In this document: piece after piece, positions 1-64,000 of the stretch
Numbering within the stretch: the stretch's first letter is position 1
How the letters are laid out: each line of letters starts with the position of its first letter
NCBI GenBank assembly: GCA_937922785.1
Contig: CALAJQ010000006.1
Location: 122,156 to 186,155, forward strand
DNA: 64,000 nt
Direction: 5' to 3'
Source: an uncultured Acidimicrobiales bacterium
GTDB taxonomy: Bacteria > Actinomycetota > Acidimicrobiia > Acidimicrobiales > SZUA-35
Made by a program: the position numbers and the translations under genes
Notes under the pieces: generated by a model
What the model was told of the DNA's origin: nothing
The model's database searches: none
Seen by the model: only the letters and a program-made list of their open reading frames with translations

Positions 1-1
1 T

Positions 2-1015
2 GCTCCAGCCGGGGCGTGGTCTGACAGAGTGGACCGTCGTAACTTCTTCCTGATTTGGGCCGGGATAGTGGCCATCGGCTTCTTCGTGTTCGCAGGCGTC
101 GTCGCCGGGGGCTTGGCAACGCCAATAATCACCGGTGTCTTTGCTGTGTTGATCGGTGCGGCGCTGGTGATTCTGTCTCCGAATATCAGTGCAATCGCTC
201 CGCTACTTCTGCCGCCCGAGCGGCTGATGAACGGCATCGCTCTGCAAAATGGTGGTGGTCAAGCGGCTGGCTTCTTGGGTCTGGCTCTTGGTGGGGGCCT
301 CATTGGCTTGTTCGGAAATGCCGCAGGATTTGCGATGTTGGGAGTTCTCGCTCTGGCCTCGATGGCGGTCATGAGAACAGTGATAATCCCAACTATCGAG
401 GCTGACGGACCTAAGAGGTCAATTCGAGCCGAGATGGCTGAGGGATTGCGCTACGCCCGAGAATCCAACCTGCGAGCCACCTTGTTGGTGACAGCCCTGA
501 TCCTGGGATCATCCTTCGCAGTGATGCAGATTGCGATGCCGCGAATTGTCGAATCTGACTATCAAATGGGGTCACTCCAGGCTGGGCTATTGCTGGGCTC
601 GTTCGGTCTCGGAATGTTAGTTTCTTCGTTGTTTGTTGCAGGCCTAGACAACATGAGGCATGGAATCAACGTTGCCATATTCATTGGAATCGGGCTCGGG
701 CTGGGCCAGTTCCTACTCAGCTTTGCCCCCAACTACTGGGTAGCGCTGGCAATCATGATCGGGTGGGGCCTAAACGCCGGCATCGCGATTGCTAGCCATC
801 GAACCCTTCTACAAAGCTCAACAGAACCGCGAATGATGGGCCGGATGATGGGGTTGATGATTCTCGGGTTTTCGGGCGGGCTGCCATTTGGCGCCTTTGC
901 CCAATCAGTTCTGGCGCCTGCTTATGGCCCTGTCATTACGATGCGGATCGTTGGATTCGTCACGATGTGCGTGACCATCCCTCTGCTTTGGCGCAAAGCT
1001 ATACGAGATGCTTAA
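2..1015 (+). CDS. MFS-type membrane transporter, probably 5'-truncated by the window edge. The ORF track starts at GTG 29, but the frame stays open to position 2
   Basis: Multiple hydrophobic helices with Gly-rich MFS-like loops. Only about 8 TM segments and 328 aa, and there is no in-frame stop upstream to the window start. Confidence 0.55.
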   Translation, partial: APAGAWSDRVDRRNFFLIWAGIVAIGFFVFAGVVAGGLATPIITGVFAVLIGAALVILSPNISAIAPLLLPPERLMNGIALQNGGGQAAGFLGLALGGGLIGLFGNAAGFAMLGVLALASMAVMRTVIIPTIEADGPKRSIRAEMAEGLRYARESNLRATLLVTALILGSSFAVMQIAMPRIVESDYQMGSLQAGLLLGSFGLGMLVSSLFVAGLDNMRHGINVAIFIGIGLGLGQFLLSFAPNYWVALAIMIGWGLNAGIAIASHRTLLQSSTEPRMMGRMMGLMILGFSGGLPFGAFAQSVLAPAYGPVITMRIVGFVTMCVTIPLLWRKAIRDA

Positions 1016-1024
1016 GTCGGTCTC

Positions 1025-1441
1025 ATGAGAATGACATTGGCAGAGAAGCAATCTTTCCTTGCGGGCCTACACGTGGGTGTCCTTGGCCTTAACGATCCCG
1101 GCCGAGGACCGCTGACCGTGCCGGTTTGGTATGACTATGAGGTCGGCGGCCAGCTCTGGTTCATAATTGCCGCCGAGTCGGAGAAGGGCAAGCTGCTTGA
1201 GGTCGGGACTCGCCTTAGCCTCGTCGCGCAGACTGAGGCCCCGCCCTACGCCTACGTCAGTATTGAGGGCCCCGTTGCCTCGATTCAGTCCAGTTCTCTG
1301 GAGGCAATCACGGCGATGGCCGTGCGTTACTTGGGAGAAAAGGGAGGCGCAGCCTATGCCAATTCCAGCAATGTTGATGGCCAGGTAGTGGTGAGAGTTG
1401 ATCCGGAGCGGTGGCTGGCGGTTGACTACGGCAAGAGTTAG
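1025..1441 (+). CDS. Pyridoxamine 5'-phosphate oxidase-like (PPOX class, possibly F420-dependent) small flavin-binding protein
   Basis: 138 aa. The motif '...PLTVPVWYDYEVGGQLWFI...' is typical of the PNPOx-like split-barrel family. It lies 10 bp after the upstream gene. Confidence 0.5.
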   Translation: MRMTLAEKQSFLAGLHVGVLGLNDPGRGPLTVPVWYDYEVGGQLWFIIAAESEKGKLLEVGTRLSLVAQTEAPPYAYVSIEGPVASIQSSSLEAITAMAVRYLGEKGGAAYANSSNVDGQVVVRVDPERWLAVDYGKS

Positions 1442-1504
1442 GGCGATGGTTCTAGAACATCGCCGGATCGGGAACCCGCAGCTAGAACCTGCAATAGTTG
1501 TGGC

Positions 1505-2779
1505 ATGCGGATTGAAGCGGTAACTATTCCAATTCTGCGCCAGGTCTTAAAGCGGCCGCGTCTCTCAGAGTCGATTTTTCGCTTCGATTCCTGGGGTAAC
1601 CCGTTTAGCGAAGAGGCAACTGCTGACCCCTATGCCCTTCTGGCGACGCTTCGCGAAGAGGGCCCTGTGGTCTACAAGCGCACGTATCAGCAATGGTTTG
1701 TTAGCGGATACCAAGAGTGCCGCACCGTCCTTAGCTCTAGCGATGCAATTAGTAGCCCTCAGATTGACATGTTGCTGGAAGTTCGGCCCTACACACAGTT
1801 AAGTCCAAAGGGTCGATCTTTCTTTCGCAATTTCTTGGTTGGCGTAGACCCACCCGACCATTCACGACTGCGAGGCCTCGTTAACCGAGCCTTCACCCCT
1901 CGCCAAGTGGCTCGTCTCGACGAACGAATGGATGAGATCCTCGATGAGTTGATGGCCGGTCTTGATCCGGTTGCGCCCGAACTGGTCGACGGGTTCACGG
2001 CCCAATTTCCCATCTACGTCATTGCCGAGCTTCTCGGCGTGCCAGCTGAACGCAGAGACTGGATCCGGTCAGCTGCGGTACAGATCACGAAGCTGCTAGA
2101 TCCGTTTCGCGGGTTTGACCCCGATTTGATGAACAGCACGCTTGATGATTTCCATGACTATGTCGTCTCACTTGCGAACCAAAGGCGGGCAAACCCTGCC
2201 GATGATCTAATCACCGGTTTGGCCTTGGCTGAGGACGAAGGCGATCGTCTCAGTGAGGACGAATTGGTTGCAATATTTGGCCTAATCATGATTGCCGGCC
2301 ACGACACGACAACGGGCCTTCTCGGTACGGCGCTGCTGGCCTTAGCTGAGTTTCCCGAGCAGCGCGCCTGGATCCGTGACAATCCAGATCAATGGCCTAA
2401 TGCGGTAGAAGAGTTGATTCGATTCGATACTTCGGTGAAATCTGATCCGCGTTCAGCTAAACACGACATCCGGCTGGGAGAACACACCATTCCAGCCGGA
2501 GCCAACATCGTGGCAATGCTGGCGATGGCGAACAGGGATCAGCGGCAATTCGAAGACCCTGACGTGCTTAAACTCGACCGTGTCGACCCCGCACCTATCT
2601 CCTTCGGTCACGGCATTCATTATTGCCTTGGTGCCAATCTCGCCCGAATGGAAATCCGCAAGGGACTTGAGCGTCTGCTTGACGCCTACGGGGATTACAC
2701 CATCAACCCAGCAGATGTGGAATGGAAACAATCGATCACACTACGAGGTCCTTCGAAACTGCGAATACACGCCGGTTGA
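1505..2779 (+). CDS. Cytochrome P450 monooxygenase
   Basis: EXXR motif (ELIRFD) and the heme-thiolate signature FGHGIHYCLGANLA. 424 aa. Confidence 0.9.
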   Translation: MRIEAVTIPILRQVLKRPRLSESIFRFDSWGNPFSEEATADPYALLATLREEGPVVYKRTYQQWFVSGYQECRTVLSSSDAISSPQIDMLLEVRPYTQLSPKGRSFFRNFLVGVDPPDHSRLRGLVNRAFTPRQVARLDERMDEILDELMAGLDPVAPELVDGFTAQFPIYVIAELLGVPAERRDWIRSAAVQITKLLDPFRGFDPDLMNSTLDDFHDYVVSLANQRRANPADDLITGLALAEDEGDRLSEDELVAIFGLIMIAGHDTTTGLLGTALLALAEFPEQRAWIRDNPDQWPNAVEELIRFDTSVKSDPRSAKHDIRLGEHTIPAGANIVAMLAMANRDQRQFEDPDVLKLDRVDPAPISFGHGIHYCLGANLARMEIRKGLERLLDAYGDYTINPADVEWKQSITLRGPSKLRIHAG

Positions 2780-2843
2780 AAGATCAGCTGAATAGGCGAG
2801 AGTGCTGTAACGCGAGAGTAACTGTTGCTCCTAGCCTGTTTCC

Positions 2844-4133
2844 ATGAGCGGAAACATCGAATCAGTTGCGGTACTTGGCGCAGGCACAATGGGTGCTGGA
2901 ATCGCCGGATTGGCGGCCTCAAAGGGCTGCAAGGTTCTCCTATTGGACCTGACAAATGAGGCCGCGGAAAACGGCCTTGGTCAAACCTCGCCTGAAGACC
3001 TGCACAACATCACGACTGGCACGTTCGACGATGACTTAGACAAGCTCGCCGATGTCGACTGGATTGTTGAAGTGATCGTGGAGAACCTGGCGATCAAGCG
3101 TTCGCTGTTTGAGCGCGTAGAGGCGGTGAGAGGCGATGGTTCCATCGTCAGCTCTAACACTTCTGGAATCCCCCTGCGAGATATTGCGGCAGACATGCCT
3201 GAGCGCTTCCAACGTGACGTTGCCATCACGCACTTCTTTAACCCGGTAAAGGTAATGAAACTGTTGGAAGTTGTGCCGGGGGAGCAGATGCCGGCCGAGA
3301 CTGTCGCCCGTCTGGCGGACTTTGCCGAGAACACTCTGGGTAAGGGAGTTGTAAACGCCAAAGACACGGTCAACTTTATTGGAAACCGAATTGGCTGTTT
3401 CCACATGTTGGCTGGAATGCACGTAGCTAAGCCGTTCTTAGCCGCCGGTATGACCCAAGAGACCATCGACGCAGTTTTGGGTAAGCCTGTTGGCATCCCG
3501 CCGACGGGCCTTTACGGGTTAATGGATCTAATCGGCCTCGACGTGATGGACTTAGTTGGCAAGAACTTGGCCGAGAACCTCCCTGAGGGCGATGCGTGCG
3601 AGCCATACACAGCGTTCCCTGCCGCAGAGCAAGCAATGCTTGATCGAGGCCAGCTAGGTCGAAAGAGCCGGGCGCTCGGCGGATTCGGGCGTGTCTCCAA
3701 GCTTGAAGACGGTTCAAAGAAGTTTGAGACTTTTGATCTAAATGATCAGGAATGGCGTGAGGCAGTGGAGCCTGAGCTCTCTGGTGTACCGGGCGATTTA
3801 GGCGAGGTTCTTTTTGCCGACACAGCCCAAGGCCAACTTGCTTGGGAGATCTACGGTGCGACATTGCGCTACAGCGCGGACCTCGTGCCCGAGATAGCCG
3901 ACGACATCGTGAACATCGACAACGCTATGAAGTGGGGTTTCGGATGGGCCGTGGGTCCGTTTGAGATGTTGGACGTGGTCGGCCCTGACCGATTCATCAA
4001 CCGGCTCGAAGCCGAAGAACTGCCAGTGCCAGCAATGTTGGCGACTTTGGCCAGTTCTGAAGGGTCCAGTTTCTACCGCAACGGTGGTAGTGAGTACCTT
4101 GGGACCGACGGTAAGTACCACCCAGTTTCTTAG
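2844..4133 (+). CDS. 3-hydroxyacyl-CoA dehydrogenase family protein (NAD-binding)
   Basis: N-terminal Rossmann motif VAVLGAGTMGAGIA, and the 3HCDH N- and C-terminal domain pattern. Its stop lies 7 bp upstream of glcB. Confidence 0.8.
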   Translation: MSGNIESVAVLGAGTMGAGIAGLAASKGCKVLLLDLTNEAAENGLGQTSPEDLHNITTGTFDDDLDKLADVDWIVEVIVENLAIKRSLFERVEAVRGDGSIVSSNTSGIPLRDIAADMPERFQRDVAITHFFNPVKVMKLLEVVPGEQMPAETVARLADFAENTLGKGVVNAKDTVNFIGNRIGCFHMLAGMHVAKPFLAAGMTQETIDAVLGKPVGIPPTGLYGLMDLIGLDVMDLVGKNLAENLPEGDACEPYTAFPAAEQAMLDRGQLGRKSRALGGFGRVSKLEDGSKKFETFDLNDQEWREAVEPELSGVPGDLGEVLFADTAQGQLAWEIYGATLRYSADLVPEIADDIVNIDNAMKWGFGWAVGPFEMLDVVGPDRFINRLEAEELPVPAMLATLASSEGSSFYRNGGSEYLGTDGKYHPVS

Positions 4134-4139
4134 GATCAA

Positions 4140-6311
4140 ATGAGCGACAAATATATAGCAAGCGCCGGACTTCAAATTGGTGAGCCCCTGCATGACTTCA
4201 TAGTCAACGAGGCGCTGCCTGGATCGGGCGTTGATGCTTCGACTTTTTGGGATGGACTAGCGGGACTCCTTGCCGACTTCGGCCCCCGAAATGCCGAACT
4301 GCTAGAGACACGGGCCACGATTCAGGCGGCCATTAACGCGTTCCACAAGTCTGGAGAGCCATTCGACCAGGCTTCTTACCGAACCTTCCTGGAAGAGCTT
4401 GGGTACTTGGTGCCCGAGGGTCCCAATTTTGCTATCGAGACCACAGGGGTTGATCCAGAGGTGGCCTCGGTCCCCGGGGCTCAGCTGGTGGTGCCGGTGA
4501 TGAACGCCCGCTATGCCATCAATGCAGCGAATGCACGTTGGGGTTCGTTGTATGACGCTTTGTATGGAACCGACGCGATGGGAGACCTTCCAGAGCCAGG
4601 GCCCTACAACTCGGCTAGGGGAGAGAGAGTCATTGCGTGGTCAAAGAACTTCTTAGACTCAGCCATTCCCTTGAGCTCTGGCTCCCACGCAAATGTTGTC
4701 GGTTATTCAATTGTGAACGGTTCCTTAGCGGCCTCTACGGCTGAGGGCTCTGTTGCTGGCCTTGCTGACGCCGGAGCGCTAAAGGGATACCGGGGCAGTG
4801 AAGATGCACCCGAAGCATTGTTGTTCGAACATCACAGCCTCGGTGTTGAGCTGGTCATTGACCGCCAGCACAACGTCGGCTCCTCTGACCCCGCTGGTGT
4901 GGCCGATGTGATCTTGGAGTCTGCGGTCACTGCGATCATGGACTGTGAGGACTCGGTCGCCGCAGTTGACGCGCAAGACAAGGCGTTGGCCTATAGCAAC
5001 TGGCTTGGCCTGATGAAAGGCGATCTGGCTGTAGAAGTTTCGAAGGGTGCAACCTCCTTTACTCGCACGATGGCGCCAGATCGAACTTTCATAGCGGTTG
5101 GGGGTGGCGACGTTGTTGTGCCAGGTCGAGCCCTCATGTGGGTTCGCAATGTTGGTCACCTCATGACTACGCCGGCAGTCCTAGACAGCGACGGGAACGA
5201 GATGCCAGAAGGATTGCTAGACGCAATCATGACGGTGCTTTGTGCCAAGCACGACTTGAACAAGTCTGACGGTGACCGAAACTCTCGCCATGGCTCGGTG
5301 TATGTAGTCAAGCCCAAGATGCATGGCCCCGAAGAGGCTGCGTTTGCCGATGAGGTATTCAGTCGAGTCGAGGCATTGTTTGACCTCGCCCCAAACACGG
5401 TCAAGCTCGGCCTGATGGACGAAGAACGCCGGACCACTGTGAACCTGGCCGAATGCATCCGTGCGTTGAAATCTCGAATCGCCTTCATCAACACCGGTTT
5501 CTTAGACCGCACCGGCGACGAGATTCACACTTCCATGGAGGCTGGGCCAATGGTTCGCAAGGGCGACATGAAGGCTCAGCCTTGGATTGGTTCCTACGAA
5601 GACTGGAACGTTGACGTCGGCCTAGCTTGTGGTCTCCACGGGGTCGCCCAAATCGGCAAAGGGATGTGGGCAGCGCCGGACCTCATGGCCGACATGGTCG
5701 AGCAGAAGATAGGTCACCCTAAGAGCGGCGCCAACTGCGCCTGGGTCCCTTCTCCAACTGCTGCAACCCTGCACGCAACTCACTATCACCAGGTTGATGT
5801 GATGGAGGTCCAACGTGGCCTAATCGGGAACCGTCGCGCCAGTCTGGAAGACATCTTGCACATCCCGGTCGAGGCGAATCCAACGTGGACCGATGACGAG
5901 ATCCAGTCCGAAATTGAGAACAATGCCCAAGGCATTCTTGGGTACGTTGTGCGATGGGTAAACCAGGGCGTTGGCTGCTCCAAAGTTCCTGACATCAATG
6001 ACGTAGGGCTCATGGAAGACCGAGCAACATGTCGGATCTCCTCCCAGCACATGGCGAACTGGTTGCATCACGGCGTGATCTCCGAGGACCAGGTCCGGGC
6101 CGTCATGCAAAAAATGGCCGCAGTTGTCGATGGCCAAAACGCCGATGATCCTGAGTACACACCAATGGCGCCAGGTTTCGACGGTCAAGCCTTCGAAGCA
6201 GCACAAGCCCTGGTTCTGTCAGGCGTGGAGCAACCCTCGGGCTACACCGAACCAATCCTCCACGCCCGCCGCCGCCAACTGAAGGCCAACTCCAACGCCT
6301 CCAGTGATTAG
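4140..6311 (+). CDS. glcB: Malate synthase G
   Basis: 723 aa, the full-length size of the malate synthase G family. The N-terminus [28 protein letters not shown] is typical of GlcB. Confidence 0.9.
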
Positions 6312-6312
6312 T

Positions 6313-6354
6313 TGTCTGGACTTCCAACCGCCCTCCGGTTGCAACTCCAGACAG
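6313..6354 (+). terminator. Imperfect 19-bp-arm hairpin (17 of 19 positions paired), immediately after the glcB stop codon. A putative terminator that lacks a clear U-tract
   Basis: TTGTCTGGACTTCCAACCG-ccctc-CGGTTGCAACTCCAGACAG, read directly from the sequence. Confidence 0.4.
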
Positions 6355-6428
6355 AAATCTTGGTCAGGCAGGATGTGGCGAGGTCGGCGTGATCCACACT
6401 CCCGATTCTGCCCTATTCGTCAGGTATT

Positions 6429-7646
6429 GTGACGTCTGTGGAAGACGCGGCCCCGGCTGGACCGGAACCATTGGATCTTGACTTCACTGGGCAGGAGGCG
6501 ATTCCTGAAGCGGCGATCTCCAGGGCGAATGAGCTGATGTCGACCGGCAAACTCTTCCGCTATGGCGAGTCCAGTGCGGGCGAAGCCGATGCGGCGCTGC
6601 TTGAGGCCGAGTTTGCCCAGCTCGTCGGTAGTCGATACTGCGTTGCCCTAAATAGCTGCGGAGCGTCGCTGGCCGTGGCACTGATGGCGGCGGGTGTGCA
6701 GCGCGGCGACAAGGTGCTCATGAACGCTTTCACCCTCGCGCCCGTACCTGGTGCTGTCGCTCACGCCGGAGCAGACGCAGTGTTCGTGGGTATTAACGAG
6801 AGCTACCACATCGACCTGGACGATCTGCGCAGAGCTGCAACCGAGAGCGGGTCCAAGTGGCTGCTGCTGTCCTATATGCGCGGTCACATTCCCGATATGG
6901 ATCGCCTGCTGGAAGTATGCGAAGAATTCGACATCACGGTGATCGAAGACTGTGCGCACACGATGGGCGCCAGCTGGGACAACAAGCCGACAGGGACCTT
7001 TGGCATCGCCGGTTGTTTCAGCACTCAGTCGTTCAAGCATGTGAACTCTGGCGAAGGTGGACTGCTGGTCACCGATGATGAAGATCTTGCGGCGAAGGCA
7101 ATTTTGTTCTCCGGCTCATACATGCTTTATGGCCAACACGGTGCCCGACCTGCCGCTGAAGTGTTCGAGCGGCACCGCCTCTTGATTCCAAACTTCTCTA
7201 TGAGAATGAGTGCTCTAGCAGCTGCCCTGGTTAGACCTCAGCTAGCTGAGTTAGAGCGCCGGGCACAAGTTTGGAACGAGCGCTACGTCGAGTTGGCAAG
7301 CGCTCTTGGCGATCTGCCCCGGGTCACGGTGCCAGTCCGTGACGCTAAAGAGGGCTATGTCGCATCTTCAATTCAGTTCAGTGTTGACCATCCCGATGTA
7401 GCTGCCTTCGTCGAAACTGTGGCCCAATCGGGCGTCTTCTTGAAATGGTTTGGCGCTGACGAGCCACTGGGATTTACTAGCCGCTTTGACCACTGGCGCT
7501 ATCACTCTGAACAGCAGCTGACCAAAACCAGGCAGGTCCTTGCGGGCCTCATTGATATGCGAATTCCGTTAGCCATGACAAGCGAGCAGGCAGCACAGGT
7601 CGCTTCGATAGTCGGCAATGCTCTTACCGAATCAGCTTCTAGTTGA
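6429..7646 (+). CDS. DegT/DnrJ/EryC1/StrS-family PLP-dependent aminotransferase
   Basis: The NSCGASLAVALMAAG region and the S-F-K PLP-lysine motif (FSTQSFKHVNSGEGG). 405 aa. Its 3' end overlaps the convergent giant gene by 8 bp. Confidence 0.75.
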   Translation: MTSVEDAAPAGPEPLDLDFTGQEAIPEAAISRANELMSTGKLFRYGESSAGEADAALLEAEFAQLVGSRYCVALNSCGASLAVALMAAGVQRGDKVLMNAFTLAPVPGAVAHAGADAVFVGINESYHIDLDDLRRAATESGSKWLLLSYMRGHIPDMDRLLEVCEEFDITVIEDCAHTMGASWDNKPTGTFGIAGCFSTQSFKHVNSGEGGLLVTDDEDLAAKAILFSGSYMLYGQHGARPAAEVFERHRLLIPNFSMRMSALAAALVRPQLAELERRAQVWNERYVELASALGDLPRVTVPVRDAKEGYVASSIQFSVDHPDVAAFVETVAQSGVFLKWFGADEPLGFTSRFDHWRYHSEQQLTKTRQVLAGLIDMRIPLAMTSEQAAQVASIVGNALTESASS

Positions 7647-8638
7647 TCCAGACTCTTCCGGGTGAGCCGTCGTTTGCGGCGACGGCATCAAGCCTTGAAT
7701 CACCGTTTACGTCGCCCAATGCAATGCCCTCAGTCTTGCGATTGCTGAGGCTTTGGCCGGAGTCGGTGAAGACGCCGTTTCCGTTGTTTGTCCAGACTGA
7801 GTTTGCGTCCGTGTGGTCAGCAAGGAAAGCGTCTATGTCGCCATCGCCATCAATGTCCCCGAGGGCAACAGTGTGGGTGTGAGAGTTGCCAAGGGCCTGG
7901 CCCGTGTCGGTGAAGACGCCGTTTCCGTTGTTTAGCCACACGGTGTCTGAATCTGTGTCTTCGCCGAAGAGAATGTCCAGGTCTCCGTCGCCGTCGAGAT
8001 CAGCCAAGGCGACGTCGTGGGACTTGTTGCTGCCCAGAACCTGGCCGGAGTCGGTGAAGACTCCGCTGCCGTTGTTGAGCCAGACAGTGTTGTTTTCGTT
8101 CTCATGGGCATAGACAAGATCCAGGTCGCCGTCGCCATCGATGTCAGCAGTTGCGGCGGCGGTTGCCTTCTCAGCTCCCAGGTTTTGCCCGCTGTCGCTG
8201 AACGCTCCAAGGCCATTGTTTCGCCATATCTTGTTGTCGCCGTCCAGAACGCCAGTTGCAAGATCAAGATCGCCGTCTAGATCAAAGTCTCCAAGAACTA
8301 CATCAGCGGTGTCGTTGACTCCAAGGCTTTGGCCACTGTCGGAGAAAACACCGGACCCGTTGTTGATCCAGACTGTATCTGGGCCGTAGTTGGCGAATAC
8401 AACGTCTAAGTCGCCGTCTCCGTCGATATCGCCAAGCGCAACGCCGTCCGAATCGTCTGACCCAAGCGTTTGCCCGGAGTCGGTAAAGGATCCGGTGCCG
8501 TCGTTAAATTCAACCTTGTTACCATCGCCCCTACTGGCAAAGACCGCATCCAGGTCTCCGTCGCCGTCGATATCGCCGAGTGCTACTGCGAAGTTCTTAC
8601 CGGTTCCACCTACGCTCTGGCCAGAATCTACAAATGTG
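7639..8638 (-). repeat. Intragenic tandem array of 7 units of about 144 bp, encoding the FG-GAP blades of the giant protein
   Basis: Seven consecutive peptide repeats of 47-48 aa, '...VW(L/I)NNG(S/N)GVF(T/S)DSGQxLG....ALGDIDGDGDLD...', read from the translation. Many shadow ORFs appear on other frames in this region. Confidence 0.8.
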
Positions 8639-11619
8639 CCCGGTGAGGTCGCCGTTGGTGACGGGTCACAGACGTCGCCGATTCCGTCGCCATCAGTGTC
8701 TTCCTGAAGCGGATCGAAGTGATAAGGGCAAACATCTGACGTGGCTGGGATCGCGTCACCGTCTTGGGTTGGGTTGATGGTGACTGTGATTGTTGCGGTG
8801 TCGGTTGCGCCGCTGGGATCTTCGACGGTGTAGGTGAAGGAGTCCGACAGCGTCTGTGAGCCATCGTGGGTGTAAGTCATCGTTCCGTCGCCATTGTGGA
8901 CTACGGCGCCGTTTGTGCCGTTGGTTACCACCGTCACCACAAGCGCGTCACCCTCAACGTCGCTGTCATTCAACCTGACATCAATCGTCGTCGCTGAACC
9001 TCCACTGTCCACTGACAGAACGTCATTGCTAGCGGCAGGTGGGTCGTTCGCGGGAGCGACCGTAACTGTGACTGTTGCTGGGTCAGAGTCCTCGCCGGAG
9101 GAATCGGTCACGATGTAGGTAAACCAGTCAGACCCGTTTGTGTCTTGGTTTGGGGTGTAGGTGAATGTTCCGTCGCCGTTGGAAACAACGCTTCCTTTGG
9201 CCGCATCGGTGCCCAGCACAGCGGTTGAGGAGGCCACAGTTGTGTCCTCAATGTCGGTGTCATTATCGGTGACATCGGCGGTTGTAAATGCGACGTCTTC
9301 AGTTGTTCCGTACCCGGTTCCGGCGTCAGCGTTGGCTGAGGGCCGATCGTTGATAGGGCTTATCACCACCGTCACGGTTGCCGGCGCCGAGGTATTTCCG
9401 GCTGGATCAGAAACCGTGTATGTGAACGAGTCAGCGCCAAAGTAGTCGGCTGGAGGTGAATAGTTGATGGTTGAACCGACGTGAGTGATTGTCCCGCCTT
9501 GGTCTGAAGCTGCTTGCGGGTTCCAGGTCAAGGTTTGGTTCTCGGGGTCAGAATCGTTGGCTGCAAGGTTGAAACTTACTGGTGTGTCCTCGTCGGTTGC
9601 CGATGAGTCGTCGCCTGCAGTTGGGTCTTCATCGACGTCTGCAACCGTTACTGTTGCAGCAGCAACTACGTCGAAGTCAGCATCGGAAACAGTCACTTCG
9701 ATTGAGTACGAAGTCTGTGACTCGTGATCCAGGGCCGCGGCCACTTGGACCTGGCCTCCGGGCGTTATCGCAAATCGCCCGGTTGGATCGCCAGCAGTAA
9801 TGGCGAAACCAAGCGTGTCGCCGTCGACATCTGCAGAGGTGATTTGCAGCACGGCCTGTCCGACCGATACGTCCTCATCTATCGATGTGTCGGTAGCCGA
9901 TGCTGTCGGCGGATCGTTAATGGGAGTAACTGTTACGCGGAAGACTCCAGTGACCGACGGATTGAAGCCATCGGAGATTGTGTAGGTGACGTCTTCGCTG
10001 CCAAAGAAGTCCTGGTCTGGGACGTACTCAACCCAGCCCCCCTGGATGCTGGCGGTGCCATTGGGCGGGTTACCTACCGAGGTCACTGATAGCGAGTCTC
10101 CATCGGGATCTGTGTCGTTTGCGAGAACATCTTTCAGGACGCGGGCGTCCTCCACGATCGTCGATGAGTCATTGTTGGCCGTTGGTGCCTGGTTGACTAC
10201 AGGTGGCACTGTTGCAGGGGCGGCTGTGGTTGTGGTTGTCGGCTGGGTTGTTGTGGTTGAGGCCGGTGGCGCTGATGTGGATGGCTGAATTGTTGTCGTC
10301 GACTCGACAGTCGTAGTAGTTGGTCTAGTTGTGGGCACGATCGTTGTCACCGGTCCGACTGTTGTTGGTGGCACCGATAGCCCTGGACGGGTAGTTGTGG
10401 TCGTTAGTGGCGCAGCCATCGGCAACTCCTGAGCTACCGGTGGATCGACGGGCTGCCCGCTTACAGCCACCGTGACCAGTCCGACGACCGCAACCGCAGC
10501 GGACCAGGTGCTCGTCGCGACTACCGAGATAGTCGGCGCGGGGATCTGGGCAGATCCTGTTAGGTTCGCTAGCCACGCCCAGGGTCCGGCAACAGCCTGT
10601 AGACGACCCAGGCTGATCTGCAAAAACGCCCTAACCATCATTGGGTCAAATTGGGTTCCAGCGCATGCGGTCAATTCCTGGCGAGCCAGATCGGCACTGA
10701 GCGGCTTCTTATAGCTTCGAGCGCTTGTCATCACATCAAACGCATCGGCGATCGCAACCAGACGGCCGGCCACCGATATGTCTGAACCGGCTAGATCATC
10801 GGGGTATCCCTTACCATCCCATCGGCAGTGGTGCTGATCGGCAGCGTGAACCCATTCGCCAAGCCAAGGACGAAGGGGCTCCAACAGCGAACGTGACGCG
10901 GCTGGATGGCCTTGGAGAAGCTTCCACTCGTCATCAGTTGGCCTCCCATCTTTGTTCAGAATTTCTTTAGGGACGGTCAGTTTTCCGACATCGTGCAGGA
11001 GCGCTGACCAACGCAGAAGATTCATGTCGTGGTCGCCGAGACCCAACTCCTCACCCAACAGCTCCGAATAGGTTCGTACGCGCTCAGAATGGCCACGGGT
11101 GAGACGGTCGTGGTCGTTTACCTCGGCAAGCAACTGCACGAGGTAGTGGCCGTACAGCTCGGCTTTGGCTGAATCGCCGCTAAGTTTTGCAGCTTCGATC
11201 TCTCGAAGCATTTTCTTTGAGTTCGAGTTACGTAATGCTGCCTTGGTTCGCGACGGCGCGTTGTCGGGAAATACAAGTGTGAGCTTCATCAGAAGCACAA
11301 GGGGCATCAATCGTCTGCTCAACTTCGACAGAACATACAGAAGCAAGTTTGCGGCAACAAAGACACCGGCAACCCACAGCCACTTGTTGATTCCAAGCCT
11401 GTCCGGTGGAAAGGACCGACCCATCTGCCAGGTGAAAACGATGGATCCGAGGAGCGGCGCGAAAATGATCGTCGCTCTCAAAAGGCGGGCCAACCAAGGG
11501 CGCGAATGCCAGCGGTCCAACTTCGCCGAGTGTCGTTCAGCGCCCTGTGTCGGACCTCGCTCAGCCATTGAGGAATGCATCGACAAGATGGTGTCAGTTC
11601 TGGAGTTAGACCTGGCCAT
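7639..11619 (-). CDS. Giant membrane protein of 1326 aa. Predicted layout: N-terminus in the cytoplasm, TM1, TM2, a cytoplasmic HD-GYP phosphodiesterase domain, TM3, then an extracytoplasmic Thr/Pro-rich linker, about 5 cadherin/Ig-like roughly 95-aa repeats with DxDxDGD motifs, a TSP3-like Ca-binding motif and 7 FG-GAP repeats (beta-propeller)
   Basis: A single uninterrupted 3981-bp ORF. The HD domain is marked by HSERV...LLHDVGK, and the GYP signature by HHCRWDGKGYP. Hydrophobic segments fall at about residues 47-66, 79-97 and 364-388. Seven repeats of the form F(T/S)DSGQxLG....ALGDIDGDGDLD occupy the C-terminus. Confidence 0.85.
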   Translation of the reverse strand: MARSNSRTDTILSMHSSMAERGPTQGAERHSAKLDRWHSRPWLARLLRATIIFAPLLGSIVFTWQMGRSFPPDRLGINKWLWVAGVFVAANLLLYVLSKLSRRLMPLVLLMKLTLVFPDNAPSRTKAALRNSNSKKMLREIEAAKLSGDSAKAELYGHYLVQLLAEVNDHDRLTRGHSERVRTYSELLGEELGLGDHDMNLLRWSALLHDVGKLTVPKEILNKDGRPTDDEWKLLQGHPAASRSLLEPLRPWLGEWVHAADQHHCRWDGKGYPDDLAGSDISVAGRLVAIADAFDVMTSARSYKKPLSADLARQELTACAGTQFDPMMVRAFLQISLGRLQAVAGPWAWLANLTGSAQIPAPTISVVATSTWSAAVAVVGLVTVAVSGQPVDPPVAQELPMAAPLTTTTTRPGLSVPPTTVGPVTTIVPTTRPTTTTVESTTTIQPSTSAPPASTTTTQPTTTTTAAPATVPPVVNQAPTANNDSSTIVEDARVLKDVLANDTDPDGDSLSVTSVGNPPNGTASIQGGWVEYVPDQDFFGSEDVTYTISDGFNPSVTGVFRVTVTPINDPPTASATDTSIDEDVSVGQAVLQITSADVDGDTLGFAITAGDPTGRFAITPGGQVQVAAALDHESQTSYSIEVTVSDADFDVVAAATVTVADVDEDPTAGDDSSATDEDTPVSFNLAANDSDPENQTLTWNPQAASDQGGTITHVGSTINYSPPADYFGADSFTYTVSDPAGNTSAPATVTVVISPINDRPSANADAGTGYGTTEDVAFTTADVTDNDTDIEDTTVASSTAVLGTDAAKGSVVSNGDGTFTYTPNQDTNGSDWFTYIVTDSSGEDSDPATVTVTVAPANDPPAASNDVLSVDSGGSATTIDVRLNDSDVEGDALVVTVVTNGTNGAVVHNGDGTMTYTHDGSQTLSDSFTYTVEDPSGATDTATITVTINPTQDGDAIPATSDVCPYHFDPLQEDTDGDGIGDVCDPSPTATSPGTFVDSGQSVGGTGKNFAVALGDIDGDGDLDAVFASRGDGNKVEFNDGTGSFTDSGQTLGSDDSDGVALGDIDGDGDLDVVFANYGPDTVWINNGSGVFSDSGQSLGVNDTADVVLGDFDLDGDLDLATGVLDGDNKIWRNNGLGAFSDSGQNLGAEKATAAATADIDGDGDLDLVYAHENENNTVWLNNGSGVFTDSGQVLGSNKSHDVALADLDGDGDLDILFGEDTDSDTVWLNNGNGVFTDTGQALGNSHTHTVALGDIDGDGDIDAFLADHTDANSVWTNNGNGVFTDSGQSLSNRKTEGIALGDVNGDSRLDAVAANDGSPGRVWIN

Positions 11620-11666
11620 TGCCTAGTTGGCCTAGGCCCTTTGGCCTGTGCCTATTGCCGCGTTTG

Positions 11667-12794
11667 TTACCGAGTTGCCTGAAGCACAACGAACTTCGAG
11701 TTCGACGCCCTAGTTTCACAGTTCCCGAACAGCCGATTTAGGGCAACGTGGTAGCCGAGATGTCGGTTGCCAATCACGAGCAGTTGGCCGTCTTTGCAGA
11801 GGAACCTATGGCTTGCGCTAAACATCTCGTTTGATGCTTGGGAGCTGAGTGCTGCGTTGCTGTGGAAGGGCGGGTTGTTGAGGACAAGGTCGATCGAGCC
11901 AGGTTCGGGTAACAAGTCTTCGGGAGCAGACAAGATGTCCGCGGCAATGAAGCGTGCCCGTTCGGAGCTGCCACAGGCCTTGACGGTTGCCTGCGCCGAT
12001 GCGATCGCACCATAAGACTCATCGACAAATGTGCAATGTGCGCTGGGGTGTTGCTGAAGGAACGTTGCCCCAACGATTCCGTTGCCACAACCCAGGTCAA
12101 CAGCGCTTGTAAAGCCCGCGGCGGGCAGGTGCTCAAGAAAGAACCTCGTGCCGATGTCGAGCTTTCTGGCTGAAAACACTCCTGCCCAGTTTGTTGTCTT
12201 TATGCCGTCGTGCTCCCAGACCAATGGCCACGGGTTTTGCCCGCCTCGCAACGAAGCGTCGAAGTCCACAAACCCCAGCCGAGCCTTCTTGCGGGCCAAA
12301 GAGGTTTTGATTGGTCCAAGTATTGATTCGAACAGGTCGAGAGTCGAGGTGTGGACATGCCTTGTCATCCCGCCCACGACCACCACAGACCCATCACCCA
12401 GAACGAGCCGTAAGCGATGGAGCTGATCCTCTAACAGCGAGTTGTGCTTGGGAACCTTGATAAGCACAAGGTCGAAGATCCCCTCCAGGTCCTGAGTGCT
12501 AGGTAGCGCCTGAACGTCGGCCGAACCAAGTCTGTTTGTGGCCAAATTCAACTCGAGCGCGTTGTGGGCGGCCACAGAATCACCCCAAGAAACCACGCTT
12601 GCTCCCTGACTAGCCAACGCCACTGCAAGGGCCCCGTATCCGTCATTGACCACAAGAATTGATCCGGTCGCCCGAACTGCCGCCTCAGCTAGATGGTTGA
12701 GAATGTACTCATCGGCAGCGTCCCAAGCGCGAAGCGAGCCGTCGTCGGTTTCGCCTCGGGCTAGGTCGAATCTGCCCTGAGGAACTTCCATCAT
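11667..12794 (-). CDS. Two-domain rRNA (guanine-N2)-methyltransferase of the RsmC/RlmG family
   Basis: 375 aa. The C-terminal MTase carries the N-methyltransferase motif LVLNNPPFH and a Gly-rich SAM-binding region (VDLGCGNG). Confidence 0.6.
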   Translation of the reverse strand: MMEVPQGRFDLARGETDDGSLRAWDAADEYILNHLAEAAVRATGSILVVNDGYGALAVALASQGASVVSWGDSVAAHNALELNLATNRLGSADVQALPSTQDLEGIFDLVLIKVPKHNSLLEDQLHRLRLVLGDGSVVVVGGMTRHVHTSTLDLFESILGPIKTSLARKKARLGFVDFDASLRGGQNPWPLVWEHDGIKTTNWAGVFSARKLDIGTRFFLEHLPAAGFTSAVDLGCGNGIVGATFLQQHPSAHCTFVDESYGAIASAQATVKACGSSERARFIAADILSAPEDLLPEPGSIDLVLNNPPFHSNAALSSQASNEMFSASHRFLCKDGQLLVIGNRHLGYHVALNRLFGNCETRASNSKFVVLQATR

Positions 12795-12862
12795 CGACCG
12801 ACCTTATCTTGGCCCGCGATGAGCTGGTGTTGGGAGGTCTCACGGCTTAGTGTTGAACTGGT

Positions 12863-14329
12863 ATGGGATTATTGGATCGACTGCGCCCGGCCGAAAAGCA
12901 AGATCCACTGGTCAGCGACTTGGCTCGAGCTCTGGCGCCCGATCGAGTTCGTAACGACGGCGTGTCGCGATCGTTGCAGAGTCACGATGCTTCGGTCTTC
13001 GAAGGCGGCGTATCGGGTCCCGTTTGCTACCCAGTTTCGACCGCAGAGGTTGCGGCGATCATGAAGGTTGCCAAAAAACACAACCGAGGTGTGGTTCCTC
13101 GTGGGGCTGGCACAGGCCTGGCCGGGGGAGCGATTCCGTTGGGGGCTCCCGTTGTTGTAGCGCTCACTCGGATGAACAAGATTCTCGAGGTGGACATCGA
13201 GAATCGGATCGCCTGGGTAGAACCGGGTGTAGTCAACCTTGACCTAACCAAGCAGCTGACCCCGTTGGGTTTTCACTTCGCGCCGGATCCTTCAAGCCAA
13301 CAAGTCTGCACCATCGGCGGCAACGTCGCGAACAATTCGGGTGGCCCGCATTGCTTGGCTTATGGAGTTACCAACGCCCACGTCCAGGCGATTGAAGTGG
13401 TCCTAGCGGACGGCGAAGTTGTAACTCTTGGCGGACTGGATGCCGAACCACTTGGTCTTGATCTTCGAGGCGCATTCATAGGTGGCGAAGGCACGCTGGG
13501 TATCGCCACAAAGGTAGCTATCACCCTCACGCCAAACCCGCCAGCCGTCAAGACCTTGCTGTTGTCGTTCGACACGGTCGCAGCATCGGCCAATACCGTT
13601 TCCGCGGTGGTGGCCGCCGGAATTGTTCCCGCGGCGATGGAGGTAATGGATCAACGTTGCATAGAAGCGGTCGAAGCCTATGTGGGCGCCGGTTATCCGA
13701 TCGAAGCGGCCGCCGTGCTGCTCGCCGAGGTTGACGGGCTGGAACCAACAGTCGATGCCGACGCTGAAAAGATTGCGGCAATCGGACGAGAAAATGGTGC
13801 CACAAACGTTCGAATTGCAGAGTCTGAACAAGAACGAGAGTTACTTTGGAAGGGTCGTAAGACCGCCTTTGGGGCAGTGGCGGCCATTGCTCCGGACTAC
13901 TACCTACATGACACAGTCGTGCCTCGCTCGGCGCTCGCTGAGGTGCTCGAGAAGGTGTACGAAATAGCCGGGCGTTATGAGATCAAGGTAATGAACGTGT
14001 TCCACGCCGGCGATGGCAACCTGCACCCGCTCCTGATTTTCGACGCACGGGATGAAGGTGTTCTCGAACGGGTCCATGCTGCGGGCTCTGAGATCCTGCA
14101 CGCTTCGTTGGAAGCGGGCGGAGTGCTTTCAGGAGAGCACGGGATCGGTGTCGAGAAACAGCCGTTCATGGAGTTCATGTTTACCGACACTGATATGGAT
14201 CATCAGGGCAGGCTAAGAAGTGCTTTCGACCCAGCGTGTAGGTCCAATCCTGGGAAGGTTCTGCCTCTCGGTCATAGTTGCGCTGATATTCAATCCTTGC
14301 GCAGTGTGCCAGATGAGGTGTGGGGATGA
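12863..14329 (+). CDS. glcD: FAD-linked oxidase, a GlcD-like subunit of glycolate oxidase
   Basis: 488 aa FAD-binding PCMH-type oxidase. It is followed, with overlapping stop and start codons, by GlcE- and GlcF-like genes. Confidence 0.75.
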   Translation: MGLLDRLRPAEKQDPLVSDLARALAPDRVRNDGVSRSLQSHDASVFEGGVSGPVCYPVSTAEVAAIMKVAKKHNRGVVPRGAGTGLAGGAIPLGAPVVVALTRMNKILEVDIENRIAWVEPGVVNLDLTKQLTPLGFHFAPDPSSQQVCTIGGNVANNSGGPHCLAYGVTNAHVQAIEVVLADGEVVTLGGLDAEPLGLDLRGAFIGGEGTLGIATKVAITLTPNPPAVKTLLLSFDTVAASANTVSAVVAAGIVPAAMEVMDQRCIEAVEAYVGAGYPIEAAAVLLAEVDGLEPTVDADAEKIAAIGRENGATNVRIAESEQERELLWKGRKTAFGAVAAIAPDYYLHDTVVPRSALAEVLEKVYEIAGRYEIKVMNVFHAGDGNLHPLLIFDARDEGVLERVHAAGSEILHASLEAGGVLSGEHGIGVEKQPFMEFMFTDTDMDHQGRLRSAFDPACRSNPGKVLPLGHSCADIQSLRSVPDEVWG

Positions 14330-15249
14330 GTCCTGAAGTTACCGATCCAATCTTGGTTGACTTTGCGGCCGAGATCGGAGACTCGGGGCCTGTGACCATC
14401 GCTGGCTCCAAGACCCGTTGGGACACCGGTGGACCGCTGGTCGCTGGAACACGCGAGGTCAAGGCTCCAGCCGGCATTGTTGAATATCGACCGGAAGAAA
14501 TGACTGTCAGAGTTTTGGCCGGTACCGACGTTTCGGTGCTGGATCAAGTGCTAAGGAAGGCCGGACAACAGACAGCGTTGCCGAAACGTTCAGGAACAGT
14601 TGGGGGAGCATTGGCAGTTGGCGAGAACTGTCTGCCGACGCTAGGACGGGGTCGAATCAGGGCCAGCTTGCTTCAAGTCAAGTACGTGTCCGCGGACGGC
14701 CTGCTGGTTACTGGCGGTGGCACCACAGTGAAGAACGTCAGCGGGTTTGATCTGCCCCGACTGATGGTCGGATCGCTTGGCACCCTAGGTCTTTTCGGTG
14801 AGGTGCTTCTGCGGACCAACCCGACGCCCGAACTGTCGGTTCTGGCTCGGGCCGAGGATGCGGACCCGTTCCAAGTAATGGACGCACTACTTAAGCCCAA
14901 CATGATTCTCTGGGACGGCAAGGCCACATGGGTAGAGCTGATCGGCAATCAGTCCGCGGTAGAGGCCGAGGCAGACAAGCTAACCAAGATTGCTACATTC
15001 GCCGAAACGGTGATTCCTCCAAAGTTGCCGCCCCACCGCTGGTCTCTCACACCGGCCGAGCTGAGGAATGTCGCAGACCACGACACCGGTAGTTTCGTTG
15101 CCTCAATTGGCGTAGGAACACTATGGGGAACCAAACCGCAACCTGCTAGAACCCTCGATCGTGGGGTCGCAGTCTTACACGAACGTATGAAAGCTCAATT
15201 CGACCCGACCGGACGGCTTAACCCTGGCCGCACACCTGGAGTGCTCTGA
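14326..15249 (+). CDS. glcE: Glycolate oxidase FAD-binding subunit GlcE-like
   Basis: ATGA overlap with the glcD stop. FAD-binding-domain protein of about 308 aa. The track ORF begins at GTG 14320, but ATG 14326 is preferred. Confidence 0.7.
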   Translation: MSPEVTDPILVDFAAEIGDSGPVTIAGSKTRWDTGGPLVAGTREVKAPAGIVEYRPEEMTVRVLAGTDVSVLDQVLRKAGQQTALPKRSGTVGGALAVGENCLPTLGRGRIRASLLQVKYVSADGLLVTGGGTTVKNVSGFDLPRLMVGSLGTLGLFGEVLLRTNPTPELSVLARAEDADPFQVMDALLKPNMILWDGKATWVELIGNQSAVEAEADKLTKIATFAETVIPPKLPPHRWSLTPAELRNVADHDTGSFVASIGVGTLWGTKPQPARTLDRGVAVLHERMKAQFDPTGRLNPGRTPGVL

Positions 15250-16406
15250 TGGATCTCAAACTTGACGCAGATGATCTGAACCAGTGCGTTCAATGTGGCC
15301 TTTGCCTTCCGCATTGCCCAACCTTTCGGGTGACCGGTGACGAGTCAATGTCGCCACGGGGCCGAATCGCCTTGATGCGCGAAGTTCAAGACTCTGACGC
15401 TCCAATTACCCCTGAGGTTTTGGACTCTTTCGAAACCTGTGTTCAATGCCGGGGCTGCGAACCGGCATGTCCATCGGGTGTGAAGTACGGCCACCTAATG
15501 GAACAGACACGAGAGACGCTGGCTGATGCCGGCGAGATGACGCCCCTTTGGCAGCGGCTGGCGATGAAGCCACTGAGTCAGCCGAAAGTGCTCAGGGCCG
15601 GCACCGCCGCACTTTCAATAGCCAACAAGTACAACTTGGTGCCCAAGCGACTTGGTCTGCCCACAGAGATCGATCTGTCAGTTGAGGTGCTTGAGGCCTC
15701 AGGAAACGACGTGTACCTGTTCACTGGTTGCGTGATGGACCACTTGCAGCGTGAAGTTCACGAAGCGGGCAAGCTGGTTCTTGAAGCCGCCGGGTTTGGT
15801 GTGACCCCGACTAACGAAATGGCTCCATGTTGTGGTGCTCTGCAGGCACACGCTGGTTTGGTCGGCGAGACTCGCCAGTTGGCAAAAACCATGATGGGTA
15901 ACCTCAGAGGGGACACGCCCATATTGGTTGACTCTGCTGGATGTGGTGCAGCAATGAAGGACTACGGGCACCTGTTGGGCACCAAAGAGGCCAGGGTCTT
16001 TTCCGAACGGGTTTATGACATAAGTGAGTTTCTTGCGCTGCACGTTGGCAAATTGCCTGAAGCACCGCGTCTTGCCAAACGAGTTGCGGTGCAGGATCCG
16101 TGCCATCTGCGCCACGTTCAACGAGTTCACGAGGCCACACGCACCGTTCTTAGGCCTTTTGTGGAAGAACTCGTTGAGCTTGACGACGACGGCTTGTGTT
16201 GTGGTGCCGGCGGCGCGTATTCGGTGCTTCAACCAAAGCTTGCCGGCCAAATCAGAGATCGCAAAGTGGAGGCCATCGACCGAGTCGAACCTGACCTAGT
16301 GGCAAGTGCAAACCCTGGCTGTTCAATGCACCTAGCAAGTGCAGGCGTACCCACGATCCACCCGATGCAAATTATCTGGGGTCAAGTCTCAAAAGTAGCT
16401 AGGTAG
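15249..16406 (+). CDS. glcF: Glycolate oxidase iron-sulfur subunit GlcF-like
   Basis: Two 4Fe-4S ferredoxin-type Cys clusters (CVQCGLCLPHCP and CVQCRGCEPACP) and a C-terminal CCG domain with a CCGAGG motif. TGATG overlap with glcE. Confidence 0.8.
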   Translation: MDLKLDADDLNQCVQCGLCLPHCPTFRVTGDESMSPRGRIALMREVQDSDAPITPEVLDSFETCVQCRGCEPACPSGVKYGHLMEQTRETLADAGEMTPLWQRLAMKPLSQPKVLRAGTAALSIANKYNLVPKRLGLPTEIDLSVEVLEASGNDVYLFTGCVMDHLQREVHEAGKLVLEAAGFGVTPTNEMAPCCGALQAHAGLVGETRQLAKTMMGNLRGDTPILVDSAGCGAAMKDYGHLLGTKEARVFSERVYDISEFLALHVGKLPEAPRLAKRVAVQDPCHLRHVQRVHEATRTVLRPFVEELVELDDDGLCCGAGGAYSVLQPKLAGQIRDRKVEAIDRVEPDLVASANPGCSMHLASAGVPTIHPMQIIWGQVSKVAR

Positions 16407-16427
16407 CCCTAGCTGTGGATAACTCCT

Positions 16428-17231
16428 TCACCCTGAGTTGGCACGAACGATGTCAGCAATTGCCTGGCGAATGATTCGGGGTTCTTCGGTCATCATCTGA
16501 TGCCCGACCTCGGGAAGGTCGATCACTTCCGGGCTAGACAGAGCTTCTACTACTTTCATGGCTGCCTTGCGAGGTGTCATCTTGTCGGCGTGACCAACTA
16601 GGACTGTTGTCGGGCAACTCACCTTGGCGGCAGTTTCAACGGAGTCCTTGTAGGCCATGCACGCTTCAAAGTCAGTTCGGAGAACGCCGGGCTTGGAACG
16701 CTCAACAAGGGCCCGTGCTCCTGAAGTCATCCAGAGACCAGGTGTCGGGTTCTGGCCGACATGAGCGCCTTTGGAGTGACCCCAGGCTGCCATCAGCGCC
16801 GCCGCCGCTGGCAAATCATTGGTGGCGTGGTCGAGCAGCTCGGGGTGGACGCCCATCGCGTCGGCGGTTCCCATCAGGACAAGTGACGCAACCAGGTCAG
16901 GCTGGCGAGCCGCAACTTCCAAAGCAATGAAAGTGCCCATCGAGTGGCCAACCAGGTGGACTGAGTTGAACCCCGCGGCAGCGCAGAACTTCACAAGCCA
17001 TTCGGCCTGATCGCCAATTGAAGTCAAGGCGTTACCGGCCGAACCGCCGTGGCCCGGCAGATCGACCGCAACAACGCGAAAGCCTCGGTAAGCCAGGTAC
17101 CGGGTCTGAAGCGACCAAACTGTGGAGTCCATGCCTGCGCCGTGAATCAAGATAACAACAGGTCCATCAGCCGCAATGGCTCGACCACCTGTTGCTCCGT
17201 GGGCGACCTTGCCCTCAACTTCGATCTTCAT
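16428..17231 (-). CDS. Alpha/beta-fold hydrolase
   Basis: Nucleophile elbow HLVGHSMG, an HG oxyanion motif (ILIHGAG) and a C-terminal His. 4-bp overlap with the upstream metY-like gene. Confidence 0.7.
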   Translation of the reverse strand: MKIEVEGKVAHGATGGRAIAADGPVVILIHGAGMDSTVWSLQTRYLAYRGFRVVAVDLPGHGGSAGNALTSIGDQAEWLVKFCAAAGFNSVHLVGHSMGTFIALEVAARQPDLVASLVLMGTADAMGVHPELLDHATNDLPAAAALMAAWGHSKGAHVGQNPTPGLWMTSGARALVERSKPGVLRTDFEACMAYKDSVETAAKVSCPTTVLVGHADKMTPRKAAMKVVEALSSPEVIDLPEVGHQMMTEEPRIIRQAIADIVRANSG

Positions 17232-18550
17232 CGCTGACTCGCCTTCAAAGCGCGGGAGAGGTCATCACAGATATCTAGCGGATCTTCCAGGCCAACGGAA
17301 AGGCGAATCAGATCCTCTGAGATACCTGCTGTTTCCAGTTGTTCGGGGCTCATCTGGCCATGGGTCGTGGAGCCCGGATGAATCACCAGCGTCTTGGCGT
17401 CCCCGACGTTCGCAAGGTGCGAAGCGAGCTGAACCGCCTCGATAAACTTGCGCCCGGCTTCGCGCCCGCCCTTCACGCCAAAGCTCAGAATTGCCCCAGC
17501 GCCCTTCGGGTAGAGCTTCTTAGCCAGTTCATGGTCAGGGTGGTCTGCAACGTTCGGATGTTTGACCCAGCTGACGGCGTCATGTGCGATCAGCATGTCC
17601 AGCACAGCATTGGTGTTTGACACGTGTCGGTCCATCCGAAGGCCCAAAGTCTCAATGCCTTGCAAGAGGGTGAAGGCATTTTGAGGACTGAGACAAGCGC
17701 CGAAGTCGCGAAGGCCTTCGGCGCGAGCCCGCATAGACAGAGCTTGAGGACCGAACTCTTCGGTCAAGGTGATCCCGTGGTAGCCCTCATAAGGCTCGGT
17801 CAGGGTTGGGAACTTGCCGCTTGCCTCCCAGTCGAAACGGCCGCCGTCGACGACGACCCCACCTAACGCAACTCCGTGACCACCCATGAATTTGGTTATC
17901 GAATGGATCACGATGTCGGCGCCGTGTTCGATCGGCCTCATCAAATGTGGGGTAGAGAACGTCGAGTCGACCATCAAAGGCAAGCTGTTCCGGTGAGCTA
18001 CATCGGCGACTGCAGAAATGTCGAGAACTTCAATGCCCGGGTTACCTAGGGTTTCTCCGTAGATCACCTTGGTGTTGGGCTGGATTGCCGCTTCGAAAGC
18101 AGCAGGATCTCGGGGATCGACAAAGGTTGTTGTTATTCCAAAGCGGGGGAGCGTGATGGCCATCATCGTGTAGCTGCCGCCGTAGAGGTTCTTGGAAGCA
18201 ACAATGTGGTCGCCCTGGCTTAGGAGACTGACAACAGCTAGATGTAGGGCGGCGGTTCCACTTGCCGTGCAGACAGCGCCGACGCCACCCTCGAGAGCAG
18301 CGATGCGTTCCTCCAGCACTGCAACCGTCGGGTTAGAAATTCGGCTGTAGATATGGCCCGGAGCTTCCAGGTTGAACAAAGCCGCAGCTTCGTCGGTGTC
18401 GGGGAAGCAATAGGACGTTGTGTAGTAGATGGGAACGGCGCGCGACCCAGTGCTGGGGTCGGGCTGTTGACCGGCGTGGAGAGCCAGCGTGTCGGGACGT
18501 AGGAAGTCGGGCTGAACCATGTTCGCCACGGTACCTAGATAGTGCGTCAC
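17228..18550 (-). CDS. metY: O-acetylhomoserine/O-acetylserine sulfhydrylase, a PLP enzyme of the MetY/Cys-Met metabolism family
   Basis: 440 aa. Conserved family blocks include '...HSITKFMGGHG...' and 'SLVIHPGSTTH'. This is paralogue 1 of 2 in the window. Confidence 0.85.
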   Translation of the reverse strand: MTHYLGTVANMVQPDFLRPDTLALHAGQQPDPSTGSRAVPIYYTTSYCFPDTDEAAALFNLEAPGHIYSRISNPTVAVLEERIAALEGGVGAVCTASGTAALHLAVVSLLSQGDHIVASKNLYGGSYTMMAITLPRFGITTTFVDPRDPAAFEAAIQPNTKVIYGETLGNPGIEVLDISAVADVAHRNSLPLMVDSTFSTPHLMRPIEHGADIVIHSITKFMGGHGVALGGVVVDGGRFDWEASGKFPTLTEPYEGYHGITLTEEFGPQALSMRARAEGLRDFGACLSPQNAFTLLQGIETLGLRMDRHVSNTNAVLDMLIAHDAVSWVKHPNVADHPDHELAKKLYPKGAGAILSFGVKGGREAGRKFIEAVQLASHLANVGDAKTLVIHPGSTTHGQMSPEQLETAGISEDLIRLSVGLEDPLDICDDLSRALKASQR

Positions 18551-18566
18551 CTACATCGGGCCGAAC

Positions 18567-20216
18567 CTACAGAATGGTGACGGTCCCTTTTTGGCCGTCT
18601 ACTTCGATTTGGGCACCGTTGGGAATTCGCAGGGTCGCGTCATCTACTCCCACCACGCATGGCAATCCAAGCTCTCGGGACACAATCATCGAGTGGCTCA
18701 TGGCCGCCCCAACTTCCACGACGACTCCGCCGGCAGCCACAAACAAGGGGGTCCAGGAAGGGTCGGTGTGGGCGGCAATCAGGATGTCACCGGGTTCAAG
18801 TGCGGTTGGATCGCTCGGGTCCAAGATCACCCGGGCTGTGCCGATAACGTTTCCGGGTGAGCCGGCTGCGCCGGTTAGGACTGAACCCGCCACTGCTGGT
18901 TCGCTGCCTATCGATCGGCGGGATTTCCACGTGGTGGTCGGCGGCGGCTGGTTGTTGGTGACAGCAGTATCGAATGCGAATGGCGGTTCGAGGCCCGACA
19001 AGTGGCCATAAAGGGCCCGCCGTTCATCAATAGTTGCCACCATTGAAGGCGGGTCAGCCATGTAGGCCTCGAATTCTGCGACCGTAAGCAGCAGTGGTCC
19101 GAGGGTGTCCGACACACCGCCCTTGGCGGCCAATCGTCTCATTATCTCAAGCGTGCGGTGTCGCATGGGCTGGACGATTCGGATCACCTCGTTCTTCGAT
19201 TCTTCCCGGGCCCGGCTCCACAAGATTGTGCTGTTGATCGCCCAGTCCAATCGTTTGGCCTGCCAACCCATCTTCTCTTTGGCCTCGGCCACGAGTGCCA
19301 GCCGGGCCCTATTCATGGCCTCTTCTTGAGCCTTGGGTGACTTGGAGGCGTCGAGTCCGCGCATCGAGTCGATTGCTGCTAGCGCTACCTCCGGGTAGGC
19401 GGCCCAATCCTTGCCGGCTACCGAGAACTCGTTGGGGCCTCGATGGCCCCACTGGTCGAGGAACTTGGCGAACTCGGCGTCGAAATCTTCGGCCCCGACC
19501 TCATTTGCCAGCCGGAACATTGCTTGGATTGGCTGGGCAGTAGTGACTTCACCGATGCCAGTTGTTAGTGCGATCGCTTTGTTTGGATCTCCAAGTTTCG
19601 CTTCACAAAGGTCGGTTAGCGACCCCGAAGCAATGGTTGCCTTAAGTGTGACAGCAACGTGGTTGCCGATTAGGAACTCCCACGGCTTGTTGAATTCAGT
19701 GATGGCGAAGTTCCAAAGGTCTTCGGTGGCTGCGTCCAAGGGCGGAGCAATGGCCACAAACGCGTCAGCGACCCGGCGCATCTCGGCCAGGACAGGCACG
19801 TTCTTCGCGGTCAGAGTCCTTATTGCAGTGCTTATGACCTTGGCGGTGGCTTTTGCGTTCTTGTCGCCTTTGGATGCGACGTAAGGGGCCACGTCGCTGT
19901 CGCCGAGAAATTGAGTGTCAATTAGATCAACCGAAAGACCCGGCGTTCTAACACCGAGCAGACGCATCAGGCTGGCGTTGAAGTAGGCGTATCCACCAAA
20001 AACACCCTGCATAACTTGGGGTTCTGGCCCGTAGTCGTCTGGCGTGAGGAAGCCGATCTGTTCGGCGCCTGATCGCCAACCCGCCTCTGAACCGGGCGAG
20101 CCGATTTCCCACTCCAGCGGGATGACCACATTCGGGTAGACCTCGCCGACGTTGCCTCGGGTGTATATCGGCCACAACTTGGATGGATCGGAATCGACAG
20201 GCCAGGAAGCGTTCAC
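18567..20216 (-). CDS. PEP-utilising-enzyme family protein, with a C-terminal mobile phospho-histidine domain
   Basis: The C-terminal stretch '...GAAMSHSMIVSRELGLPCVVGV...' matches the PEP-utilizers His domain. The N-terminal roughly 400 aa are not clearly assignable. 549 aa. Confidence 0.6.
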   Translation of the reverse strand: MNASWPVDSDPSKLWPIYTRGNVGEVYPNVVIPLEWEIGSPGSEAGWRSGAEQIGFLTPDDYGPEPQVMQGVFGGYAYFNASLMRLLGVRTPGLSVDLIDTQFLGDSDVAPYVASKGDKNAKATAKVISTAIRTLTAKNVPVLAEMRRVADAFVAIAPPLDAATEDLWNFAITEFNKPWEFLIGNHVAVTLKATIASGSLTDLCEAKLGDPNKAIALTTGIGEVTTAQPIQAMFRLANEVGAEDFDAEFAKFLDQWGHRGPNEFSVAGKDWAAYPEVALAAIDSMRGLDASKSPKAQEEAMNRARLALVAEAKEKMGWQAKRLDWAINSTILWSRAREESKNEVIRIVQPMRHRTLEIMRRLAAKGGVSDTLGPLLLTVAEFEAYMADPPSMVATIDERRALYGHLSGLEPPFAFDTAVTNNQPPPTTTWKSRRSIGSEPAVAGSVLTGAAGSPGNVIGTARVILDPSDPTALEPGDILIAAHTDPSWTPLFVAAGGVVVEVGAAMSHSMIVSRELGLPCVVGVDDATLRIPNGAQIEVDGQKGTVTIL

Positions 20217-20254
20217 AATTACTCAAACTAGCTGACAGGCACTAATTTCGCCTC

Positions 20255-22036
20255 ATGACTTCTGTTTCGAGCCCACTGGTTGGAACGATCGTTTCGGTCG
20301 CTGATGCGGGTGATTCGGTTACCAAAGGGTCGGTCCTGGCCATCATCGAATCCATGAAAATGGAGCACGTGGTGGAAGCACCGGTAGATGGGGTAGTCAA
20401 GTTAGTGAAGGTCGCCGCTGGTGATGCAGTGGCAGCCGGTGAGGTGTTAGCCACCCTTGGGCCAGTCGCCGAGATTCCTGAGGCGTCGTCGGAGCCTTTG
20501 CCCGACTCAGCTCCATCAGAATCCAAAGCTGGCCTTGAGCGGGCCGACCTTGCCGAGGTTCTGGCAAGGCACGAAGTAGGACTTGATCAGGCCCGGCCCG
20601 CGGCAGTGGCAAAGCGGCATGGCCGGGGTCATCGCACGGCCCGTGAGAACATTGCTGATCTTGTAGATGAGGGCAGCTTTGTTGAGTACGGCCCGCTGGC
20701 AATTGCCGCTCAACGTCGACGGCGAGAGGTGGCTGAGCTGATCGAGCGAACACCGGCTGATGGCATGGTCGGCGGCTTTGCCACCGTCAACGCTGAGATT
20801 TTCGGGGCCGAGAATACTGAGTGTGTTGTCTCCAGTTATGACTACATGGTGTTGGCGGGCACCCAAGGTGCCCTAAACCATCAGAAGAAGGATCGGCTAT
20901 TCCAGCTGGCCGAACGCCGCAACCTTCCTGTGATCTTCTATACCGAAGGCGGAGGTGGCAGACCAGGAGACACCGACACCTTTGGTGTGTCAGGTCTGGA
21001 TTGTTTGGCCTTTGCGTTGTTCGGTCGCCTGGCTGGCAAGGTCCCGATGATCGGCGTGAACTCTGGCTACTGCTTCGCCGGCAACGCTGCTTTATTGGGC
21101 ACTTGCGACGTTGTGATAGCCACTGAAGACTCCAACATTGGCATGGGCGGTCCGGCGATGATCTCCGGTGGTGGCTTGGGCGAGTACAAGGCAACCGAGG
21201 TTGGTCCCGCCGTGGTTCACACAACAAACGGTGTCATCGATGTTCTTGTTGCCGACGAAGCCGAAGCAACCGCGGTAGCCAAGAAGCTGATCGGATTCAC
21301 TCAAGGGTCGACCCCCACCTGGGAGGCTCCACCTGCTGAAACGTTGCGAGACGTTGTTCCGGAGAACCGCAAGCGCGTCTATGACATGCAGGATGTCATC
21401 GCCGGACTGGTTGACGTCGGCTCGGCAGTTGAGATGCGGCCCGACTGGAATCCAGGCTTGATCACAACCTTGGCTCGGGTCGAAGGCAAACCGACGGGCA
21501 TCATCGCCAACAACCCGTTACATCTCTCGGGCGCCATCGATCATGGTGCTGCCCAAAAGTCATCGGAGTTCATGCGCTTCTGCGAGATGTGGCAGCTGCC
21601 AATTCTCTTCCTCTGTGACACACCAGGTTTTATGGTCGGGCCAGAATCAGACGCCGAAGGCCTGCCTCGCTCGGCCGGCGAAATGTTCCGGGTTGGCGGC
21701 AACTTGACTGTTCCATTCGGGACTGTGGTTACCCGCAAGGGCTATGGACTCGGGGCCCAATCGATGACTGGTGGCGGTTTCAAAGAGCCGATCTTTGTGG
21801 TGTCATGGCCAACTGGTGAGTTCGGGCCGATGGGTCTTGAAGGCGCGGTTGAGCTTGGCTACTCGCGAGAGCTGGCAGCCGCGGCCGAAGGACCAGAGCG
21901 TGATGAGCTTTATGAGCGACTGGTCAACAAGATGTACGAGAGCGGCAAGGCCACCAACGTGGCCAGCTATTTCGAAATAGACGATGTGATTGACCCTGCG
22001 GACACTCGGAGATGGGTATCTAGACTATTGGGGTGA
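20255..22036 (+). CDS. Biotin carboxyl-carrier domain fused to an acyl-CoA carboxyltransferase (AccD/PccB-like) domain
   Basis: The N-terminal biotinyl-lysine motif AIIESMKMEH is followed by a carboxyltransferase domain of about 500 aa, with Gly-rich regions as in PccB. 593 aa. Confidence 0.8.
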   Translation: MTSVSSPLVGTIVSVADAGDSVTKGSVLAIIESMKMEHVVEAPVDGVVKLVKVAAGDAVAAGEVLATLGPVAEIPEASSEPLPDSAPSESKAGLERADLAEVLARHEVGLDQARPAAVAKRHGRGHRTARENIADLVDEGSFVEYGPLAIAAQRRRREVAELIERTPADGMVGGFATVNAEIFGAENTECVVSSYDYMVLAGTQGALNHQKKDRLFQLAERRNLPVIFYTEGGGGRPGDTDTFGVSGLDCLAFALFGRLAGKVPMIGVNSGYCFAGNAALLGTCDVVIATEDSNIGMGGPAMISGGGLGEYKATEVGPAVVHTTNGVIDVLVADEAEATAVAKKLIGFTQGSTPTWEAPPAETLRDVVPENRKRVYDMQDVIAGLVDVGSAVEMRPDWNPGLITTLARVEGKPTGIIANNPLHLSGAIDHGAAQKSSEFMRFCEMWQLPILFLCDTPGFMVGPESDAEGLPRSAGEMFRVGGNLTVPFGTVVTRKGYGLGAQSMTGGGFKEPIFVVSWPTGEFGPMGLEGAVELGYSRELAAAAEGPERDELYERLVNKMYESGKATNVASYFEIDDVIDPADTRRWVSRLLG

Positions 22037-22887
22037 CAATTTCTAGTCCCCGAGCTGGCGTTGCTGACGCTCCAGGCTCGGTAACCAACATCGCCGGGTA
22101 TCGGTTTGTAGACCTGCCTGACCGTGACGAGCTTTTAGAGCCGTTCACGCAGCTTTGTGATGAGTTGGAACTTCGCGGCACTGTGTTGTTGAGTCCGAAC
22201 GGAATCAACTTCTTCCTGGCGGCAACTCAAGACAAGATTGATACCTACCTTGAGTTCATTGAGAGAGACGAGCGCTTTCGCGACATCGCTTTGAAGATCA
22301 GCTACACCGACTATCAGCCTTTCAATCGGATGCACGTGAAGCGCAAGAAGGAGATCATCTCATTAGGACTCGATCACATCAGGCCGATCGAAAAGACCGG
22401 CGAACGCATAATGCCGAAAGAGTTCAAGGCAATGCTCGACGCAGGCGAAGACGTTGTGGTTCTTGACACCCGGAATGACTATGAGACTCGAGTTGGTGCC
22501 TTTGAAGGCGCAGTAGAGCTAGACATCACAAACTTCCGTAACTTCCCAAACGCAATTGGCCAGCTACCGGAAGACATGAAAGATAAAACCGTTGTCATGT
22601 ACTGCACCGGAGGTATTCGGTGTGAGAAGGCGTCAGTTGTTCTGATGGACGCTGGCTTCAAAGACGTGCGCCAGCTTGAGGGCGGGATCCTGGGCTACTT
22701 CGAGGAGGTCGGCGGCGAGCACTGGAACGGGGACTGTTTTGTGTTCGACCAAAGAGTTGCCGTTGATCCCGAACTAAACGAGACCGAAGTAAAGATGTGC
22801 TTCCGGTGTTGGCAAAGTCTTTCTCAAGAAGAACAAGAATCTGACTTGTATGAGATTGGGGTGTCATGCCCCTACTGCGCCAAGTAG
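22033..22887 (+). CDS. trhO: Rhodanese-domain protein of the TrhO/YceA (UPF0176) family, putative tRNA U34 hydroxylase
   Basis: Rhodanese active-site motif CTGGIRCE, and the typical N-terminal YceA-like region. 4-bp overlap with the upstream gene. Confidence 0.65.
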   Translation: MTISSPRAGVADAPGSVTNIAGYRFVDLPDRDELLEPFTQLCDELELRGTVLLSPNGINFFLAATQDKIDTYLEFIERDERFRDIALKISYTDYQPFNRMHVKRKKEIISLGLDHIRPIEKTGERIMPKEFKAMLDAGEDVVVLDTRNDYETRVGAFEGAVELDITNFRNFPNAIGQLPEDMKDKTVVMYCTGGIRCEKASVVLMDAGFKDVRQLEGGILGYFEEVGGEHWNGDCFVFDQRVAVDPELNETEVKMCFRCWQSLSQEEQESDLYEIGVSCPYCAK

Positions 22888-22902
22888 CTACTGTGTTCAC
22901 CT

Positions 22903-23856
22903 ATGCCGGTGATTCAAGCAACAGATCTTCGCAAGGAGTATTCGGGTCGGCGTGGCTCGGTAGTAGCGGTTGATGACTTAAGCCTTGTTGTTGAGGGTCC
23001 TGGTGTTCATGGCTTCCTTGGTCCTAACGGGTCGGGCAAGACCACAACGATCCGCTGTCTCCTCGGGCTTATCAGCCCGACCGAGGGATCGGTCAAGGTT
23101 CTAGGCGCAGACGTCTCCGAGCTGCACACCGTTATCGATCGAGTCGGCGCGCTGGTGGAGACTCCTAAGTTCTTCCCGAACTTCTCGGGCCGCAAGAATC
23201 TAAGGATGCTGGCAACAGTGGCTGGCGTTGACAAGAAACGGGTTGATGCTGTTCTTGAAACCGTTGGCCTTCAAGACAGATCCAAGGACACGTTTAACTC
23301 TTACTCGCTAGGCATGAAACAGCGGCTTGCAGTTGGGGCGACGTTACTGAAAGATCCCGACCTCATCATGCTGGACGAGCCTGCCAACGGGCTCGACCCT
23401 GCTGGCATCGTAGAGATCAGACTGCTTCTGCGTTCGTTGGCTGAACAAGGCAAGACCATCTTCGTGTCGAGCCATCAGCTTGGCGAGGTCCAACAAACTT
23501 GTGACGTCCTGACCATCATCTCTCAAGGGCGAGTTATTGCTAGCGGCTCGGTCGACGAGGTCTTAGCCAGTGCCGGGCAGGGTCGCATGCGGCTTGCGAT
23601 CGCTGATGCGCCTGGAGCTTTGCAGGTGCTGCTGGCGGCAGGATTCTCCGCCCGTTTGGGCGCAGCTCCAGAGCTGATCGAGGTGGACATAGACCCGATG
23701 CAAGGCGCACTCATAACCCAGCACCTTGCCGTAACTGGCCGCTTTGTGAGAAGTCTCCAAGCAGAGGCGGCATCGCTCGAGTCGGTTTTCCTGTCTCTTA
23801 CGGGCGCACCCGGTCCTGCAGCTCCAACTGCTGACGAGCCAAAGGCAAGCGAATGA
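22903..23856 (+). CDS. ABC transporter ATP-binding protein
   Basis: Walker A GPNGSGKTT, an ABC signature region (YSLGMKQRL), Walker B LIMLDEP, and a C-terminal extension. Confidence 0.9.
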   Translation: MPVIQATDLRKEYSGRRGSVVAVDDLSLVVEGPGVHGFLGPNGSGKTTTIRCLLGLISPTEGSVKVLGADVSELHTVIDRVGALVETPKFFPNFSGRKNLRMLATVAGVDKKRVDAVLETVGLQDRSKDTFNSYSLGMKQRLAVGATLLKDPDLIMLDEPANGLDPAGIVEIRLLLRSLAEQGKTIFVSSHQLGEVQQTCDVLTIISQGRVIASGSVDEVLASAGQGRMRLAIADAPGALQVLLAAGFSARLGAAPELIEVDIDPMQGALITQHLAVTGRFVRSLQAEAASLESVFLSLTGAPGPAAPTADEPKASE

Positions 23857-24962
23857 TGCGGTTGCTGAGAGCGGAACTGAATCGGTTCTGGAGCCGCCGG
23901 CTGGTTTGGGTTGTTGCGTTGGTCGCAATGCTGGCAACGGCAGGAGCCATGGCAATCTCCTACGCCAACACCTCTGCGACCGGCCCCGATGCAGCGTTTG
24001 TCGCTGCCGAAACCGAGCGTCAACAGGCTGAATGTATCGAAGGAACGATGGGGGAGGACTTCCTTGACGAAGAGCTCCCTGGTCTAACCGAAGAAGAACG
24101 CCTCGAAGTGGTGACCAACGAGTGGTGCAACTTTGAGGCATATGTGGAGGACCGCCGCTTCTTTGCCCAAACGATTCTCTTCGAGGATTTCAACCGTGTC
24201 ATCGAGGCTCGGCCTTGGAGCGATGTCCGACCTGACACAAGCAAGGTCGAGACTTACTTCACTGATCGTTCAATCGACGGGACAGCCACGGGTCAAGAGG
24301 TACGTCGAGTTCAGGCCGGACTTACCGGAGTTGTTCCGGGAGTTGCGATCTTCTTTCTTGTTGTCGCTGTTGTGATTGGCGCATCGTTTATGGGCGCTGA
24401 ATATCGGTTTGGCACGGTCGAGAACCTCCTGCTCTGGGAACCAAGGCGAGGCAGAGTCTTGACAGCCAAATACTTGGCCGGGTTTGCATGCGCTTTTGCA
24501 CTTACGGTTTTCTTGTTGTCATTCCTGACTGTGGGTCTTCTAGGGCTTGCGTCAGTTCACGGCGTGACTGACGGACTCGACTCGCGCTTTTGGATCGACC
24601 TTGCTTCCACGATTGCTCGGGCCGGTCTGGTCGGGGGATTGTTCTTCGTCTTGGCCATGGCGGTTTCGGTCATCGCCAAGAATACGACGGCCGCAGTCGG
24701 GGTAATTCTGGGCTGGTTCGCCGTATCGAATATCCTGATTGAAGTGTTTCTGAAGGGCCTGCGGCCGTGGGAGCTGTTCACCAACGCAATAGCTTTCATC
24801 TCCGAAGGCAATGTGGGCCGGTACAAAGAAATACCTGGTCAGGGCTATCAGGAGCTTCTGTTTTCCCACGAATACCTTGCAGCAGGTGCAATCGTTGCTG
24901 CTTGGACACTTGGGTTTGGCGCCCTGGCGGGAATCCTGTTCGCGCGTCGAGATGTTGACTGA
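23853..24962 (+). CDS. ABC-2-type transporter permease with a large extracytoplasmic loop after TM1
   Basis: 4-bp overlap with the ATPase gene. One N-terminal TM, a soluble loop of about 130 aa, then 5 TM segments. Confidence 0.65.
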   Translation: MMRLLRAELNRFWSRRLVWVVALVAMLATAGAMAISYANTSATGPDAAFVAAETERQQAECIEGTMGEDFLDEELPGLTEEERLEVVTNEWCNFEAYVEDRRFFAQTILFEDFNRVIEARPWSDVRPDTSKVETYFTDRSIDGTATGQEVRRVQAGLTGVVPGVAIFFLVVAVVIGASFMGAEYRFGTVENLLLWEPRRGRVLTAKYLAGFACAFALTVFLLSFLTVGLLGLASVHGVTDGLDSRFWIDLASTIARAGLVGGLFFVLAMAVSVIAKNTTAAVGVILGWFAVSNILIEVFLKGLRPWELFTNAIAFISEGNVGRYKEIPGQGYQELLFSHEYLAAGAIVAAWTLGFGALAGILFARRDVD

Positions 24963-24983
24963 TCGAGTTTAGTATTTCGGGCT

Positions 24984-26063
24984 ATGGGCCGATTTGGAAG
25001 TATGCGTTTTCGCGTCCTCGCAACAGTGGCGGTGGCCTTTGGGTTAGCAATCGCTTCGTCCATGGTCTCGATTTCCACCGTCCAAGCTCAGCCCGATGGG
25101 TCTGAGCCAGCACCCGGAGTCCACACTGGGGCGACCCCGACCGAGCTGCAAGTGGCCCGGTTCTACCTGGCAGTATTAGATCGCCAGCCCGACCCAGAGG
25201 GCATGACGTATTGGCATCGGCTGTTAAGCACCGGGGCGGACCTGACCACCATCGCCGATGCATTTGCCGCCAGCGACGAGTTCGAGCAGCGGTTCGGAGT
25301 GCCAGTCGGTCCTGACGGTGACGTTCGCTTTGTGCATCAGGTTTACTCCAACGTTCTTGACCGCCTGCCCGATGCTGACGGCGAGCAATACTGGCTGGGC
25401 CTTCTGGCCGATGGTGTGCCTAGAGCTCAGATGGTTCTTTGGTTTTCTGAGTCGGTCGAGTTCATGAATCGCACTGGGTTGGCGCCGGCGGACCTGCCTG
25501 AGTTCTCTGGCGTAGTCTCGACAGTTAGCGCGGATGATCTCGGCGTGTCGTGGCGAGAGGGTTGCCCTATCGGTCCCGATCAACTTCGCTTGCTGACCGT
25601 GTCGTTTGTTGATTTCGAGAGCAAGGCTCAGACAGGCGAACTTGTTGTTCACGCCGAAGACGCCGAAGCCCTAGTCGGTGTGTTCGAGCGTCTCTACGAA
25701 AGCCGTTACCCGATTCAGTCAATGCGTACGATTGATGAGTTTGAGGGTTCTGACGATGCCAGCATGGAAGCTAACAACACGAGCGCCTTCAATTGTCGAA
25801 GTGCTGTCGGCTCAGGATCGTGGTCACGTCATGCATATGGTCGTGCGATCGACTTCAACCCTTTGGTAAACCCCTACGTCAAGGGTGCTTTGGTCTTGCC
25901 GCCGATTGGTCAGCCGTTCACCGATCGAGACACGATTCACAACCCAGCCCTGATCCGTGATGGTGATGTGGTGGTGAAGTCGTTTGATGACATCGGTTGG
26001 TTCTGGGGTGGGCGCTGGAAGACAGTTCTCGACTACCAGCACTTCAGCAACAACAACCGATAA
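24984..26063 (+). CDS. Secreted protein with a DUF4214 domain and a C-terminal M15-family (VanY-like) zinc D,D-carboxypeptidase domain
   Basis: Signal peptide MRFRVLATVAVAFGLAIASS. The DUF4214-like block is FYLAVLDRQPDPEGMTYW. The M15 zinc-ligand region is SRHAYGRAIDFNP. Confidence 0.65.
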   Translation: MGRFGSMRFRVLATVAVAFGLAIASSMVSISTVQAQPDGSEPAPGVHTGATPTELQVARFYLAVLDRQPDPEGMTYWHRLLSTGADLTTIADAFAASDEFEQRFGVPVGPDGDVRFVHQVYSNVLDRLPDADGEQYWLGLLADGVPRAQMVLWFSESVEFMNRTGLAPADLPEFSGVVSTVSADDLGVSWREGCPIGPDQLRLLTVSFVDFESKAQTGELVVHAEDAEALVGVFERLYESRYPIQSMRTIDEFEGSDDASMEANNTSAFNCRSAVGSGSWSRHAYGRAIDFNPLVNPYVKGALVLPPIGQPFTDRDTIHNPALIRDGDVVVKSFDDIGWFWGGRWKTVLDYQHFSNNNR

Positions 26064-26069
26064 AATCCC

Positions 26070-26115
26070 GGTTCTGTCGGCGTCAGGAGCCGGTGCCGGC
26101 TGGGTACGCCGACAG
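26070..26115. repeat. Palindromic hairpin element, family A copy 1 (46 bp). It sits between the convergent 3' ends of the M15 peptidase gene and the giant ATPase gene
   Basis: GGTTCTGTCGGCGTCAGGAGCCGGtgCCGGCTGGGTACGCCGACAG. It has a 10-bp perfect outer stem and an inner GCCGG/CCGGC palindrome. Confidence 0.85.
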
Positions 26116-26136
26116 TTCGGATGGGGTTTTTGGGGG

Positions 26137-29100
26137 TTAGGCGTCGCGGTGCTTGGGTGGGGGAGGCTGCTGGTTGGCTGCTTCGCGTTGACTGCGCGAT
26201 TCCGCAGCGGTTGATGCAAGCAAATCGATCGCCCGGGCTGCGATTGGCTCCTGCACCGACAAGGCCTCGGCGACCTGTTCGATAGCAGCAACTACTCGGG
26301 TGGCCGGGTCGGTTTCGTCTCCGCCGAGGCGTTGCTTACGCCTGAAGGTGGTGAGGATGTCGTTCCAGCGTTGAGTTTGCTCGGTATCAAGCGTGCCGCG
26401 CAGCTCACCGAGTTTCAGCAGGTTGGACTCTGCGTCGGCCGTAAGCGCTTGTGATTCGGCCACGTAGTGATCGGTGACGACCTCGGCCACCTCGGATTCA
26501 GTCATAGCTGGCACGAGCTTGGAGGCCATGCGAGCCATGTTGCGGTAGGAACCTTGCAACAAGAACGGAGGCTCCACTCGATAGTCGTCGTCGGTTGCAG
26601 CTGACGCGATGTACTGACGGTTCACCGACAGCACGGCCTCTTGAACTTGTTTGAGATGGGCCAGAGTTTGAACAATCTCGTTTGTTTCCGCTGTTGAGTA
26701 TGAGCTAGACAACGCCGACTCGGCTAAGGGCTCGCCCGCTGCAGCTTTGAGGAACGCTGCAAACTCTTCCGGAGCGGCACCAGCCAGTGGTGTCAACGCA
26801 GGGTTAGCGGTGAGTGCGTTCTCCAAGTAGCTGCTGGCGAACACGTCTTCGTCACCGGTTGAGACATCACCCAAGTTGTAGGTGTCGGCTCGGTTGGCCA
26901 ACATGTCGGGCACTCGGAACCGCTCACCTGACTCTGTGTAAGGGTTGCCCGCCATGACAACAGCAAACCGCTTGCCGCGAAGGTCGAACGTCCTGGACTG
27001 TCCGTTCCAAACACCTTCGATCCGCCGTTGGCCATCACATAGCGAAATGAAGCGCTGAAGGAATTCAGGGTTGGTGTGCTGGATGTCGTCGAGGTACAGG
27101 ATGACGTTGGTGCCAACAGCAAACGCGAGGTTGATCCGTTCGATCTCCCGAGCTGCTGTGGCCGATGGGGCTTGGGCTGGATCAAGAGATGTCGCGTCGT
27201 GACCTAGGCCAGGTCCAGAGACTTTCACTAAGGCCATGCCAAGACGGTCGGCCAAATATTCGACCAAGGTTGTCTTGCCGTAGCCCGGAGGCGACAGCAG
27301 CATAAGCAATCCAGAGCGAGCTCCGGCGGTGTCGTTGACGGTGCCGATCTGTCGGGCCAAGTTGTCACCGATTAGTGGCAGGTAAACCTTGTCGATTAGC
27401 TGATTGCGAACAAAACCTTCGGGGACCCGAGGCTCAAGATCGTCAATACGCAGGCGGTTCCGAAGGTCTGCCAGGGCGCCTCGACGAGCAGCCCCGAACT
27501 GGCGATGTTTGTCGACCACCTCGTCGAGATGCTGGGCTACTTGTGCGAAGAGGTCATCGATGCGTCCGCTAAGAACACCGGAAGTCATCGTTGGGTGCTG
27601 GCCAGCAAGACCAGTCACTTCGAACTCAAGCTGGGCAGTCAGCAGCCGGCGAGGTAGGTCTGGCAACAACAGGGCTGCTACGACTTCTTCGACCAAGTGA
27701 AGCTCGGTTTTCGCTACTGACCTGCGTACATAGTCGCTCAGAAGTACCCGAGCGCCGTCGGGGTCCTCGGCCAACCGCTGAAGCGCCTTTGACACTGCTG
27801 AGTCCTTGGCCAGCTGGCGACTAAGTCGTTGTGCGTCAGTCTGCTCAGCGAAACCCAAGCCGGCGGGCTGGGTCAGTTCAGAGACGAGATAGCGAGCCTG
27901 AGCGTGGGTGACACCAAGGTCGCTCGCCAGTTCGGTAGCCATCGCTGAGGCGGTCAGTGGCGATACATCAAGCCCTCGGGCGGCAGCGCCCCGGCCCACC
28001 CAGCGTGCTTTCAGACCCGAGTCAGGATGTAGTGCCCAGCTGATTTGGGCGGCCGCCCTGACTGGCCCGGCAACCAATAGCGTGTCTGCCGATAGTGCGA
28101 GCTGACCGATCACGGCCGCGATGGAAGCTGCGTCTACGTCGTGGACGCCGCGGTCATAGCCCTCATCCAAGCGCCGGTCAGCTTCGATGCGGACTTGCTC
28201 AAGCATTCGAGCATCGTCCTCCAGCAGCTGCCGAAGGGCGTCGGGGTCATCAAGGTGGCTCAGAATAATGTCGGCCGCAAGAAAGGTTGACCGGTACAAG
28301 TCTGGGGTTTCTGATGCCAACGGTTGGGACCAAAGGTCGCGGTGGCTGTCGAGTTCCGGTGAGTCGATTGGAAGGCGAAGATCGGTGCCGGTAAGGACCG
28401 CCTCTAGGTGTTCCTCGCCAGGAACAATGGTTAGTTCGCGGGTTCTGGAGTCGACGCTGAATCGATGGCGGCCAAGTTTGATGGCGTCGCCCTCGTAAAG
28501 ATCCTGGCGGTCGCGAAGCGCTCGCGCCGCTTCGTCGCGCATCGAGCCAAGCTGTGCCTGGACCTCGTCGGCCCGTACTGGCTCGCCAAGAGTTCTGAGG
28601 TCTTCAACGAGAGTTCGAACTCGAGCAACCATTGCGTCAGCGGCAAAGAAGCCGTTGATCTCATCAATCGATTCCAAGCCCGAGGCACGGTCGCTGATGC
28701 GGCCCAGGGTTCGGTTCGAAGCCGACACGAGGCGTTCAGCCTTCTGTTGACGAGCATCGACCAGTTGTTGGCGCTTGCCCGCAAGAGCCTCTGTTACCTG
28801 ATCTCGCCGTTTTGTGATTTCATCAAGCTGGGATTCAGTGCGAGGTCCAGCCGTCTCAATCTGCTCAAGTTGCAACATGAGCCGAGCCATTGAATCGTCA
28901 CATTGCTCGGGCGTTGACGCACGACCGACCGCGGTGGCGATTGATTGGCCGAACAGGCCAAGCTCGGTGGCAAAGGCTGCTCCGGTCTCGGATTGAACAA
29001 GATCGTTTAGCTTGTTCTCAACGCCCACCCTGGTGCGGTTCAGCTCGGCTAGGACGCCGCTTACTTGTTCAAGAACTGCAGTGCGAACTCGGGGGTCGTC

Positions 29101-31029
29101 CACGACTAGGTCGCCAACGGTTCCGGCGACTACGTCCATTGACTCCGCTACTGCGTCAACTTCAGCCAACAACTCGGTGGCGCCAACTGAAGAATCACAA
29201 GCAGTCGTCCGCGCCGACAAGGCCTCCAGCTGATCGTGGTAGGGGGCGAACGCTCCGTCGCCAGCTAGGTGAGCCGCAGCCTTTTGACCCAGGCCCTTGA
29301 ACGCTTCGGTGGCTTGGGTGATGAGTACATCGACCCGGTCGGTGTCGATCTCTCGACGCCCTCTAACGGTGTGGAGATGGCCGATTTGAGTTCGAAGGTT
29401 TGCCAATCCGTCGATGAAAGCTCGGGTGTCCTTCGCAGGAGAGATGCGTTGTTCATTGAGCTCCCGTGTGAGATCAGCTTCGGCCTCAGCCAGCGCTTCG
29501 GTGGCCGAACTGCGAACTTCAAGCATCCGCTCGAACTCGTCAATGACCTGTTCGGCCACGATGCGAATGTCCTTGGCTGGTTCAGCCAGGTTGCCCAGCT
29601 TCGGGTCACCAATCCAATGGTGAGCGTCTATGAGGCGACCCGTCGAAGAGAGCAAGTCACCATAGATCTCGACGCTTGGTTCGACACCCTCAACCAGTCG
29701 GGTCAAAGACAGGGCGTCGGCAATACCAGCCACGAGACCAGCGTTTCCAACCCGATCAAGGTCGGTAGTGGTGTGAGGCTGTGCTTCGTACCATTCGTCG
29801 GAGCAAAACGGCGTTTTCCAGATTTGGGTGGGATGTATGCGTGTTGGGCTGGGCTCTTCGCGGAACGCAATCATTGTTCCGTCGGAGAAGATTGTGTGGC
29901 CATGACAAACGATCGGCGCTGCCACTTCCTGGCGAACGACGTTGTATGGCAACAAGGTGCTCAGACCGGTCTCTCGCTCGTGAAAGACGTAGAGCACATC
30001 TTCGCCATTGGGCGAGCGAACAACTTCCAAAAGCTCGGTTCTGTCGGTGTCGAGATCAAACGTCCGCAGCTCGCCCGTCTTCAGATAGATGCCCTCGGGG
30101 AAGATAAGACCTTGCGCATCGGGAAGCTGGCGAAAGGCTTGACCCAAAGAGTCAAGCCGGAGGGCGCTGTGAGTGAGCTTGTTTACTAAGTAGTACCGCT
30201 TGTGAGTCTCGCCATAGGGCAGGACTTCCAGCAACACAATGTCGCCGCCATCGGCCCACGAGACCTGGCAGTCCTGCAGTGACTGGTCGGCGTGTTGAAG
30301 GCGATCGCTTAACAGCAGGGTGCCTTCGGCACTGTCGTCAAATGCGATATCGAAGGTGCCGCCAAGCGGATTAACTACAATGCGGTCACCGACAGCGATA
30401 TGGGTAGCGCCAACGTGGTCTGCCCGGGTCAGCAGAGTCCACTCAAGATCTTGGTGCGACGGAAACTTGTAGTCCCGCTCGCCCCGAGCATCTAGATAAG
30501 TGAGTGTGTTGTCGGCGTTGATCTGCCACCGAAAGACCCGTACGTCAGCGGGGCCTCCGCCGATCCGAAAGACGGCAAGGAGACGCTGGCCCGAACGGTA
30601 AAGCTGCTGAAGCTGTGTCTCTTTGAAGTAGGTGTGTAGTTCGTCAAAGTCGCGATGGAACTGGTCGTCATCTAAAGCAGTACCGCTTAGGCCTTCTGGG
30701 TTCGGGCTTAGCACTACGGGAGCGCCACCTTCGCCGTCGGTCAACTCGAAGTGGTGAACCGCAAACACATCGGTAGAGCGGATCTCACTTTTGACACCAG
30801 CCGCCACGTTGTAAGCCAGAATCATCTGGTCACCGACCGACGCCAAGTCGCGGGGGACAGCGTTGGCTTCGGTCCGTACTCGCTCGGTGCCGAGCATCTC
30901 CAGCTGGCTGGACCCGAAGGTCTCTAGCCGGCGCTGGTTCAGCTCGTTTGCTCGGTTCTTAAGCTCCTTGGCAGCGTCCTCTAGCCTGCCGCGAAGCAGG
31001 TCATAGGTGCCTTGGGCTACGTCGGTCAC
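26137..31029 (-). CDS. Giant 1630-aa protein with a MoxR/AAA_5-type AAA+ ATPase domain near the C-terminus. The N-terminal domain of about 460 aa and the long central alpha-helical region are of unknown function
   Basis: Walker A LLSPPGYGKTT (about residue 1247), Walker B VILYLDDIQ, and a sensor-1-like VVMAGNP. The start codon overlaps the flotillin stop codon by 4 bp, which suggests translational coupling. Confidence 0.85.
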   Translation of the reverse strand: MTDVAQGTYDLLRGRLEDAAKELKNRANELNQRRLETFGSSQLEMLGTERVRTEANAVPRDLASVGDQMILAYNVAAGVKSEIRSTDVFAVHHFELTDGEGGAPVVLSPNPEGLSGTALDDDQFHRDFDELHTYFKETQLQQLYRSGQRLLAVFRIGGGPADVRVFRWQINADNTLTYLDARGERDYKFPSHQDLEWTLLTRADHVGATHIAVGDRIVVNPLGGTFDIAFDDSAEGTLLLSDRLQHADQSLQDCQVSWADGGDIVLLEVLPYGETHKRYYLVNKLTHSALRLDSLGQAFRQLPDAQGLIFPEGIYLKTGELRTFDLDTDRTELLEVVRSPNGEDVLYVFHERETGLSTLLPYNVVRQEVAAPIVCHGHTIFSDGTMIAFREEPSPTRIHPTQIWKTPFCSDEWYEAQPHTTTDLDRVGNAGLVAGIADALSLTRLVEGVEPSVEIYGDLLSSTGRLIDAHHWIGDPKLGNLAEPAKDIRIVAEQVIDEFERMLEVRSSATEALAEAEADLTRELNEQRISPAKDTRAFIDGLANLRTQIGHLHTVRGRREIDTDRVDVLITQATEAFKGLGQKAAAHLAGDGAFAPYHDQLEALSARTTACDSSVGATELLAEVDAVAESMDVVAGTVGDLVVDDPRVRTAVLEQVSGVLAELNRTRVGVENKLNDLVQSETGAAFATELGLFGQSIATAVGRASTPEQCDDSMARLMLQLEQIETAGPRTESQLDEITKRRDQVTEALAGKRQQLVDARQQKAERLVSASNRTLGRISDRASGLESIDEINGFFAADAMVARVRTLVEDLRTLGEPVRADEVQAQLGSMRDEAARALRDRQDLYEGDAIKLGRHRFSVDSRTRELTIVPGEEHLEAVLTGTDLRLPIDSPELDSHRDLWSQPLASETPDLYRSTFLAADIILSHLDDPDALRQLLEDDARMLEQVRIEADRRLDEGYDRGVHDVDAASIAAVIGQLALSADTLLVAGPVRAAAQISWALHPDSGLKARWVGRGAAARGLDVSPLTASAMATELASDLGVTHAQARYLVSELTQPAGLGFAEQTDAQRLSRQLAKDSAVSKALQRLAEDPDGARVLLSDYVRRSVAKTELHLVEEVVAALLLPDLPRRLLTAQLEFEVTGLAGQHPTMTSGVLSGRIDDLFAQVAQHLDEVVDKHRQFGAARRGALADLRNRLRIDDLEPRVPEGFVRNQLIDKVYLPLIGDNLARQIGTVNDTAGARSGLLMLLSPPGYGKTTLVEYLADRLGMALVKVSGPGLGHDATSLDPAQAPSATAAREIERINLAFAVGTNVILYLDDIQHTNPEFLQRFISLCDGQRRIEGVWNGQSRTFDLRGKRFAVVMAGNPYTESGERFRVPDMLANRADTYNLGDVSTGDEDVFASSYLENALTANPALTPLAGAAPEEFAAFLKAAAGEPLAESALSSSYSTAETNEIVQTLAHLKQVQEAVLSVNRQYIASAATDDDYRVEPPFLLQGSYRNMARMASKLVPAMTESEVAEVVTDHYVAESQALTADAESNLLKLGELRGTLDTEQTQRWNDILTTFRRKQRLGGDETDPATRVVAAIEQVAEALSVQEPIAARAIDLLASTAAESRSQREAANQQPPPPKHRDA

Positions 31030-32975
31030 TTGCCGATCTGGCGAAGCAGTTCAGCAACGCTCAGGTCCCTGATGCCTTCAGCGCCTAGGCCGCTGATGGC
31101 GTTGGCAATAGCTGCGACGAGGTCTTCGTCACCGTTCTGATACGGCTCAAGAACGTTGCTAATCGTGTCAGACTTCTGAGTGAGCCCGTCGATTGACTTG
31201 CCGGTGCTGATGGCGCCAACGAGCTTGTCAACGAACATGTCAGAGCCACCGACGATGTCAATGTTGGCAGCCTCTAGGCCGGCCTTCATTGCGTCAGCTT
31301 GAGCTGTGGCAACACCAACGGTTGCGTCAACTTCGGCAAGGCGAACCTTGGTGTCAGCCTCGAGGCGACGAACAAATTCCTCGTGCTCCTGGCCAACGCC
31401 TTCAAGCTCACGCATGGCTGCAGCCTTGTCGGTAAGACCCTTGGCCTCACCCTTCAGCTTGGCTTCAACGATCTGTGCCTCAGCAAGGCCAGCGTCGCGA
31501 ACCTTCGCAGCTTCAGCTTCGCCTAATTCTCTAACTGCAGATGCTCGGGCGACGTCAACGTTGACGTCGGCTAGGCCGAGTTTCTCGTTGGCGCCAGCCT
31601 TGGCGTGCATCACTTCGGCTTCAGCCAAACCGCTTGCAGCTTCGTGAGCCTGAATACCTTCAGCCATACGAATCTTGGCCTGGGCTTCAAGGTTCGAAGC
31701 TTCCAGCTCTGCTTGGGCCATGCGCACTTGCTCGCTGGCTTTGTGCTCGGCAGCTGCGGCTGCGGCTTCAGCAGCTTTGATGTCTTTAACGAGGTCCGCC
31801 TGAGCATCACCTTCGGCTGTGATAACAACAGCGTCCTTTTGACGAGTTGCCTCCTCGACAACACGAAGGGTTGCGATTTCTTCTTCCTGAATGGCCACGG
31901 TCTTTTCAACCGCAACACGATCACGGCGAAGGTCGGCAATGCCGCTCATCTCTTGCTCAAGCGCCTTCTCAGCAGCCAAGGTCTCAACCTTGCGGCTCAT
32001 GTCTTCAAGCTCTGCAGCCTTGCGAACACGCTCTGCCTCAACCGCAAGCACACGCTCACGGTTCTTGGCAGCAACTTCGATCTCGCGCTGGAGGTTTTCG
32101 TTCTCGATGCCAAGCTTCTGGTCAACCTCAAGGGCTGCCATCTCGGCTCGTAGTCGTTCTTCGGCCTGGATGGTGTCGATAGTGGCCTGCTCACGTGAGC
32201 GGACCGTTTCAACCTCACGACGCTGACGAGCTTCCGCGTCTGCTTGCTGACGCTCTAGCTCGAGCACTGCTTCACGAGTCTCAACGTCCTTAGCGGTGAT
32301 CTGCTTGCGCTCATCGTTGGCGGCGTTATTGGTTGCAACGTGCTCGATGGCGGTCAGCTCGGTGATCTTACGGATGCCCTGGGCATCCAAGATGTTGTTG
32401 CTGTCAAGCGATGACAACGGGGTCTGCTCTAGGTAGTCAATGGCCACGTCTTCAAGCGAGTAGCCGTTGAGGTCGGTTCCGATGACTTCGATGATTCGGT
32501 CACGGAAGTTGGCCCGCTCGGTGTACAGCGAGATGAAGTCCATCTGCTTACCGACGGTCTTTAGCGCCTCAGAGAACTTCGCAGTGAACAGCTCTTCAAG
32601 AGTTTCGATGTTGCTAGCCCGGTCACAACCAATGGCCTGAGCAACCTTGATGACGTCCTCTTCAGCCTTGTTCACACGAACAAAGAAGTTCACCTTGATG
32701 TCAGCCCGGATGTTGTCCTGGCAGATAAGGCCTTCAGTCTGGCGGCGGTCGATCTCGATTGTCTTAACCGAGATGTCCATCACCTCAGCCTTGTGAATCA
32801 CCGGCACAACAACGCGGCCGGTAAAGGTGACATCAACACTCTTCATCGTGCTGACGACCAAGGCTTTACCTTGAGGGACCTTGCGATAGAAGGACGAGAT
32901 AGCAAGTCCGACTACAAGGATGATTAGCAATGCGACTACAACAACAATCGCAACGATGGTTAGGGCGGTGCCCAC
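31026..32975 (-). CDS. Flotillin-family protein (SPFH/band-7 domain with a long Ala/Glu-rich coiled-coil region)
   Basis: N-terminal TM (IVAIVVVVALLIILVVGL), an SPFH domain, then EA-rich repeats. 649 aa. Confidence 0.9.
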   Translation of the reverse strand: MGTALTIVAIVVVVALLIILVVGLAISSFYRKVPQGKALVVSTMKSVDVTFTGRVVVPVIHKAEVMDISVKTIEIDRRQTEGLICQDNIRADIKVNFFVRVNKAEEDVIKVAQAIGCDRASNIETLEELFTAKFSEALKTVGKQMDFISLYTERANFRDRIIEVIGTDLNGYSLEDVAIDYLEQTPLSSLDSNNILDAQGIRKITELTAIEHVATNNAANDERKQITAKDVETREAVLELERQQADAEARQRREVETVRSREQATIDTIQAEERLRAEMAALEVDQKLGIENENLQREIEVAAKNRERVLAVEAERVRKAAELEDMSRKVETLAAEKALEQEMSGIADLRRDRVAVEKTVAIQEEEIATLRVVEEATRQKDAVVITAEGDAQADLVKDIKAAEAAAAAAEHKASEQVRMAQAELEASNLEAQAKIRMAEGIQAHEAASGLAEAEVMHAKAGANEKLGLADVNVDVARASAVRELGEAEAAKVRDAGLAEAQIVEAKLKGEAKGLTDKAAAMRELEGVGQEHEEFVRRLEADTKVRLAEVDATVGVATAQADAMKAGLEAANIDIVGGSDMFVDKLVGAISTGKSIDGLTQKSDTISNVLEPYQNGDEDLVAAIANAISGLGAEGIRDLSVAELLRQIGK

Positions 32976-33036
32976 ACGAGCCTCTTTCTTTTGGTTTGGT
33001 TATTCAACGGTTCAGATCCTGTTGGACCTGAGCGAA

Positions 33037-33729
33037 TTACGTGAGTGCGTCGATATCTGGGGAGATGGTGAACAAACCATCTTCATCAACGGCTACTAGA
33101 AGGGCTTTTGAGCCCTTGGATAATGAGTTTTCGGTATGGCAGCGCACCTGGACTAGGTGGGCGCCGCCTTCGGCGTCAACGAGCTCGGCCTGGCCGAAAC
33201 CGGCATCAACGCGGCCTGTGCTGATCGTGCAAAGACGGCCGACTAGGTCTTGGCGCCGGACCGCTCGTTTGACCTCAAAGACTGGTCGGAGCATGTGGCC
33301 GACCCGTCCCGTGGCCAGGATGCCTACAAAGAAAGACCCAGCGATAATGGCCAGCCCGACAAGAGCGTTTGTGTTTCCATCGTCTCCGCTAAGGATTAGC
33401 GATAAGACGACGCTGCTTAACCAGCCAAAGAGGCTGATGAGGGTGATTCCAAGACTTAAAGGAAGCAGATGGAGGTTGAGCGCAACCAGCGCGGCGCCCA
33501 AGCCACCCGCTCCGGCACCGCCAGCATCGATGTCCAGATCAACATCTACATCCAGATCGAGATCTAAATCAAGCTCGGGCGCCTCGCCTAACCCGAGGAG
33601 GGAGGTCATGGCCCAGTATCCGAGCGAGATCAGAAGGAGCGTGGTGAAGATGACTGTGGGAAACCCCAGTGATATCTCCAGAACTCTAAACATGAACTCC
33701 CTTGCCCTCTGTTGATGTCGTGTCAACAA
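33037..33729 (-). CDS. NfeD-like membrane protein (partner of SPFH proteins) with a C-terminal OB-fold beta-barrel
   Basis: About 4 TM segments, an acidic DLDLDLDVDVDLDID low-complexity stretch, and a C-terminal region GRLCTISTGRVDAGFGQAELVDAEGGAHLVQVRC...LLVAVDEDGLFTISP typical of short NfeD. The start may instead be the internal Met13. Confidence 0.65.
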   Translation of the reverse strand: MLTRHQQRAREFMFRVLEISLGFPTVIFTTLLLISLGYWAMTSLLGLGEAPELDLDLDLDVDVDLDIDAGGAGAGGLGAALVALNLHLLPLSLGITLISLFGWLSSVVLSLILSGDDGNTNALVGLAIIAGSFFVGILATGRVGHMLRPVFEVKRAVRRQDLVGRLCTISTGRVDAGFGQAELVDAEGGAHLVQVRCHTENSLSKGSKALLVAVDEDGLFTISPDIDALT

Positions 33730-33766
33730 TCAACGTCGGCCAATCAAGAACGGTTCCTGAGATATT

Positions 33767-33818
33767 TCGCCGTTTCCCGGCCACGGAGGCCGTCGCCGTT
33801 TCCCGGCCACGGAGGCCG
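33767..33818. repeat. Perfect 26-bp tandem direct duplication (2 copies) in the nfeD-flotillin promoter region
   Basis: TCGCCGTTTCCCGGCCACGGAGGCCG x2, at 33767-33792 and 33793-33818. Confidence 0.9.
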
Positions 33819-33857
33819 CCCAACTCCCGGATCACTGGTCGGGAGGGCGGTTTCATT

Positions 33858-33905
33858 GGTTCTGTCGGCGTCAGGAGCCGGAACCGGCTGGGTACGCCGA
33901 CAGAA
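33858..33905. repeat. Palindromic hairpin element, family A copy 2 (48 bp). It lies downstream of the MBL-hydrolase gene and about 130 bp upstream of nfeD
   Basis: GGTTCTGTCGGCGTCAGGAGCCGGaaCCGGCTGGGTACGCCGACAGAACC, with a 14-bp perfect outer stem. Nearly identical to the copy at 26070-26115. Confidence 0.85.
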
Positions 33906-33917
33906 CCGAGTGGGTTG

Positions 33918-34538
33918 CTATTGCTTGGAGCGCCATTCGGCGAGGCTGGGGGACTCAGCTCCGATGGAGGTCGAATCGCCGTGGCCGGTATGGACGGTGG
34001 TGTGACCCGGTAGCGAGAACAGCTTCTTTTCGATGGTGTCGAGGATCAGGTCATAGCTGGAAAACGACCGGCCGGTGGCGCCAGGACCGCCGTTAAACAG
34101 GGTGTCTCCGCTGAATAGGACGCCTTCGGACGGCACGTGCAGGCAACAGCCGCCGGGGGAGTGACCAGGAGTATGCAAAATGTTGATCTCGCTGCCACCA
34201 ACGGTGATCAGATCGCCGTCGGCCAGGGTGTTGTCAACCCGACGGTCGCCGTAAACGACTTCCCACAACATTGCGTCGTCCGGATGCAGATAGATCGGCG
34301 CGCCAGTCTCGTCCGACAGAGCCGCCGCAGCATTGATGTGGTCATTGTGGCCATGAGTGCAGATGATGCCGGCTAGCTTTCGACCGTCTAGACCTTCAAG
34401 AATTGGCCGGTGGTCATGGGCCGCGTCGATAACGATTGCTTCATTGTCGTCGCCGATGATCCAGACGTTGTTGTCTACCTCGTAGTCGCCCCCATCAAGG
34501 GAAAAGATGCCCGAAGTGATTACTCGATCGAGCCGCAT
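33918..34538 (-). CDS. MBL-fold metallo-hydrolase, S-formylmycothiol hydrolase (Fmh)-like
   Basis: HxHxDH motif (ICTHGHNDHI). Its start overlaps the stop of the upstream class-III ADH (TGATG). I prefer the 206-aa form that starts MRLDRV over the longer track ORF. Confidence 0.65.
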   Translation of the reverse strand: MRLDRVITSGIFSLDGGDYEVDNNVWIIGDDNEAIVIDAAHDHRPILEGLDGRKLAGIICTHGHNDHINAAAALSDETGAPIYLHPDDAMLWEVVYGDRRVDNTLADGDLITVGGSEINILHTPGHSPGGCCLHVPSEGVLFSGDTLFNGGPGATGRSFSSYDLILDTIEKKLFSLPGHTTVHTGHGDSTSIGAESPSLAEWRSKQ

Positions 34539-35623
34539 CAAAGCACCACTACCGAACGAAGAACTTCGCCGGCTTCCATCTTGTGGAAGGCCTCTTCGAC
34601 CGAATCGAGGTCGATCGTTTCGCTGACGAAGCCTTCTAGGTTCAGGCGGCCTTGCAGATAAAGGTCGATCAGCATCGGGAAGTCCCGGCTTGGCAGGCAG
34701 TCGCCGTACCAAGAGCTCTTAAGCGCCCCGCCTCGGCCAAACAGCTCGATGAATGGCAGCTCAATCTTGTGCGCCGGGTTGGGCACCCCGACTAGAACAA
34801 CGGTTCCAGCTAGGTCACGGGCGTAGAACGCCTGCTCGTAAGCGGCAGGAAGCCCGATTGCCTCGATAGCGACGTCAACGCCGTTGCCGCCAGTTAGCTC
34901 ACGAATTTTCTCCACAGCATCTTCCTTTGTGGAGTTGATGGTGTGGGTGGCTCCGAAGTTCTTTGCCCATTCAAGCTTCTTGTCGTCGATATCGACGGCA
35001 ATGATTGTGTGAGCGCCAGCAAGCCGGGCGCCTTCTAGAGCAGCATCACCAACGCCGCCGCAGCCGAACACCGCAACGCTGTCGCCACGGCCAACTTCGC
35101 CGGTGTTCATTGCGGCACCAAGGCCGGCCATCACACCGCATCCCAAAAGTCCGGCAACTTCGGGCTTGGCTTCAGGGTTGACCTTGGTGCACTGGCCTGA
35201 CGCAACCAATGTCTTTTCACAAAAGGCGCCAATTCCCAGTGCCGGAGAAAGCTCGGTACCGTCCAGCAAGGTCATCTTCTGGGTGGCGTTGTGGGTAGCG
35301 AAACAGTACTGCGGCTTGCCTCTTTGGCAGCTACGACACTGTCCACAAACGGCTCGCCAGTTGAGAATCACGTAGTCGCCAACGGCAACGTCGGTTACGT
35401 CGTCGCCAATACTCTCAACTATGCCCGCTGCTTCGTGGCCCAGAAGAAACGGGAACTCATCGTTAATGCCACCTTCGCGATAGTGAAGGTCGGTATGGCA
35501 AACGCCGCAAGCTTGAATCGCAACGACCGCTTCGCCCGGGCCCGGGTCGGGGATAACGATCGTCTCAACACTTACTGGTTCACCCTTGGCTTTGGCGATG
35601 ACGCCTCGAACTTCTTGTGGCAT
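34538..35623 (-). CDS. Zn-dependent class III alcohol dehydrogenase, an S-(hydroxymethyl)mycothiol/glutathione-type formaldehyde dehydrogenase (MscR/AdhC-like)
   Basis: [12 protein letters not shown], the structural-zinc Cys cluster [15 protein letters not shown], and GLGGVG-like NAD binding. The start is placed at MPQEVRG, with an AAGGGGA Shine-Dalgarno sequence 6 nt upstream. Confidence 0.8.
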
Positions 35624-35920
35624 GAATTTCCCCTTGAATAGTGCGGTTTGCCTCTTGACTGGCTGCCTTGAGACTAGGCAGAAATGGGAAGGTTCACAAT
35701 TGGGACCCGTAGGCCGATAGGCCCACATGCGTTGTGAAACCCGCTTGCCGAAAAAGCTCTATCTGGATTTGGCCGCGCTCGAGGAGCCAGAAGGCTTCTG
35801 GGCCCACCTTTATCGAGTGTTGGTTCAACAACCAAGGCCCATTCGCGTGTACTCGCCGACACCAGATCCGAACAACGGAGCCTGGTAGTTAGGTAAGCCT
35901 GGTCGTTAGGTAAGCCTCGC

Positions 35921-37021
35921 CTAGAGGGCGGTGAACTCGATGCGTCGGTTCTGGGTTCTGCCTTCTGGTGTGGCGTTGTCGCCGACAGGCTGATCAGGCC
36001 CATAGCCAACCGCAGTCAGGTCTGACTCAACTCCGCCTGCAACCAGTGCGTCAAGCACAGCTTGGGCTCGCCGTTGGCTGAGATCCTGGTTAAAGGCCGG
36101 GTCGCCGGTGGAATCGGTGTGGCCACCAATTTCGACTGAGGCGTCTGGGAACAACTTGAGGATCTCAACTGCACGATCGATGGTCGGCTGCGATGCAGCG
36201 TCGATGTCAGCGGTGCCCGTCTGGAACAAAATCGGCTCGAGCTGGACAAGTTCATTCAGCGATGCGTCAACCTCGGCGTCGAGTTTGACTGTTCCGGTGT
36301 AAGAGCCCTCAAGCCCGCCGCCAGCTGATGCGGCAGCGTCTAAGGCACCCGTGAGGGTTCCGTACTTGGTGGCGTCAGTCAAAGAGCCGGTACTAACAAC
36401 TGAGTAGTTAGTTGCATCGTCGAGCACGGTCAGTTCGTCGGTTATCTGATCGGCAGAGTAGGACTCGGCTGCGGCGGCACGAATGCTTGCTGCCATTTCC
36501 TCGCTCGGGACGGTTCCCGTGAGCACGATCGCATCGTCAGAAACGTCGATGGTTGCTTCGGCTGTCACGTCCTCGGCCTCAGGAATGAACATTTCGTCGA
36601 TGACTTCGGAAACATTTGGCTGCTGTTGGATGAATCCGATGATTCCAGCGCGGGTTGCTTCGTCAGCGACCGGGCCTCGGACTGTCACCGTGTTGCCCGA
36701 AGCTGAGAGCTGGACTGGTGGGAACCCGTCGGCTGCTAGGTCAGATGAGATTTGGAAGCCATCGGCATCGAGCGACGCTGCCTCTTCGTTGTTGTCATCG
36801 TCGCTGTGATCGTCGTCCTCGACGTCGGCGCTAGCCACCGTTGCTGGCTCTGGGTTGTAGCCGATGATTCCGGCCGAAACGAAAAAGGCCACCAAAATGG
36901 CCGCCAAGATTCCGGCGCCGGCCATGCCGCCGAATGCGACGTCTCCGTCATCGGCGAGGGCAACGCCGCCGCCAGTTACGGCCCCGCGTCGCTTTGGTTC
37001 GTCTTTAGTGCTGTCAGCCAT
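35921..37021 (-). CDS. OmpA/MotB-domain membrane protein
   Basis: N-terminal TM, an acidic region, and the C-terminal OmpA-like peptidoglycan-binding motif (GHTDSTGDPAFNQDLSQRRAQAV...NRRIEF). Confidence 0.75.
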   Translation of the reverse strand: MADSTKDEPKRRGAVTGGGVALADDGDVAFGGMAGAGILAAILVAFFVSAGIIGYNPEPATVASADVEDDDHSDDDNNEEAASLDADGFQISSDLAADGFPPVQLSASGNTVTVRGPVADEATRAGIIGFIQQQPNVSEVIDEMFIPEAEDVTAEATIDVSDDAIVLTGTVPSEEMAASIRAAAAESYSADQITDELTVLDDATNYSVVSTGSLTDATKYGTLTGALDAAASAGGGLEGSYTGTVKLDAEVDASLNELVQLEPILFQTGTADIDAASQPTIDRAVEILKLFPDASVEIGGHTDSTGDPAFNQDLSQRRAQAVLDALVAGGVESDLTAVGYGPDQPVGDNATPEGRTQNRRIEFTAL

Positions 37022-37101
37022 TAGCTAATACTCCCGGAAACTTTTCTCCCGGCAGTGTAGTTAACAACCCCGCCAAAGCGTGCTAACTGCGAACAGCTGA
37101 T

Positions 37102-37515
37102 TTACAGGACGAATGCGGCGCTGGGAATCCAGCTCAGCAGTCCTGCGAATGGATCCTCGGGTGCGATCTTGGCTGCGTACTCTGGGACCTCTTCAACCGT
37201 CTCACCTAGCGGATAGAACGGCTCGAACTTTACGACAACTCGGGGTGTTTGCAGATGCAGTCGACCATTCCGGCGGCGCATCACGGTGACTTCGTCAAAT
37301 GACGCTTCCAGCACCCGGCGACCACTCCACGCAATGAATCGTAGGGTCGCGCCGTCATGGCTGAGAACGCCGTCCAGCACAACGAGTTGGCCGTCTCTGT
37401 TGTATTCGGCGTCAGCGGCTACAGCCCAAATAGTCCTCGGAGGGAGGGATTCAATCGTGTCAGTTGCACGATCATGGTGATGGCCGACCTCGGCCAGGCG
37501 GTCAAAGACACGCAT
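37102..37515 (-). CDS. Hypothetical protein of 137 aa
   Basis: An ORF with a coding-like composition and no recognisable motif. Confidence 0.35.
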   Translation of the reverse strand: MRVFDRLAEVGHHHDRATDTIESLPPRTIWAVAADAEYNRDGQLVVLDGVLSHDGATLRFIAWSGRRVLEASFDEVTVMRRRNGRLHLQTPRVVVKFEPFYPLGETVEEVPEYAAKIAPEDPFAGLLSWIPSAAFVL

Positions 37516-37578
37516 AACCTCCTATCGGAAATGAAGACCGATATATGAGGCGGTCCACATTTCGCCTATGTTTCAACA

Positions 37579-39180
37579 ATGAAGCCACACGCCGTCGCTA
37601 CCTGGTCTCAACTAGAAGATCGGACCCCGACATATGCCCTGGTCAGCAACGTTGACCTAGTCATTGTCCGCAACGGAGACTCTCATTCGGTGCTCTATGG
37701 GCGTTGTTTGCATCGTGGTGCTCTTATGAGTGATGGAACAGTTCAAGGCGAGGACTTGATCTGTGGTGTCCATGGCTGGGACTACAGAATCGATTCTGGG
37801 GTGTCTGCTTACAACAACTCTGAGGCCCTACCTGTCTTCAAGTCTTGGGTGTCTGACGACGAACTCATGGTTGATGCGGACGAAATTGCCGAATGGGAGC
37901 ACGACAACCCCCAGCCCTATGACCGTGACGCATACCTCGGCCTCTACGCCGACACTCATGGAACTCCAGCGGAGCCCTGGGTAGGCGACATCCAGTCCAT
38001 TGCAAAGAACGGATTGGGAGGAGATCACGGCAAGACCACCGCGATGGGGATCCCGCCGGTTGATCTGCCGCTTTGGGACTCACTTCAATTTGTCACCGCC
38101 CAACTCGCAACTAGGCCGCTGATCGATGAAGCCGTCTCAACTTCGGTTCAGATTGGCCCCAAGGCCGCAAAGCCCTTGATGTTGGACATTCCAATATTTG
38201 TGTCCGACATGAGTTTCGGGGCGCTAAGCGAGGAGGCCAAAGTTGCCCTGGCCAGAGGTGCTCAGCGAGCGGGAACAGGCATCTGTTCGGGTGAGGGCGG
38301 AATGTTAGAAGAGGAGCACGTCGAGAACTCCCGGTACTTCTATGAGCTTGCCAGTGGTCGGTTTGGGTGGTCTCTAGACAAGGTCAAAGACGTTCAGGCC
38401 TTCCACTTCAAGTTTGGTCAGGGTGCTAAGACCGGCACTGGCGGCCACCTTCCAGGCAAGAAGGTGCAAGGCAAGATCGCCGAAGTTCGAGATCTTGAAC
38501 CAGGCACCGACGCTATTTCACCGGCCACGTTCCCAGACTTGGTCACCATTGCCGACTACCAGGAAGTAGCGGCCCAAGTTCGCGACGCCTCAGGAGGTAT
38601 CCCCATTGGGGCCAAGCTGTCGGCACAACACATCGAAGCGGACCTTGCCGCAGCCATCGAGATCGGTGTGGATTATGTGATTTTGGATGGTCGCGGCGGC
38701 GGAACTGGCGCAGCCCCGGTGATCTTCAAGAACAACATTTCAGTGCCGACCATTCCTGCCTTGGCCCGAGCTCGCCGCTACCTCGACTCGGTTGGCGCCG
38801 ACCATGTTTCGTTAGTCATAACGGGCGGACTTCGCACGGCTGCTGACTTCTCGAAGGCTCTGGCCCTCGGTGCTGACGCCATTGCGGTGTCGAACTCTGC
38901 GATGCAGGCCATTGGCTGTTTGGGTATGCGGGCTTGTCACACCGACAACTGCCCAGTGGGAATTGCGACCCAGCGCAAGGACCTTCGGTCACGACTAATT
39001 GTGGAGGAATCCGCGCAGCAACTTACACAGTTCTTCCAGTCCTCGGTGCACTTGATGCAGACACTGGCCCGGGCACTAGGCCATCACGATCTGTCGGACT
39101 TCAACGTGAATGACCTAACAACCTATGACCGTGAAATGGCCCACCTTTCGGGTGTCGCCTACGGCGGAGTTAGCCTGTAG
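37579..39180 (+). CDS. Rieske [2Fe-2S] domain fused to a glutamate-synthase-type FMN-binding (GltS central domain-like) domain
   Basis: The Rieske ligands are CLHRG...CGVHGW. The C-terminal region of about 400 aa resembles the glutamate synthase FMN domain (DGRGGGTGAAP, GLRTAADFSKALALGADAI). Confidence 0.7.
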   Translation: MKPHAVATWSQLEDRTPTYALVSNVDLVIVRNGDSHSVLYGRCLHRGALMSDGTVQGEDLICGVHGWDYRIDSGVSAYNNSEALPVFKSWVSDDELMVDADEIAEWEHDNPQPYDRDAYLGLYADTHGTPAEPWVGDIQSIAKNGLGGDHGKTTAMGIPPVDLPLWDSLQFVTAQLATRPLIDEAVSTSVQIGPKAAKPLMLDIPIFVSDMSFGALSEEAKVALARGAQRAGTGICSGEGGMLEEEHVENSRYFYELASGRFGWSLDKVKDVQAFHFKFGQGAKTGTGGHLPGKKVQGKIAEVRDLEPGTDAISPATFPDLVTIADYQEVAAQVRDASGGIPIGAKLSAQHIEADLAAAIEIGVDYVILDGRGGGTGAAPVIFKNNISVPTIPALARARRYLDSVGADHVSLVITGGLRTAADFSKALALGADAIAVSNSAMQAIGCLGMRACHTDNCPVGIATQRKDLRSRLIVEESAQQLTQFFQSSVHLMQTLARALGHHDLSDFNVNDLTTYDREMAHLSGVAYGGVSL

Positions 39181-39194
39181 CAGCCTCATTGGAA

Positions 39195-39228
39195 CAACCA
39201 AGTTGCGTAATGGGACGCAACTTGGTTG
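39195..39228 (+). terminator. 13-bp perfect-stem hairpin downstream of the Rieske-GltS gene and upstream of the ilv leader
   Basis: CAACCAAGTTGCG-taatggga-CGCAACTTGGTTG. Confidence 0.5.
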
Positions 39229-39238
39229 ACTGATTCCG

Positions 39239-39280
39239 ATGTACACGCCCGCTGACAACATTCTCGTGGTAGTTACGTAG
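39239..39280 (+). CDS. Putative ilvBN leader peptide MYTPADNILVVVT
   Basis: A 13-codon ORF ending in a run of Ile-Leu-Val-Val-Val codons. It is followed by a stem-loop and a GC-stem plus U-tract terminator 18 nt before the ilvB Shine-Dalgarno and ATG. Confidence 0.6.
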   Translation: MYTPADNILVVVT

Positions 39281-39309
39281 CGCACGCTGCGAGTTATCAG
39301 CGTGCGCCG

Positions 39310-39341
39310 AAGCCTCCCACCCGGGGGGCTTTCTTGATTTT
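39310..39341 (+). terminator. Attenuator terminator upstream of ilvB
   Basis: AAGCCUCCC-accc-GGGGGGCUU, a 9-bp GC-rich stem containing one G-U pair, followed by UCUUGAUUUU. Confidence 0.6.
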
Positions 39342-39358
39342 GGAAGGCAATTTCTCTA

Positions 39359-41119
39359 ATGAGACTGAACGGGGCCCAAGCCCTAATAAAGAGCCTCGAA
39401 CTCGAAGGGGTCGAGATCATTTTCGGTTATCCGGGCGGAGCAATCCTGCCGGTGTATGACCCGATTATCGATTCTTCGATCCGCCACATTCTTGTGCGTC
39501 ATGAGCAGGGCGCTGGTCACATGGCCGAAGGTTACGCTCACGCAACTGGCCGTCCCGGCGTGTGCATGGTGACTTCTGGCCCTGCTGCAACCAACGTCGT
39601 GACCGCCTTAGCGGACGCAATGTTGGACTCGGTGCCAATGGTTTGCATCACTGGGCAAGTCGCCTTTGCCGCAATTGGCACTGATGCTTTCCAAGAGTGC
39701 GACACCACCGGAATCACTCGCTCGATTACTAAGCACAACATCTTGGTCACCAAGGCCTCCGATATTCCAATGGCGGTTAAGGAAGCGTTCCACATCGCCA
39801 CCACGGGTCGGCCCGGCCCAGTGCTCATCGACGTGCCAAAGAACATCGTCGATGCCGGCAACCCTGACGCCTACTTCGAGTTTGAATATCCGACCGAGGT
39901 CGATCTGCCCGGCTACAAGCCCGAAATCGAGCCCGATCAAGTTCAGATCGCCGAAGCTATCAAGCTAATGCTCGAAGCCGAACGCCCGGTCCTATATGTG
40001 GGAGGCGGCGTGCTGAAGGCAAGAGGGTCTGCGGCTCTGGTTGAACTTGCCGAACTAACCGCCATCCCAGTGGTCACAACCCTGATGGCCCGAGGAGCCT
40101 TCCCCGACAGCCACGAGCTTTGCCTGGGCATGCCAGGCATGCACGGCAACTACACCGCCATCACCGCAATCCAGCGTTCAGACCTTCTAATCGCCATGGG
40201 TAGCCGCTTTGATGACAGGGTTACAGGCCGGGTCAAGGATTTTGCACCCGATGCCAAGGTGATCCACGTAGACATCGACCCGGCCGAACATGGCAAAGTG
40301 CGAGTTCCCGAGGTGCCAATTGCCGCAGACTCACGCCTAGCAATGGAAGCAATGATTGCTGAGCTGAAGGCCAACGGTGCGCCCGCAGCCTTCAAGGACC
40401 GATCAGCATGGCGGCAGCAGATTTCAGGCTGGCAAGAGAAGTATCCACTTACTTACGAACAGTCAACCGATGGTGAACTGCTTAAGCCTCAGTACGTGAT
40501 TGAGCAGCTTTCGGCCTTGAACCCTCCAGACACCATCGTTGCCTCGGGCGTTGGCCAGCACCAAATGTTCGGTTCCCAGTATTGGAAGTTCGACCACCCC
40601 TACACCTGGATCAACTCCGGTGGTTTAGGCACCATGGGTTTCTCAATTCCTGCGGCCATCGGTGCCAAGGCGGGAATGCCAGATCGCACTGTTTGGGCCA
40701 TCGACGGGGACGGCTGTTTCCAGATGACTGCTCAAGAGCTAATCACTGCAGCAGTTGACAAGATTCCGGTGAAGATCGCCCTGTTGAACAACTCGTTCCT
40801 GGGCATGGTTCAGCAGTGGCAGGACATGTTCTACGAAGGTCGCCGCTCCGAAGTCCAAATGTCATATGACCTTCCTGACTATGTGAAATGGTCAGAAGCA
40901 ATGGGTTGCGCGTCTCGCAGAGTCGAAGACCCCAACGAAGTCGAAGCCGCAATCGAGTGGGCAAACTCGATTAATGATCGACCAGTTGTTCTCGAGTTTC
41001 GCTGCGTTGACTCAGAACGAGTTTTCCCAATGGTCGCCGCTGGCGGCTCTAACGACGAGGTCTATGTTGACCCGTCGCAACAATCGACGCTTGATGCAGA
41101 ACGAGAGGCAGCAAAGTGA
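39359..41119 (+). CDS. ilvB: Acetolactate synthase large subunit
   Basis: 586 aa ThDP enzyme. The GDG....NN ThDP motif appears as IDGDGCFQM...LLNNSFLGMV. A GGAAGG Shine-Dalgarno sequence is present. Confidence 0.95.
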   Translation: MRLNGAQALIKSLELEGVEIIFGYPGGAILPVYDPIIDSSIRHILVRHEQGAGHMAEGYAHATGRPGVCMVTSGPAATNVVTALADAMLDSVPMVCITGQVAFAAIGTDAFQECDTTGITRSITKHNILVTKASDIPMAVKEAFHIATTGRPGPVLIDVPKNIVDAGNPDAYFEFEYPTEVDLPGYKPEIEPDQVQIAEAIKLMLEAERPVLYVGGGVLKARGSAALVELAELTAIPVVTTLMARGAFPDSHELCLGMPGMHGNYTAITAIQRSDLLIAMGSRFDDRVTGRVKDFAPDAKVIHVDIDPAEHGKVRVPEVPIAADSRLAMEAMIAELKANGAPAAFKDRSAWRQQISGWQEKYPLTYEQSTDGELLKPQYVIEQLSALNPPDTIVASGVGQHQMFGSQYWKFDHPYTWINSGGLGTMGFSIPAAIGAKAGMPDRTVWAIDGDGCFQMTAQELITAAVDKIPVKIALLNNSFLGMVQQWQDMFYEGRRSEVQMSYDLPDYVKWSEAMGCASRRVEDPNEVEAAIEWANSINDRPVVLEFRCVDSERVFPMVAAGGSNDEVYVDPSQQSTLDAEREAAK

Positions 41120-41667
41120 GGACCGAACAAGAAACAACCAGTGCTGCTGTCGCCGAAGTGTCCCGTCACACTTTGTCAGTTCTTGTAGAAAACAAGTCTG
41201 GCGTTCTCGCTCGGGTAGCGGATTTGTTCGCTCGCCGCGGGTACAACATCTTGTCGCTGGCGGTGGCCCCAACAGCTGATGATCGCTTCAGTCGAATCAC
41301 GATCGTTGTGATTGCCGAGCAGGCGGTCCTTAGTCAGATCGTCAAGCAGCTCTTCAAGCTAATCAATGTTGTGAAGATCGCAGAACTGAGTCCGGGCAAC
41401 TCGGTAGAACGAGAGTTGATGCTGGCGACTGTTCGGGCGACCGAGCAAACACGGCCAGAAATCATGGACATCGTCGGTGACTACACCGCCGTAGTTCTGG
41501 CCGAAGGGGACAATCAGATCACTATCAGCGTGGGCGGCGCAACGGCTGAGATTGACCAGCTTGAAGAAGCGTTGAGGGTTCATGGTTTGGTTGAGATCCA
41601 GAGAACCGGACAAATTGCCTTACCCAAGATCGGCGCTGAGGTGCCGATTTTGCGGGCCAGTAAGTAG
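41116..41667 (+). CDS. ilvN: Acetolactate synthase small (regulatory, ACT-domain) subunit
   Basis: 4-bp overlap with ilvB. The ACT domain '...HTLSVLVENKSGVLARVADLFARRGYNI'. 183 aa. Confidence 0.9.
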   Translation: MRTEQETTSAAVAEVSRHTLSVLVENKSGVLARVADLFARRGYNILSLAVAPTADDRFSRITIVVIAEQAVLSQIVKQLFKLINVVKIAELSPGNSVERELMLATVRATEQTRPEIMDIVGDYTAVVLAEGDNQITISVGGATAEIDQLEEALRVHGLVEIQRTGQIALPKIGAEVPILRASK

Positions 41668-41726
41668 CCAATACCTCCAGCAACCGGGGCCATCTCTGCT
41701 TCTGACGGTTCTCCTACGTTCTGGCT

Positions 41727-41756
41727 GTGCCCGGGCCCGTATCCGGGCCTGAGCGC
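41727..41756. repeat. Short GC-rich palindromic element, family B copy 1, downstream of the ilvN stop
   Basis: GTGCCCGGGCCCGTATCCGGGCCTGAGCGC, which shares an 18-nt core CCGGGCCCGTATCCGGGC with the copy at 50635-50664. Confidence 0.7.
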
Positions 41757-41807
41757 CGCCAATTCGGAAAATCGGTGGCGTGTTGTTGCTGAGTCGGCAA
41801 CGATGGC

Positions 41808-42758
41808 GTGGTGCTACACGCTTCTGGATTGACAAAAAGCTATGGCGACGTGCAAGCCCTTAGCGGTGCTGAATTAGAGGTCGAGGAAGGGTCGATCGTT
41901 GCGCTGTTGGGTAAAAACGGCGCAGGTAAGACCACGTTGCTATCCATCATCTCCGGATTGCTAAGGCCAGACTCGGGCTCGGTTCGAGTTGGCGGAATCG
42001 ATGCGTTGGCTAACGCTGACGCCGCGGCCAAGTTGATTGGTATCGCGCCGCAAGACACTGGTATTTATCCGACGTTGTCGGTGCAACAGAACCTGGAATT
42101 CTTCGGCGAGTTGGCCGGGATGAAGAAGCAGTTTCGGATCACGCGGGTGCAAGAAGTGGCCGAGCAACTAGGTCTAACTGACCTGTTGGCTAGGCGTGCC
42201 AGCAATCTCTCCGGCGGGGAGAAGCGTCGTCTGCACACAGGTTGTGCGTTGGTGCACGCTCCAAGGCTACTCCTGCTCGACGAACCCACAGTTGGTGCCG
42301 ACGTGACCACAAGAGCCCAACTGATCGACTCGGTGAAGGGTCTAGCTGCCCAGGGCGCCGCCGTTGTTTACACAACCCACTACATGCCTGAGGTCATCGA
42401 GCTTGGGGCCGATATTGCAATCATCGACGACGGAGTCTTGTTGGCCCGAGGAAGCCGGGCAGACTTGGTCGCCTCCCACAGCGTGCATGGTCTCCGTTTC
42501 GCAACTTCTGCACCGATGACACCCGCCGCGCTTGATGCGATCGGCGCGGAGGCTGACACCGACGGTTATCGGGTGGACGGAGAAATTAGCGTGGGCGAAT
42601 TAGTGGCCAAACTTGGCAAAGACGCAGCGCTGATCACTTCGATTGAGAGTCTGCAGCCGTCGCTTGAGACGGTGTTCCTAAAAATTACCGGTTCCAGTCT
42701 GGACGAAGAAGACGCAGCACCCGAACCGGATCCAAACAACGAAAGGGTGAGTACATGA
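41808..42758 (+). CDS. ABC transporter ATP-binding protein
   Basis: Walker A GKNGAGKTT, signature LSGGEKRRL, Walker B LLLLDEP. Confidence 0.9.
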   Translation: MVLHASGLTKSYGDVQALSGAELEVEEGSIVALLGKNGAGKTTLLSIISGLLRPDSGSVRVGGIDALANADAAAKLIGIAPQDTGIYPTLSVQQNLEFFGELAGMKKQFRITRVQEVAEQLGLTDLLARRASNLSGGEKRRLHTGCALVHAPRLLLLDEPTVGADVTTRAQLIDSVKGLAAQGAAVVYTTHYMPEVIELGADIAIIDDGVLLARGSRADLVASHSVHGLRFATSAPMTPAALDAIGAEADTDGYRVDGEISVGELVAKLGKDAALITSIESLQPSLETVFLKITGSSLDEEDAAPEPDPNNERVST

Positions 42759-43522
42759 CCGCAGCGTGGGCGGTTACAAAGGTCCAATTCCGGATTCTGA
42801 AGTCGGACCCGTGGTTCCTGGTAATCATGTTCTTGATGCCATTGGCGATTATGCCGCTATTTCTCAAGACAATGGGGCTTGCATTGAACTCGAGTGGTTA
42901 CGCCGAAGCCAACGGAGCCGAGCAAGTTGTACCTGGCCAGGCGGTTGTGTTCGGTTTCTTTGTGGCTGGGTCGATGGGCTTCAGCGTGTTCAGAGAACAC
43001 GGCTGGCATACATGGAACCGCCTGCGAGCCTCTGCGGCTGGTCCGAAGGCGCTGTTGCTTGGGTTTGCAGCCCCTTGGATTCTGATTCACATCGGCTATC
43101 AAGCTTTGCTGATAGTGGTGGGGTCGCTGTTCACAGACCTGAACTTGGGGGTCGGCGACGCAGTCGACCTGCTCGTACTGGCCGGTTATTCGTTTGCGGT
43201 CATCATGATTGTGATGTTTGCGGTGTCAACGCTAAGCAGCGTTCATCAGGTCTCCGCAGTGGTGAATCTTGGGGCGATGGTGTTGGGTGGCCTTGGGGGA
43301 GCGTTGGTGCCTCTTGACCAACTGCCGAGTTGGGCTCAAAGCGTCGCACCTTTCACTCCCACTTATTGGGCGATGGAGGGCCACAACGCGATCTTCCTAG
43401 ACGAGGCCGGGTTTAGCGGGGTGATGCGGCCCGTGTTGACTTTGCTGGCAATTGGCGTTGTATTCGGAGCGCTGGCCATCAATCGTTTCCGAAGCGATGA
43501 CGTGAAGAACTTCTTCGCTTAG
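42755..43522 (+). CDS. ABC-2 family transporter permease
   Basis: 4-bp overlap with the ATPase gene. Six predicted TM helices. 255 aa. Confidence 0.7.
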   Translation: MTAAWAVTKVQFRILKSDPWFLVIMFLMPLAIMPLFLKTMGLALNSSGYAEANGAEQVVPGQAVVFGFFVAGSMGFSVFREHGWHTWNRLRASAAGPKALLLGFAAPWILIHIGYQALLIVVGSLFTDLNLGVGDAVDLLVLAGYSFAVIMIVMFAVSTLSSVHQVSAVVNLGAMVLGGLGGALVPLDQLPSWAQSVAPFTPTYWAMEGHNAIFLDEAGFSGVMRPVLTLLAIGVVFGALAINRFRSDDVKNFFA

Positions 43523-43649
43523 AACCCACTGTTGCATGCACGATTTGGTGGACGTGACTCGCTGCCGGACTCAGCCAGGCTGCTGATCATTCCAATTTCA
43601 TACTTTCAGCCAATACCCAGCCGGTACCAAACTTCCTAATCTGGCAGTT

Positions 43650-44792
43650 GTGGTATCTGCCGTAGTGCGTGATCTCTGGGCCGAACCGGCTCCGGAGCCG
43701 TCGCGCTCGTCCAAAGTTGACAAGATCTTGATCCCTCTGCTGGTCGCCATCGGGATTATCGATGGTGTGCTTTCAGCCGAAGTGGGTTGGCCCGTCGTCA
43801 CAATCCCGCTGATGTCAGCGCTGCCTCTGGCGCTGATTTGGCGCCACACACGTCCTCTACCGGTGGCCATGGCCGTGTTTGGCTCCTATGCAGCCTTGCA
43901 CGGCGCAATGCTTATTGCGGGCGTGTCCAGCACGTTCTTGAACGGCGGTCTGATTGCGGTGACCGTTTACACGTTGGCGCGATGGGCTTCGGGGCGAGAT
44001 GCGATCATCGGTCTAGGGTTTGCAGCAGTTGGAACTGCGCTGGCCGGCAGCACCGGCGTCCTGCGAGAGTTTTCTGGAGTAGTTGGACTTCCGGGATTCG
44101 TCACTATTTGGATGCTGCTTGGCGTCGCCTTGCGACTGTGGTCCACCCGTGAAGCTGCTCGTCTTAGTGAGGCGAGGATGAGTGAAAGGAACCGCATAGC
44201 GCGAGAGCTTCACGACACGATCGCGCATCACGTTTCAGCAATCGCTATCCAAGCTCAGGGTGGGCAGGAAATTGTTCTGACCGATCCTCAAGCAGCTCAA
44301 AGCGCGCTTGGAGTGATCGAGAAAGAGGCTTCGTCGACTTTGGCCGAGATGCGACTAATCCTTGGCGTCCTACGAACAGAGGCACCGGCCGAGCTGCGCC
44401 CCAGCCGCGTAATTGCTGATATAGCTGGTCTGGCCGACGATTCGATTGGGCCCCCTCGGGTCGAGGTCTTAATGTCGGGTGACCTCGAAAACGTAAGTCC
44501 ATCTGTAGCGGCGGCGCTGTTTCGTCTTGCCCAAGAGGCGGTCACAAACTCCAGACGTCACGCTCGGCACGCCACAAAGGTCGAAGTCGAGATTCTTGGC
44601 ACGGATAGCCAGATTGCAATGACAGTCACCGACGACGGCCAGCCTGTGGCGCAGAACCGGTCGGGCTATGGATTGCTAGGCATGGTTGAGAGGGCAACCC
44701 TCCTGGGCGGCGACTGCTCAGCGGGCCCCGCCAACACAGACAAGGGATGGGTCGTCACAGCAACAATGCCGAGAAACGGGCGAGCCCTATGA
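43650..44792 (+). CDS. Sensor histidine kinase of the HisKA_3/NarL-type family, with a membrane-embedded sensor
   Basis: H-box ELHDTIAHHVSAIAIQAQ, several N-terminal TM helices, and a HATPase_c C-terminus. Confidence 0.85.
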   Translation: MVSAVVRDLWAEPAPEPSRSSKVDKILIPLLVAIGIIDGVLSAEVGWPVVTIPLMSALPLALIWRHTRPLPVAMAVFGSYAALHGAMLIAGVSSTFLNGGLIAVTVYTLARWASGRDAIIGLGFAAVGTALAGSTGVLREFSGVVGLPGFVTIWMLLGVALRLWSTREAARLSEARMSERNRIARELHDTIAHHVSAIAIQAQGGQEIVLTDPQAAQSALGVIEKEASSTLAEMRLILGVLRTEAPAELRPSRVIADIAGLADDSIGPPRVEVLMSGDLENVSPSVAAALFRLAQEAVTNSRRHARHATKVEVEILGTDSQIAMTVTDDGQPVAQNRSGYGLLGMVERATLLGGDCSAGPANTDKGWVVTATMPRNGRAL

Positions 44793-45463
44793 CAATCAAA
44801 GTTCTTGTCGTCGATGATCAAGAGATCATCAGAAGTGGTCTGAAGATGATCCTCAACGCACAAGATGGTATTGAGGTTGTCGGTGAGGGGTCCAACGGAT
44901 TTGAGGCTGTCGAGCTAGCCCGACGACTGCGACCAGATGTGTGCCTTTTTGATATTCGTATGCCCGGCATGGACGGTATCGAAGCCACAAGAAGACTTGC
45001 TGGACCCAAGGTGGCTGACCCAATGGCCGTCGTGATGATTACTACCTTTGACCTTGATGAGCACGTACATGATGCCCTCAAGGCGGGGGCCCGCGGATTC
45101 CTGCTGAAGGATGCCGGTAAGGATCTTCTGGTTCAGGCCATTCACGCTGCGGCGAACGGAGACGCATTGATCGCCCCAAGCATCACTGCCCGACTGTTGG
45201 AGACGTTCTCCAAATCAGCTTCTGCCGAGTCCGCCCGGGCACCTATCAATCCGTTAAGCGCCCGCGAAGAGGAGGTCCTTGCGACAGTTGCGGGTGGTAG
45301 TACCAATGCTGAAATCGCCGAAGAGCTACACATCAGCCTCAGCACGGTTAAGGCTCACCTTGCCAGCTTGATGACCAAACTCCAGGCTCGAAATCGTGTT
45401 GAAATCGCGATCTGGGCCTATGAAACCGGACGAGTTCCCGATTCCCAAACCGACGCCGGTTGA
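44789..45463 (+). CDS. Response regulator of the NarL/LuxR family
   Basis: REC domain (IKVLVVDDQ...D...K) and a C-terminal LuxR helix-turn-helix (SAREEEVLATVAGGSTNAEIAEELHISLSTVKAHL). ATGA overlap with the kinase stop, so ATG 44789 is preferred over the track start at 44747. Confidence 0.9.
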   Translation: MTIKVLVVDDQEIIRSGLKMILNAQDGIEVVGEGSNGFEAVELARRLRPDVCLFDIRMPGMDGIEATRRLAGPKVADPMAVVMITTFDLDEHVHDALKAGARGFLLKDAGKDLLVQAIHAAANGDALIAPSITARLLETFSKSASAESARAPINPLSAREEEVLATVAGGSTNAEIAEELHISLSTVKAHLASLMTKLQARNRVEIAIWAYETGRVPDSQTDAG

Positions 45464-45613
45464 CCAAAAGTAGTCGGTCCGATTGGCCAAAAGGCCAGTC
45501 GATCTTTGGCGCTTCAGCCGATGTTTGCGAACCGGCTCTCAGCCACGATGAATCCAACAAACATTCATCGAAGCCCAACCCAAGTTGTTGGGCCGCCGTG
45601 ACAGGAGAAACCA

Positions 45614-46066
45614 ATGAGCAAGGCAGTACTCAGTCGGCCAAACGCCGAAACGCGTTACACCGACACCTCGGTCGACATCAAGTTCCGATTGTCGGCGCTT
45701 TGGATCGCGACGATGTTCATCTACGCCTATGTCGACATATTCGGATTGATGAGGGCTGACTTCCTCGAATCACTGCTTGTTGGGGAAATCGTCAACACGC
45801 CGCTCAAGGTCAATCAGGGTTTCCTGATTTTCGCAGTGGCGTACATCCTTCCGGCCAGCCTGATGGTCTACTTCAGCCTCACTCTCAAACCCCGTGCTAA
45901 TCGGAGAGCGAACATGGTTGTCGCCGGGCTCTACATGGTGACAGTCGTGGCTTCGTGTGTTGGCGAAGAGTGGATCTACTTCTTGTTTGGGAGCGCAGTG
46001 GAACTTGTGCTGTTCGCAATGATCATTCGGTTGGCTAGGCATTGGCCAGTAGAGGCTTCTGTTTAA
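45614..46066 (+). CDS. Small integral membrane protein of unknown function, 150 aa with about 4 TM segments
   Basis: Hydrophobic segment pattern only. Confidence 0.4.
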   Translation: MSKAVLSRPNAETRYTDTSVDIKFRLSALWIATMFIYAYVDIFGLMRADFLESLLVGEIVNTPLKVNQGFLIFAVAYILPASLMVYFSLTLKPRANRRANMVVAGLYMVTVVASCVGEEWIYFLFGSAVELVLFAMIIRLARHWPVEASV

Positions 46067-46085
46067 CTGAAATCAGAGTTGACCC

Positions 46086-47282
46086 ATGACGCAGGTAGGG
46101 AATACTGGGCTGATGGATATCGACAAGATCAGAGCTGAGACTCCGGGCACAGAATCGGTTATTCACTTCAACAATGCAGGGTCGGCCCTCCCTCCGACGG
46201 TTGTGCTGGACACCGTTGTTGAGTATCTGCAAACCGAAGCTGTGACTGGAGGCTATGAGATTGTTGCCGACCGAACCGACGAGCTGGCAAGTGTCTACAC
46301 AGCAGCGAGTGCGCTAGTCGGTGGCCAGCCCGAGAACTGGGCGTTTGTGGAGTCAGCCACAAGGGCTTGGAACGCTGCGTTCTCGTCGCTTCGCTTTGAG
46401 CGAGGAGACAAGGTAATCACTAACAAGGCCGAGTATCCGTCCAACATGGGTGGACTACTTAGGGCGGCTGAGATCCAAGGCGTAGAGGTTCTGATTGCCC
46501 CAGACGACGAACACGGTCAGGTTGACGTGGCCGCAGTGGCGAACCTGCTGGACGAGCGAACCAAACTTGTTTCCGTTACCCATGTCCCCACCCAGGGCGG
46601 GCTAATCAACCCAACGAATGCTGTTGGCGCGATTCTCCGTGACACACCGGTTCTGTATCAAGTAGACGCGTGTCAATCGGTAGGGCAGCTAAATGTGAAC
46701 ATCGAGGAGATGGGCTGCGACGTCTTATCCTTCACCGGCCGAAAATTCGCTCGCGGGCCCAGAGGAACCGGAATGGTCTGGGCCAGCGACGCCGCTCTTG
46801 ACCGTATGAAGCTGCCAGCCGGGGTCGACATGCAAGGGGCCCAGTGGATAGAACCAATGGAGATCCTGCCTCTGTCTGGGGCCAAGCGATTTGAACCCTA
46901 TGAGATCTTCTTTGCTGGCAAGGTCGGGCTAGCGGCGGCCCTTCGGTATGCGGCCGAGCTTGGGATAGAGAACATCGAAGCGAGAAACACCGAGCTTTCG
47001 TCAAGCCTAAGAAGTCAGCTGGCTGCGATTCCCGGGGTTGGTGTCCACGACAAGGGCGCAAGGAAATCTGCAATAGTCACCTTTGGCGTGGACGGGCACG
47101 CCCCGGCCGACATTCAGGCGAAGCTGCGTGGTCTTGGAATCAATGTGTCTGTTACAGCGGAGAGCTCGGCCCGGCTCGATTTCCCGGAGCGGGGCCTAGG
47201 CGATCTAGTTAGGGCTTCAGTTCACTACTACAACACCGCCGAAGAGATCGACCGCTTTATCGAGGTGATCTCCGAGCTTTAA
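46086..47282 (+). CDS. Class V aminotransferase-fold PLP enzyme (cysteine desulfurase/selenocysteine lyase-like)
   Basis: 398 aa. The fold-type I PLP Lys region is LSFTGRKFARGPRGTG. Confidence 0.7.
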   Translation: MTQVGNTGLMDIDKIRAETPGTESVIHFNNAGSALPPTVVLDTVVEYLQTEAVTGGYEIVADRTDELASVYTAASALVGGQPENWAFVESATRAWNAAFSSLRFERGDKVITNKAEYPSNMGGLLRAAEIQGVEVLIAPDDEHGQVDVAAVANLLDERTKLVSVTHVPTQGGLINPTNAVGAILRDTPVLYQVDACQSVGQLNVNIEEMGCDVLSFTGRKFARGPRGTGMVWASDAALDRMKLPAGVDMQGAQWIEPMEILPLSGAKRFEPYEIFFAGKVGLAAALRYAAELGIENIEARNTELSSSLRSQLAAIPGVGVHDKGARKSAIVTFGVDGHAPADIQAKLRGLGINVSVTAESSARLDFPERGLGDLVRASVHYYNTAEEIDRFIEVISEL

Positions 47283-48319
47283 GAGCGGTTGTGGCAGGGC
47301 AACGTGCCTGAGTCTTCCAAGTCGCCTTCGACGTTGAGAAATTCCCAGCTGTAGTTGTCGTTGTCGAGGGTGAACTTAACAACCCCGCGGGACTGATTGT
47401 TGCGGATAGCTGACCCTGGCAAGGGATCACCAAACTCGGTGTATGGGGCGCCGCCGGTTCCAACGGTGAAGTTGGCTATGCCGCTCGAGTCCGGCTGGCC
47501 TTCGGGGTTGAGTTGTTCGAATCGTTCGTAGTGATGGCTGTTGCCAACTACCAATATGTCAGCCCCGTTGTCATACAACAGTTGGTAGAGGTCGCCCATG
47601 TTCTTGAGGCCGTCGTAGTTCTTCGAGGACGTGAACCGGGGTTGATGCCAAACAACCATGCGGCACTTATCGGGTTCTTGGGCGATGGCATCAGCCACAA
47701 ACGCGTATTGGGGCGAATTGGGTCCGCAGAACTTGACCTTTGAACAGGCCGAGTTCAGTCCGAAGATTTGCCAACCTTGGTTGGTGTAGGTCCACCAGCC
47801 CTCGTCGGGATTACCGGCGCGCTCAACACCCATGGTTGCAAAGTAGGCGGCCCCTTCTGCGGTGTCGTAGTCGTTATCCCCGGGCACGCTTCTGATTCGA
47901 TCCATCGTTGGGCCATAAAGCGGCAAGAAGCAGTTGTCGAAGTCAGCCTGTGAGCCTGCGGGGTAAGCCAAATCTCCAACTATCAACACGTCGCCTGGAG
48001 TCTCTGCAACTAGCTCGGCAACGTTTGCCGCCGGTTCGCGACAATCAGCAGCATCTCCAAAGGCCAGCACGTCAAAGGGTTCATAGACCGGTGGGGGAGG
48101 ATCGGTTGGTTCGGTCGTTGTCTCGATTGAAGTAGTAGGTTCGGCCTCGCTCGTGGTCACCTCTTCTTCGGTGGTGTCAGGCTGGGTGGTGGCTTCACTT
48201 GTGGGAGTCGTCGGCACCTCTGTTGTGGTGGCCGACTCGCTAGTGCAGCCAGCGGCGACCAGGGCCAAAACCACAAAGAGTGCGCGAAAGATTGCGGAGA
48301 AATTTCTCATAGACCTCAT
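47279..48319 (-). CDS. Secreted lipoprotein metallophosphoesterase (calcineurin-like)
   Basis: Lipobox LVAAGC, a Thr/Glu-rich linker, and phosphoesterase motifs GDAAD...GDLAY...GNSHHYER. The start is set at MRSMRNF (48319) rather than the track start at 48367. Confidence 0.65.
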   Translation of the reverse strand: MRSMRNFSAIFRALFVVLALVAAGCTSESATTTEVPTTPTSEATTQPDTTEEEVTTSEAEPTTSIETTTEPTDPPPPVYEPFDVLAFGDAADCREPAANVAELVAETPGDVLIVGDLAYPAGSQADFDNCFLPLYGPTMDRIRSVPGDNDYDTAEGAAYFATMGVERAGNPDEGWWTYTNQGWQIFGLNSACSKVKFCGPNSPQYAFVADAIAQEPDKCRMVVWHQPRFTSSKNYDGLKNMGDLYQLLYDNGADILVVGNSHHYERFEQLNPEGQPDSSGIANFTVGTGGAPYTEFGDPLPGSAIRNNQSRGVVKFTLDNDNYSWEFLNVEGDLEDSGTLPCHNRS

Positions 48320-48396
48320 AGAGATTAGGTGACCTTTTGTGCGGTGGCGGATCGGGGTGCTATCCAATGCAAATGGGAGAATTTGTCAACGTTGAA

Positions 48397-49158
48397 ATGT
48401 CCGATACCGAAGGCGTAGCGATTATGCGCATTGATCGGCCAAAGGTAAACGCGATTGACCGTCAGCTAGGCGAAGAACTGCTTGCTGCCGCCACCGAAAT
48501 CGAGGGTCGAGAAGACATCGGAGCCGTTGTGCTGTGGGGTGGCCCGAAGATCTTTGCAGCTGGTGCAGACATTGCGAAGTTTCCGATCGAGGGCGCCGAT
48601 CGAAACCCGACTGACTATGTCAGGCCCCTAATCGAAGCGAACGCCAAGCTGGAGGGATTGCCCCAAATCACCGTGTCGGCAGTGAACGGAGTTGCTCTGG
48701 GTGGCGGTTGTGAGCTGGCTATGGCTACTGACTTCCGGGTCTGTGGAGAGAGCGCTCGATTTGGCCAGCCCGAGATATTGCTTGGCATCATCCCGGGTGC
48801 CGGTGGAACCCAACGTTTGCCTCGACTTGTCGGTATCACCAAAGCCAAGGAACTTAACTACTCAGGCAGAATGGTTAAGGCCGACGAAGCTCTAGCTATT
48901 GGTCTGGTTTCGGCGGTGCACCCAGACGAAGAAGTTCTGGCAGGCGCAATCGCGATGGTTGCTCCTTATGTCAACGGTCCCGCCGCACTCAAGCACGTCA
49001 AGAAGGCAATGATGGATGGCCTGCACCTATCCCTGTCTGACGCTCTCGATGTGGAGCTGGTCGAGTTCGTGGCCAGCTTCCAGACCGATGACGCCGTTAC
49101 AGGCATCAACAGTTTCTTAGAGAACGGGCCCGGCAAAGCTACGTTCGAAGGCCGATAG
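48397..49158 (+). CDS. Enoyl-CoA hydratase/isomerase (crotonase family)
   Basis: GVAIMRIDRPKVNAI...AAVNGVALGGGCELAMATDFRV. The start is placed at MSDTEG. Confidence 0.85.
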   Translation: MSDTEGVAIMRIDRPKVNAIDRQLGEELLAAATEIEGREDIGAVVLWGGPKIFAAGADIAKFPIEGADRNPTDYVRPLIEANAKLEGLPQITVSAVNGVALGGGCELAMATDFRVCGESARFGQPEILLGIIPGAGGTQRLPRLVGITKAKELNYSGRMVKADEALAIGLVSAVHPDEEVLAGAIAMVAPYVNGPAALKHVKKAMMDGLHLSLSDALDVELVEFVASFQTDDAVTGINSFLENGPGKATFEGR

Positions 49159-49190
49159 TTCAAGCCTGCTTCCGGCTTCTGAAAGGGCTT

Positions 49191-50018
49191 CTAGGCGCCC
49201 AGTAGGACAGCTGCACCTAAAGCAAAACCAAATCCCAACCATTGGGAGTTGGACAGCCGTTCTTTCAGAAACACCCAAGCAAAGGCTGCGTTCGGAGCCG
49301 GGAACAGGGCGGTCAGGGCGCCGACCACTGACAGGTCACCCTCGCGGCTCGCCCAAAGAAAGAATCCATTGGCGGCCATGTCAAGCATGCCGGATGCAAT
49401 TGCGATCGGTATGGCAATGGCGCCAGTCAGACTCAGCCCAGCTGACCGGACCATGATGGCGATAGTCATGACTCCGCCAACTTTGGTGAACACAAGCGGC
49501 CAGGCTCCGGCGTCATCGGGAGTTTGTGCAAGCAAGGTAAAGAACAGTCCGAATCCAAGACCACTAGCGAGAGCTAGCACGAGCGGGCGAGAGTCGGTGA
49601 TGTCGGGCAACTTGAGTGTGCCTCCCGATAACAGCCAGACCGCTGGAATGACCAATGCCATGCCGAAGATCGCCACCAGCTCGGGTCGTTCTCCCAACGC
49701 AATGCCAGCAACAACTGGGACGACGCCGCTGGTAACTCCGACCAAAGGGCTCACCAGCTGGAACTGGCCGATGGAAAAGGCCTGAAACATAAGCAGTAGC
49801 CCGAGGCCGCCAGCGACTCCACCTGCGGTAGCAAACCCGATTGTCTTCAGGCTTAACTCGCCCCCAATGATGGCCAGCAGAACCAAGCTGAGCAGAAACC
49901 CGCCGACCTGTGCCCCAAACGCCACCGACTTCGCATCATGCTCGCGGGATCCGAAGCCTCCCATGAAATCCGACGCCCCAAAAAAGGCGGCGGAGCAGAG
50001 CGCAAGTAGGACGGCCAT
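49191..50018 (-). CDS. DMT/EamA-like polytopic membrane transporter
   Basis: About 9-10 TM segments. 275 aa. No further motif is recognised. Confidence 0.45.
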   Translation of the reverse strand: MAVLLALCSAAFFGASDFMGGFGSREHDAKSVAFGAQVGGFLLSLVLLAIIGGELSLKTIGFATAGGVAGGLGLLLMFQAFSIGQFQLVSPLVGVTSGVVPVVAGIALGERPELVAIFGMALVIPAVWLLSGGTLKLPDITDSRPLVLALASGLGFGLFFTLLAQTPDDAGAWPLVFTKVGGVMTIAIMVRSAGLSLTGAIAIPIAIASGMLDMAANGFFLWASREGDLSVVGALTALFPAPNAAFAWVFLKERLSNSQWLGFGFALGAAVLLGA

Positions 50019-50072
50019 TGGACTACGGAATCTACTGGCTTGAACGAGTCCCGGTGCTCATAGATTGAACCG

Positions 50073-50618
50073 GTGCTTGATCCTTACCCAATCCCTGGTG
50101 ACACCGCCGAGATTCTGCTGACCGCTGAACAGATCGCAACACGAGTGGGCGAACTTGGCCGCCAGATAGCAACTGACTACGCCGGCAACAATCCGCTGCT
50201 GGTGGCCATCATGAAGGGTTCGACACCATTCGTGGCCGACCTAATGCGGGCCATAGAGGCCCCGGTTGAGCTGGACGTAATGTGTGTGTCCTCCTATGGA
50301 GATGACACCCAAAGCTCGGGTGTGGTGAAGATAGTCAAGGATTTAGACGTAGCGGCCGCGGATCGGCACGTCATTCTGGTTGAAGACATTATCGACTCGG
50401 GGCTGACCATGCGCTTCTTGCTGGAACACCTTGAGGCCCAAGGTCCAGCGTCGTTGGCGGCGTGCTCGCTGTTGGCTCGTGAAGGACAACAGGCGCCTGG
50501 CGTACGAGTTGACTATCTGGGATTCGAGATACCGCCCACCTTTGTGGTTGGCTACGGCTTGGACGCTCGCCAGCAGTATCGAAACCTGCCTTACGTCGCC
50601 GCCTACACAGGCCCCTAA
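50073..50618 (+). CDS. hpt: Hypoxanthine-guanine phosphoribosyltransferase
   Basis: PRPP-binding motif VILVEDIIDSGLTM. 181 aa. Confidence 0.9.
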   Translation: MLDPYPIPGDTAEILLTAEQIATRVGELGRQIATDYAGNNPLLVAIMKGSTPFVADLMRAIEAPVELDVMCVSSYGDDTQSSGVVKIVKDLDVAAADRHVILVEDIIDSGLTMRFLLEHLEAQGPASLAACSLLAREGQQAPGVRVDYLGFEIPPTFVVGYGLDARQQYRNLPYVAAYTGP

Positions 50619-50634
50619 AACATCCGAAATGGCG

Positions 50635-50664
50635 GTAGCCGGGCCCGTATCCGGGCGTGGGCGC
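50635..50664. repeat. Short GC-rich palindromic element, family B copy 2, downstream of the hpt stop
   Basis: GTAGCCGGGCCCGTATCCGGGCGTGGGCGC. Confidence 0.7.
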
Positions 50665-50686
50665 AGCCAGAACCTGTTGTAGTTTG

Positions 50687-50718
50687 TCCGTACATCCGTA
50701 CATCCGTACATCCGTACA
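50687..50718. repeat. Octanucleotide microsatellite (TCCGTACA)x4, perfect, 55-86 bp upstream of the second metY start
   Basis: Read directly from the sequence: tccgtacatccgtacatccgtacatccgtaca. Confidence 0.9.
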
Positions 50719-50772
50719 AGAAATGCCAAATGTCAGTTGGGCTTAGGGGACGGGTCACCCTAGTTTCGAGAC

Positions 50773-52098
50773 ATGGCAACAGACTCATGGGGTTTTGAGA
50801 CCCGACAAATTCACTCAGGGCAAGAACCCGACAGCGCCACCGGCGCTCGCGCGGTACCGATCTATCAGACCACTGCATTCCAATTCAGGGATTCAGAACA
50901 TGCGGCAGCGCTGTTCGGTCTCGCCGAACCAGGCAACATCTACACCCGAATAATGAACCCAACTCAAGGAGTACTCGAGACTCGAATCTCGGCTCTTGAG
51001 AACGGACTATCGGAGACCGCAGCCGGAGTTCCTGGAGCGCTCGTTGTGTCATCTGGTCAGGCCGCGGAGACAATTGCGATCTTGAACATCGCCGAAGCGG
51101 GCGATCACATCGTCGCCGCCTCTGCTTTGTATGGCGGCACGTACAACCTGCTGCACTACACGCTTCCAAAGCTCGGCATCACAACAACATTTGTTGATGA
51201 CTCTGACGACCTTGATGCTTGGCGGGCCGCAGTGCAGCCCAACACCAAGCTGTTTTATGGCGAAAGCATCGGCAACCCCAAGAACAACGTCCTTGACCTT
51301 GAGGGCATTGCGTCAGTTGCTCATGCGTCGGGCGTTCCGCTGATGATTGACAACACGGTTGCTACTCCGTACTTGATTCGCCCACTTGAGTGGGGCGCAG
51401 ACATTGTGGTTCATTCGGCTACGAAATTTATGGGTGGCCACGGTAACTCAATGGCTGGTGCCATTGTGGACGGTGGCACTTTTGAGTTCTCCGACGCCGA
51501 GAGGTTCCCGAACTACAACCAGCCCGACCCCAGCTACCACGGCCTTACCTACTGGCCAATGCTTGGTCACGGTTCCTTCATCGCAAAGGCCCGGGTTCAA
51601 CTGCTGCGAGACCTTGGTTCAGCGATCAGCCCGTTTAACGCTTTCCAAATTCTGCAGGGGCTTGAGACGCTTTCACTTCGGATGGAGCGCCACGTCGACA
51701 ACGCTCAGGTTGTTGCGCAGTGGTTGGAGGCTCGTGACGAGGTTGAGAGTGTCAACTACTCGGGTCTGGAGTCTTCCCAATGGCACGAGGCTGGGAAGAA
51801 GTACACCCAAGGCCGAGGCTTCGGCTCGGTCCCATCCTTCATCATCAAGGGAGGCCGAGAGGCCGGTCAACGATTTGTTGATGCGCTTGAGTTACACAGC
51901 CACGTAGCCAACATCGGCGATGTTCGCTCGTTGGTAATCCACCCTGGATCAACTACGCACTCGCAGCTAAACGAGGCTGAGCAAGCCGCTGCCGGGGTCC
52001 ATCCTGGATTGATCCGCTTGAGCGTTGGCCTGGAGAGCATTGACGACATCCTCGCCGATCTGGAGGCTGGTTTTGTAGCAGCGAAGTCGGCGGCCTAG
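50773..52098 (+). CDS. metY: O-acetylhomoserine sulfhydrylase (MetY family), paralogue 2
   Basis: 441 aa. It aligns along its full length with the protein encoded at 17228-18550 ('...HSATKFMGGHGNSMAG...SLVIHPGSTTH...'). Confidence 0.85.
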   Translation: MATDSWGFETRQIHSGQEPDSATGARAVPIYQTTAFQFRDSEHAAALFGLAEPGNIYTRIMNPTQGVLETRISALENGLSETAAGVPGALVVSSGQAAETIAILNIAEAGDHIVAASALYGGTYNLLHYTLPKLGITTTFVDDSDDLDAWRAAVQPNTKLFYGESIGNPKNNVLDLEGIASVAHASGVPLMIDNTVATPYLIRPLEWGADIVVHSATKFMGGHGNSMAGAIVDGGTFEFSDAERFPNYNQPDPSYHGLTYWPMLGHGSFIAKARVQLLRDLGSAISPFNAFQILQGLETLSLRMERHVDNAQVVAQWLEARDEVESVNYSGLESSQWHEAGKKYTQGRGFGSVPSFIIKGGREAGQRFVDALELHSHVANIGDVRSLVIHPGSTTHSQLNEAEQAAAGVHPGLIRLSVGLESIDDILADLEAGFVAAKSAA

Positions 52099-52122
52099 CT
52101 GCTTCACATACCAACCCCCCAG

Positions 52123-53109
52123 CTACCCAGCTGCCAGGGCCTTCCAGAGGCTCCGGTAGCTGGGCCAGGTGTAGGCAGGAGTGACGTAACCACTTTCGAC
52201 CAGTTCTGCGTGGAACTTCTCTAGGTTCCAGCACGGTACGCCCATGTCAACGTGGTGAGCGAGATGCCAGCCCACCGAGAACGGGACCATAAAGAACTTG
52301 GCAAGCTGATGTTGCTCGACGTGATGGGTGGTTTCGCGACGGTCTTGTGAGCGGGTCATTCCACCGTGTTCGCTGATGGAACGAAGCCGGTTTATGACCC
52401 GCCAGTAGGTCATATACGGCCCAAACCAGCAAAAAATCCACATCAATGGATGGCCTAATGCGGTGGCCACTACAAACGACCCGGCCTGAACCCCCAGAAT
52501 CCGACGGGCGTGGGTTTTGCCCTTGCCCTTCTTGGCCGCACGACCCAAGCCTTTAAGCAGTCTCCAGCCTGACTGGCCAGTGGCATCGCGAACCAACTTA
52601 CGCTTCATCGAAGCCTTGGTGATCGGGTAGTTTGCATATAAACCGGTGTCAGGCTCCTTCGGGCCGAACTCATCACGGTGGTGGTTGATGTGGGTGCGTC
52701 GGTACAAGTCAAACGGCGACCAGCCCGGGTAGGACAGTACCCATCGGCCTACAAAGTCATTGGCCTTGCGGTTTGAGAACAGGGTGCGATGGGCGGCTTC
52801 ATGGCCCAAGATGTTCAGCTTCATCACCGAACGGCCACCTTCGATGAACGCAACGCCATACATCAAAGGGTTGTTCAGCCAAGCAGCTGCGGTCATGACG
52901 CCTAGTAGTTCGGCCCAAGTTGCACCGACGGCGAGTGCGGCCCTGGTGTTGGGAATCTCTCGCAACTCACTTCGAACAGCAGGCACAGCTTTGCCGCTGA
53001 CGAGCAGTCGGTCGGTTGGCAGCACGTCGGGCAGGGCGTCCTGGTCAGGCACCATTCCCCCTAACCGAACGTCCACGACGAAGTCCTCAGCCGCACTGTT
53101 GTAGACCAT
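52123..53109 (-). CDS. Membrane fatty-acid desaturase family protein
   Basis: Three His boxes: HEAAH, HINHH and HHVDM/HVEQH. 328 aa. Confidence 0.65.
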   Translation of the reverse strand: MVYNSAAEDFVVDVRLGGMVPDQDALPDVLPTDRLLVSGKAVPAVRSELREIPNTRAALAVGATWAELLGVMTAAAWLNNPLMYGVAFIEGGRSVMKLNILGHEAAHRTLFSNRKANDFVGRWVLSYPGWSPFDLYRRTHINHHRDEFGPKEPDTGLYANYPITKASMKRKLVRDATGQSGWRLLKGLGRAAKKGKGKTHARRILGVQAGSFVVATALGHPLMWIFCWFGPYMTYWRVINRLRSISEHGGMTRSQDRRETTHHVEQHQLAKFFMVPFSVGWHLAHHVDMGVPCWNLEKFHAELVESGYVTPAYTWPSYRSLWKALAAG

Positions 53110-53249
53110 GTCGAGAGCTTACAACTGGGTCCGCCGCTGGTGGTAGCCGTCGTGGCACCATTAGCCTCTCGCCAAGTAGGAGATTTGCCGTGCCAGAGTG
53201 TCCCGCAGTAGACGGATCCAGCCCAAGACAGACCAGTTTCGATGGTCCG

Positions 53250-53747
53250 ATGCCAATGTGTATCGACCCTGCGAAGCGTTACAGCGCAACGATGGAGACC
53301 AGTTTGGGAACCATCGTGATCGCCCTCAACGCAGCTGCTGCGCCCAACACGGTTAACAACTTCGTAAGCCTTGCGCGCTATCACTACTACGACGGCCTGG
53401 TCTTCCACCGCATTATTCAGGGCTTCATGTGCCAGGGCGGATGTCCAGAAGGTTCTGGCCGAGGCGGGCCCGGGTACCGATTCGACGACGAGCTTCCCAA
53501 AGCCGGTCAGTATGAGTTGGGTTCTGTGGCTATGGCAAATGCCGGTCCAAACACCAACGGATCACAGTTCTTCATCATCAGCGGTCCTAGCGGTGTTGGT
53601 TTGCCACCGGCCTATGCGCTCTTTGGCAAGGTTGTCTCGGGTCTAGATGTAGTAAACAGCATGGAAAAGGTTCCGACCGGCGGCGGAGATCGTCCGACCA
53701 CTGACGTGGTCATCAACTCAGTAACCATCGCTGAACACCAAGACTAA
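53250..53747 (+). CDS. ppiB: Cyclophilin-type peptidyl-prolyl cis-trans isomerase
   Basis: HRIIQGFMCQGG...GSQFFI core. The start is placed at MPMCID (53250), because the track ORF start (53016) would overlap the divergent desaturase gene. Confidence 0.8.
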   Translation: MPMCIDPAKRYSATMETSLGTIVIALNAAAAPNTVNNFVSLARYHYYDGLVFHRIIQGFMCQGGCPEGSGRGGPGYRFDDELPKAGQYELGSVAMANAGPNTNGSQFFIISGPSGVGLPPAYALFGKVVSGLDVVNSMEKVPTGGGDRPTTDVVINSVTIAEHQD

Positions 53748-53780
53748 GCGTCGGCGGGGCCCACAACTTAGACTGGCCCC

Positions 53781-54752
53781 GTGGCTGAAATCCTCGACGT
53801 AGATCTGATTGCCTACGAGAAGGGCGGTGCTTCAGCGCGGGCCGCCGTTGTTGACGGGGTCATGAGAAGCCTGGAAACCGGGTTTGTTTACACCAGTCAC
53901 GACCTTGGCGAGGACATGTTGGATGAGGCCTACGCGATGTTGGCCCAGTTCTTCTCGATGCCGACCGAAGACAAGCTCCGGGCGATGGCTCCTGGCACTC
54001 ATGGCCAGACCGGCTATACGGGTTTGCTGGTAGAAACCGCCGCTAGTAGCGATGTGGCGGACTGGAAGGAAATGCTCAACTGGGGCCGCAACATAGCGGA
54101 GGGTCACCCTCTCAAGCGGAAGTACCCCCACCGCTACCCGCACCAAGTACTACCCGAAGAGCAGGTGCCTGGCATCTCGAAGGTGCTGAACAACTTCCAC
54201 GACAGACTTCTAGATCTGCAACGTCGCTTCCTTCGAATAATTGCAGTTGGCATTGGCTGTCACGAGACGTTCTTTGATCAGATGACGACAGACGGCACAA
54301 CAATTACCAGAGCAATCCACTACCCAGCAATGGAACTGGCCCCTGGTGCCGGACACGAATGGGCCTCCGCCCACGGAGACATCAACCTAATTACCGCACT
54401 TCCTAGGGCCACTAAGAAGGGTCTCATGGTTGAGACCAGCGACGGCTGGGTTGACGCAATTCCCCCAACCGGCCAGGCCATCATCAACACCGGAATCATG
54501 CTTGAGCACATAACAAATGGCCGCATTTCACAAGGTATTCATAAGGTGGTTGCCGACCCGGACGACCCCGGAGAACGCTACTCAGTAGTGCAGTTCTGCC
54601 ATCCGACCCCATGGACGATTCTTAGTCCTGTATCAAGTTGTGTTAACGAGGGAATACCTCAAAGGTTCGCCGGTGTTAGTGCTGGTGACCGTCTAGATCA
54701 GGTCCTCTATGAGATCAATCTGATCGAAGACGCCCGACGCTTAGAAAGCTGA
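53781..54752 (+). CDS. 2-oxoglutarate/Fe(II)-dependent dioxygenase (IPNS-like family)
   Basis: HxD...H facial triad (HYPAM...[10 protein letters not shown]...H). 323 aa. Confidence 0.7.
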
Positions 54753-54753
54753 G

Positions 54754-55170
54754 TTGATCAAAATGCCAGAGAAGACATTTGACGCCGAGGAGCTACGAAA
54801 GCGCCTCACACCAGAGCAATTCCACGTAACCCAGGAGGCCGGCACAGAGCGGGCCTTCACCGGAGAAACCTGGGACACAAAAGACCCCGGAACCTACCGT
54901 TGTATCGTTTGTGATGAGGCGCTGTTCTCATCAGACACCAAGTACGAAAGCGGTAGCGGATGGCCGAGCTTCTATGAGGCTTTGGACCCTGCCAAGGTCG
55001 AAATGCATACCGATTCCAGCCACGGAATGATCCGCACAGAAGCCACGTGTGCTACCTGTGGTGCGCACTTGGGTCACGTATTCCCTGATGGTCCACAGCC
55101 AACTGGAGACAGGTTCTGTATGAACTCTGCATCCCTGCGGCTAGACCGTGACGGAGCCGGCCAGAACTAG
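54754..55170 (+). CDS. msrB: Peptide-methionine (R)-S-oxide reductase
   Basis: Two CxxC zinc motifs (CIVCDEALF and [12 protein letters not shown]). The catalytic RxE region (SHGMIRTE) and the resolving Cys in GSGWPSF are also present. 138 aa. Confidence 0.9.
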
Positions 55171-55205
55171 CAGCTCCCAAGCAGAATTTGGCGGTGGCCG
55201 GGCTT

Positions 55206-58200
55206 CTACAGCTCGGCCATCAGCGCGTTTATGCGCTCTTCGCTTACTTTGGTTTTGGTCTTGAGTTCTTGGGCGAAGGATGCGATTCGAAACTCTTCTA
55301 GCAACCAGTTGAGATCTTCCAGCGCACGCGACGGCGACAGCGTGTCGACGAACTCATCAAGTTGTGCTTCCAGCCTCTGGCACTTGCGCATTCGCTGGGT
55401 GTCCCGGTTGGTCTTGCCGCCCATCTTGTCGACCCGAATCCGAATCCCTTTGAGGTAGCGAACGATGTCTGCCAGCCTGTGGGCTCCGACTGCCGCCAAG
55501 TGGCCGGGATAGACCAAGCGATTCAGCTGGGCGATCATGTCTTTGTAAGCGGGGTGGAGTGATGTTGGCACGGCCCGGCCTAGATCACTTCGCAGGCCTT
55601 GGGCTAACTTGAGTATTTCGATTGCTTGAGAGCCATATGTTGCCACGGCGGCGGGAAGACCAGATCGGACTTTGGCCGCCAACGCGTTCCAGTCGGCTTG
55701 GTTCCAAACCAACCCACCGCAATCATCAAGTAGCTGGGCAAAGATGGCGTCGGAAGCATCGTTCACCCATTCCAACTTCGAGCCTTGGGGGCTGGTGGCC
55801 AGCGCCAAAGTTGCTTCGTCGTCGAAGAGGTCGTTCAACATCCGGGCCGACCCGCCAATGTTCATGCGAAGTAGGCGTGTAGTTCCCGCCCACATCGATT
55901 GGTACTGAGCGTTCTTGTCAGCAAGAAGCTGTACCCCAACGGTCTTGCCTTCATCCACTAGCGCAGGGAAAGCGTCGACCTTCTGCCCGGCCGCAGTCGT
56001 GGGAACTGTTCTAGGCAGCGTTCCGAAGGTCCAGTCTCTTTGGCCTGTGCTTAGCAGATCGTGTTCGGTTTCAGCCAGGACGTCACGGACCTCACCAGCA
56101 AGCTGGGTTCGAATCTCGCCGATGTTTCTGTTCCGGGCCAGCACATCTCCAGACTCGGAGACAACTTGAAATATCGGCCGCAGATGGGGCGGCAACCGAT
56201 CGAGTACAAGGGCGTCGGCTGGAATCGGTTTGCCGCCATAGTTCCGAAGTTCACGCCGGACCGCTTCCACCAGTCGTCCCTTGCCTTCGGCCAGACCAGG
56301 CAGAATTGCCGCGACTGTTTGGGGGATTGGCAAGAACGTCTTACGGAGAGCCTTTGGCATCGAGCGAAGCAGCGCGGTCACGATCTCTTCGCGCAAACCG
56401 GGCACGTTCCATTCAAAGTCTGTTGGATCGACGTGATCTAACAGTGCGACCGGCACGATTACAGTGACCCCGTCGTTCGCTGATCCAGTGGCGAATTCAT
56501 AGTCGACTTCCAGCTCAAGCTCACCGGCCTCCCAAACTTCTGGGAACGACTCGTCTTCGAACTCAAGAACCGCGGGGTCGATCAGGTCGTCGAGCTTCAG
56601 ATCCAGTAGCCGTGGTTCTTTCTTGCGGCGTTTGTTCCACCACTTGTCAAAGTCGGTGCCCGAGGTGACGTTTCCTCCGATGTGAGTGTCGTAGAACTTG
56701 AAGAGCACCTCGTACTCAACAACCAAATCTCGTCGCTGACGCTGACCCATGCGGCGGATCTCGCCCAGTACGCCTTCATTCTGGCTGAAGAACGCGTGGT
56801 GAGTTTCCCACTCGCCTTCAATTAGTGCGTTGTGAATGAACAGTTCGCGAGCCACCTCAGGGTCGACGTTGCGGTAGTGGATCCGTCTTCCGGCAACGAG
56901 GGGAACCCCGTAGAGGCTTGCCCTCTCAACACACATCGCCGATCCTCGCTCGGCATCCCAGTAGGGCTCGTCGTAACTCCGTTTGATTACGTGCTCGCCG
57001 GCTTGTTCAACCCAGTCGGGATTGATGCGGGCCCCGCTGTGGGCCCACAGGCGGTTCGTTTCAATTAGCTCACCGGCCATAACCCAGTTGGGTGGTTTCT
57101 TGGCTAGTACCGAGGACCGGCCAAATATGAACCGGGCTTGGCGACCACCTGTGAACTCGTTTGAGGAAGTGTCTTTAAGGCCAATTTGAGATAGCAGGCC
57201 AGTTAACAATGATCGATGCACCGTATCTGCGTGGGCTTGTTTGGTGTTGATGGTCCAGTGGAGCTGTTTAGCCGTGCGTTCTAACTGGCGCACGATGTCC
57301 CACCACTCCCGGATGCGGTTGTAGTTGAGAAACTCCCGCCTGCACATTTTGCGGAATTGGTTGTTCGACAGAGCTTGCCGCTCGTCTTCGATGTACTCCC
57401 ACAGGTTCAGCCACGCCAAAAAGTCCGAGCCGGGCTCGTTAAAGCGAGCATGAAGTTGGCCGGCCTCTTCCCGTTTTTCTCTAGGTCTTTCCCGCGGATC
57501 TTGAACTGTCATGGCAGCGGTGATGACCATCACTTCATGTAGGCAACCATTGTCAGCCGCGTCGATGACCATCCTCGCAAAGCGGGGGTCGATCGGCAGC
57601 CGTGCCACCTGCTTACCTATTGGAGTGAGCCATCTCTTGGTGTCGACATACTCGGGCTGAACCGCGTCTAGTTCCTCTAGTAGCGCAATGCCATCGCGAA
57701 TGTTGCGCAACTCCGGAGGATCTACGAAGGGGAACTGCTCGATGTTGCCCAGTCCTAGAGAGGCCATCTGCAGGATGACCGAAGCCAGGTTTGTTCGGGT
57801 TATCTCGGGTTCTGTGAACTCTGGTCTGTCGTTGTAGTTGTCTTCGGTGTAGAGCCGAATGGCGATTCCTGGCGCGACCCGACCGCAACGACCAGAGCGT
57901 TGGTTTGCGCTGGCCTGGGAGACGTCTTCAATGGGAAGGCGTTGCACTTTGGTTTTGTTTGAGTAGCGGCTGATACGAGCCGTGCCAGCATCAACCACAT
58001 AGCGAATGCCCGGGACTGTAAGGGAGGTCTCGGCAACGTTGGTGGCCACCACGATGCGCCGGTTGCCACCCTTCTTGCGGTCAAAGACTCTGTGTTGCTC
58101 TGCGGCGGACAGTCGGCCAAAGAGCGGCACAACTTCGGTGTTTCGCAACCGAGCCTCGCCTAAAGCGTCGGTGGCTTCGCGAATTTCGCGCTCGCCACTA

Positions 58201-58886
58201 CAGAAAACCAGCACGTCACCGTTGCCTTCAAGTTCTAGCTCATTCACCGCATCAACGATTCCTTCGGTCTGGCTGATTGCGGACTCGGTGGCCGGATCGA
58301 TCAGAGGTCGATAACGAACTTCTACAGGGAAGGTTCGACCTGAGACTTCGATGATTGGGGCGTCGTTGAAGTGTTGGGAAAACCGGTCGGTGTCGATTGT
58401 GGCCGAGGTGATGATGACCTTGAGGTCAGGACGGCGGGGGAGGATCTGATGGATGTAGCCAAGCAGGAAGTCAATATTGAGGCTGCGCTCGTGGGCCTCA
58501 TCGATTATCAAAGTCGAGTACTTCTTTAACAGCCGGTCGTGCTGCATCTCGGCAAGAAGAATGCCATCGGTCATTGCCTTGATTGCAGTCTTGTTTGAGA
58601 CCTTGTCAGTAAAGCGAACCTTGTAGCCGACGATGCCGCCAACTTCATCGTCTAACTCTTCGGCAACGCGTTCGGCGATTGATCGTGCTGCGATGCGGCG
58701 CGGCTGGGTGTGGCCGATCCAGCCTTGTTCGTGAAGGTCAAGATCCAAACACATCTTTGGTAGCTGGGTGCTCTTGCCCGACCCGGTCTCACCGGCAACG
58801 ACGATGACCTGGTTGTCCCTGATCGCGGCGAGAAGCTCTTCCTTGCGCTCTGCGATCGGAAGATCGGGCGGATAGGTAACTTTCAC
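55206..58886 (-). CDS. hrpA: ATP-dependent RNA helicase HrpA (DEAH-box)
   Basis: GETGSGKST Walker A, DEAH box (IIDEAHERS), HA2 and OB domains, and a long C-terminal region. 1226 aa. Confidence 0.9.
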   Translation of the reverse strand: MKVTYPPDLPIAERKEELLAAIRDNQVIVVAGETGSGKSTQLPKMCLDLDLHEQGWIGHTQPRRIAARSIAERVAEELDDEVGGIVGYKVRFTDKVSNKTAIKAMTDGILLAEMQHDRLLKKYSTLIIDEAHERSLNIDFLLGYIHQILPRRPDLKVIITSATIDTDRFSQHFNDAPIIEVSGRTFPVEVRYRPLIDPATESAISQTEGIVDAVNELELEGNGDVLVFCSGEREIREATDALGEARLRNTEVVPLFGRLSAAEQHRVFDRKKGGNRRIVVATNVAETSLTVPGIRYVVDAGTARISRYSNKTKVQRLPIEDVSQASANQRSGRCGRVAPGIAIRLYTEDNYNDRPEFTEPEITRTNLASVILQMASLGLGNIEQFPFVDPPELRNIRDGIALLEELDAVQPEYVDTKRWLTPIGKQVARLPIDPRFARMVIDAADNGCLHEVMVITAAMTVQDPRERPREKREEAGQLHARFNEPGSDFLAWLNLWEYIEDERQALSNNQFRKMCRREFLNYNRIREWWDIVRQLERTAKQLHWTINTKQAHADTVHRSLLTGLLSQIGLKDTSSNEFTGGRQARFIFGRSSVLAKKPPNWVMAGELIETNRLWAHSGARINPDWVEQAGEHVIKRSYDEPYWDAERGSAMCVERASLYGVPLVAGRRIHYRNVDPEVARELFIHNALIEGEWETHHAFFSQNEGVLGEIRRMGQRQRRDLVVEYEVLFKFYDTHIGGNVTSGTDFDKWWNKRRKKEPRLLDLKLDDLIDPAVLEFEDESFPEVWEAGELELEVDYEFATGSANDGVTVIVPVALLDHVDPTDFEWNVPGLREEIVTALLRSMPKALRKTFLPIPQTVAAILPGLAEGKGRLVEAVRRELRNYGGKPIPADALVLDRLPPHLRPIFQVVSESGDVLARNRNIGEIRTQLAGEVRDVLAETEHDLLSTGQRDWTFGTLPRTVPTTAAGQKVDAFPALVDEGKTVGVQLLADKNAQYQSMWAGTTRLLRMNIGGSARMLNDLFDDEATLALATSPQGSKLEWVNDASDAIFAQLLDDCGGLVWNQADWNALAAKVRSGLPAAVATYGSQAIEILKLAQGLRSDLGRAVPTSLHPAYKDMIAQLNRLVYPGHLAAVGAHRLADIVRYLKGIRIRVDKMGGKTNRDTQRMRKCQRLEAQLDEFVDTLSPSRALEDLNWLLEEFRIASFAQELKTKTKVSEERINALMAEL

Positions 58887-58890
58887 GTTG

Positions 58891-59301
58891 CTATCGAGGG
58901 CGGTGTTCAGTGCCCTGGCCAGCGGTCACAAAAAGAACAGTTGTGGGTTCGCTGGCGTCGGCCGTGTGCCAGTAGCCAGGGGGATTGATTGCGTAGCTAC
59001 CCGCCGCAACGGTCACTTGGCTTACCTCGCCATCGGGTGATTCTTGAGTGAGGACCAGCTCGCCAGCGGTGACCAGAACTAGTTCAGAACCAACGGGATG
59101 CATCTCCCAAACATCCCAGGGTTCGGTGAACGTAGCCATTTGAATAAGCCGGCCCTCGATGCCATCAGCAGCAGCGCGAGTCGCGTAGTCCTCATACCAT
59201 TGTGCTCCGGTGAATGGCGGCTGGGGAATTGTTGTTGCGCCCAAGCCCAAGTGGACCATTTGGTCAGCAATCGCGAACGGTCCGACTTCGTTGGTGTCCA
59301 T
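58891..59301 (-). CDS. Cupin-domain protein
   Basis: Small beta-barrel cupin_2-like signature. 136 aa. Confidence 0.6.
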   Translation of the reverse strand: MDTNEVGPFAIADQMVHLGLGATTIPQPPFTGAQWYEDYATRAAADGIEGRLIQMATFTEPWDVWEMHPVGSELVLVTAGELVLTQESPDGEVSQVTVAAGSYAINPPGYWHTADASEPTTVLFVTAGQGTEHRPR

Positions 59302-59354
59302 GAGACCAATGTACTACCTGGTCCCCGGTGGCGTCCGGGCGTTAACTAGCGGCG

Positions 59355-60482
59355 CTAGGCCAGCTCTGCGAGCACGAAGTCGATGCACTTTGTGAGCGCT
59401 TCGATATCGGACGGATCGATTGCAGGGAAAAGAGCGATGCGAACTTGGTTGCGACCGAGTTTGCGGTAACCCTCGGTGTCAAGAATGCCGTTGGCTCGAA
59501 GGACCTTGCTGAGCACATCAGCACTGATCGAATCGTCGAAGTCGATGGTGGCAACGACGTTCGAGCGATCTTCGGCCTTTGTGACGAAAGGGGTGGCTAG
59601 CGCGGAAGCGTCGGCCCAGGAGTAGATCGTCTGGGCTGATTCTTCGCTACGGCCTGCAGCGAAGTCGATTCCGCCGTTTTGGTTGAACCATTCGACTTGG
59701 CTGACTGCCATATGAATAGTGGCCAGTGCGGGTGTGTTATAGGTCTGGTTCTTTGTGGAGTTGTCGAGTGCGGTCTTGAGGTTCAGGGCCGGCGGGCACC
59801 AGCGGTAACCCGAGGCCAGCTCTTTAATGCGGTCTTGGGCCGCTGGCGAACAAGCTGCAATATAGAGACCGCCATCGGATGCGAAGGCTTTCTGTGGAGC
59901 GAAGTAATAACAGTCGACCTCGGCAGGGTCCCAGCGAAGGCCGCCGGCGGCAGAGGTGGCGTCAACCGCCACCAATCCGTCGGATCCTGCGGGGCGCTTG
60001 ATCTCCATTGACACGCCGGTGGTTGTTTCGTTGTGGGTCAACGCATACAGGTCAATGCCGTCGGTTGTTACAGCTTCGGGCTTTGTGCCTAGCTCAGATT
60101 CAATGACCATTGGGTCGGCCAGGAAGGGTGCAGAAGAAACTGCAGAAGCGAACTTTCCAGAGAACTCTCCGAAGCTCAGGTGTTGGCTGCGGTTACGAAT
60201 CAGGCCGAACGTCGCGCAGTCCCAGAACATTGTGGTGCCGCCGTTGCCCAGCACGATTTCCCAGTCATCTGGTAGGCCGAAGAAGTCCGACATCCCCTCC
60301 CGCAAGCGACCGACTACGTTTTTGACTGTGGGCTGGCGGTGGGAGGTTCCGAGGTAGTCGTCGGCTATTTCTGCCAACGCAGCGACGGCCTCGGGCCTTA
60401 CTTTGGATGGACCTGATCCGAAGCGGCCATCAGCCGGCAGAAGTTCAGCTGGAATCGTAATTTCAGGAGTCGTTTCGCTCAT
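59355..60482 (-). CDS. serC: Phosphoserine aminotransferase (actinobacterial type)
   Basis: Strong block-wise identity to mycobacterial SerC (DGRFGSGPSKVR..., YYFAPQKAFASDGGL, NQTYNTPA, RKLGRNQVRIALFPA). The start is placed at MSETTPE. Confidence 0.9.
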   Translation of the reverse strand: MSETTPEITIPAELLPADGRFGSGPSKVRPEAVAALAEIADDYLGTSHRQPTVKNVVGRLREGMSDFFGLPDDWEIVLGNGGTTMFWDCATFGLIRNRSQHLSFGEFSGKFASAVSSAPFLADPMVIESELGTKPEAVTTDGIDLYALTHNETTTGVSMEIKRPAGSDGLVAVDATSAAGGLRWDPAEVDCYYFAPQKAFASDGGLYIAACSPAAQDRIKELASGYRWCPPALNLKTALDNSTKNQTYNTPALATIHMAVSQVEWFNQNGGIDFAAGRSEESAQTIYSWADASALATPFVTKAEDRSNVVATIDFDDSISADVLSKVLRANGILDTEGYRKLGRNQVRIALFPAIDPSDIEALTKCIDFVLAELA

Positions 60483-60589
60483 ACGCTGCAAGGATGTCAG
60501 GCATGAGCCGGCGATGCCACGGTCTATCGGTTCTTTCTTGAACAAATCTTTCTAAATCAGTCTTCTATCTACCCACGGAGTGCCCAAAA

Positions 60590-61786
60590 ATGTCAGATCG
60601 AGTCTCAGATCGGGTTGCTGCTATAGCCCCATCGGCCACCCTCGCAGTCACCGCTAAGGCCAAGGCTCTTAAGGCGGCCGGCCAACCCGTGATTGGTTTC
60701 GGCGCCGGTGAGCCAGACTTTCCGACTCCCGATTACATCGTGGAGGCAGCGATAGCAGCTTGCAGCGTGCAGAAGTATCACGGTTACACCCCTGCAGCCG
60801 GTCTGCCCGAATTGCGTGAGGCCATAGCCATAAAGACCAAGAGGGACTCTGGCTACGAAGTTGACCCGTCTCAGGTAGTTGTGACCAACGGTGGCAAACA
60901 CGCCGTCTACAACGCCTTCGCTGGCATTGTTGATGACGGCGATGAGGTGCTCATCCCTACTCCGTTCTGGACCACCTATCCCGAGCCTGTACGGCTTAAC
61001 GGCGGAGTGCCCGTATATGTCGAAAGCTCTATCGAGACAGCGTTCAAGGTCACCGTTGATCAGCTCGAAGCTGCCCGCACTGACAAGACCAAGGCGATGC
61101 TCTTCGTTTCCCCGTCGAACCCCTCAGGAGCGATCTATTCAAAGGAAGAGGTTCAAGCCATCGGCGAATGGGCCGTCAAGCACAACCTTTGGGTCTTGAC
61201 CGACGAGATCTATGAACATCTCGTCTACGACGATGCCGAGTTCCACTCCATGCCTACTCTTGTCCCTGAGTTGGCTGACCGCTGCATCGTGTTAAACGGA
61301 GTGGCCAAGACTTACGCAATGACCGGTTGGCGAGTGGGCTGGCTTATCGCCCCGCCAGACATGGCTAAGGGCCTCATTTCGTTGCAGTCCCACCAGACCT
61401 CAAACGTTAACAACGTGGCCCAGATGGCAGCGTTAGCCGCCGTGTCAGGTGACCTATCTGCGGTTCACATGATGAGAGAAGCCTTCAACCGCCGTCGTCT
61501 GACAATGTTTGAGATGTTGTCTGGCATCGATGGTGTGTCGTGTCTCAAGCCCGAAGGCGCCTTCTATGCATTCCCATCATTTGAGGGAATCATTGGCCGA
61601 ACCGTTGGTGGTAACAAGATTGAATCAACCCTTCAGTTGGCTGACGTCGCACTTGAACAGGCCAACATTGCATTTGTTCCTGGCGAGGCATTCGGTTCGC
61701 CAGGCTATGCCCGGTTCTCATATGCGCTAGGCGACGACGATCTCGGCGAAGGTCTTAACCGACTAGCTGAGCTGCTCGCCCCTTAA
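60590..61786 (+). CDS. Class I pyridoxal-phosphate aminotransferase (aspartate aminotransferase-like)
   Basis: [10 protein letters not shown] and the PLP Lys region ([16 protein letters not shown]). 398 aa. Confidence 0.8.
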
Positions 61787-61789
61787 GCC

Positions 61790-63802
61790 ATGACGACCAA
61801 ACCATATGGCTCTTGGCCATCAGTAATCGACGCAGCTGCAACTGTGGCTGGAAGTGTGCGCCTCGGCGGTCCCGCAGTTCGAGGTAGTGAGATCTTCTGG
61901 AGTGAGTCGCGACCCGAAGAGGGCGGCCGAACGGTAGTTGTGCGCGGTGGAGCTGAGGGCCCAACCGACGTATTGCCCGATCCGTTTTCAGCTCGAAGTC
62001 AGGTACATGAGTACGGTGGAGGAGCTTGGTGGTTGGGCGAGAGCGACCTCTACTTTGTCAACTGGGACGACCAGCGCATCTACAGCCTTGACCTCAGCGG
62101 AGGTGGCAAACCCAAGTCGAAACCGAAACCAATAACCCCTGAACCTCCGTCGCCCAAGGCCTGGCGGTTTGCCGACGGTTGTGTCACTCCTGATGGCCAA
62201 CTCGTGATTTGTGTTCTTGAAGATCACACGGGTGAAGGCGAGGCAACTAACTCACTAGTGGCCGTGCCTCTGAAGGGGAAGGCTCGGTTCGACCCCGTCA
62301 CCGTTAGCAACCAAATCGATGAGAATCCGGCCGACTTTGTTTCCACTCCTCGAGTTTCACCCGACGGTCGTTGGCTTTCCTGGATTCGGTGGAACCATCC
62401 GAACATGCCTTGGGATTCAACCGAGCTATGTGTTGCCCCTCTTTGGGATGGAGGTCGGCTCGGGCAGATAACCGTTATCGCTGGAGGGAGTGTCCCCGAG
62501 GCAGTGCACGGTGCCAATTGGTTGGCCGATGGGTCGCTTGTGTACTCATCAGATGTGAACGGCTGGTGGAACCTCTACAAGTGGTCGCCACAAACTTCGG
62601 TCCCTGCTGCGGTAACCAAGCTCGACAACGCCGAAATTGGGGCGCCCTCATGGGGTTTTGGAACCCAGCGTTGGGTCGAGATAGGCGACACAGGTCGCCT
62701 TGCTGCGGCTCTAACTCACAAGGCCGCTGACCAGCTTGTTGTGGTGGAACCAGACGGAGCGGTTGGCGTCGTGCCCACAGAGTTCACCGGAATTGCCGGG
62801 CTTGGGGCCACCGACACCGACGCTGTAATGGTGGCCGCGGGCCCAACTACCTTGCCCGCAGTTGTTGGTGTCAGCGCTGACCTTGAGGCCGCTCACAGCT
62901 TCCACCGAGCGGCCCCAGACAGTGGGTTGGAGGCCGATGCCGTCTCCAAACCCGAGTCGATGCATTTCTTGGTGAACAACCGTCGCTCGCAATTGTTCTT
63001 CTACCCGCCAATGAACACCGAGGCATCTGGTCCCGAGGGTGAGCTTCCTCCGCTGATTGTTATTGGACACGGTGGACCGACCGCTCACTCAGAGCCAGTG
63101 CTTCATTTGAGAACCCAATTCTGGACAAGTCGAGGGTTTGCGGTTGCTGACGTTAACTACGGCGGATCAACCGGATTTGGCAAGGCCTACCGCAAGCTGC
63201 TGAACGATGCGTGGGGCATTGTTGATGTGCAGGACTGCATTGCCGCTGCCGAACACCTGGCCACAGAAGGTCTGGTCGATCCGAATCGGATGGCAATTCG
63301 TGGTAGCTCTGCCGGTGGTCTGACGGTTTTGAGGGCGCTGCAAACATCAAGTGTGTTCTCAGCCGGTGTAAGCCTGTACGGAGTTGCTGATCTGAAGGGC
63401 CTATTGGCAGAGACTCACAAGTTTGAAAGCCGCTATTTGGATGGACTCATCGGCAAGTACCCCGAGGATGAGGAGGTCTACGTGCATCGGTCACCGATTC
63501 ACTATGCAGCCGACATCGAGGCTCCGCTGTTAGTCATGCAGGGAGACGAAGACAAGGTCGTGCCACCTAGCCAAAGCGAGGCGATCGTCGCTGCGGTGGC
63601 AGCGAACGGTCTACCTCACGCGTACTTGGTGTTCGAAGGAGAACAACACGGGTTCCGCAAGACCGAAAGCCTGGTCAAGGCCCAAGAATCAGAGCTGTCT
63701 TTCTACGCCCAGGTGTTTGGATTTGAACCAGCCGATGAAATTCCCGCTATCGAGCTTGTAGGCCCCGCACCAGAGGTGACGGCTGGTGAATCAGCCGATT
63801 AG
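61790..63802 (+). CDS. S9-family serine peptidase (prolyl oligopeptidase/acylaminoacyl-peptidase-like), with an N-terminal beta-propeller
   Basis: Catalytic Ser motif IRGSSAGGL, with downstream Asp and His (MQGDEDKVV, EGEQHGF). 670 aa. Confidence 0.8.
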   Translation: MTTKPYGSWPSVIDAAATVAGSVRLGGPAVRGSEIFWSESRPEEGGRTVVVRGGAEGPTDVLPDPFSARSQVHEYGGGAWWLGESDLYFVNWDDQRIYSLDLSGGGKPKSKPKPITPEPPSPKAWRFADGCVTPDGQLVICVLEDHTGEGEATNSLVAVPLKGKARFDPVTVSNQIDENPADFVSTPRVSPDGRWLSWIRWNHPNMPWDSTELCVAPLWDGGRLGQITVIAGGSVPEAVHGANWLADGSLVYSSDVNGWWNLYKWSPQTSVPAAVTKLDNAEIGAPSWGFGTQRWVEIGDTGRLAAALTHKAADQLVVVEPDGAVGVVPTEFTGIAGLGATDTDAVMVAAGPTTLPAVVGVSADLEAAHSFHRAAPDSGLEADAVSKPESMHFLVNNRRSQLFFYPPMNTEASGPEGELPPLIVIGHGGPTAHSEPVLHLRTQFWTSRGFAVADVNYGGSTGFGKAYRKLLNDAWGIVDVQDCIAAAEHLATEGLVDPNRMAIRGSSAGGLTVLRALQTSSVFSAGVSLYGVADLKGLLAETHKFESRYLDGLIGKYPEDEEVYVHRSPIHYAADIEAPLLVMQGDEDKVVPPSQSEAIVAAVAANGLPHAYLVFEGEQHGFRKTESLVKAQESELSFYAQVFGFEPADEIPAIELVGPAPEVTAGESAD

Positions 63803-64000
63803 TCCGCGAATTTGTTCAAGGTCAGGCCCGAAGCCGGTGCCTTTGACTTGACCGTCCGCACCGATGATCACTGTGCTGGAGTTTCGAGAAACGCCGTAGT
63901 AGCGCCACGGGTCTGACTCGCCCCACAACATGGTGAAGCTGTCGGTTCCGGTGCTGGCCACAAAGTCTTCGGCCAGTGGATAGTTGTCGAAAGCGCCAAT
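63791..64000 (-). CDS. C-terminal fragment of a thioredoxin-fold (TlpA/ResA-like) protein. The gene continues beyond the window
   Basis: Reverse-strand translation '...YYGVSRNSSTVIIGADGQVKGTGFGPDLEQIRGLIG*' resembles the C-terminus of TlpA-family redoxins. It is convergent with the S9 peptidase gene and overlaps it by 12 bp. Confidence 0.4.
   Translation of the reverse strand: MGAFDNYPLAEDFVASTGTDSFTMLWGESDPWRYYGVSRNSSTVIIGADGQVKGTGFGPDLEQIRGLIG

What the first reader, a model, noticed from the sequence alone, without database searches (positions are those of the whole stretch)
7639..11619. HD-GYP c-di-GMP phosphodiesterase embedded in a three-TM protein with a giant adhesin-like ectodomain
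A single 3981-bp ORF encodes the following, in order:
- about 45 cytoplasmic residues
- TM1, a short loop, and TM2
- a complete HD-GYP domain (HD residues plus the signature HHCRWDGKGYP)
- TM3
- a roughly 90-aa Thr/Pro-rich stalk
- about five cadherin/Ig-like repeats of roughly 95 aa with DxDxDGD calcium-type motifs
- a thrombospondin-type-3-like motif (CPYHFDPLQEDTDGDGIGDVCD)
- seven FG-GAP repeats, consistent with an integrin-alpha-like seven-bladed propeller

The hydrophobic segments place the HD-GYP domain in the cytoplasm and the 940-aa repeat region outside the cell. HD-GYP proteins normally carry N-terminal sensor domains. A C-terminal extracellular cadherin/FG-GAP module of this size is an unusual receptor-like layout. 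It suggests outside-in control of c-di-GMP turnover by cell-cell or cell-matrix contact. Alternatively the phosphodiesterase could be anchored at an adhesion site.
Basis: partly seen in the sequence, partly recalled or inferred. Interest (0 to 1): 0.75.

Follow-up and report, generated by a model that had tools for sequence, protein, structure and literature searches.

The report
Membrane HD-GYP phosphodiesterase with surface ectodomain
[quoted passage not shown] It belongs to a very large family in uncultured Actinomycetota that the papers I could search do not describe.

Summary
One uninterrupted 1326-codon ORF lies on the minus strand (7639-11619). It encodes TM1-TM2, a complete HD-GYP domain, TM3, a Thr/Pro stalk, five tandem-95/cadherin-like Ig repeats, one TSP3 motif and a seven-bladed FG-GAP propeller.

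It is not a frameshift artefact. 111 of the 120 best database hits, many on long contigs from independent assemblies, share the same TM-TM-HD-GYP-TM module followed by a large C-terminal region.

All HD-GYP metal ligands, the GYP motif and the c-di-GMP-contacting residues are invariant in 97 relatives. Hydropathy, the positive-inside rule and the nature of the C-terminal domains place HD-GYP in the cytoplasm and the repeats outside.

The layout is not rare. At least 575 loci in species genomes and more than 2400 protein clusters carry the module, mainly Acidimicrobiia, plus Gaiellaceae/Thermoleophilia and Kineosporiaceae. Several genomes hold multiple paralogues, and the ectodomains are interchangeable: Ig-like, LTD, He_PIG, PKD, NHL, pentapeptide, FG-GAP. 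There are no conserved gene neighbours.

A constant output with variable ectodomains fits a receptor-type phosphodiesterase best. The direction of signalling is inferred, not shown. The main HD-GYP census and my paper searches do not mention this inverted architecture. I rate it a new variant of a known kind.

The parts
7639..11619 (-). Whole ORF: 1326 codons plus stop at 7639-7641. Alternative start at Met18 (window 11568).
11485..11619 (-). aa 1-45: basic cytoplasmic N-terminal tail. Conservation begins at aa 22 (GPTQGAERH); W37 is invariant.
11428..11484 (-). aa 46-64: TM1 (P55 invariant)
   Evidence: helix in the AF2 model
11383..11427 (-). aa 65-79: short extracytoplasmic loop between TM1 and TM2
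11326..11382 (-). aa 80-98: TM2 (W82 conserved)
11245..11325 (-). aa 99-125: basic juxtamembrane segment with the family-invariant motif PLxxLxKLxLVFPDxAPxR. Its role is unknown; it may transmit the signal to the catalytic domain.
   Evidence: low pLDDT
10612..11121 (-). aa 167-336: HD-GYP catalytic domain. Metal ligands H177, H209-D210, H238, H263-H264, D292. Motif HHCRWDGKGYP with G271-Y272-P273. Nucleotide contacts K223/G225 and R301-x-Y303-K304.
10462..10530 (-). aa 364-386: TM3, a signal-anchor that exports the C-terminal region. It is preceded by the invariant G345-P346 and a short amphipathic stretch.
10195..10461 (-). aa 387-475: Thr/Pro-rich stalk (29 T and 18 P in 89 residues), a presumed wall-spanning linker
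8746..10194 (-). aa 476-958: five tandem-95 / Big_9 / cadherin-like Ig repeats
8650..8745 (-). aa 959-990: single thrombospondin type-3-like calcium motif with a cysteine pair (C964, C984)
7642..8634 (-). aa 996-1326: seven FG-GAP/VCBS repeats forming a seven-bladed beta-propeller. This is the C-terminus of the protein.

Best explanation
The gene encodes a receptor-type cyclic-di-GMP phosphodiesterase of an uncultured Acidimicrobiales-like actinobacterium.

Shown:
- It is one intact gene.
- Its first ~375 residues form a conserved module: a TM1-TM2 hairpin, a conserved juxtamembrane motif, a complete HD-GYP domain and TM3.
- The module is shared by thousands of proteins.
- All catalytic and nucleotide-contact residues are invariant.
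- The residue that would bind a third metal is never acidic, which places the domain in the binuclear class.
- The C-terminal 940 residues consist only of domain types known from secreted or surface proteins.

Inferred from sequence (strong):
- The N-terminus and HD-GYP are cytoplasmic. TM3 exports the rest.
- The Thr/Pro stalk and five Ig-like repeats carry the calcium-binding propeller through and beyond the cell wall of a single-membrane (monoderm) cell.

Inferred (moderate):
- The enzyme cleaves c-di-GMP to pGpG.
- The state of the ectodomain (ligand, glycan or calcium binding, contact, or pulling force on the stalk) passes through TM3 into the last HD-GYP helix, and through the TM1-TM2 hairpin and juxtamembrane motif into the first. 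This changes activity, probably within a dimer.
- Paralogues with other ectodomains would feed different external cues into the same second-messenger pool.
For: Single gene, not an artefact:
- 111 of the 120 best hits carry the same module aligned to query residues 18-395, followed by a long C-terminal region. They include proteins on contigs of 224 kb to 1.35 Mb from independent assemblies.

Catalytic competence:
- H177, H209, D210, H238, H263, H264, D292, G271-Y272-P273, K213, R301, Y303 and K304 are 100% conserved in 97 members. K223 and G225 are conserved in 93 of 97.
- The best solved relatives are active HD-GYPs: V-cGAP3 5z7c (4.6e-36), PmGH 4mcw (1.9e-30) and PA4781 4r8z (3.3e-28).
- The AF2 model matches PA4781, PmGH and DvhD by Foldseek.
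- The PmGH E185 equivalent is L/M/K/V/A and never D or E.
- The roles of these residues are taken from Galperin & Chou.

Topology:
- Exactly three TM-grade segments.
- Averaged over 97 members, K+R versus D+E is 4.0/2.5 in the N-terminal tail, 4.4/1.1 after TM2, 2.0/0.24 before TM3 and 0.55/4.3 after TM3.
- The C-terminal part has a Thr/Pro stalk, calcium loops and a cysteine pair.

Sensor-like modularity:
- With the N-terminal module alone as query, the top 150 of 1.84 billion representatives all span TM1 to TM3 (E below 1e-93). Their lengths run from 287 to 2576 aa.
- C-terminal parts include Big_9/cadherin-like, LTD, He_PIG, PKD, NHL/SGL propeller, pentapeptide repeats and FG-GAP.
- Paralogues within one genome carry different ectodomains.
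- No neighbouring gene is conserved; the best neighbour cluster occurs in 5 of 80 loci. The protein therefore appears self-contained.

Propeller:
- The TSP3-plus-seven-blade unit is conserved as a block at the extreme C-terminus in at least 32 relatives.
- The closest folds are CRTAC1, LGI1 EPTP, fungal GlcNAc-binding lectins and integrin alpha heads, all of which are extracellular ligand binders.
- Blade-specific residues H1247, H1269 and E1297 are invariant across orthologues.
Against: - No activity, topology or ligand has been measured for any member.
- AF2 could not place TM3 or the juxtamembrane motif (pLDDT below 50), so the proposed transmission path has no structural support.
- Large repetitive Ig-like ectodomains are typical of adhesins rather than small-molecule sensors.
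- Many members have only short C-terminal extensions with no recognised domain.
- No diguanylate cyclase gene lies in the 64-kb window. One GGDEF ORF was seen in a related locus (L048). c-di-GMP synthesis in this organism is therefore assumed.
- The best PDB sequence match is a cGAMP-specific enzyme, so substrate identity is not settled.
Confidence: 0.55

Rival explanations
1. Locally anchored phosphodiesterase or enzymatic anchor. The ectodomain is simply an adhesin or wall-associated fibre. The 3TM-HD-GYP module tethers it to the membrane and keeps c-di-GMP constitutively low at the attachment site. There is no allosteric coupling across the membrane.
For: The ectodomain parts are classic fibrillar-adhesin modules: tandem-95/Big_9 repeats, a match to BapA/LapF-type adhesins and CshA repeats in relatives. 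Close relatives of the repeat region occur in ordinary signal-peptide adhesins that lack HD-GYP (9 of 120 hits). The propeller is a generic VCBS/FG-GAP module found in thousands of secreted proteins.
Against: A three-TM module with invariant juxtamembrane motifs on both sides of the catalytic domain is more than tethering needs. The module is kept constant while ectodomains are swapped and paralogues multiply. That is the pattern of sensor families.
Confidence: 0.2
2. Inside-out control. Binding or turnover of c-di-GMP at the HD-GYP domain changes the conformation, clustering or exposure of the ectodomain, so the messenger level sets adhesiveness. This would be functionally analogous to LapD and DvhD, or to integrin inside-out activation.
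For: A membrane HD-GYP protein (DvhD) has been shown to act as a c-di-GMP-dependent switch controlling adhesin retention (PMC13090378). Its HD-GYP domain is among the structural matches. The nucleotide-contact residues are intact here.
Against: DvhD has lost its metal ligands (HD replaced by SQ, HH by MN) and cannot hydrolyse c-di-GMP. Here every metal ligand is invariant in 97 members, which argues for selection on catalysis. No LapG/DvhG-like protease or other partner is conserved next to the gene.
Confidence: 0.15
3. Same architecture, different substrate. The domain hydrolyses 3'3'-cGAMP or only pGpG rather than c-di-GMP.
For: The best solved sequence relative is V-cGAP3, a cGAMP-specific HD-GYP. 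Some HD-GYPs hydrolyse cGAMP (Galperin & Chou).
Against: The RxYK pair is invariant here, and its alteration is the route Galperin & Chou discuss for cGAMP preference. By structure the closest match is the c-di-GMP enzyme PA4781.
Confidence: 0.08
4. Assembly or frameshift artefact that fuses an HD-GYP gene to a separate surface-protein gene.
For: Some related loci from long-read metagenome assemblies do show the gene split into overlapping frames (L008, L013, L051, L068). Errors of this kind therefore exist in the data.
Against: The window ORF is uninterrupted for 3981 nt. The same fusion occurs in 111 of 120 top hits from many independent assemblies. TM3 and the stalk connect the two halves in register across all of them. 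The split versions are interruptions of a single gene, not evidence for two ancestral genes.
Confidence: 0.01

Closest known systems
Catalytic HD-GYP c-di-GMP phosphodiesterases of the binuclear class (PA4781 of Pseudomonas aeruginosa, PDB 4r8z; also PmGH 4mcw and V-cGAP3 5z7c)
   Same: Same catalytic domain. All metal ligands, the GYP motif, the K-x-G contacts and the RxYK motif are present. The predicted fold matches. As in PA4781, there is no acidic residue at the PmGH E185 position.
   Different: Those enzymes are soluble, with N-terminal REC or other sensor domains and HD-GYP at the C-terminus. Here HD-GYP sits between transmembrane helices near the N-terminus, and the presumed input domain is C-terminal and outside the cell.
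HD-GYP proteins with extracytoplasmic or membrane sensor domains (dCache-, PBPb- and CHASE2-HD-GYP; MASE9-HD-GYP such as Streptomyces HdgA)
   Same: One-component membrane proteins in which an extracytoplasmic or membrane domain is expected to control HD-GYP activity (Galperin & Chou). HdgA is the actinobacterial example (6TM-HD-GYP; PMC6205966).
   Different: In all of these the sensor is N-terminal, between or within TM helices, and HD-GYP is the C-terminal output. The sensors are small ligand-binding domains, not roughly 940-residue repeat ectodomains. According to the census, none with an extracytoplasmic sensor had been characterised experimentally.
DvhD / LapD adhesin-control receptors
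   Same: Inner-membrane c-di-GMP-binding proteins that link messenger level to large repeat adhesins. DvhD uses an HD-GYP domain.
   Different: DvhD and LapD are catalytically dead receptors that regulate a separate adhesin through a periplasmic protease encoded nearby. Here the active site is intact, the adhesin-like part is in the same polypeptide, and no partner gene is conserved.
Actinobacterial receptor Ser/Thr kinases (PknD with an NHL beta-propeller, PknB with PASTA repeats). This comparison rests on my own knowledge and was not tested here.
   Same: Same overall plan: an N-terminal cytoplasmic catalytic domain, a transmembrane helix and a C-terminal extracellular sensor that can be a beta-propeller. 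Multiple paralogues carry different ectodomains in the same phylum. Some family members even carry NHL/SGL propellers.
   Different: The output is a phosphodiesterase rather than a kinase. The module has three TM helices rather than one. There is no sequence relationship.
FG-GAP / integrin-alpha-type seven-bladed propellers (CRTAC1, fungal PVL-type lectins, integrin alpha heads) and bacterial VCBS-repeat proteins
   Same: Seven FG-GAP repeats with DxDxDGDxD calcium loops. The predicted fold is closest to CRTAC1 (E 5e-15, TM-score 0.75 over the query), with lectins and integrin alpha subunits also matching.
   Different: It is not an integrin. It has no thigh or calf domains, no beta-subunit partner and no inserted I domain. 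The propeller is at the C-terminal tip rather than the N-terminus.

Membership tests
HD-GYP domain (class II c-di-GMP phosphodiesterase) | Metal-ligand set H...HD...H...HH...D | tested here: met
   H177, H209-D210, H238, H263-H264 and D292 align to the PmGH ligands and are invariant in 97 relatives.
HD-GYP domain (class II c-di-GMP phosphodiesterase) | GYP motif within HHExxDGxGYP | tested here: met
   HHCRWDGKGYP at aa 263-273. G271, Y272 and P273 are 100% conserved. Position 265 is Cys in 40 of 97 members and Glu in 45 of 97.
HD-GYP domain (class II c-di-GMP phosphodiesterase) | c-di-GMP-contact residues: the K-P-G motif and the RxY[K/R] motif (Galperin & Chou) | tested here: met
   K223 and G225 are conserved in 93 of 97 members. 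R301, Y303 and K304 are conserved in all 97.
HD-GYP domain (class II c-di-GMP phosphodiesterase) | HD-GYP fold | tested here: met
   In the AF2 model the domain has pLDDT mostly 83-96. Foldseek top hits are 4r8z, 4mcw and 9rbz (E 8e-10 to 6e-08).
HD-GYP domain (class II c-di-GMP phosphodiesterase) | Hydrolysis of c-di-GMP | not testable with these tools
   This needs an enzyme assay.
Trinuclear HD-GYP subgroup (PmGH type; hydrolyses through to GMP) | Acidic residue at the PmGH E185 position to bind the third metal | tested here: not met
   L173 here. Across the family the position is L 75, M 16, K 2, V 1, A 1 of the 95 residues aligned there among 97 members, and never D or E. It is filed in the binuclear subgroup.
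Canonical sensor-HD-GYP architecture | N-terminal sensor or receiver domain with HD-GYP as the C-terminal output | tested here: not met
   HD-GYP lies at aa 167-336 of 1326. About 940 residues follow TM3. The census text describes HD-GYP as typically C-terminal.
MASE9-HD-GYP (Streptomyces HdgA type) | N-terminal integral-membrane sensor domain: annotated 6TM in HdgA, described as 8 TM segments for MASE9 | tested here: not met
   There are only two TM helices before the domain and one after it.
LapD/DvhD-type c-di-GMP receptors | Degenerate, non-catalytic nucleotide-binding domain, plus a partner periplasmic protease and adhesin operon | tested here: not met
   The active site is intact. The neighbours are an rRNA methyltransferase, a sugar aminotransferase, malate synthase and glycolate oxidase. 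No neighbour is conserved across 80 loci.
Tandem-95 / Big_9 bacterial Ig-like (cadherin-like) repeats | Repeated units of about 95 aa that score above the curated cut-offs | tested here: met
   NF012211 scores 219 bits against a cut-off of 90, in 5 stretches. Big_9 scores 218 bits against 23.6.
FG-GAP / VCBS seven-bladed beta-propeller | Seven FG-GAP repeats with calcium-loop motifs that fold into a closed propeller | tested here: met
   FG-GAP_3 has 7 stretches. There are seven DxDxDGDxD-type loops. The AF2 model has 28 strands and pTM 0.88. Foldseek matches CRTAC1, lectins and integrin alpha.
Integrin alpha subunit | Propeller followed by thigh and calf domains, a C-terminal TM helix and a heterodimeric beta subunit | tested here: not met
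   The propeller is at the extreme C-terminus. No thigh- or calf-like domains were found. The resemblance is limited to the propeller.
Thrombospondin type-3 repeat | A Dx[DN]xDGxxDxxD calcium motif flanked by cysteines that scores above the Pfam cut-off | tested here: met
   PF02412 scores 28.4 bits against 25 on the isolated aa 940-998 segment. It is a single copy, and C964, C984 and the aspartates are invariant in 14 orthologues.

The most novel reading that the evidence does not exclude
Acidimicrobiia and related Actinomycetota have evolved their own expanded class of cell-surface receptors. A constant 3TM-HD-GYP engine is driven by interchangeable, wall-spanning ectodomains. The cadherin-like stalk plus integrin-like propeller version acts as a contact, force or glycan sensor that converts attachment directly into a drop in c-di-GMP. 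It would be a bacterial analogue of adhesion-receptor signalling in one polypeptide, and the first mechanism for extracellular control of an HD-GYP enzyme.
Probability: 0.3. Interest if true: 0.8.

Novelty: new variant of a known kind. Interest (0 to 1): 0.6.

Why it matters
HD-GYP enzymes are the less understood of the two c-di-GMP phosphodiesterase classes. According to the main census, no HD-GYP linked to an extracytoplasmic sensor had been characterised experimentally.

This family offers thousands of natural variants with one conserved transmembrane output module and many different ectodomains. That makes it a ready-made system for asking how an external event is transmitted to an HD-GYP active site.

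It also points to c-di-GMP signalling, surface sensing and adhesion in Acidimicrobiia. These bacteria are abundant in waters and soils, mostly uncultured, and their signalling is largely unknown.

Automated annotation labels these proteins 'Ig-like domain-containing' or 'tandem-95 repeat' proteins, which hides the enzyme. Giving the N-terminal module its own family model would correct thousands of annotations.

Tried and rejected
- Frameshift or chimera: rejected, because the fusion is conserved.
- A fourth TM helix in aa 345-362, which would flip the ectodomain inside: rejected. The segment scores 9.85 against at most 3.0 for the three real helices. The charge distribution also argues against it.
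- Conserved operon partners (cyclase, protease, sortase, glycosyltransferase): none. The best neighbour cluster occurs in 5 of 80 loci. The window's own neighbours are not syntenic with related loci.
- GGDEF genes in the window: none.
- Exact look-up of the protein's contig and its source names gave nothing. The organism is therefore inferred only from relatives.
- A profile search with the propeller, looking for the same ectodomain on other signalling outputs such as kinases or cyclases: uninformative. The list was swamped by generic VCBS/FG-GAP proteins.
- AF2 of the N-terminal module, to see how TM3 packs against TM1 and TM2: confidence in those parts was too low.
- The promoter and terminator scan found nothing above the shuffled expectation.
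- Literature searches for HD-GYP combined with Acidimicrobiia, FG-GAP, cadherin-like/Ig-like, Big_9/HD_5 and extracellular/C-terminal found no description of this architecture.
- Proximity of the blade-specific His/His/Glu residues could not be checked, because model coordinates are not exposed to scripts.
Full report
**Observation.** The window holds a 3981-nt ORF at 7639-11619, but on the minus strand. Translation gives a 1326-aa protein.
- HD_5 (aa 167-326, E 1.8e-32) and HD.
- Five Big_9 / Cadherin_4 / Cadherin_5 / tandem-95 repeats.
- Seven FG-GAP_3 stretches.
- The thrombospondin type-3 motif passes Pfam's cut-off when its segment is scanned alone.
- A self-profile places the Ig-like repeats at about 476-574, 578-669, 680-763, 778-864 and 876-958.
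- The stalk (aa 387-475) has 29 Thr and 18 Pro in 89 residues.
- Seven DxDxDGDxD-type loops mark the blades.

Only three segments are hydrophobic enough to span a membrane: aa 46-64, 80-98 and 364-386. The probable true start is Met18 (window 11568). Most homologues begin there and conservation starts at GPTQGAERH. Neither candidate ATG has a clear ribosome-binding site.

**Is it one gene?** Yes. A full-length search of 5.8 billion proteins returned 120 top hits. Of these, 111 carry the same N-terminal module aligned to query residues 18-395, followed by hundreds to about 1900 further residues. Several lie on contigs of 224 kb to 1.35 Mb from independent assemblies. Some related loci from long-read assemblies have the gene broken into overlapping frames. 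That is an error in the opposite direction.

**The catalytic domain.** The domain aligns with three solved, active HD-GYP enzymes: V-cGAP3, PmGH and PA4781. The AF2 model of the module matches PA4781, PmGH and DvhD by Foldseek. In an alignment of 97 family members the following are invariant or nearly so:
- the metal ligands H177, H209-D210, H238, H263-H264 and D292;
- the GYP motif;
- K213;
- the K223/G225 pair;
- the R301-x-Y303-K304 motif.

Galperin & Chou describe these as the metal-binding and c-di-GMP-binding residues. The residue matching PmGH E185, which binds a third metal and correlates with hydrolysis through to GMP, is Leu here and never acidic in the family. That places the domain in the binuclear class, with pGpG as the expected product. 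This contrasts with DvhD, the HD-GYP-based c-di-GMP receptor. DvhD has lost its HD and HH ligands and cannot hydrolyse the nucleotide.

**Topology.** Averaged over 97 members, K+R versus D+E is as follows:

| Region | K+R | D+E |
|---|---|---|
| N-terminal tail | 4.0 | 2.5 |
| After TM2 | 4.4 | 1.1 |
| Before TM3 | 2.0 | 0.24 |
| After TM3 | 0.55 | 4.3 |

This is the positive-inside pattern for N-in, HD-GYP-in, C-out. The moderately hydrophobic stretch at aa 345-362 is far from TM grade. The C-terminal part consists of a Thr/Pro linker, calcium-binding repeats and a cysteine pair (C964, C984), all typical of exported proteins. I could not run a trained topology predictor, so this is a strong inference and not a measurement.

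**The ectodomain.** An AF2 model of aa 946-1326, built on 14 orthologues, is confident (pLDDT 86.6, pTM 0.88). It has 28 strands, which is seven four-stranded blades. The closest solved folds are CRTAC1, the LGI1 EPTP domain, fungal GlcNAc-binding PVL-type lectins and integrin alpha heads. The TSP3-plus-propeller unit is conserved as a block at the very C-terminus of at least 32 relatives. Besides the repeat consensus, blades 5-7 carry residues that are invariant across orthologues but specific to one blade: H1247, H1269 and E1297. This hints at a defined binding site. The propeller as such is a generic secreted module found across many phyla.

**The family.** This is the main new finding.
- With only the N-terminal 383 residues as query against 1.84 billion representatives, the 150 best hits (all E below 1e-93) cover TM1 through TM3. 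Their lengths run from 287 to 2576 aa.
- A profile of the module finds at least 2475 clusters at E ≤ 1e-40.
- Almost all of the 80 loci kept (all metagenome-assembled genomes) are labelled Acidimicrobiales/Acidimicrobiia (including Ilumatobacteraceae and Microthrix) or generically Actinomycetota/Actinomycetes, with a few Gaiellaceae/Thermoleophilia and one Kineosporiaceae.
- The module is constant at 45-70% identity. It includes an invariant juxtamembrane motif after TM2 (PLxxLxKLxLVFPDxAPxR) and an invariant Gly-Pro before TM3.
- What follows TM3 varies: Big_9/cadherin-like repeats, lamin-tail domains, He_PIG, PKD, NHL/SGL propellers, pentapeptide repeats, FG-GAP propellers, or stretches with no known domain.
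- FG-GAP is confined to the subfamily closest to the window protein: 40 of 111 in the first search, against 1 of 120 in the unbiased set.
- Single genomes hold several paralogues with different ectodomains, sometimes in tandem.
- No neighbouring gene is conserved. In the window the flanking genes are housekeeping: an RlmG/RsmC-like methyltransferase upstream, a convergent sugar aminotransferase overlapping by 8 nt, malate synthase G and glycolate oxidase.

**Mechanism.** A constant enzymatic output joined to a variable extracytoplasmic domain, multiplied into paralogues and needing no partner genes, is the signature of one-component receptors. From my own knowledge, it mirrors the plan of actinobacterial receptor Ser/Thr kinases such as PknD: an N-terminal catalytic domain, a TM helix and a C-terminal propeller.

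I therefore favour a receptor-type phosphodiesterase (confidence about 0.55). The ectodomain, held beyond the wall by the Thr/Pro linker and five Ig-like repeats, changes state on binding, contact or tension. TM3 leads straight out of the last HD-GYP helix. The TM1-TM2 hairpin, with its invariant juxtamembrane motif, leads into the first. Together they would transmit that change to the active site.

Shown: gene integrity, domain content, conservation of catalytic residues, and family modularity. Inferred: topology (strong), substrate and product (moderate), and direction of signalling (moderate to weak).

Rivals, each with its test listed in the report sections:
- a constitutive, locally anchored enzyme or adhesin anchor (0.2);
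- inside-out control of adhesiveness (0.15);
- a different dinucleotide substrate (0.08);
- an assembly artefact (0.01).

**Comparison and novelty.**
- The catalytic domain is a bona fide member of the HD-GYP family, binuclear subgroup.
- The architecture fails the canonical 'N-terminal sensor, C-terminal HD-GYP' layout.
- It is neither MASE9-HD-GYP like Streptomyces HdgA nor LapD/DvhD-like.
- The HD-GYP census does not mention this layout in its text. It states that no HD-GYP with an extracytoplasmic sensor had been characterised. Its Table 3 is an image I could not read.
- Six further paper searches found nothing.
- Public records name these proteins only generically.

I rate it a new variant of a known kind. 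The parts are ordinary, the arrangement and the family are apparently undescribed, and the function is testable.

**Verdict.**
- Observation: confirmed.
- Interpretation: partly supported.
- Interest: 0.6.
- The protein is not unique to this genome, which lowers surprise at the level of this locus.
- The size and modularity of the family raise its value as a system for studying transmembrane control of c-di-GMP turnover.

Noticed in passing
window 26137-32975 (minus strand): A 1630-aa ORF has an N-terminal DUF3686 ('ATPase involved in DNA repair', E 2e-149), DUF7902 and a C-terminal AAA domain. Directly upstream lies an overlapping 649-aa ORF with no Pfam or NCBIfam match. This looks like a large two-gene unit of unknown function.
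   Followed up: partly
window 4140-6311 and 12863-16406: Malate synthase G lies on one side of the HD-GYP gene and a glycolate oxidase-like set (FAD oxidase, FAD-binding subunit, Fe-S/CCG subunit) on the other. This suggests a glycolate-utilisation neighbourhood interrupted by the receptor gene and a methyltransferase.
   Followed up: no
window 7639-7646: The 3' end of the HD-GYP gene overlaps the 3' end of the convergent DegT/DnrJ-type sugar aminotransferase gene (6429-7646) by 8 nt. That leaves no room for a terminator between them.
   Followed up: no
window 11245-11325 (aa 99-125): The juxtamembrane motif PLxxLxKLxLVFPDxAPxR is almost invariant across 97 family members, yet AF2 predicts it with very low confidence. 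I know of no counterpart.
   Followed up: partly
window 10825-10827 (aa 265): The canonical HHE of the HHExxDGxGYP motif is HHC here and in 40 of 97 relatives. The significance of a cysteine next to the metal ligands is unknown; redox sensitivity is one possibility.
   Followed up: no
L008, L013, L051, L068: In several long-read metagenome-assembled genomes the orthologous gene is split into overlapping ORFs in different frames. These are most likely homopolymer or indel assembly errors. Such loci will be mis-annotated as separate HD-GYP and Ig-like genes.
   Followed up: partly
L023, L024, L042, L057: Two family members lie on the same strand in each locus. They are directly adjacent in L023 and L042 (a short one followed by a long one with Big_9 and LTD domains) and 2.6-5.8 kb apart in L024 and L057. 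The adjacent pairs indicate local duplication with divergence of the ectodomain.
   Followed up: partly
L019; also protein P0398: Two family members sit in bins labelled beta-proteobacterium or Burkholderiales, while essentially all others are Actinomycetota. This may reflect mis-binning or mislabelling rather than true occurrence.
   Followed up: no
window 55206-58886 (minus strand): An HrpA-like DEAH-box helicase with DUF3418 (1226 aa). It is ordinary and is noted only because it is the other very large ORF in the window.
   Followed up: no
window 7764-7777 and 7908-7921: An identical 24-nt stretch recurs 144 nt apart (one FG-GAP repeat period) within the propeller-coding region. Adjacent blades are therefore still similar at the DNA level.
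   Followed up: no

Follow-up and report, generated by a model that had tools for sequence, protein, structure and literature searches.

Layout of the locus

Within the 64-kb stretch of DNA analysed here (the window), three open reading frames are found on the minus strand where the first-pass annotation had placed them: 33037-33729 (230 aa), 31026-32975 (649 aa), and 26137-31029 (1630 aa). In this order, they encode a small NfeD-like membrane protein, a flotillin, and a giant AAA+ ATPase. The flotillin and ATPase genes overlap by 4 nt (31026-31029, minus strand); initially taken for ATGA, this overlap reads GTGA (aaGTGAcc) directly from the sequence, with the GTG start codon of the ATPase lying on the TGA stop of the flotillin. 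The overlap had also been held to indicate obligate co-expression; however, a stop/start overlap of this kind is possible in just 16 of 77 homologous loci, and spacers of 50-250 nt separate the two genes in many of them. The overlap is thus a feature of the lineage, and translational coupling of flotillin and ATPase is not conserved across homologous loci.

The gene on the 5′ side of the unit encodes an MBL-fold protein. Between its stop and gene 1 lies a 42-nt palindromic hairpin (33862-33903, minus strand; RNA fold -37 kcal/mol, z -7.5), which is likely to be a terminator or insulator that sets the 5′ boundary of the three genes. A second copy of the same hairpin (26074-26115, minus strand; -31 kcal/mol, z -5.5) occurs 22 nt past the ATPase stop, is followed by AUUUU, and is the likely terminator of the unit. 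The region 33694-33855 (minus strand) contains a perfect 26-bp tandem duplication at 33767-33818, as well as a palindrome, GTTGAT-N11-ATCAAC, at 33711-33733 that includes TTGACA. This region is tentatively assigned as the promoter/operator—tentatively because a consensus promoter scan gave nothing above chance.

The YqiJ-like protein and its flotillin

The 230-aa frame of gene 1 exists as the longest open reading frame, but its start is most likely the ATG at 33693, giving a protein of 218 aa (33037-33693, minus strand). A GGGAG Shine-Dalgarno sequence sits 5 nt upstream of this ATG, and the 218-aa start is also used by homologues and by an independent gene call on an identical contig. The protein possesses three to four hydrophobic segments and a putative C-terminal OB-like domain. 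Its match to Pfam YqiJ_OB (E 1.2e-4, 22.5 bits) is under the gathering cut-off of 25.4, and that to the YuaF structure (PDB 2k14) is weak (E 0.019 as a single sequence, 0.17 as a profile); the family profile aligns with E. coli YqiJ at 92% probability (E 6e-7, hhalign). By homology, gene 1 encodes a polytopic membrane protein of the YqiJ/YuaF type, belonging to the short, non-protease NfeD-like proteins.

Gene 2 (31026-32975, minus strand) starts with GTG, preceded by an AAGAGG Shine-Dalgarno sequence. The 649-aa product comprises a transmembrane helix (residues ~1-34), an SPFH region (~35-215), a helical stretch rich in Ala and Glu (~216-560), and, at the C terminus, a flotillin-type tail. 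In BLASTP, it matches E. coli K-12 YqiK at 2e-36 with 29% identity over 455 aa, in an alignment that runs through the SPFH region, and the profile comparison gives 99.9% (hhalign); a further, weak PDB match of the profile is to QmcA (entry 8z5g, 26 chains). Pfam Band_7 (PF01145) finds no match in the window flotillin even at E<=1, and the identity of the protein is therefore taken from its homology to YqiK. Among 36 close relatives, Band_7 is found in four, which are 46-73% identical to the window flotillin (best 5.3e-11), and Flot, likewise without a match in the window flotillin, in two; NCBI and JGI label such relatives 'flotillin family protein' or 'YqiK'. The comparison with YqiK accordingly identifies gene 2 as encoding a single-pass YqiK-type flotillin.

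The early reading of genes 1 and 2 as an NfeD-like protein paired with a flotillin thus stands, with YqiJ and YqiK as the closer designations. In E. coli, YqiJ and YqiK are homologues of the two proteins and are encoded in the same order, the small membrane protein before the flotillin, and B. subtilis YuaF-FloT is a comparable NfeD-like/flotillin pair, with gene 1 weakly homologous to YuaF. Unlike the window, E. coli K-12 does not encode a giant ATPase after yqiK, and such flotillin pairs can therefore exist without one. Flotillins coupled to the ATPase form a subfamily of their own: they share 44-74% mutual identity across phyla but 29% with YqiK, are around 100 aa longer than the latter, and for the most part escape Pfam Band_7.

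The giant ATPase

Gene 3 (26137-31029, minus strand) encodes a soluble multidomain protein of 1630 aa in which no transmembrane segment is convincing. The protein is acidic throughout, its net charge being about -87. It matches Pfam DUF3686 over residues 22-471 (E 2e-149, 498.4 bits against a cut-off of 25; profile positions 1-448 of 448), DUF7902 (8.8e-19, 67.9 bits; cut-off 26), AAA_5 (7e-7, 29.7 bits; cut-off 22), and AAA (1.3e-6, 29.3 bits; cut-off 21.2). These are the features of the DUF3686 or 'DNA repair ATPase' family (PF12458, PF25472, and AAA in a single polypeptide of ~1600 aa). The search for homologues returned 1526, the full-length ones being 38-74% identical, and among 1.84 billion proteins, DUF3686 occurs in 645 representatives, almost only at the N terminus of proteins of ~1600-1900 aa. 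The protein belongs to no well-characterised family with a flotillin-independent function.

The N-terminal ~460 aa, which the first-pass annotation could not assign, correspond to DUF3686. Residues 1-410 (29800-31029, minus strand) begin with a long helix (2-38) and continue as the DUF3686 core, a predicted divergent β-propeller (~44-405); AlphaFold2 models of parts of the ATPase reach pLDDT values of 91 and 89, and the N terminus finds structural matches among propellers. Residues 411-1200 (27430-29799, minus strand) had been described as helical, which holds with the exception of two small β elements in the AlphaFold2 models, at ~849-888 and 1127-1156. Helical bundles occupy 411-845 and include DUF7902 at 593-674; a helical domain spans 913-1120, and residues 1127-1193 combine β strands with a long connector helix.

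The AAA+ module, assigned by Foldseek and motif conservation, makes up residues 1201-1630 (26140-27429, minus strand), with a core at ~1210-1390, a lid, and a C-terminal helical extension. The ATPase motifs recognised earlier are all found: Walker A, SPPGYGKTT, at residues 1246-1254 (27268-27294, minus strand); Walker B, ILYLDD, at 1310-1315 (27085-27102, minus strand); and the sensor-1 strand with a candidate arginine finger (FAVVMAGNP...ANRAD) within FAVVMAGNPYTESGERFRVPDMLANRAD, residues 1355-1382 (26884-26967, minus strand). Walker B ends in Asp-Asp instead of Asp-Glu, which is invariant in the family, and hydrolysis kinetics could therefore be unusual. This module is the most conserved part of the protein (59-75% identity). 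N1362 is kept in 78 and R1380 in all of 80 homologues, whilst GYGKT, LYLDDIQH, AGNPYTE, PDMLANRAD, and QGSYRN are kept in 72-80 of the 80, drawn from several phyla. Such conservation indicates that the ATPase motifs (Walker A and B, sensor 1, Arg1380, and QGSYRN) are under selection. A further highly conserved loop, GPxLGHxxTSLDP, lies between β2 and α2, where AAA+ pore loops occur.

The best Foldseek matches of the module in the PDB are NorQ (9qh4 and 9qhd), CbbQ (6l1q, target TM 0.65; 5c3c), and RuvB, at E about 1e-4; the match to the MoxR-class proteins is distant, with 14-16% identity. The earlier assignment to the MoxR/AAA_5 type is nevertheless upheld, NorQ and CbbQ being MoxR-class proteins and the nearest, if distant, relatives. 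With the MoxR-class ATPases NorQ, CbbQ, and RavA the module shares its best structural matches, the AAA_5 match, and a predicted β-hairpin ahead of the sensor-1 strand (residues 1336-1349 in the model). The pattern NP-x-E-x-G-(x)n-P-x-x-x-x-x-R also resembles what we take to be the MoxR/AAA_5 signature. MoxR proteins are ~300-500 aa long and work with a VWA/MIDAS partner; here, by comparison, the module forms the last quarter of a protein of 1630 aa. Neither a conserved VWA gene near the ATPase in 80 loci nor a VWA match in the Pfam search was found. The overall architecture is thus predicted from the models as a β-propeller at the N terminus and a MoxR-class AAA+ module at the C terminus, with ~750 aa of helical arms between them.

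Conservation of the unit and its accessory genes

In a comparison of 80 homologous ATPase loci, 77 had upstream sequence, and in all 77 a relative of the flotillin (44-74% identical) lies directly upstream of the ATPase and in the same orientation; in 74 of them, the flotillin in turn follows a YqiJ-like gene. These loci come from Actinomycetota, Gammaproteobacteria, myxobacteria, Acidobacteriota, and a Clostridia metagenome-assembled genome, and plasmid records extend the unit to Deinococcus and Bacteroidota. Among 72,556 plasmid records, the 13 that carry the ATPase are exactly the 13 that carry a full-length flotillin relative, with the genes adjacent in each; 28 others contain partial SPFH-domain matches only and no ATPase. 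Adjacency of flotillin and ATPase, which the first-pass annotation had proposed checking in related genomes, is thus kept across phyla. Besides the YqiJ-like and flotillin genes, no other generally conserved neighbour was found in the 80 loci. On this comparative evidence, the three genes form a conserved functional unit, their adjacency exceeding chance.

Further genes accompany the unit in some lineages. DUF2170 (YjfI) and PspA are encoded upstream in 11 gammaproteobacterial loci, PLDc_2 is encoded downstream in seven loci, and a rhomboid gene directly follows the ATPase in five gammaproteobacterial loci and is also present in the pQBR103 cluster, where a complete yjf-like PspA operon is joined to the cassette. 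On a Hymenobacter plasmid, the gene order is Tir-chaperone, PspA, DUF1449, flotillin, and ATPase, with a LexA-family regulator encoded divergently. In the 64-kb window, tblastn found no PspA or DUF2170 homologue, nor was a PLD or rhomboid homologue found; the link to PspA is therefore indirect for this locus.

The operon architecture, implied to be new at first pass, has already been described. In a purely computational study, available as a preprint since 2020 (Ravi, Anantharaman et al.), Ravi et al. 2024 (mSystems; PMC11237479) report an operon of YqiJ/YuaF, Band-7/flotillin, and a β-propeller-coiled-coil-AAA+ ATPase together with CesT/Tir-PspA and, optionally, a PLD gene, as well as widespread 'abbreviated' forms without PspA. 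The extended forms listed above were recovered here independently of that paper. The window has the same three core genes in the same order with the same domain architectures—a 3TM YqiJ/YuaF-type protein, a TM-flotillin, and a propeller-helical-AAA+ protein. It lacks the CesT/Tir (YjfI)-PspA dyad of the full form within 64 kb and so matches the abbreviated form. Ravi et al. give no accession for the Acidimicrobiia lineage of the window (PMC11237479); that their ATPase is the DUF3686 family is inferred from architecture and context (the Hymenobacter locus) rather than from a shared accession. The discovery of the neighbourhood is thus already published, to which the present locus adds an Acidimicrobiia example, and what remains is experimental characterisation rather than discovery.

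A membrane-centred role, as first suggested, is the best reading of the unit, given that in other lineages PspA/YjfI, rhomboid, and PLD genes have become joined to the cassette; Ravi et al. independently draw the same inference from gene context (PMC11237479). The SPFH protein YdjI is reported to be needed in B. subtilis for recruitment of PspA to the membrane (PMC8581546).

Proposed function and alternatives

We lean towards a flotillin-centred membrane-maintenance module in which the giant ATPase remodels the scaffold or its clients at the expense of ATP. Solved SPFH assemblies are large, and the flotillin would, like them, build a large ring or cage of many subunits on the cytoplasmic side of the membrane, together with the YqiJ-like protein. 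The conserved candidate arginine finger points to an active site shared between subunits and so suggests that the AAA+ modules oligomerise, and the propeller and helical arms may dock on the flotillin/YqiJ assembly. ATP hydrolysis would then assemble, disassemble, or reshape the flotillin scaffold, or load and unload clients—in particular, perhaps, the PspA/ESCRT-III-type polymers whose genes share the operon in other lineages—during envelope stress. The substrate could be flotillin, PspA, or membrane-protein clients, and the abbreviated unit of the window may act alone or with a PspA encoded elsewhere.

A more specific proposal is that the ATPase is a dedicated assembly and disassembly factor for flotillin cages, a 'Vps4/NSF for SPFH scaffolds'. 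The β-propeller would recognise flotillin or the OB domain of the YqiJ-like protein, and the MoxR-like ring, by opening, closing, or recycling the cage, would control the access of PspA, lipases, or proteases to a sequestered membrane patch. Taken with all of these steps, the proposal is possible but doubtful. The comparison with Vps4/ESCRT-III stems from the extended operons, which co-encode PspA (of the ESCRT-III superfamily) and an AAA+ ATPase and so invite a role in disassembly or remodelling; however, the ATPase has no MIT domain and is not of the classical clade, PspA is absent here, and the invariant partner is flotillin.

Membrane-protein quality control is a rather unlikely alternative, in which a flotillin cage would corral clients that the ATPase extracts, unfolds, or passes to proteases, on the model of HflK/C with FtsH and of mitochondrial SLP2 with PARL and YME1L. 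The enclosure of AAA+ proteases by SPFH cages is a well-established theme, for which Ma et al. 2022 are cited, and HflK/C-FtsH, or prohibitin or SLP2 with AAA proteases, offer an analogous concept of an SPFH scaffold tied to an AAA+ machine. The place of the GPxLGHxxTSLDP loop and the rhomboid intramembrane protease encoded after the ATPase would fit; however, the rhomboid is confined to a minority of loci (five gammaproteobacterial ones and the pQBR103 cluster), and no protease is found among the three core genes. Moreover, FtsH is a membrane-anchored protease of the classical AAA clade, whereas the giant ATPase is soluble, without membrane anchor or protease domain, and of another AAA+ lineage. 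Its nearest structural relatives, NorQ and CbbQ, act on particular partners as remodelling ATPases rather than as processive unfoldases. Distinctly improbable is an anti-phage or conflict system, in which flotillin/YqiJ would sense or execute membrane damage with the propeller-AAA+ protein as sensor or switch. Defence systems often contain large NTPases with repeat-domain sensors, and PspA is known as the 'phage shock' protein. Some megaplasmids carry the cassette, which in Hymenobacter lies beside a divergent LexA-family regulator, and the genes flanking the unit vary even between close relatives. Set against this, searches of PADLOC-DB 2.0 (PADLOC) gave weak partial matches for the ATPase (LmuB, 7e-5, in a coiled-coil stretch; IetA, 0.006-0.02, in the P-loop only) and none for the YqiJ-like protein or the flotillin; no effector of the nuclease, protease, pore-former, or NADase kind can be recognised in the core; the cassette is in just 13 of the 72,556 plasmid records, mostly megaplasmids or mislabelled chromosomes; and the genes neighbouring the unit in the window are metabolic or housekeeping.

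Very little speaks for the database name being correct, that is, for a DNA repair ATPase that stands beside a flotillin gene by accident. Pfam uses the name in describing DUF3686, and NCBI uses it for the product. RuvB features among the structural matches of the AAA+ module and in weak P-loop-only matches, but the latter are confined to ~35 residues surrounding Walker A (E 0.005 to 0.3). The ATPase shows no nucleic-acid-binding domain, is acidic throughout, and is invariably coupled to membrane proteins, the other accessory genes being membrane-related and not repair genes; within the collection of papers searched, neither DUF3686 nor PF12458 is mentioned. The name thus appears to be without support. 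That an ordinary flotillin operon and an unrelated ATPase gene came to lie together by chance was also considered and is refuted, to near certainty, by the 77 of 77 loci and the reciprocal 13 of 13 plasmid records.

Significance

What bacterial flotillins do is a long-standing question, and we know of no enzymatic partner in the standard models, B. subtilis FloT/FloA and E. coli YqiK, nor of any SPFH scaffold with a remodelling ATPase of its own. The subfamily described here is tied one-to-one to a large ATPase with active-looking motifs and, in some lineages, also to PspA, a rhomboid protease, and phospholipase D. Should the ATPase remodel the assembly of flotillin or of PspA, bacteria would have their first energy-dependent regulator of an SPFH scaffold, SPFH and ESCRT-III-like membrane-repair systems would be linked, and the widely propagated 'DNA repair ATPase' annotation would be corrected. 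The system offers a motor that can be mutated, a domain predicted to mediate interactions, and several tractable hosts, namely, P. fluorescens SBW25/pQBR103, Streptomyces, Myxococcus/Corallococcus, Proteus, and Xenorhabdus.

The operon and its boundaries

Three minus-strand ORFs make up the unit, as the first-pass annotation had proposed: gene 1, encoding a YqiJ/NfeD-like membrane protein (33037–33729); gene 2, a 649-aa flotillin (31026–32975); and gene 3, a giant ATPase of 1630 aa (26137–31029). The likeliest start codon of gene 1 is the ATG at 33693, giving a protein of 218 aa. A GGGAG lies just 5′ of this codon, which is also the start chosen for the identical public contig by an independent gene call and used in a 74%-identical relative. 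Gene 2 starts with GTG, preceded by an AAGAGG Shine-Dalgarno sequence. The junction of genes 2 and 3, reported earlier as an ATGA overlap, reads aaGTGAcc (GTGA), and thus the start codon of the giant is GTG.

The unit is bracketed by two copies of a 42-nt palindromic hairpin element, CTGTCGGCGTACCCAGCCGG-NN-CCGGCTCCTGACGCCGACAG, which is present exactly twice in the window against an expectation of zero and whose copies differ at two loop bases only. The upstream copy (33862–33903, minus strand; RNA −37 kcal/mol, z −7.5) lies between an MBL-fold gene and gene 1; the downstream copy (26074–26115, minus strand; RNA −31 kcal/mol, z −5.5) lies 22 nt past the giant's stop and is followed by AUUUU. 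Most simply, the hairpins are terminators insulating a three-gene transcription unit; in character they are terminator-like or REP-like, and they may also mark the limits of a cassette. They were found by reading the sequence: a consensus promoter/terminator scan of the unit's region, at chance level, did not yield them and gave no promoter in the stretch from the upstream hairpin to gene 1. The palindrome was absent from JGI metagenome contigs (two scans) and from every related locus. Upstream of gene 1 lies a perfect 26-bp tandem duplication (33767–33792 and 33793–33818) and, just 5′ of the gene, a palindrome GTTGAT-N11-ATCAAC with TTGACA inside it (33711–33733); the stretch 33711–33818 is a candidate promoter/operator of the unit.

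The YqiJ-like protein and the flotillin

The gene 1 protein has three to four hydrophobic segments, a weak C-terminal Pfam match to YqiJ_OB (22.5 bits, under the cut-off of 25.4) and a weak match to the solved domain of Bacillus subtilis YuaF (E = 0.019). Alignment of its family profile (28 members) with Escherichia coli YqiJ gave 92% probability (E = 6e-7). Judged by sequence, it is of the YqiJ/YuaF type: a short NfeD-like protein in which the protease domain is absent.

Gene 2 encodes one N-terminal transmembrane (TM) helix and an extended helical stretch rich in Ala and Glu. A Pfam search gave zero matches even at E ≤ 1, direct sequence searches of Pfam, NCBIfam, and the PDB yielded nothing useful, and the family profile reached only a marginal coiled-coil match in the PDB, to QmcA (8z5g, an entry of 26 chains). 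Its identity as a YqiK-type flotillin was settled by comparison with E. coli yqiJK: against K-12 YqiK, the protein aligns at 2e-36 (29% identity across 455 residues), and hhalign gives a probability of 99.9%. Relatives are named 'flotillin family protein' or 'YqiK' by NCBI and JGI; among 36 close relatives, Band_7 was reached by four and Flot by two. An NCBIfam match to 'TrlF family AAA-like ATPase' (E = 2.5e-4; 19.9 bits, below the cut-off of 350) was rejected as coiled-coil/compositional similarity. The subfamily as a whole (31026–32975 in the window and the 120 listed relatives P0121–P0240) mostly escapes Band_7 and Flot, the precomputed Pfam column reading '-' for the majority of the 120, so that neighbourhood surveys relying on domains will count too few copies of the operon.

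The giant ATPase

Pfam assigns DUF3686 to residues 22–471 of the giant (E = 2e-149) and DUF7902 to residues 593–674, with weak AAA_5 and AAA matches at 1242–1365; its family bears the NCBI name 'DNA repair ATPase'. AlphaFold2 was run on a 66-sequence alignment as two models, residues 1–500 and 481–1630. The first (pLDDT 91.1) comprises a long N-terminal helix, a beta-rich domain (44–405), and helices (411–499). Its top Foldseek matches in the PDB are all beta-propellers—DCAF1 WD40, pseudaminidase, YncE, Ski8, Vps18, Kelch, and PON1—at E 5e-7 to 1e-5 with low TM scores. The N-terminal domain, considered unassignable in the first-pass annotation, is thus DUF3686 by Pfam and, on the AlphaFold2 model and its Foldseek matches, a divergent beta-propeller clasped by helices.

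The second model (pLDDT 88.8) runs from approximately 365 residues of long helices through a small beta element, a second helical domain, and a connector to the AAA+ core, in which a beta-hairpin precedes the sensor-1 strand; a lid and helical tail come after the core. The best structural matches of this core are the MoxR-class proteins NorQ and CbbQ, with RuvB next (Foldseek, E ~1e-4); the module is placed in the MoxR class, yet the giant has no VWA partner. The propeller–helical–AAA+ architecture as a whole is predicted with high confidence.

The ATPase motifs quoted in the first-pass annotation were present on translation of the minus strand: SPPGYGKTT (Walker A) at 27268–27294, ILYLDD (Walker B) at 27085–27102 (residues 1310–1315), and FAVVMAGNP...PDMLANRAD at 26884–26967. 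They are under strong constraint: GYGKT, LYLDDIQH, AGNPYTE, PDMLANRAD, and QGSYRN are kept in 72–80 of 80 homologues from several phyla, and nowhere is the protein better conserved than in its AAA+ region (59–75% identity). In 78 of these homologues, the Walker B motif (LYLDD-IQH) carries Asp-Asp rather than the usual Asp-Glu, an arrangement that resembles the Walker B of DnaA/DnaC-type proteins and that may imply slow or switch-like hydrolysis. No convincing TM segment was detected in the giant, which therefore appears soluble; it is strongly acidic (net charge ~−87).

Conservation of the three-gene module

Scanning one genome per species yielded at least 591 relatives, and the best 80 of these at least 591 loci were analysed. 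By record title, they derive from Actinomycetota, Gammaproteobacteria (including Pseudomonas, Pseudoalteromonas, Xenorhabdus, and Lysobacter), myxobacteria, 'Deltaproteobacteria' MAGs, Acidobacteriota, and one Clostridia MAG; the closest relatives among the matches listed are Acidimicrobiales MAGs, which makes an Acidimicrobiia-like actinobacterium the probable source of the window. A flotillin 44–74% identical to gene 2 lies directly upstream of the giant, on the same strand, in 77/77 loci with upstream DNA, the remaining three of the 80 being contig ends. Clustering of all ORFs placed a YqiJ-like gene in 74 loci and revealed no other generally conserved neighbour. The genes flanking the unit in the window are not conserved in homologous loci, and flanks vary even among relatives 68–74% identical; linkage of the MBL-fold, Zn-ADH, OmpA/BON, M15 peptidase, and ABC transporter genes was rejected, each being linked in a few loci at most.

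The association is reciprocal. Within the plasmid collection, the giant is carried by 13 records, precisely those 13 that bear a full-length relative of gene 2, with the two genes adjacent in every one; a further 28 records have partial SPFH-domain matches only and lack the giant. The 13 records add Deinococcus and Hymenobacter (Bacteroidota) to the host range. The flotillin–giant neighbourhood singled out in the first-pass annotation is thus conserved, the three genes forming a conserved module in which flotillin and ATPase are linked one-to-one. When the first 500 residues of the giant were searched exhaustively against 1.84 billion proteins, only 645 representatives were retrieved, and the domain is essentially always N-terminal in proteins of ~1600–1900 aa. 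A giant-type gene is absent from E. coli K-12 yqiJK; given this absence and the reciprocal link, the giant marks a distinct flotillin subfamily.

The stop/start overlap had been taken to imply obligate co-expression, but such an overlap is possible in just 16 of the 77 loci: co-orientation and adjacency are universal in the compared loci, and translational coupling is not. In some loci (L044, L060, L073, L076 (Streptomyces), and L086 at 5505–6008), GC-rich repeats have expanded the flotillin–giant spacer to 260–500 nt; a 167-aa gene called in the L086 spacer is a mis-call over such repeats and not a conserved gene. Separately, a Lysobacter and a Pseudomonas locus share a conserved ORF of ~80 aa between flotillin and giant (L050, ~9560–9830; L058, ~9530–9790), whose TerB-like similarity falls short of the cut-off (23.8 against 24.4 bits).

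Extended operons

Accessory genes of extended operons are membrane-related. DUF2170 (YjfI) and PspA/IM30 genes precede the cassette in 11 gammaproteobacterial loci, and a PLDc_2 phospholipase-D-type gene lies 3′ of the giant in seven loci. In five gammaproteobacterial loci, the next gene after the giant encodes a rhomboid intramembrane protease: L052 (15322–15897, overlapping the giant), L064 (14883–15455), L056, L058, and L063. A rhomboid beside flotillin and giant recalls the mitochondrial SLP2–PARL–YME1L complex.

On pQBR103 of P. fluorescens SBW25 (L083; NC_009444.1, 1–12184), a yjf-like PspA/polyamine operon is fused to the YqiJ–flotillin–ATPase cassette in a nine-gene cluster, in the order PspA, rhomboid (421–975), DUF2491, DUF350, DUF1190, glutathionylspermidine synthase, YqiJ-like, SPFH, and 'DNA repair ATPase'. 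This well-studied environmental megaplasmid offers a ready experimental system for the cassette. On a Hymenobacter plasmid, a divergent LexA-family regulator is followed by a Tir-type chaperone, PspA, DUF1449, flotillin, and the ATPase.

The operon type is already in the literature. Ravi, Anantharaman et al. (mSystems 2024, PMC11237479; preprint 2020) describe a CesT/Tir–PspA dyad with three genes including a 3TM YqiJ/YuaF protein and, in some operons, a PLD gene. [quoted passage not shown] The Dokdonia row of their Table S3 agrees with the Hymenobacter locus in gene order and architecture, and from architecture and context, rather than accession, we infer a single family for both ATPases. PspA–Band7/Flot–NfeD neighbourhoods are also reported by Popp et al. 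2022 (PMC9239133), and an ancient SPFH–ESCRT-III link is discussed by Makarova et al. 2024 (PMC10936438); an experiment on the giant ATPase is reported in none of the three papers.

No PspA, YjfI, PLD, or rhomboid gene lies within the 64-kb window, and, as far as these sources extend, the locus is an abbreviated form of an operon type known computationally and never characterised experimentally. With minor corrections, the observation in the first-pass annotation is confirmed, and its interpretation largely stands, with the overlap and the novelty over-read, the operon type having already been described computationally in PMC11237479. The additions made here are incremental: the one-to-one reciprocal coupling of the giant to a distinct flotillin subfamily; ATPase motifs that scarcely vary, the Asp-Asp Walker B among them; confident domain models and MoxR-class placement without a VWA partner; and, relative to the sections of the 2024 paper available, which do not mention it, the rhomboid accessory gene, together with evidence against the 'DNA repair' name.

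Proposed function

The reading favoured, with moderate confidence, is that a flotillin oligomer, the YqiJ-like protein, and a docked giant act together, with ATP driving remodelling of the scaffold or its clients. The flotillin would form a large membrane-attached oligomer, as the weak match to the 26-chain QmcA entry might suggest, and the YqiJ-like protein would associate with it. The giant could then oligomerise through its AAA+ module, dock via propeller and arms, and spend ATP on scaffold remodelling or on the loading or unloading of clients such as PspA during envelope stress. The main rival, on the same theme and drawn by analogy with HflK/C-FtsH, is that the module would serve client extraction or quality control; this is possible but unlikely.

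A defence role for the operon is more doubtful still: PADLOC was negative, and the locus has neither an effector nor an island context. That the giant is a DNA-repair ATPase, as its database name says, is effectively rejected as highly improbable. Its RuvB matches are at the P-loop level only, the protein is acidic and its gene context is membrane-related, and no supporting literature was found; the papers searched make no mention of DUF3686 or PF12458, nor of flotillin in combination with 'DNA repair ATPase'. On this evidence the family name appears unfounded. Chance adjacency of flotillin and giant is also effectively rejected, being barely credible.

Neighbouring genes in the window

Two cell-envelope genes lie close to the unit. 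Convergent with it is an ORF (24984–26063, plus strand) encoding DUF4214 and a Peptidase_M15_4 D-Ala-D-Ala carboxypeptidase domain; upstream is a BON and OmpA-domain protein (35921–37021, minus strand). In other genomes, neither is a conserved neighbour of the operon. Taken at their longest, the minus-strand ORFs of the MBL-fold gene (33918–34712) and the Zn-dependent alcohol dehydrogenase gene (34538–35728) share 175 nt; the MBL-fold gene has a TTG start that is probably set too far upstream. Further upstream and unrelated to the operon, a plus-strand ORF (37579–39180) encodes a fusion protein, with a Rieske [2Fe-2S] domain at the N-terminus and an FMN domain of the glutamate-synthase type (Glu_synthase, E = 1.8e-90).
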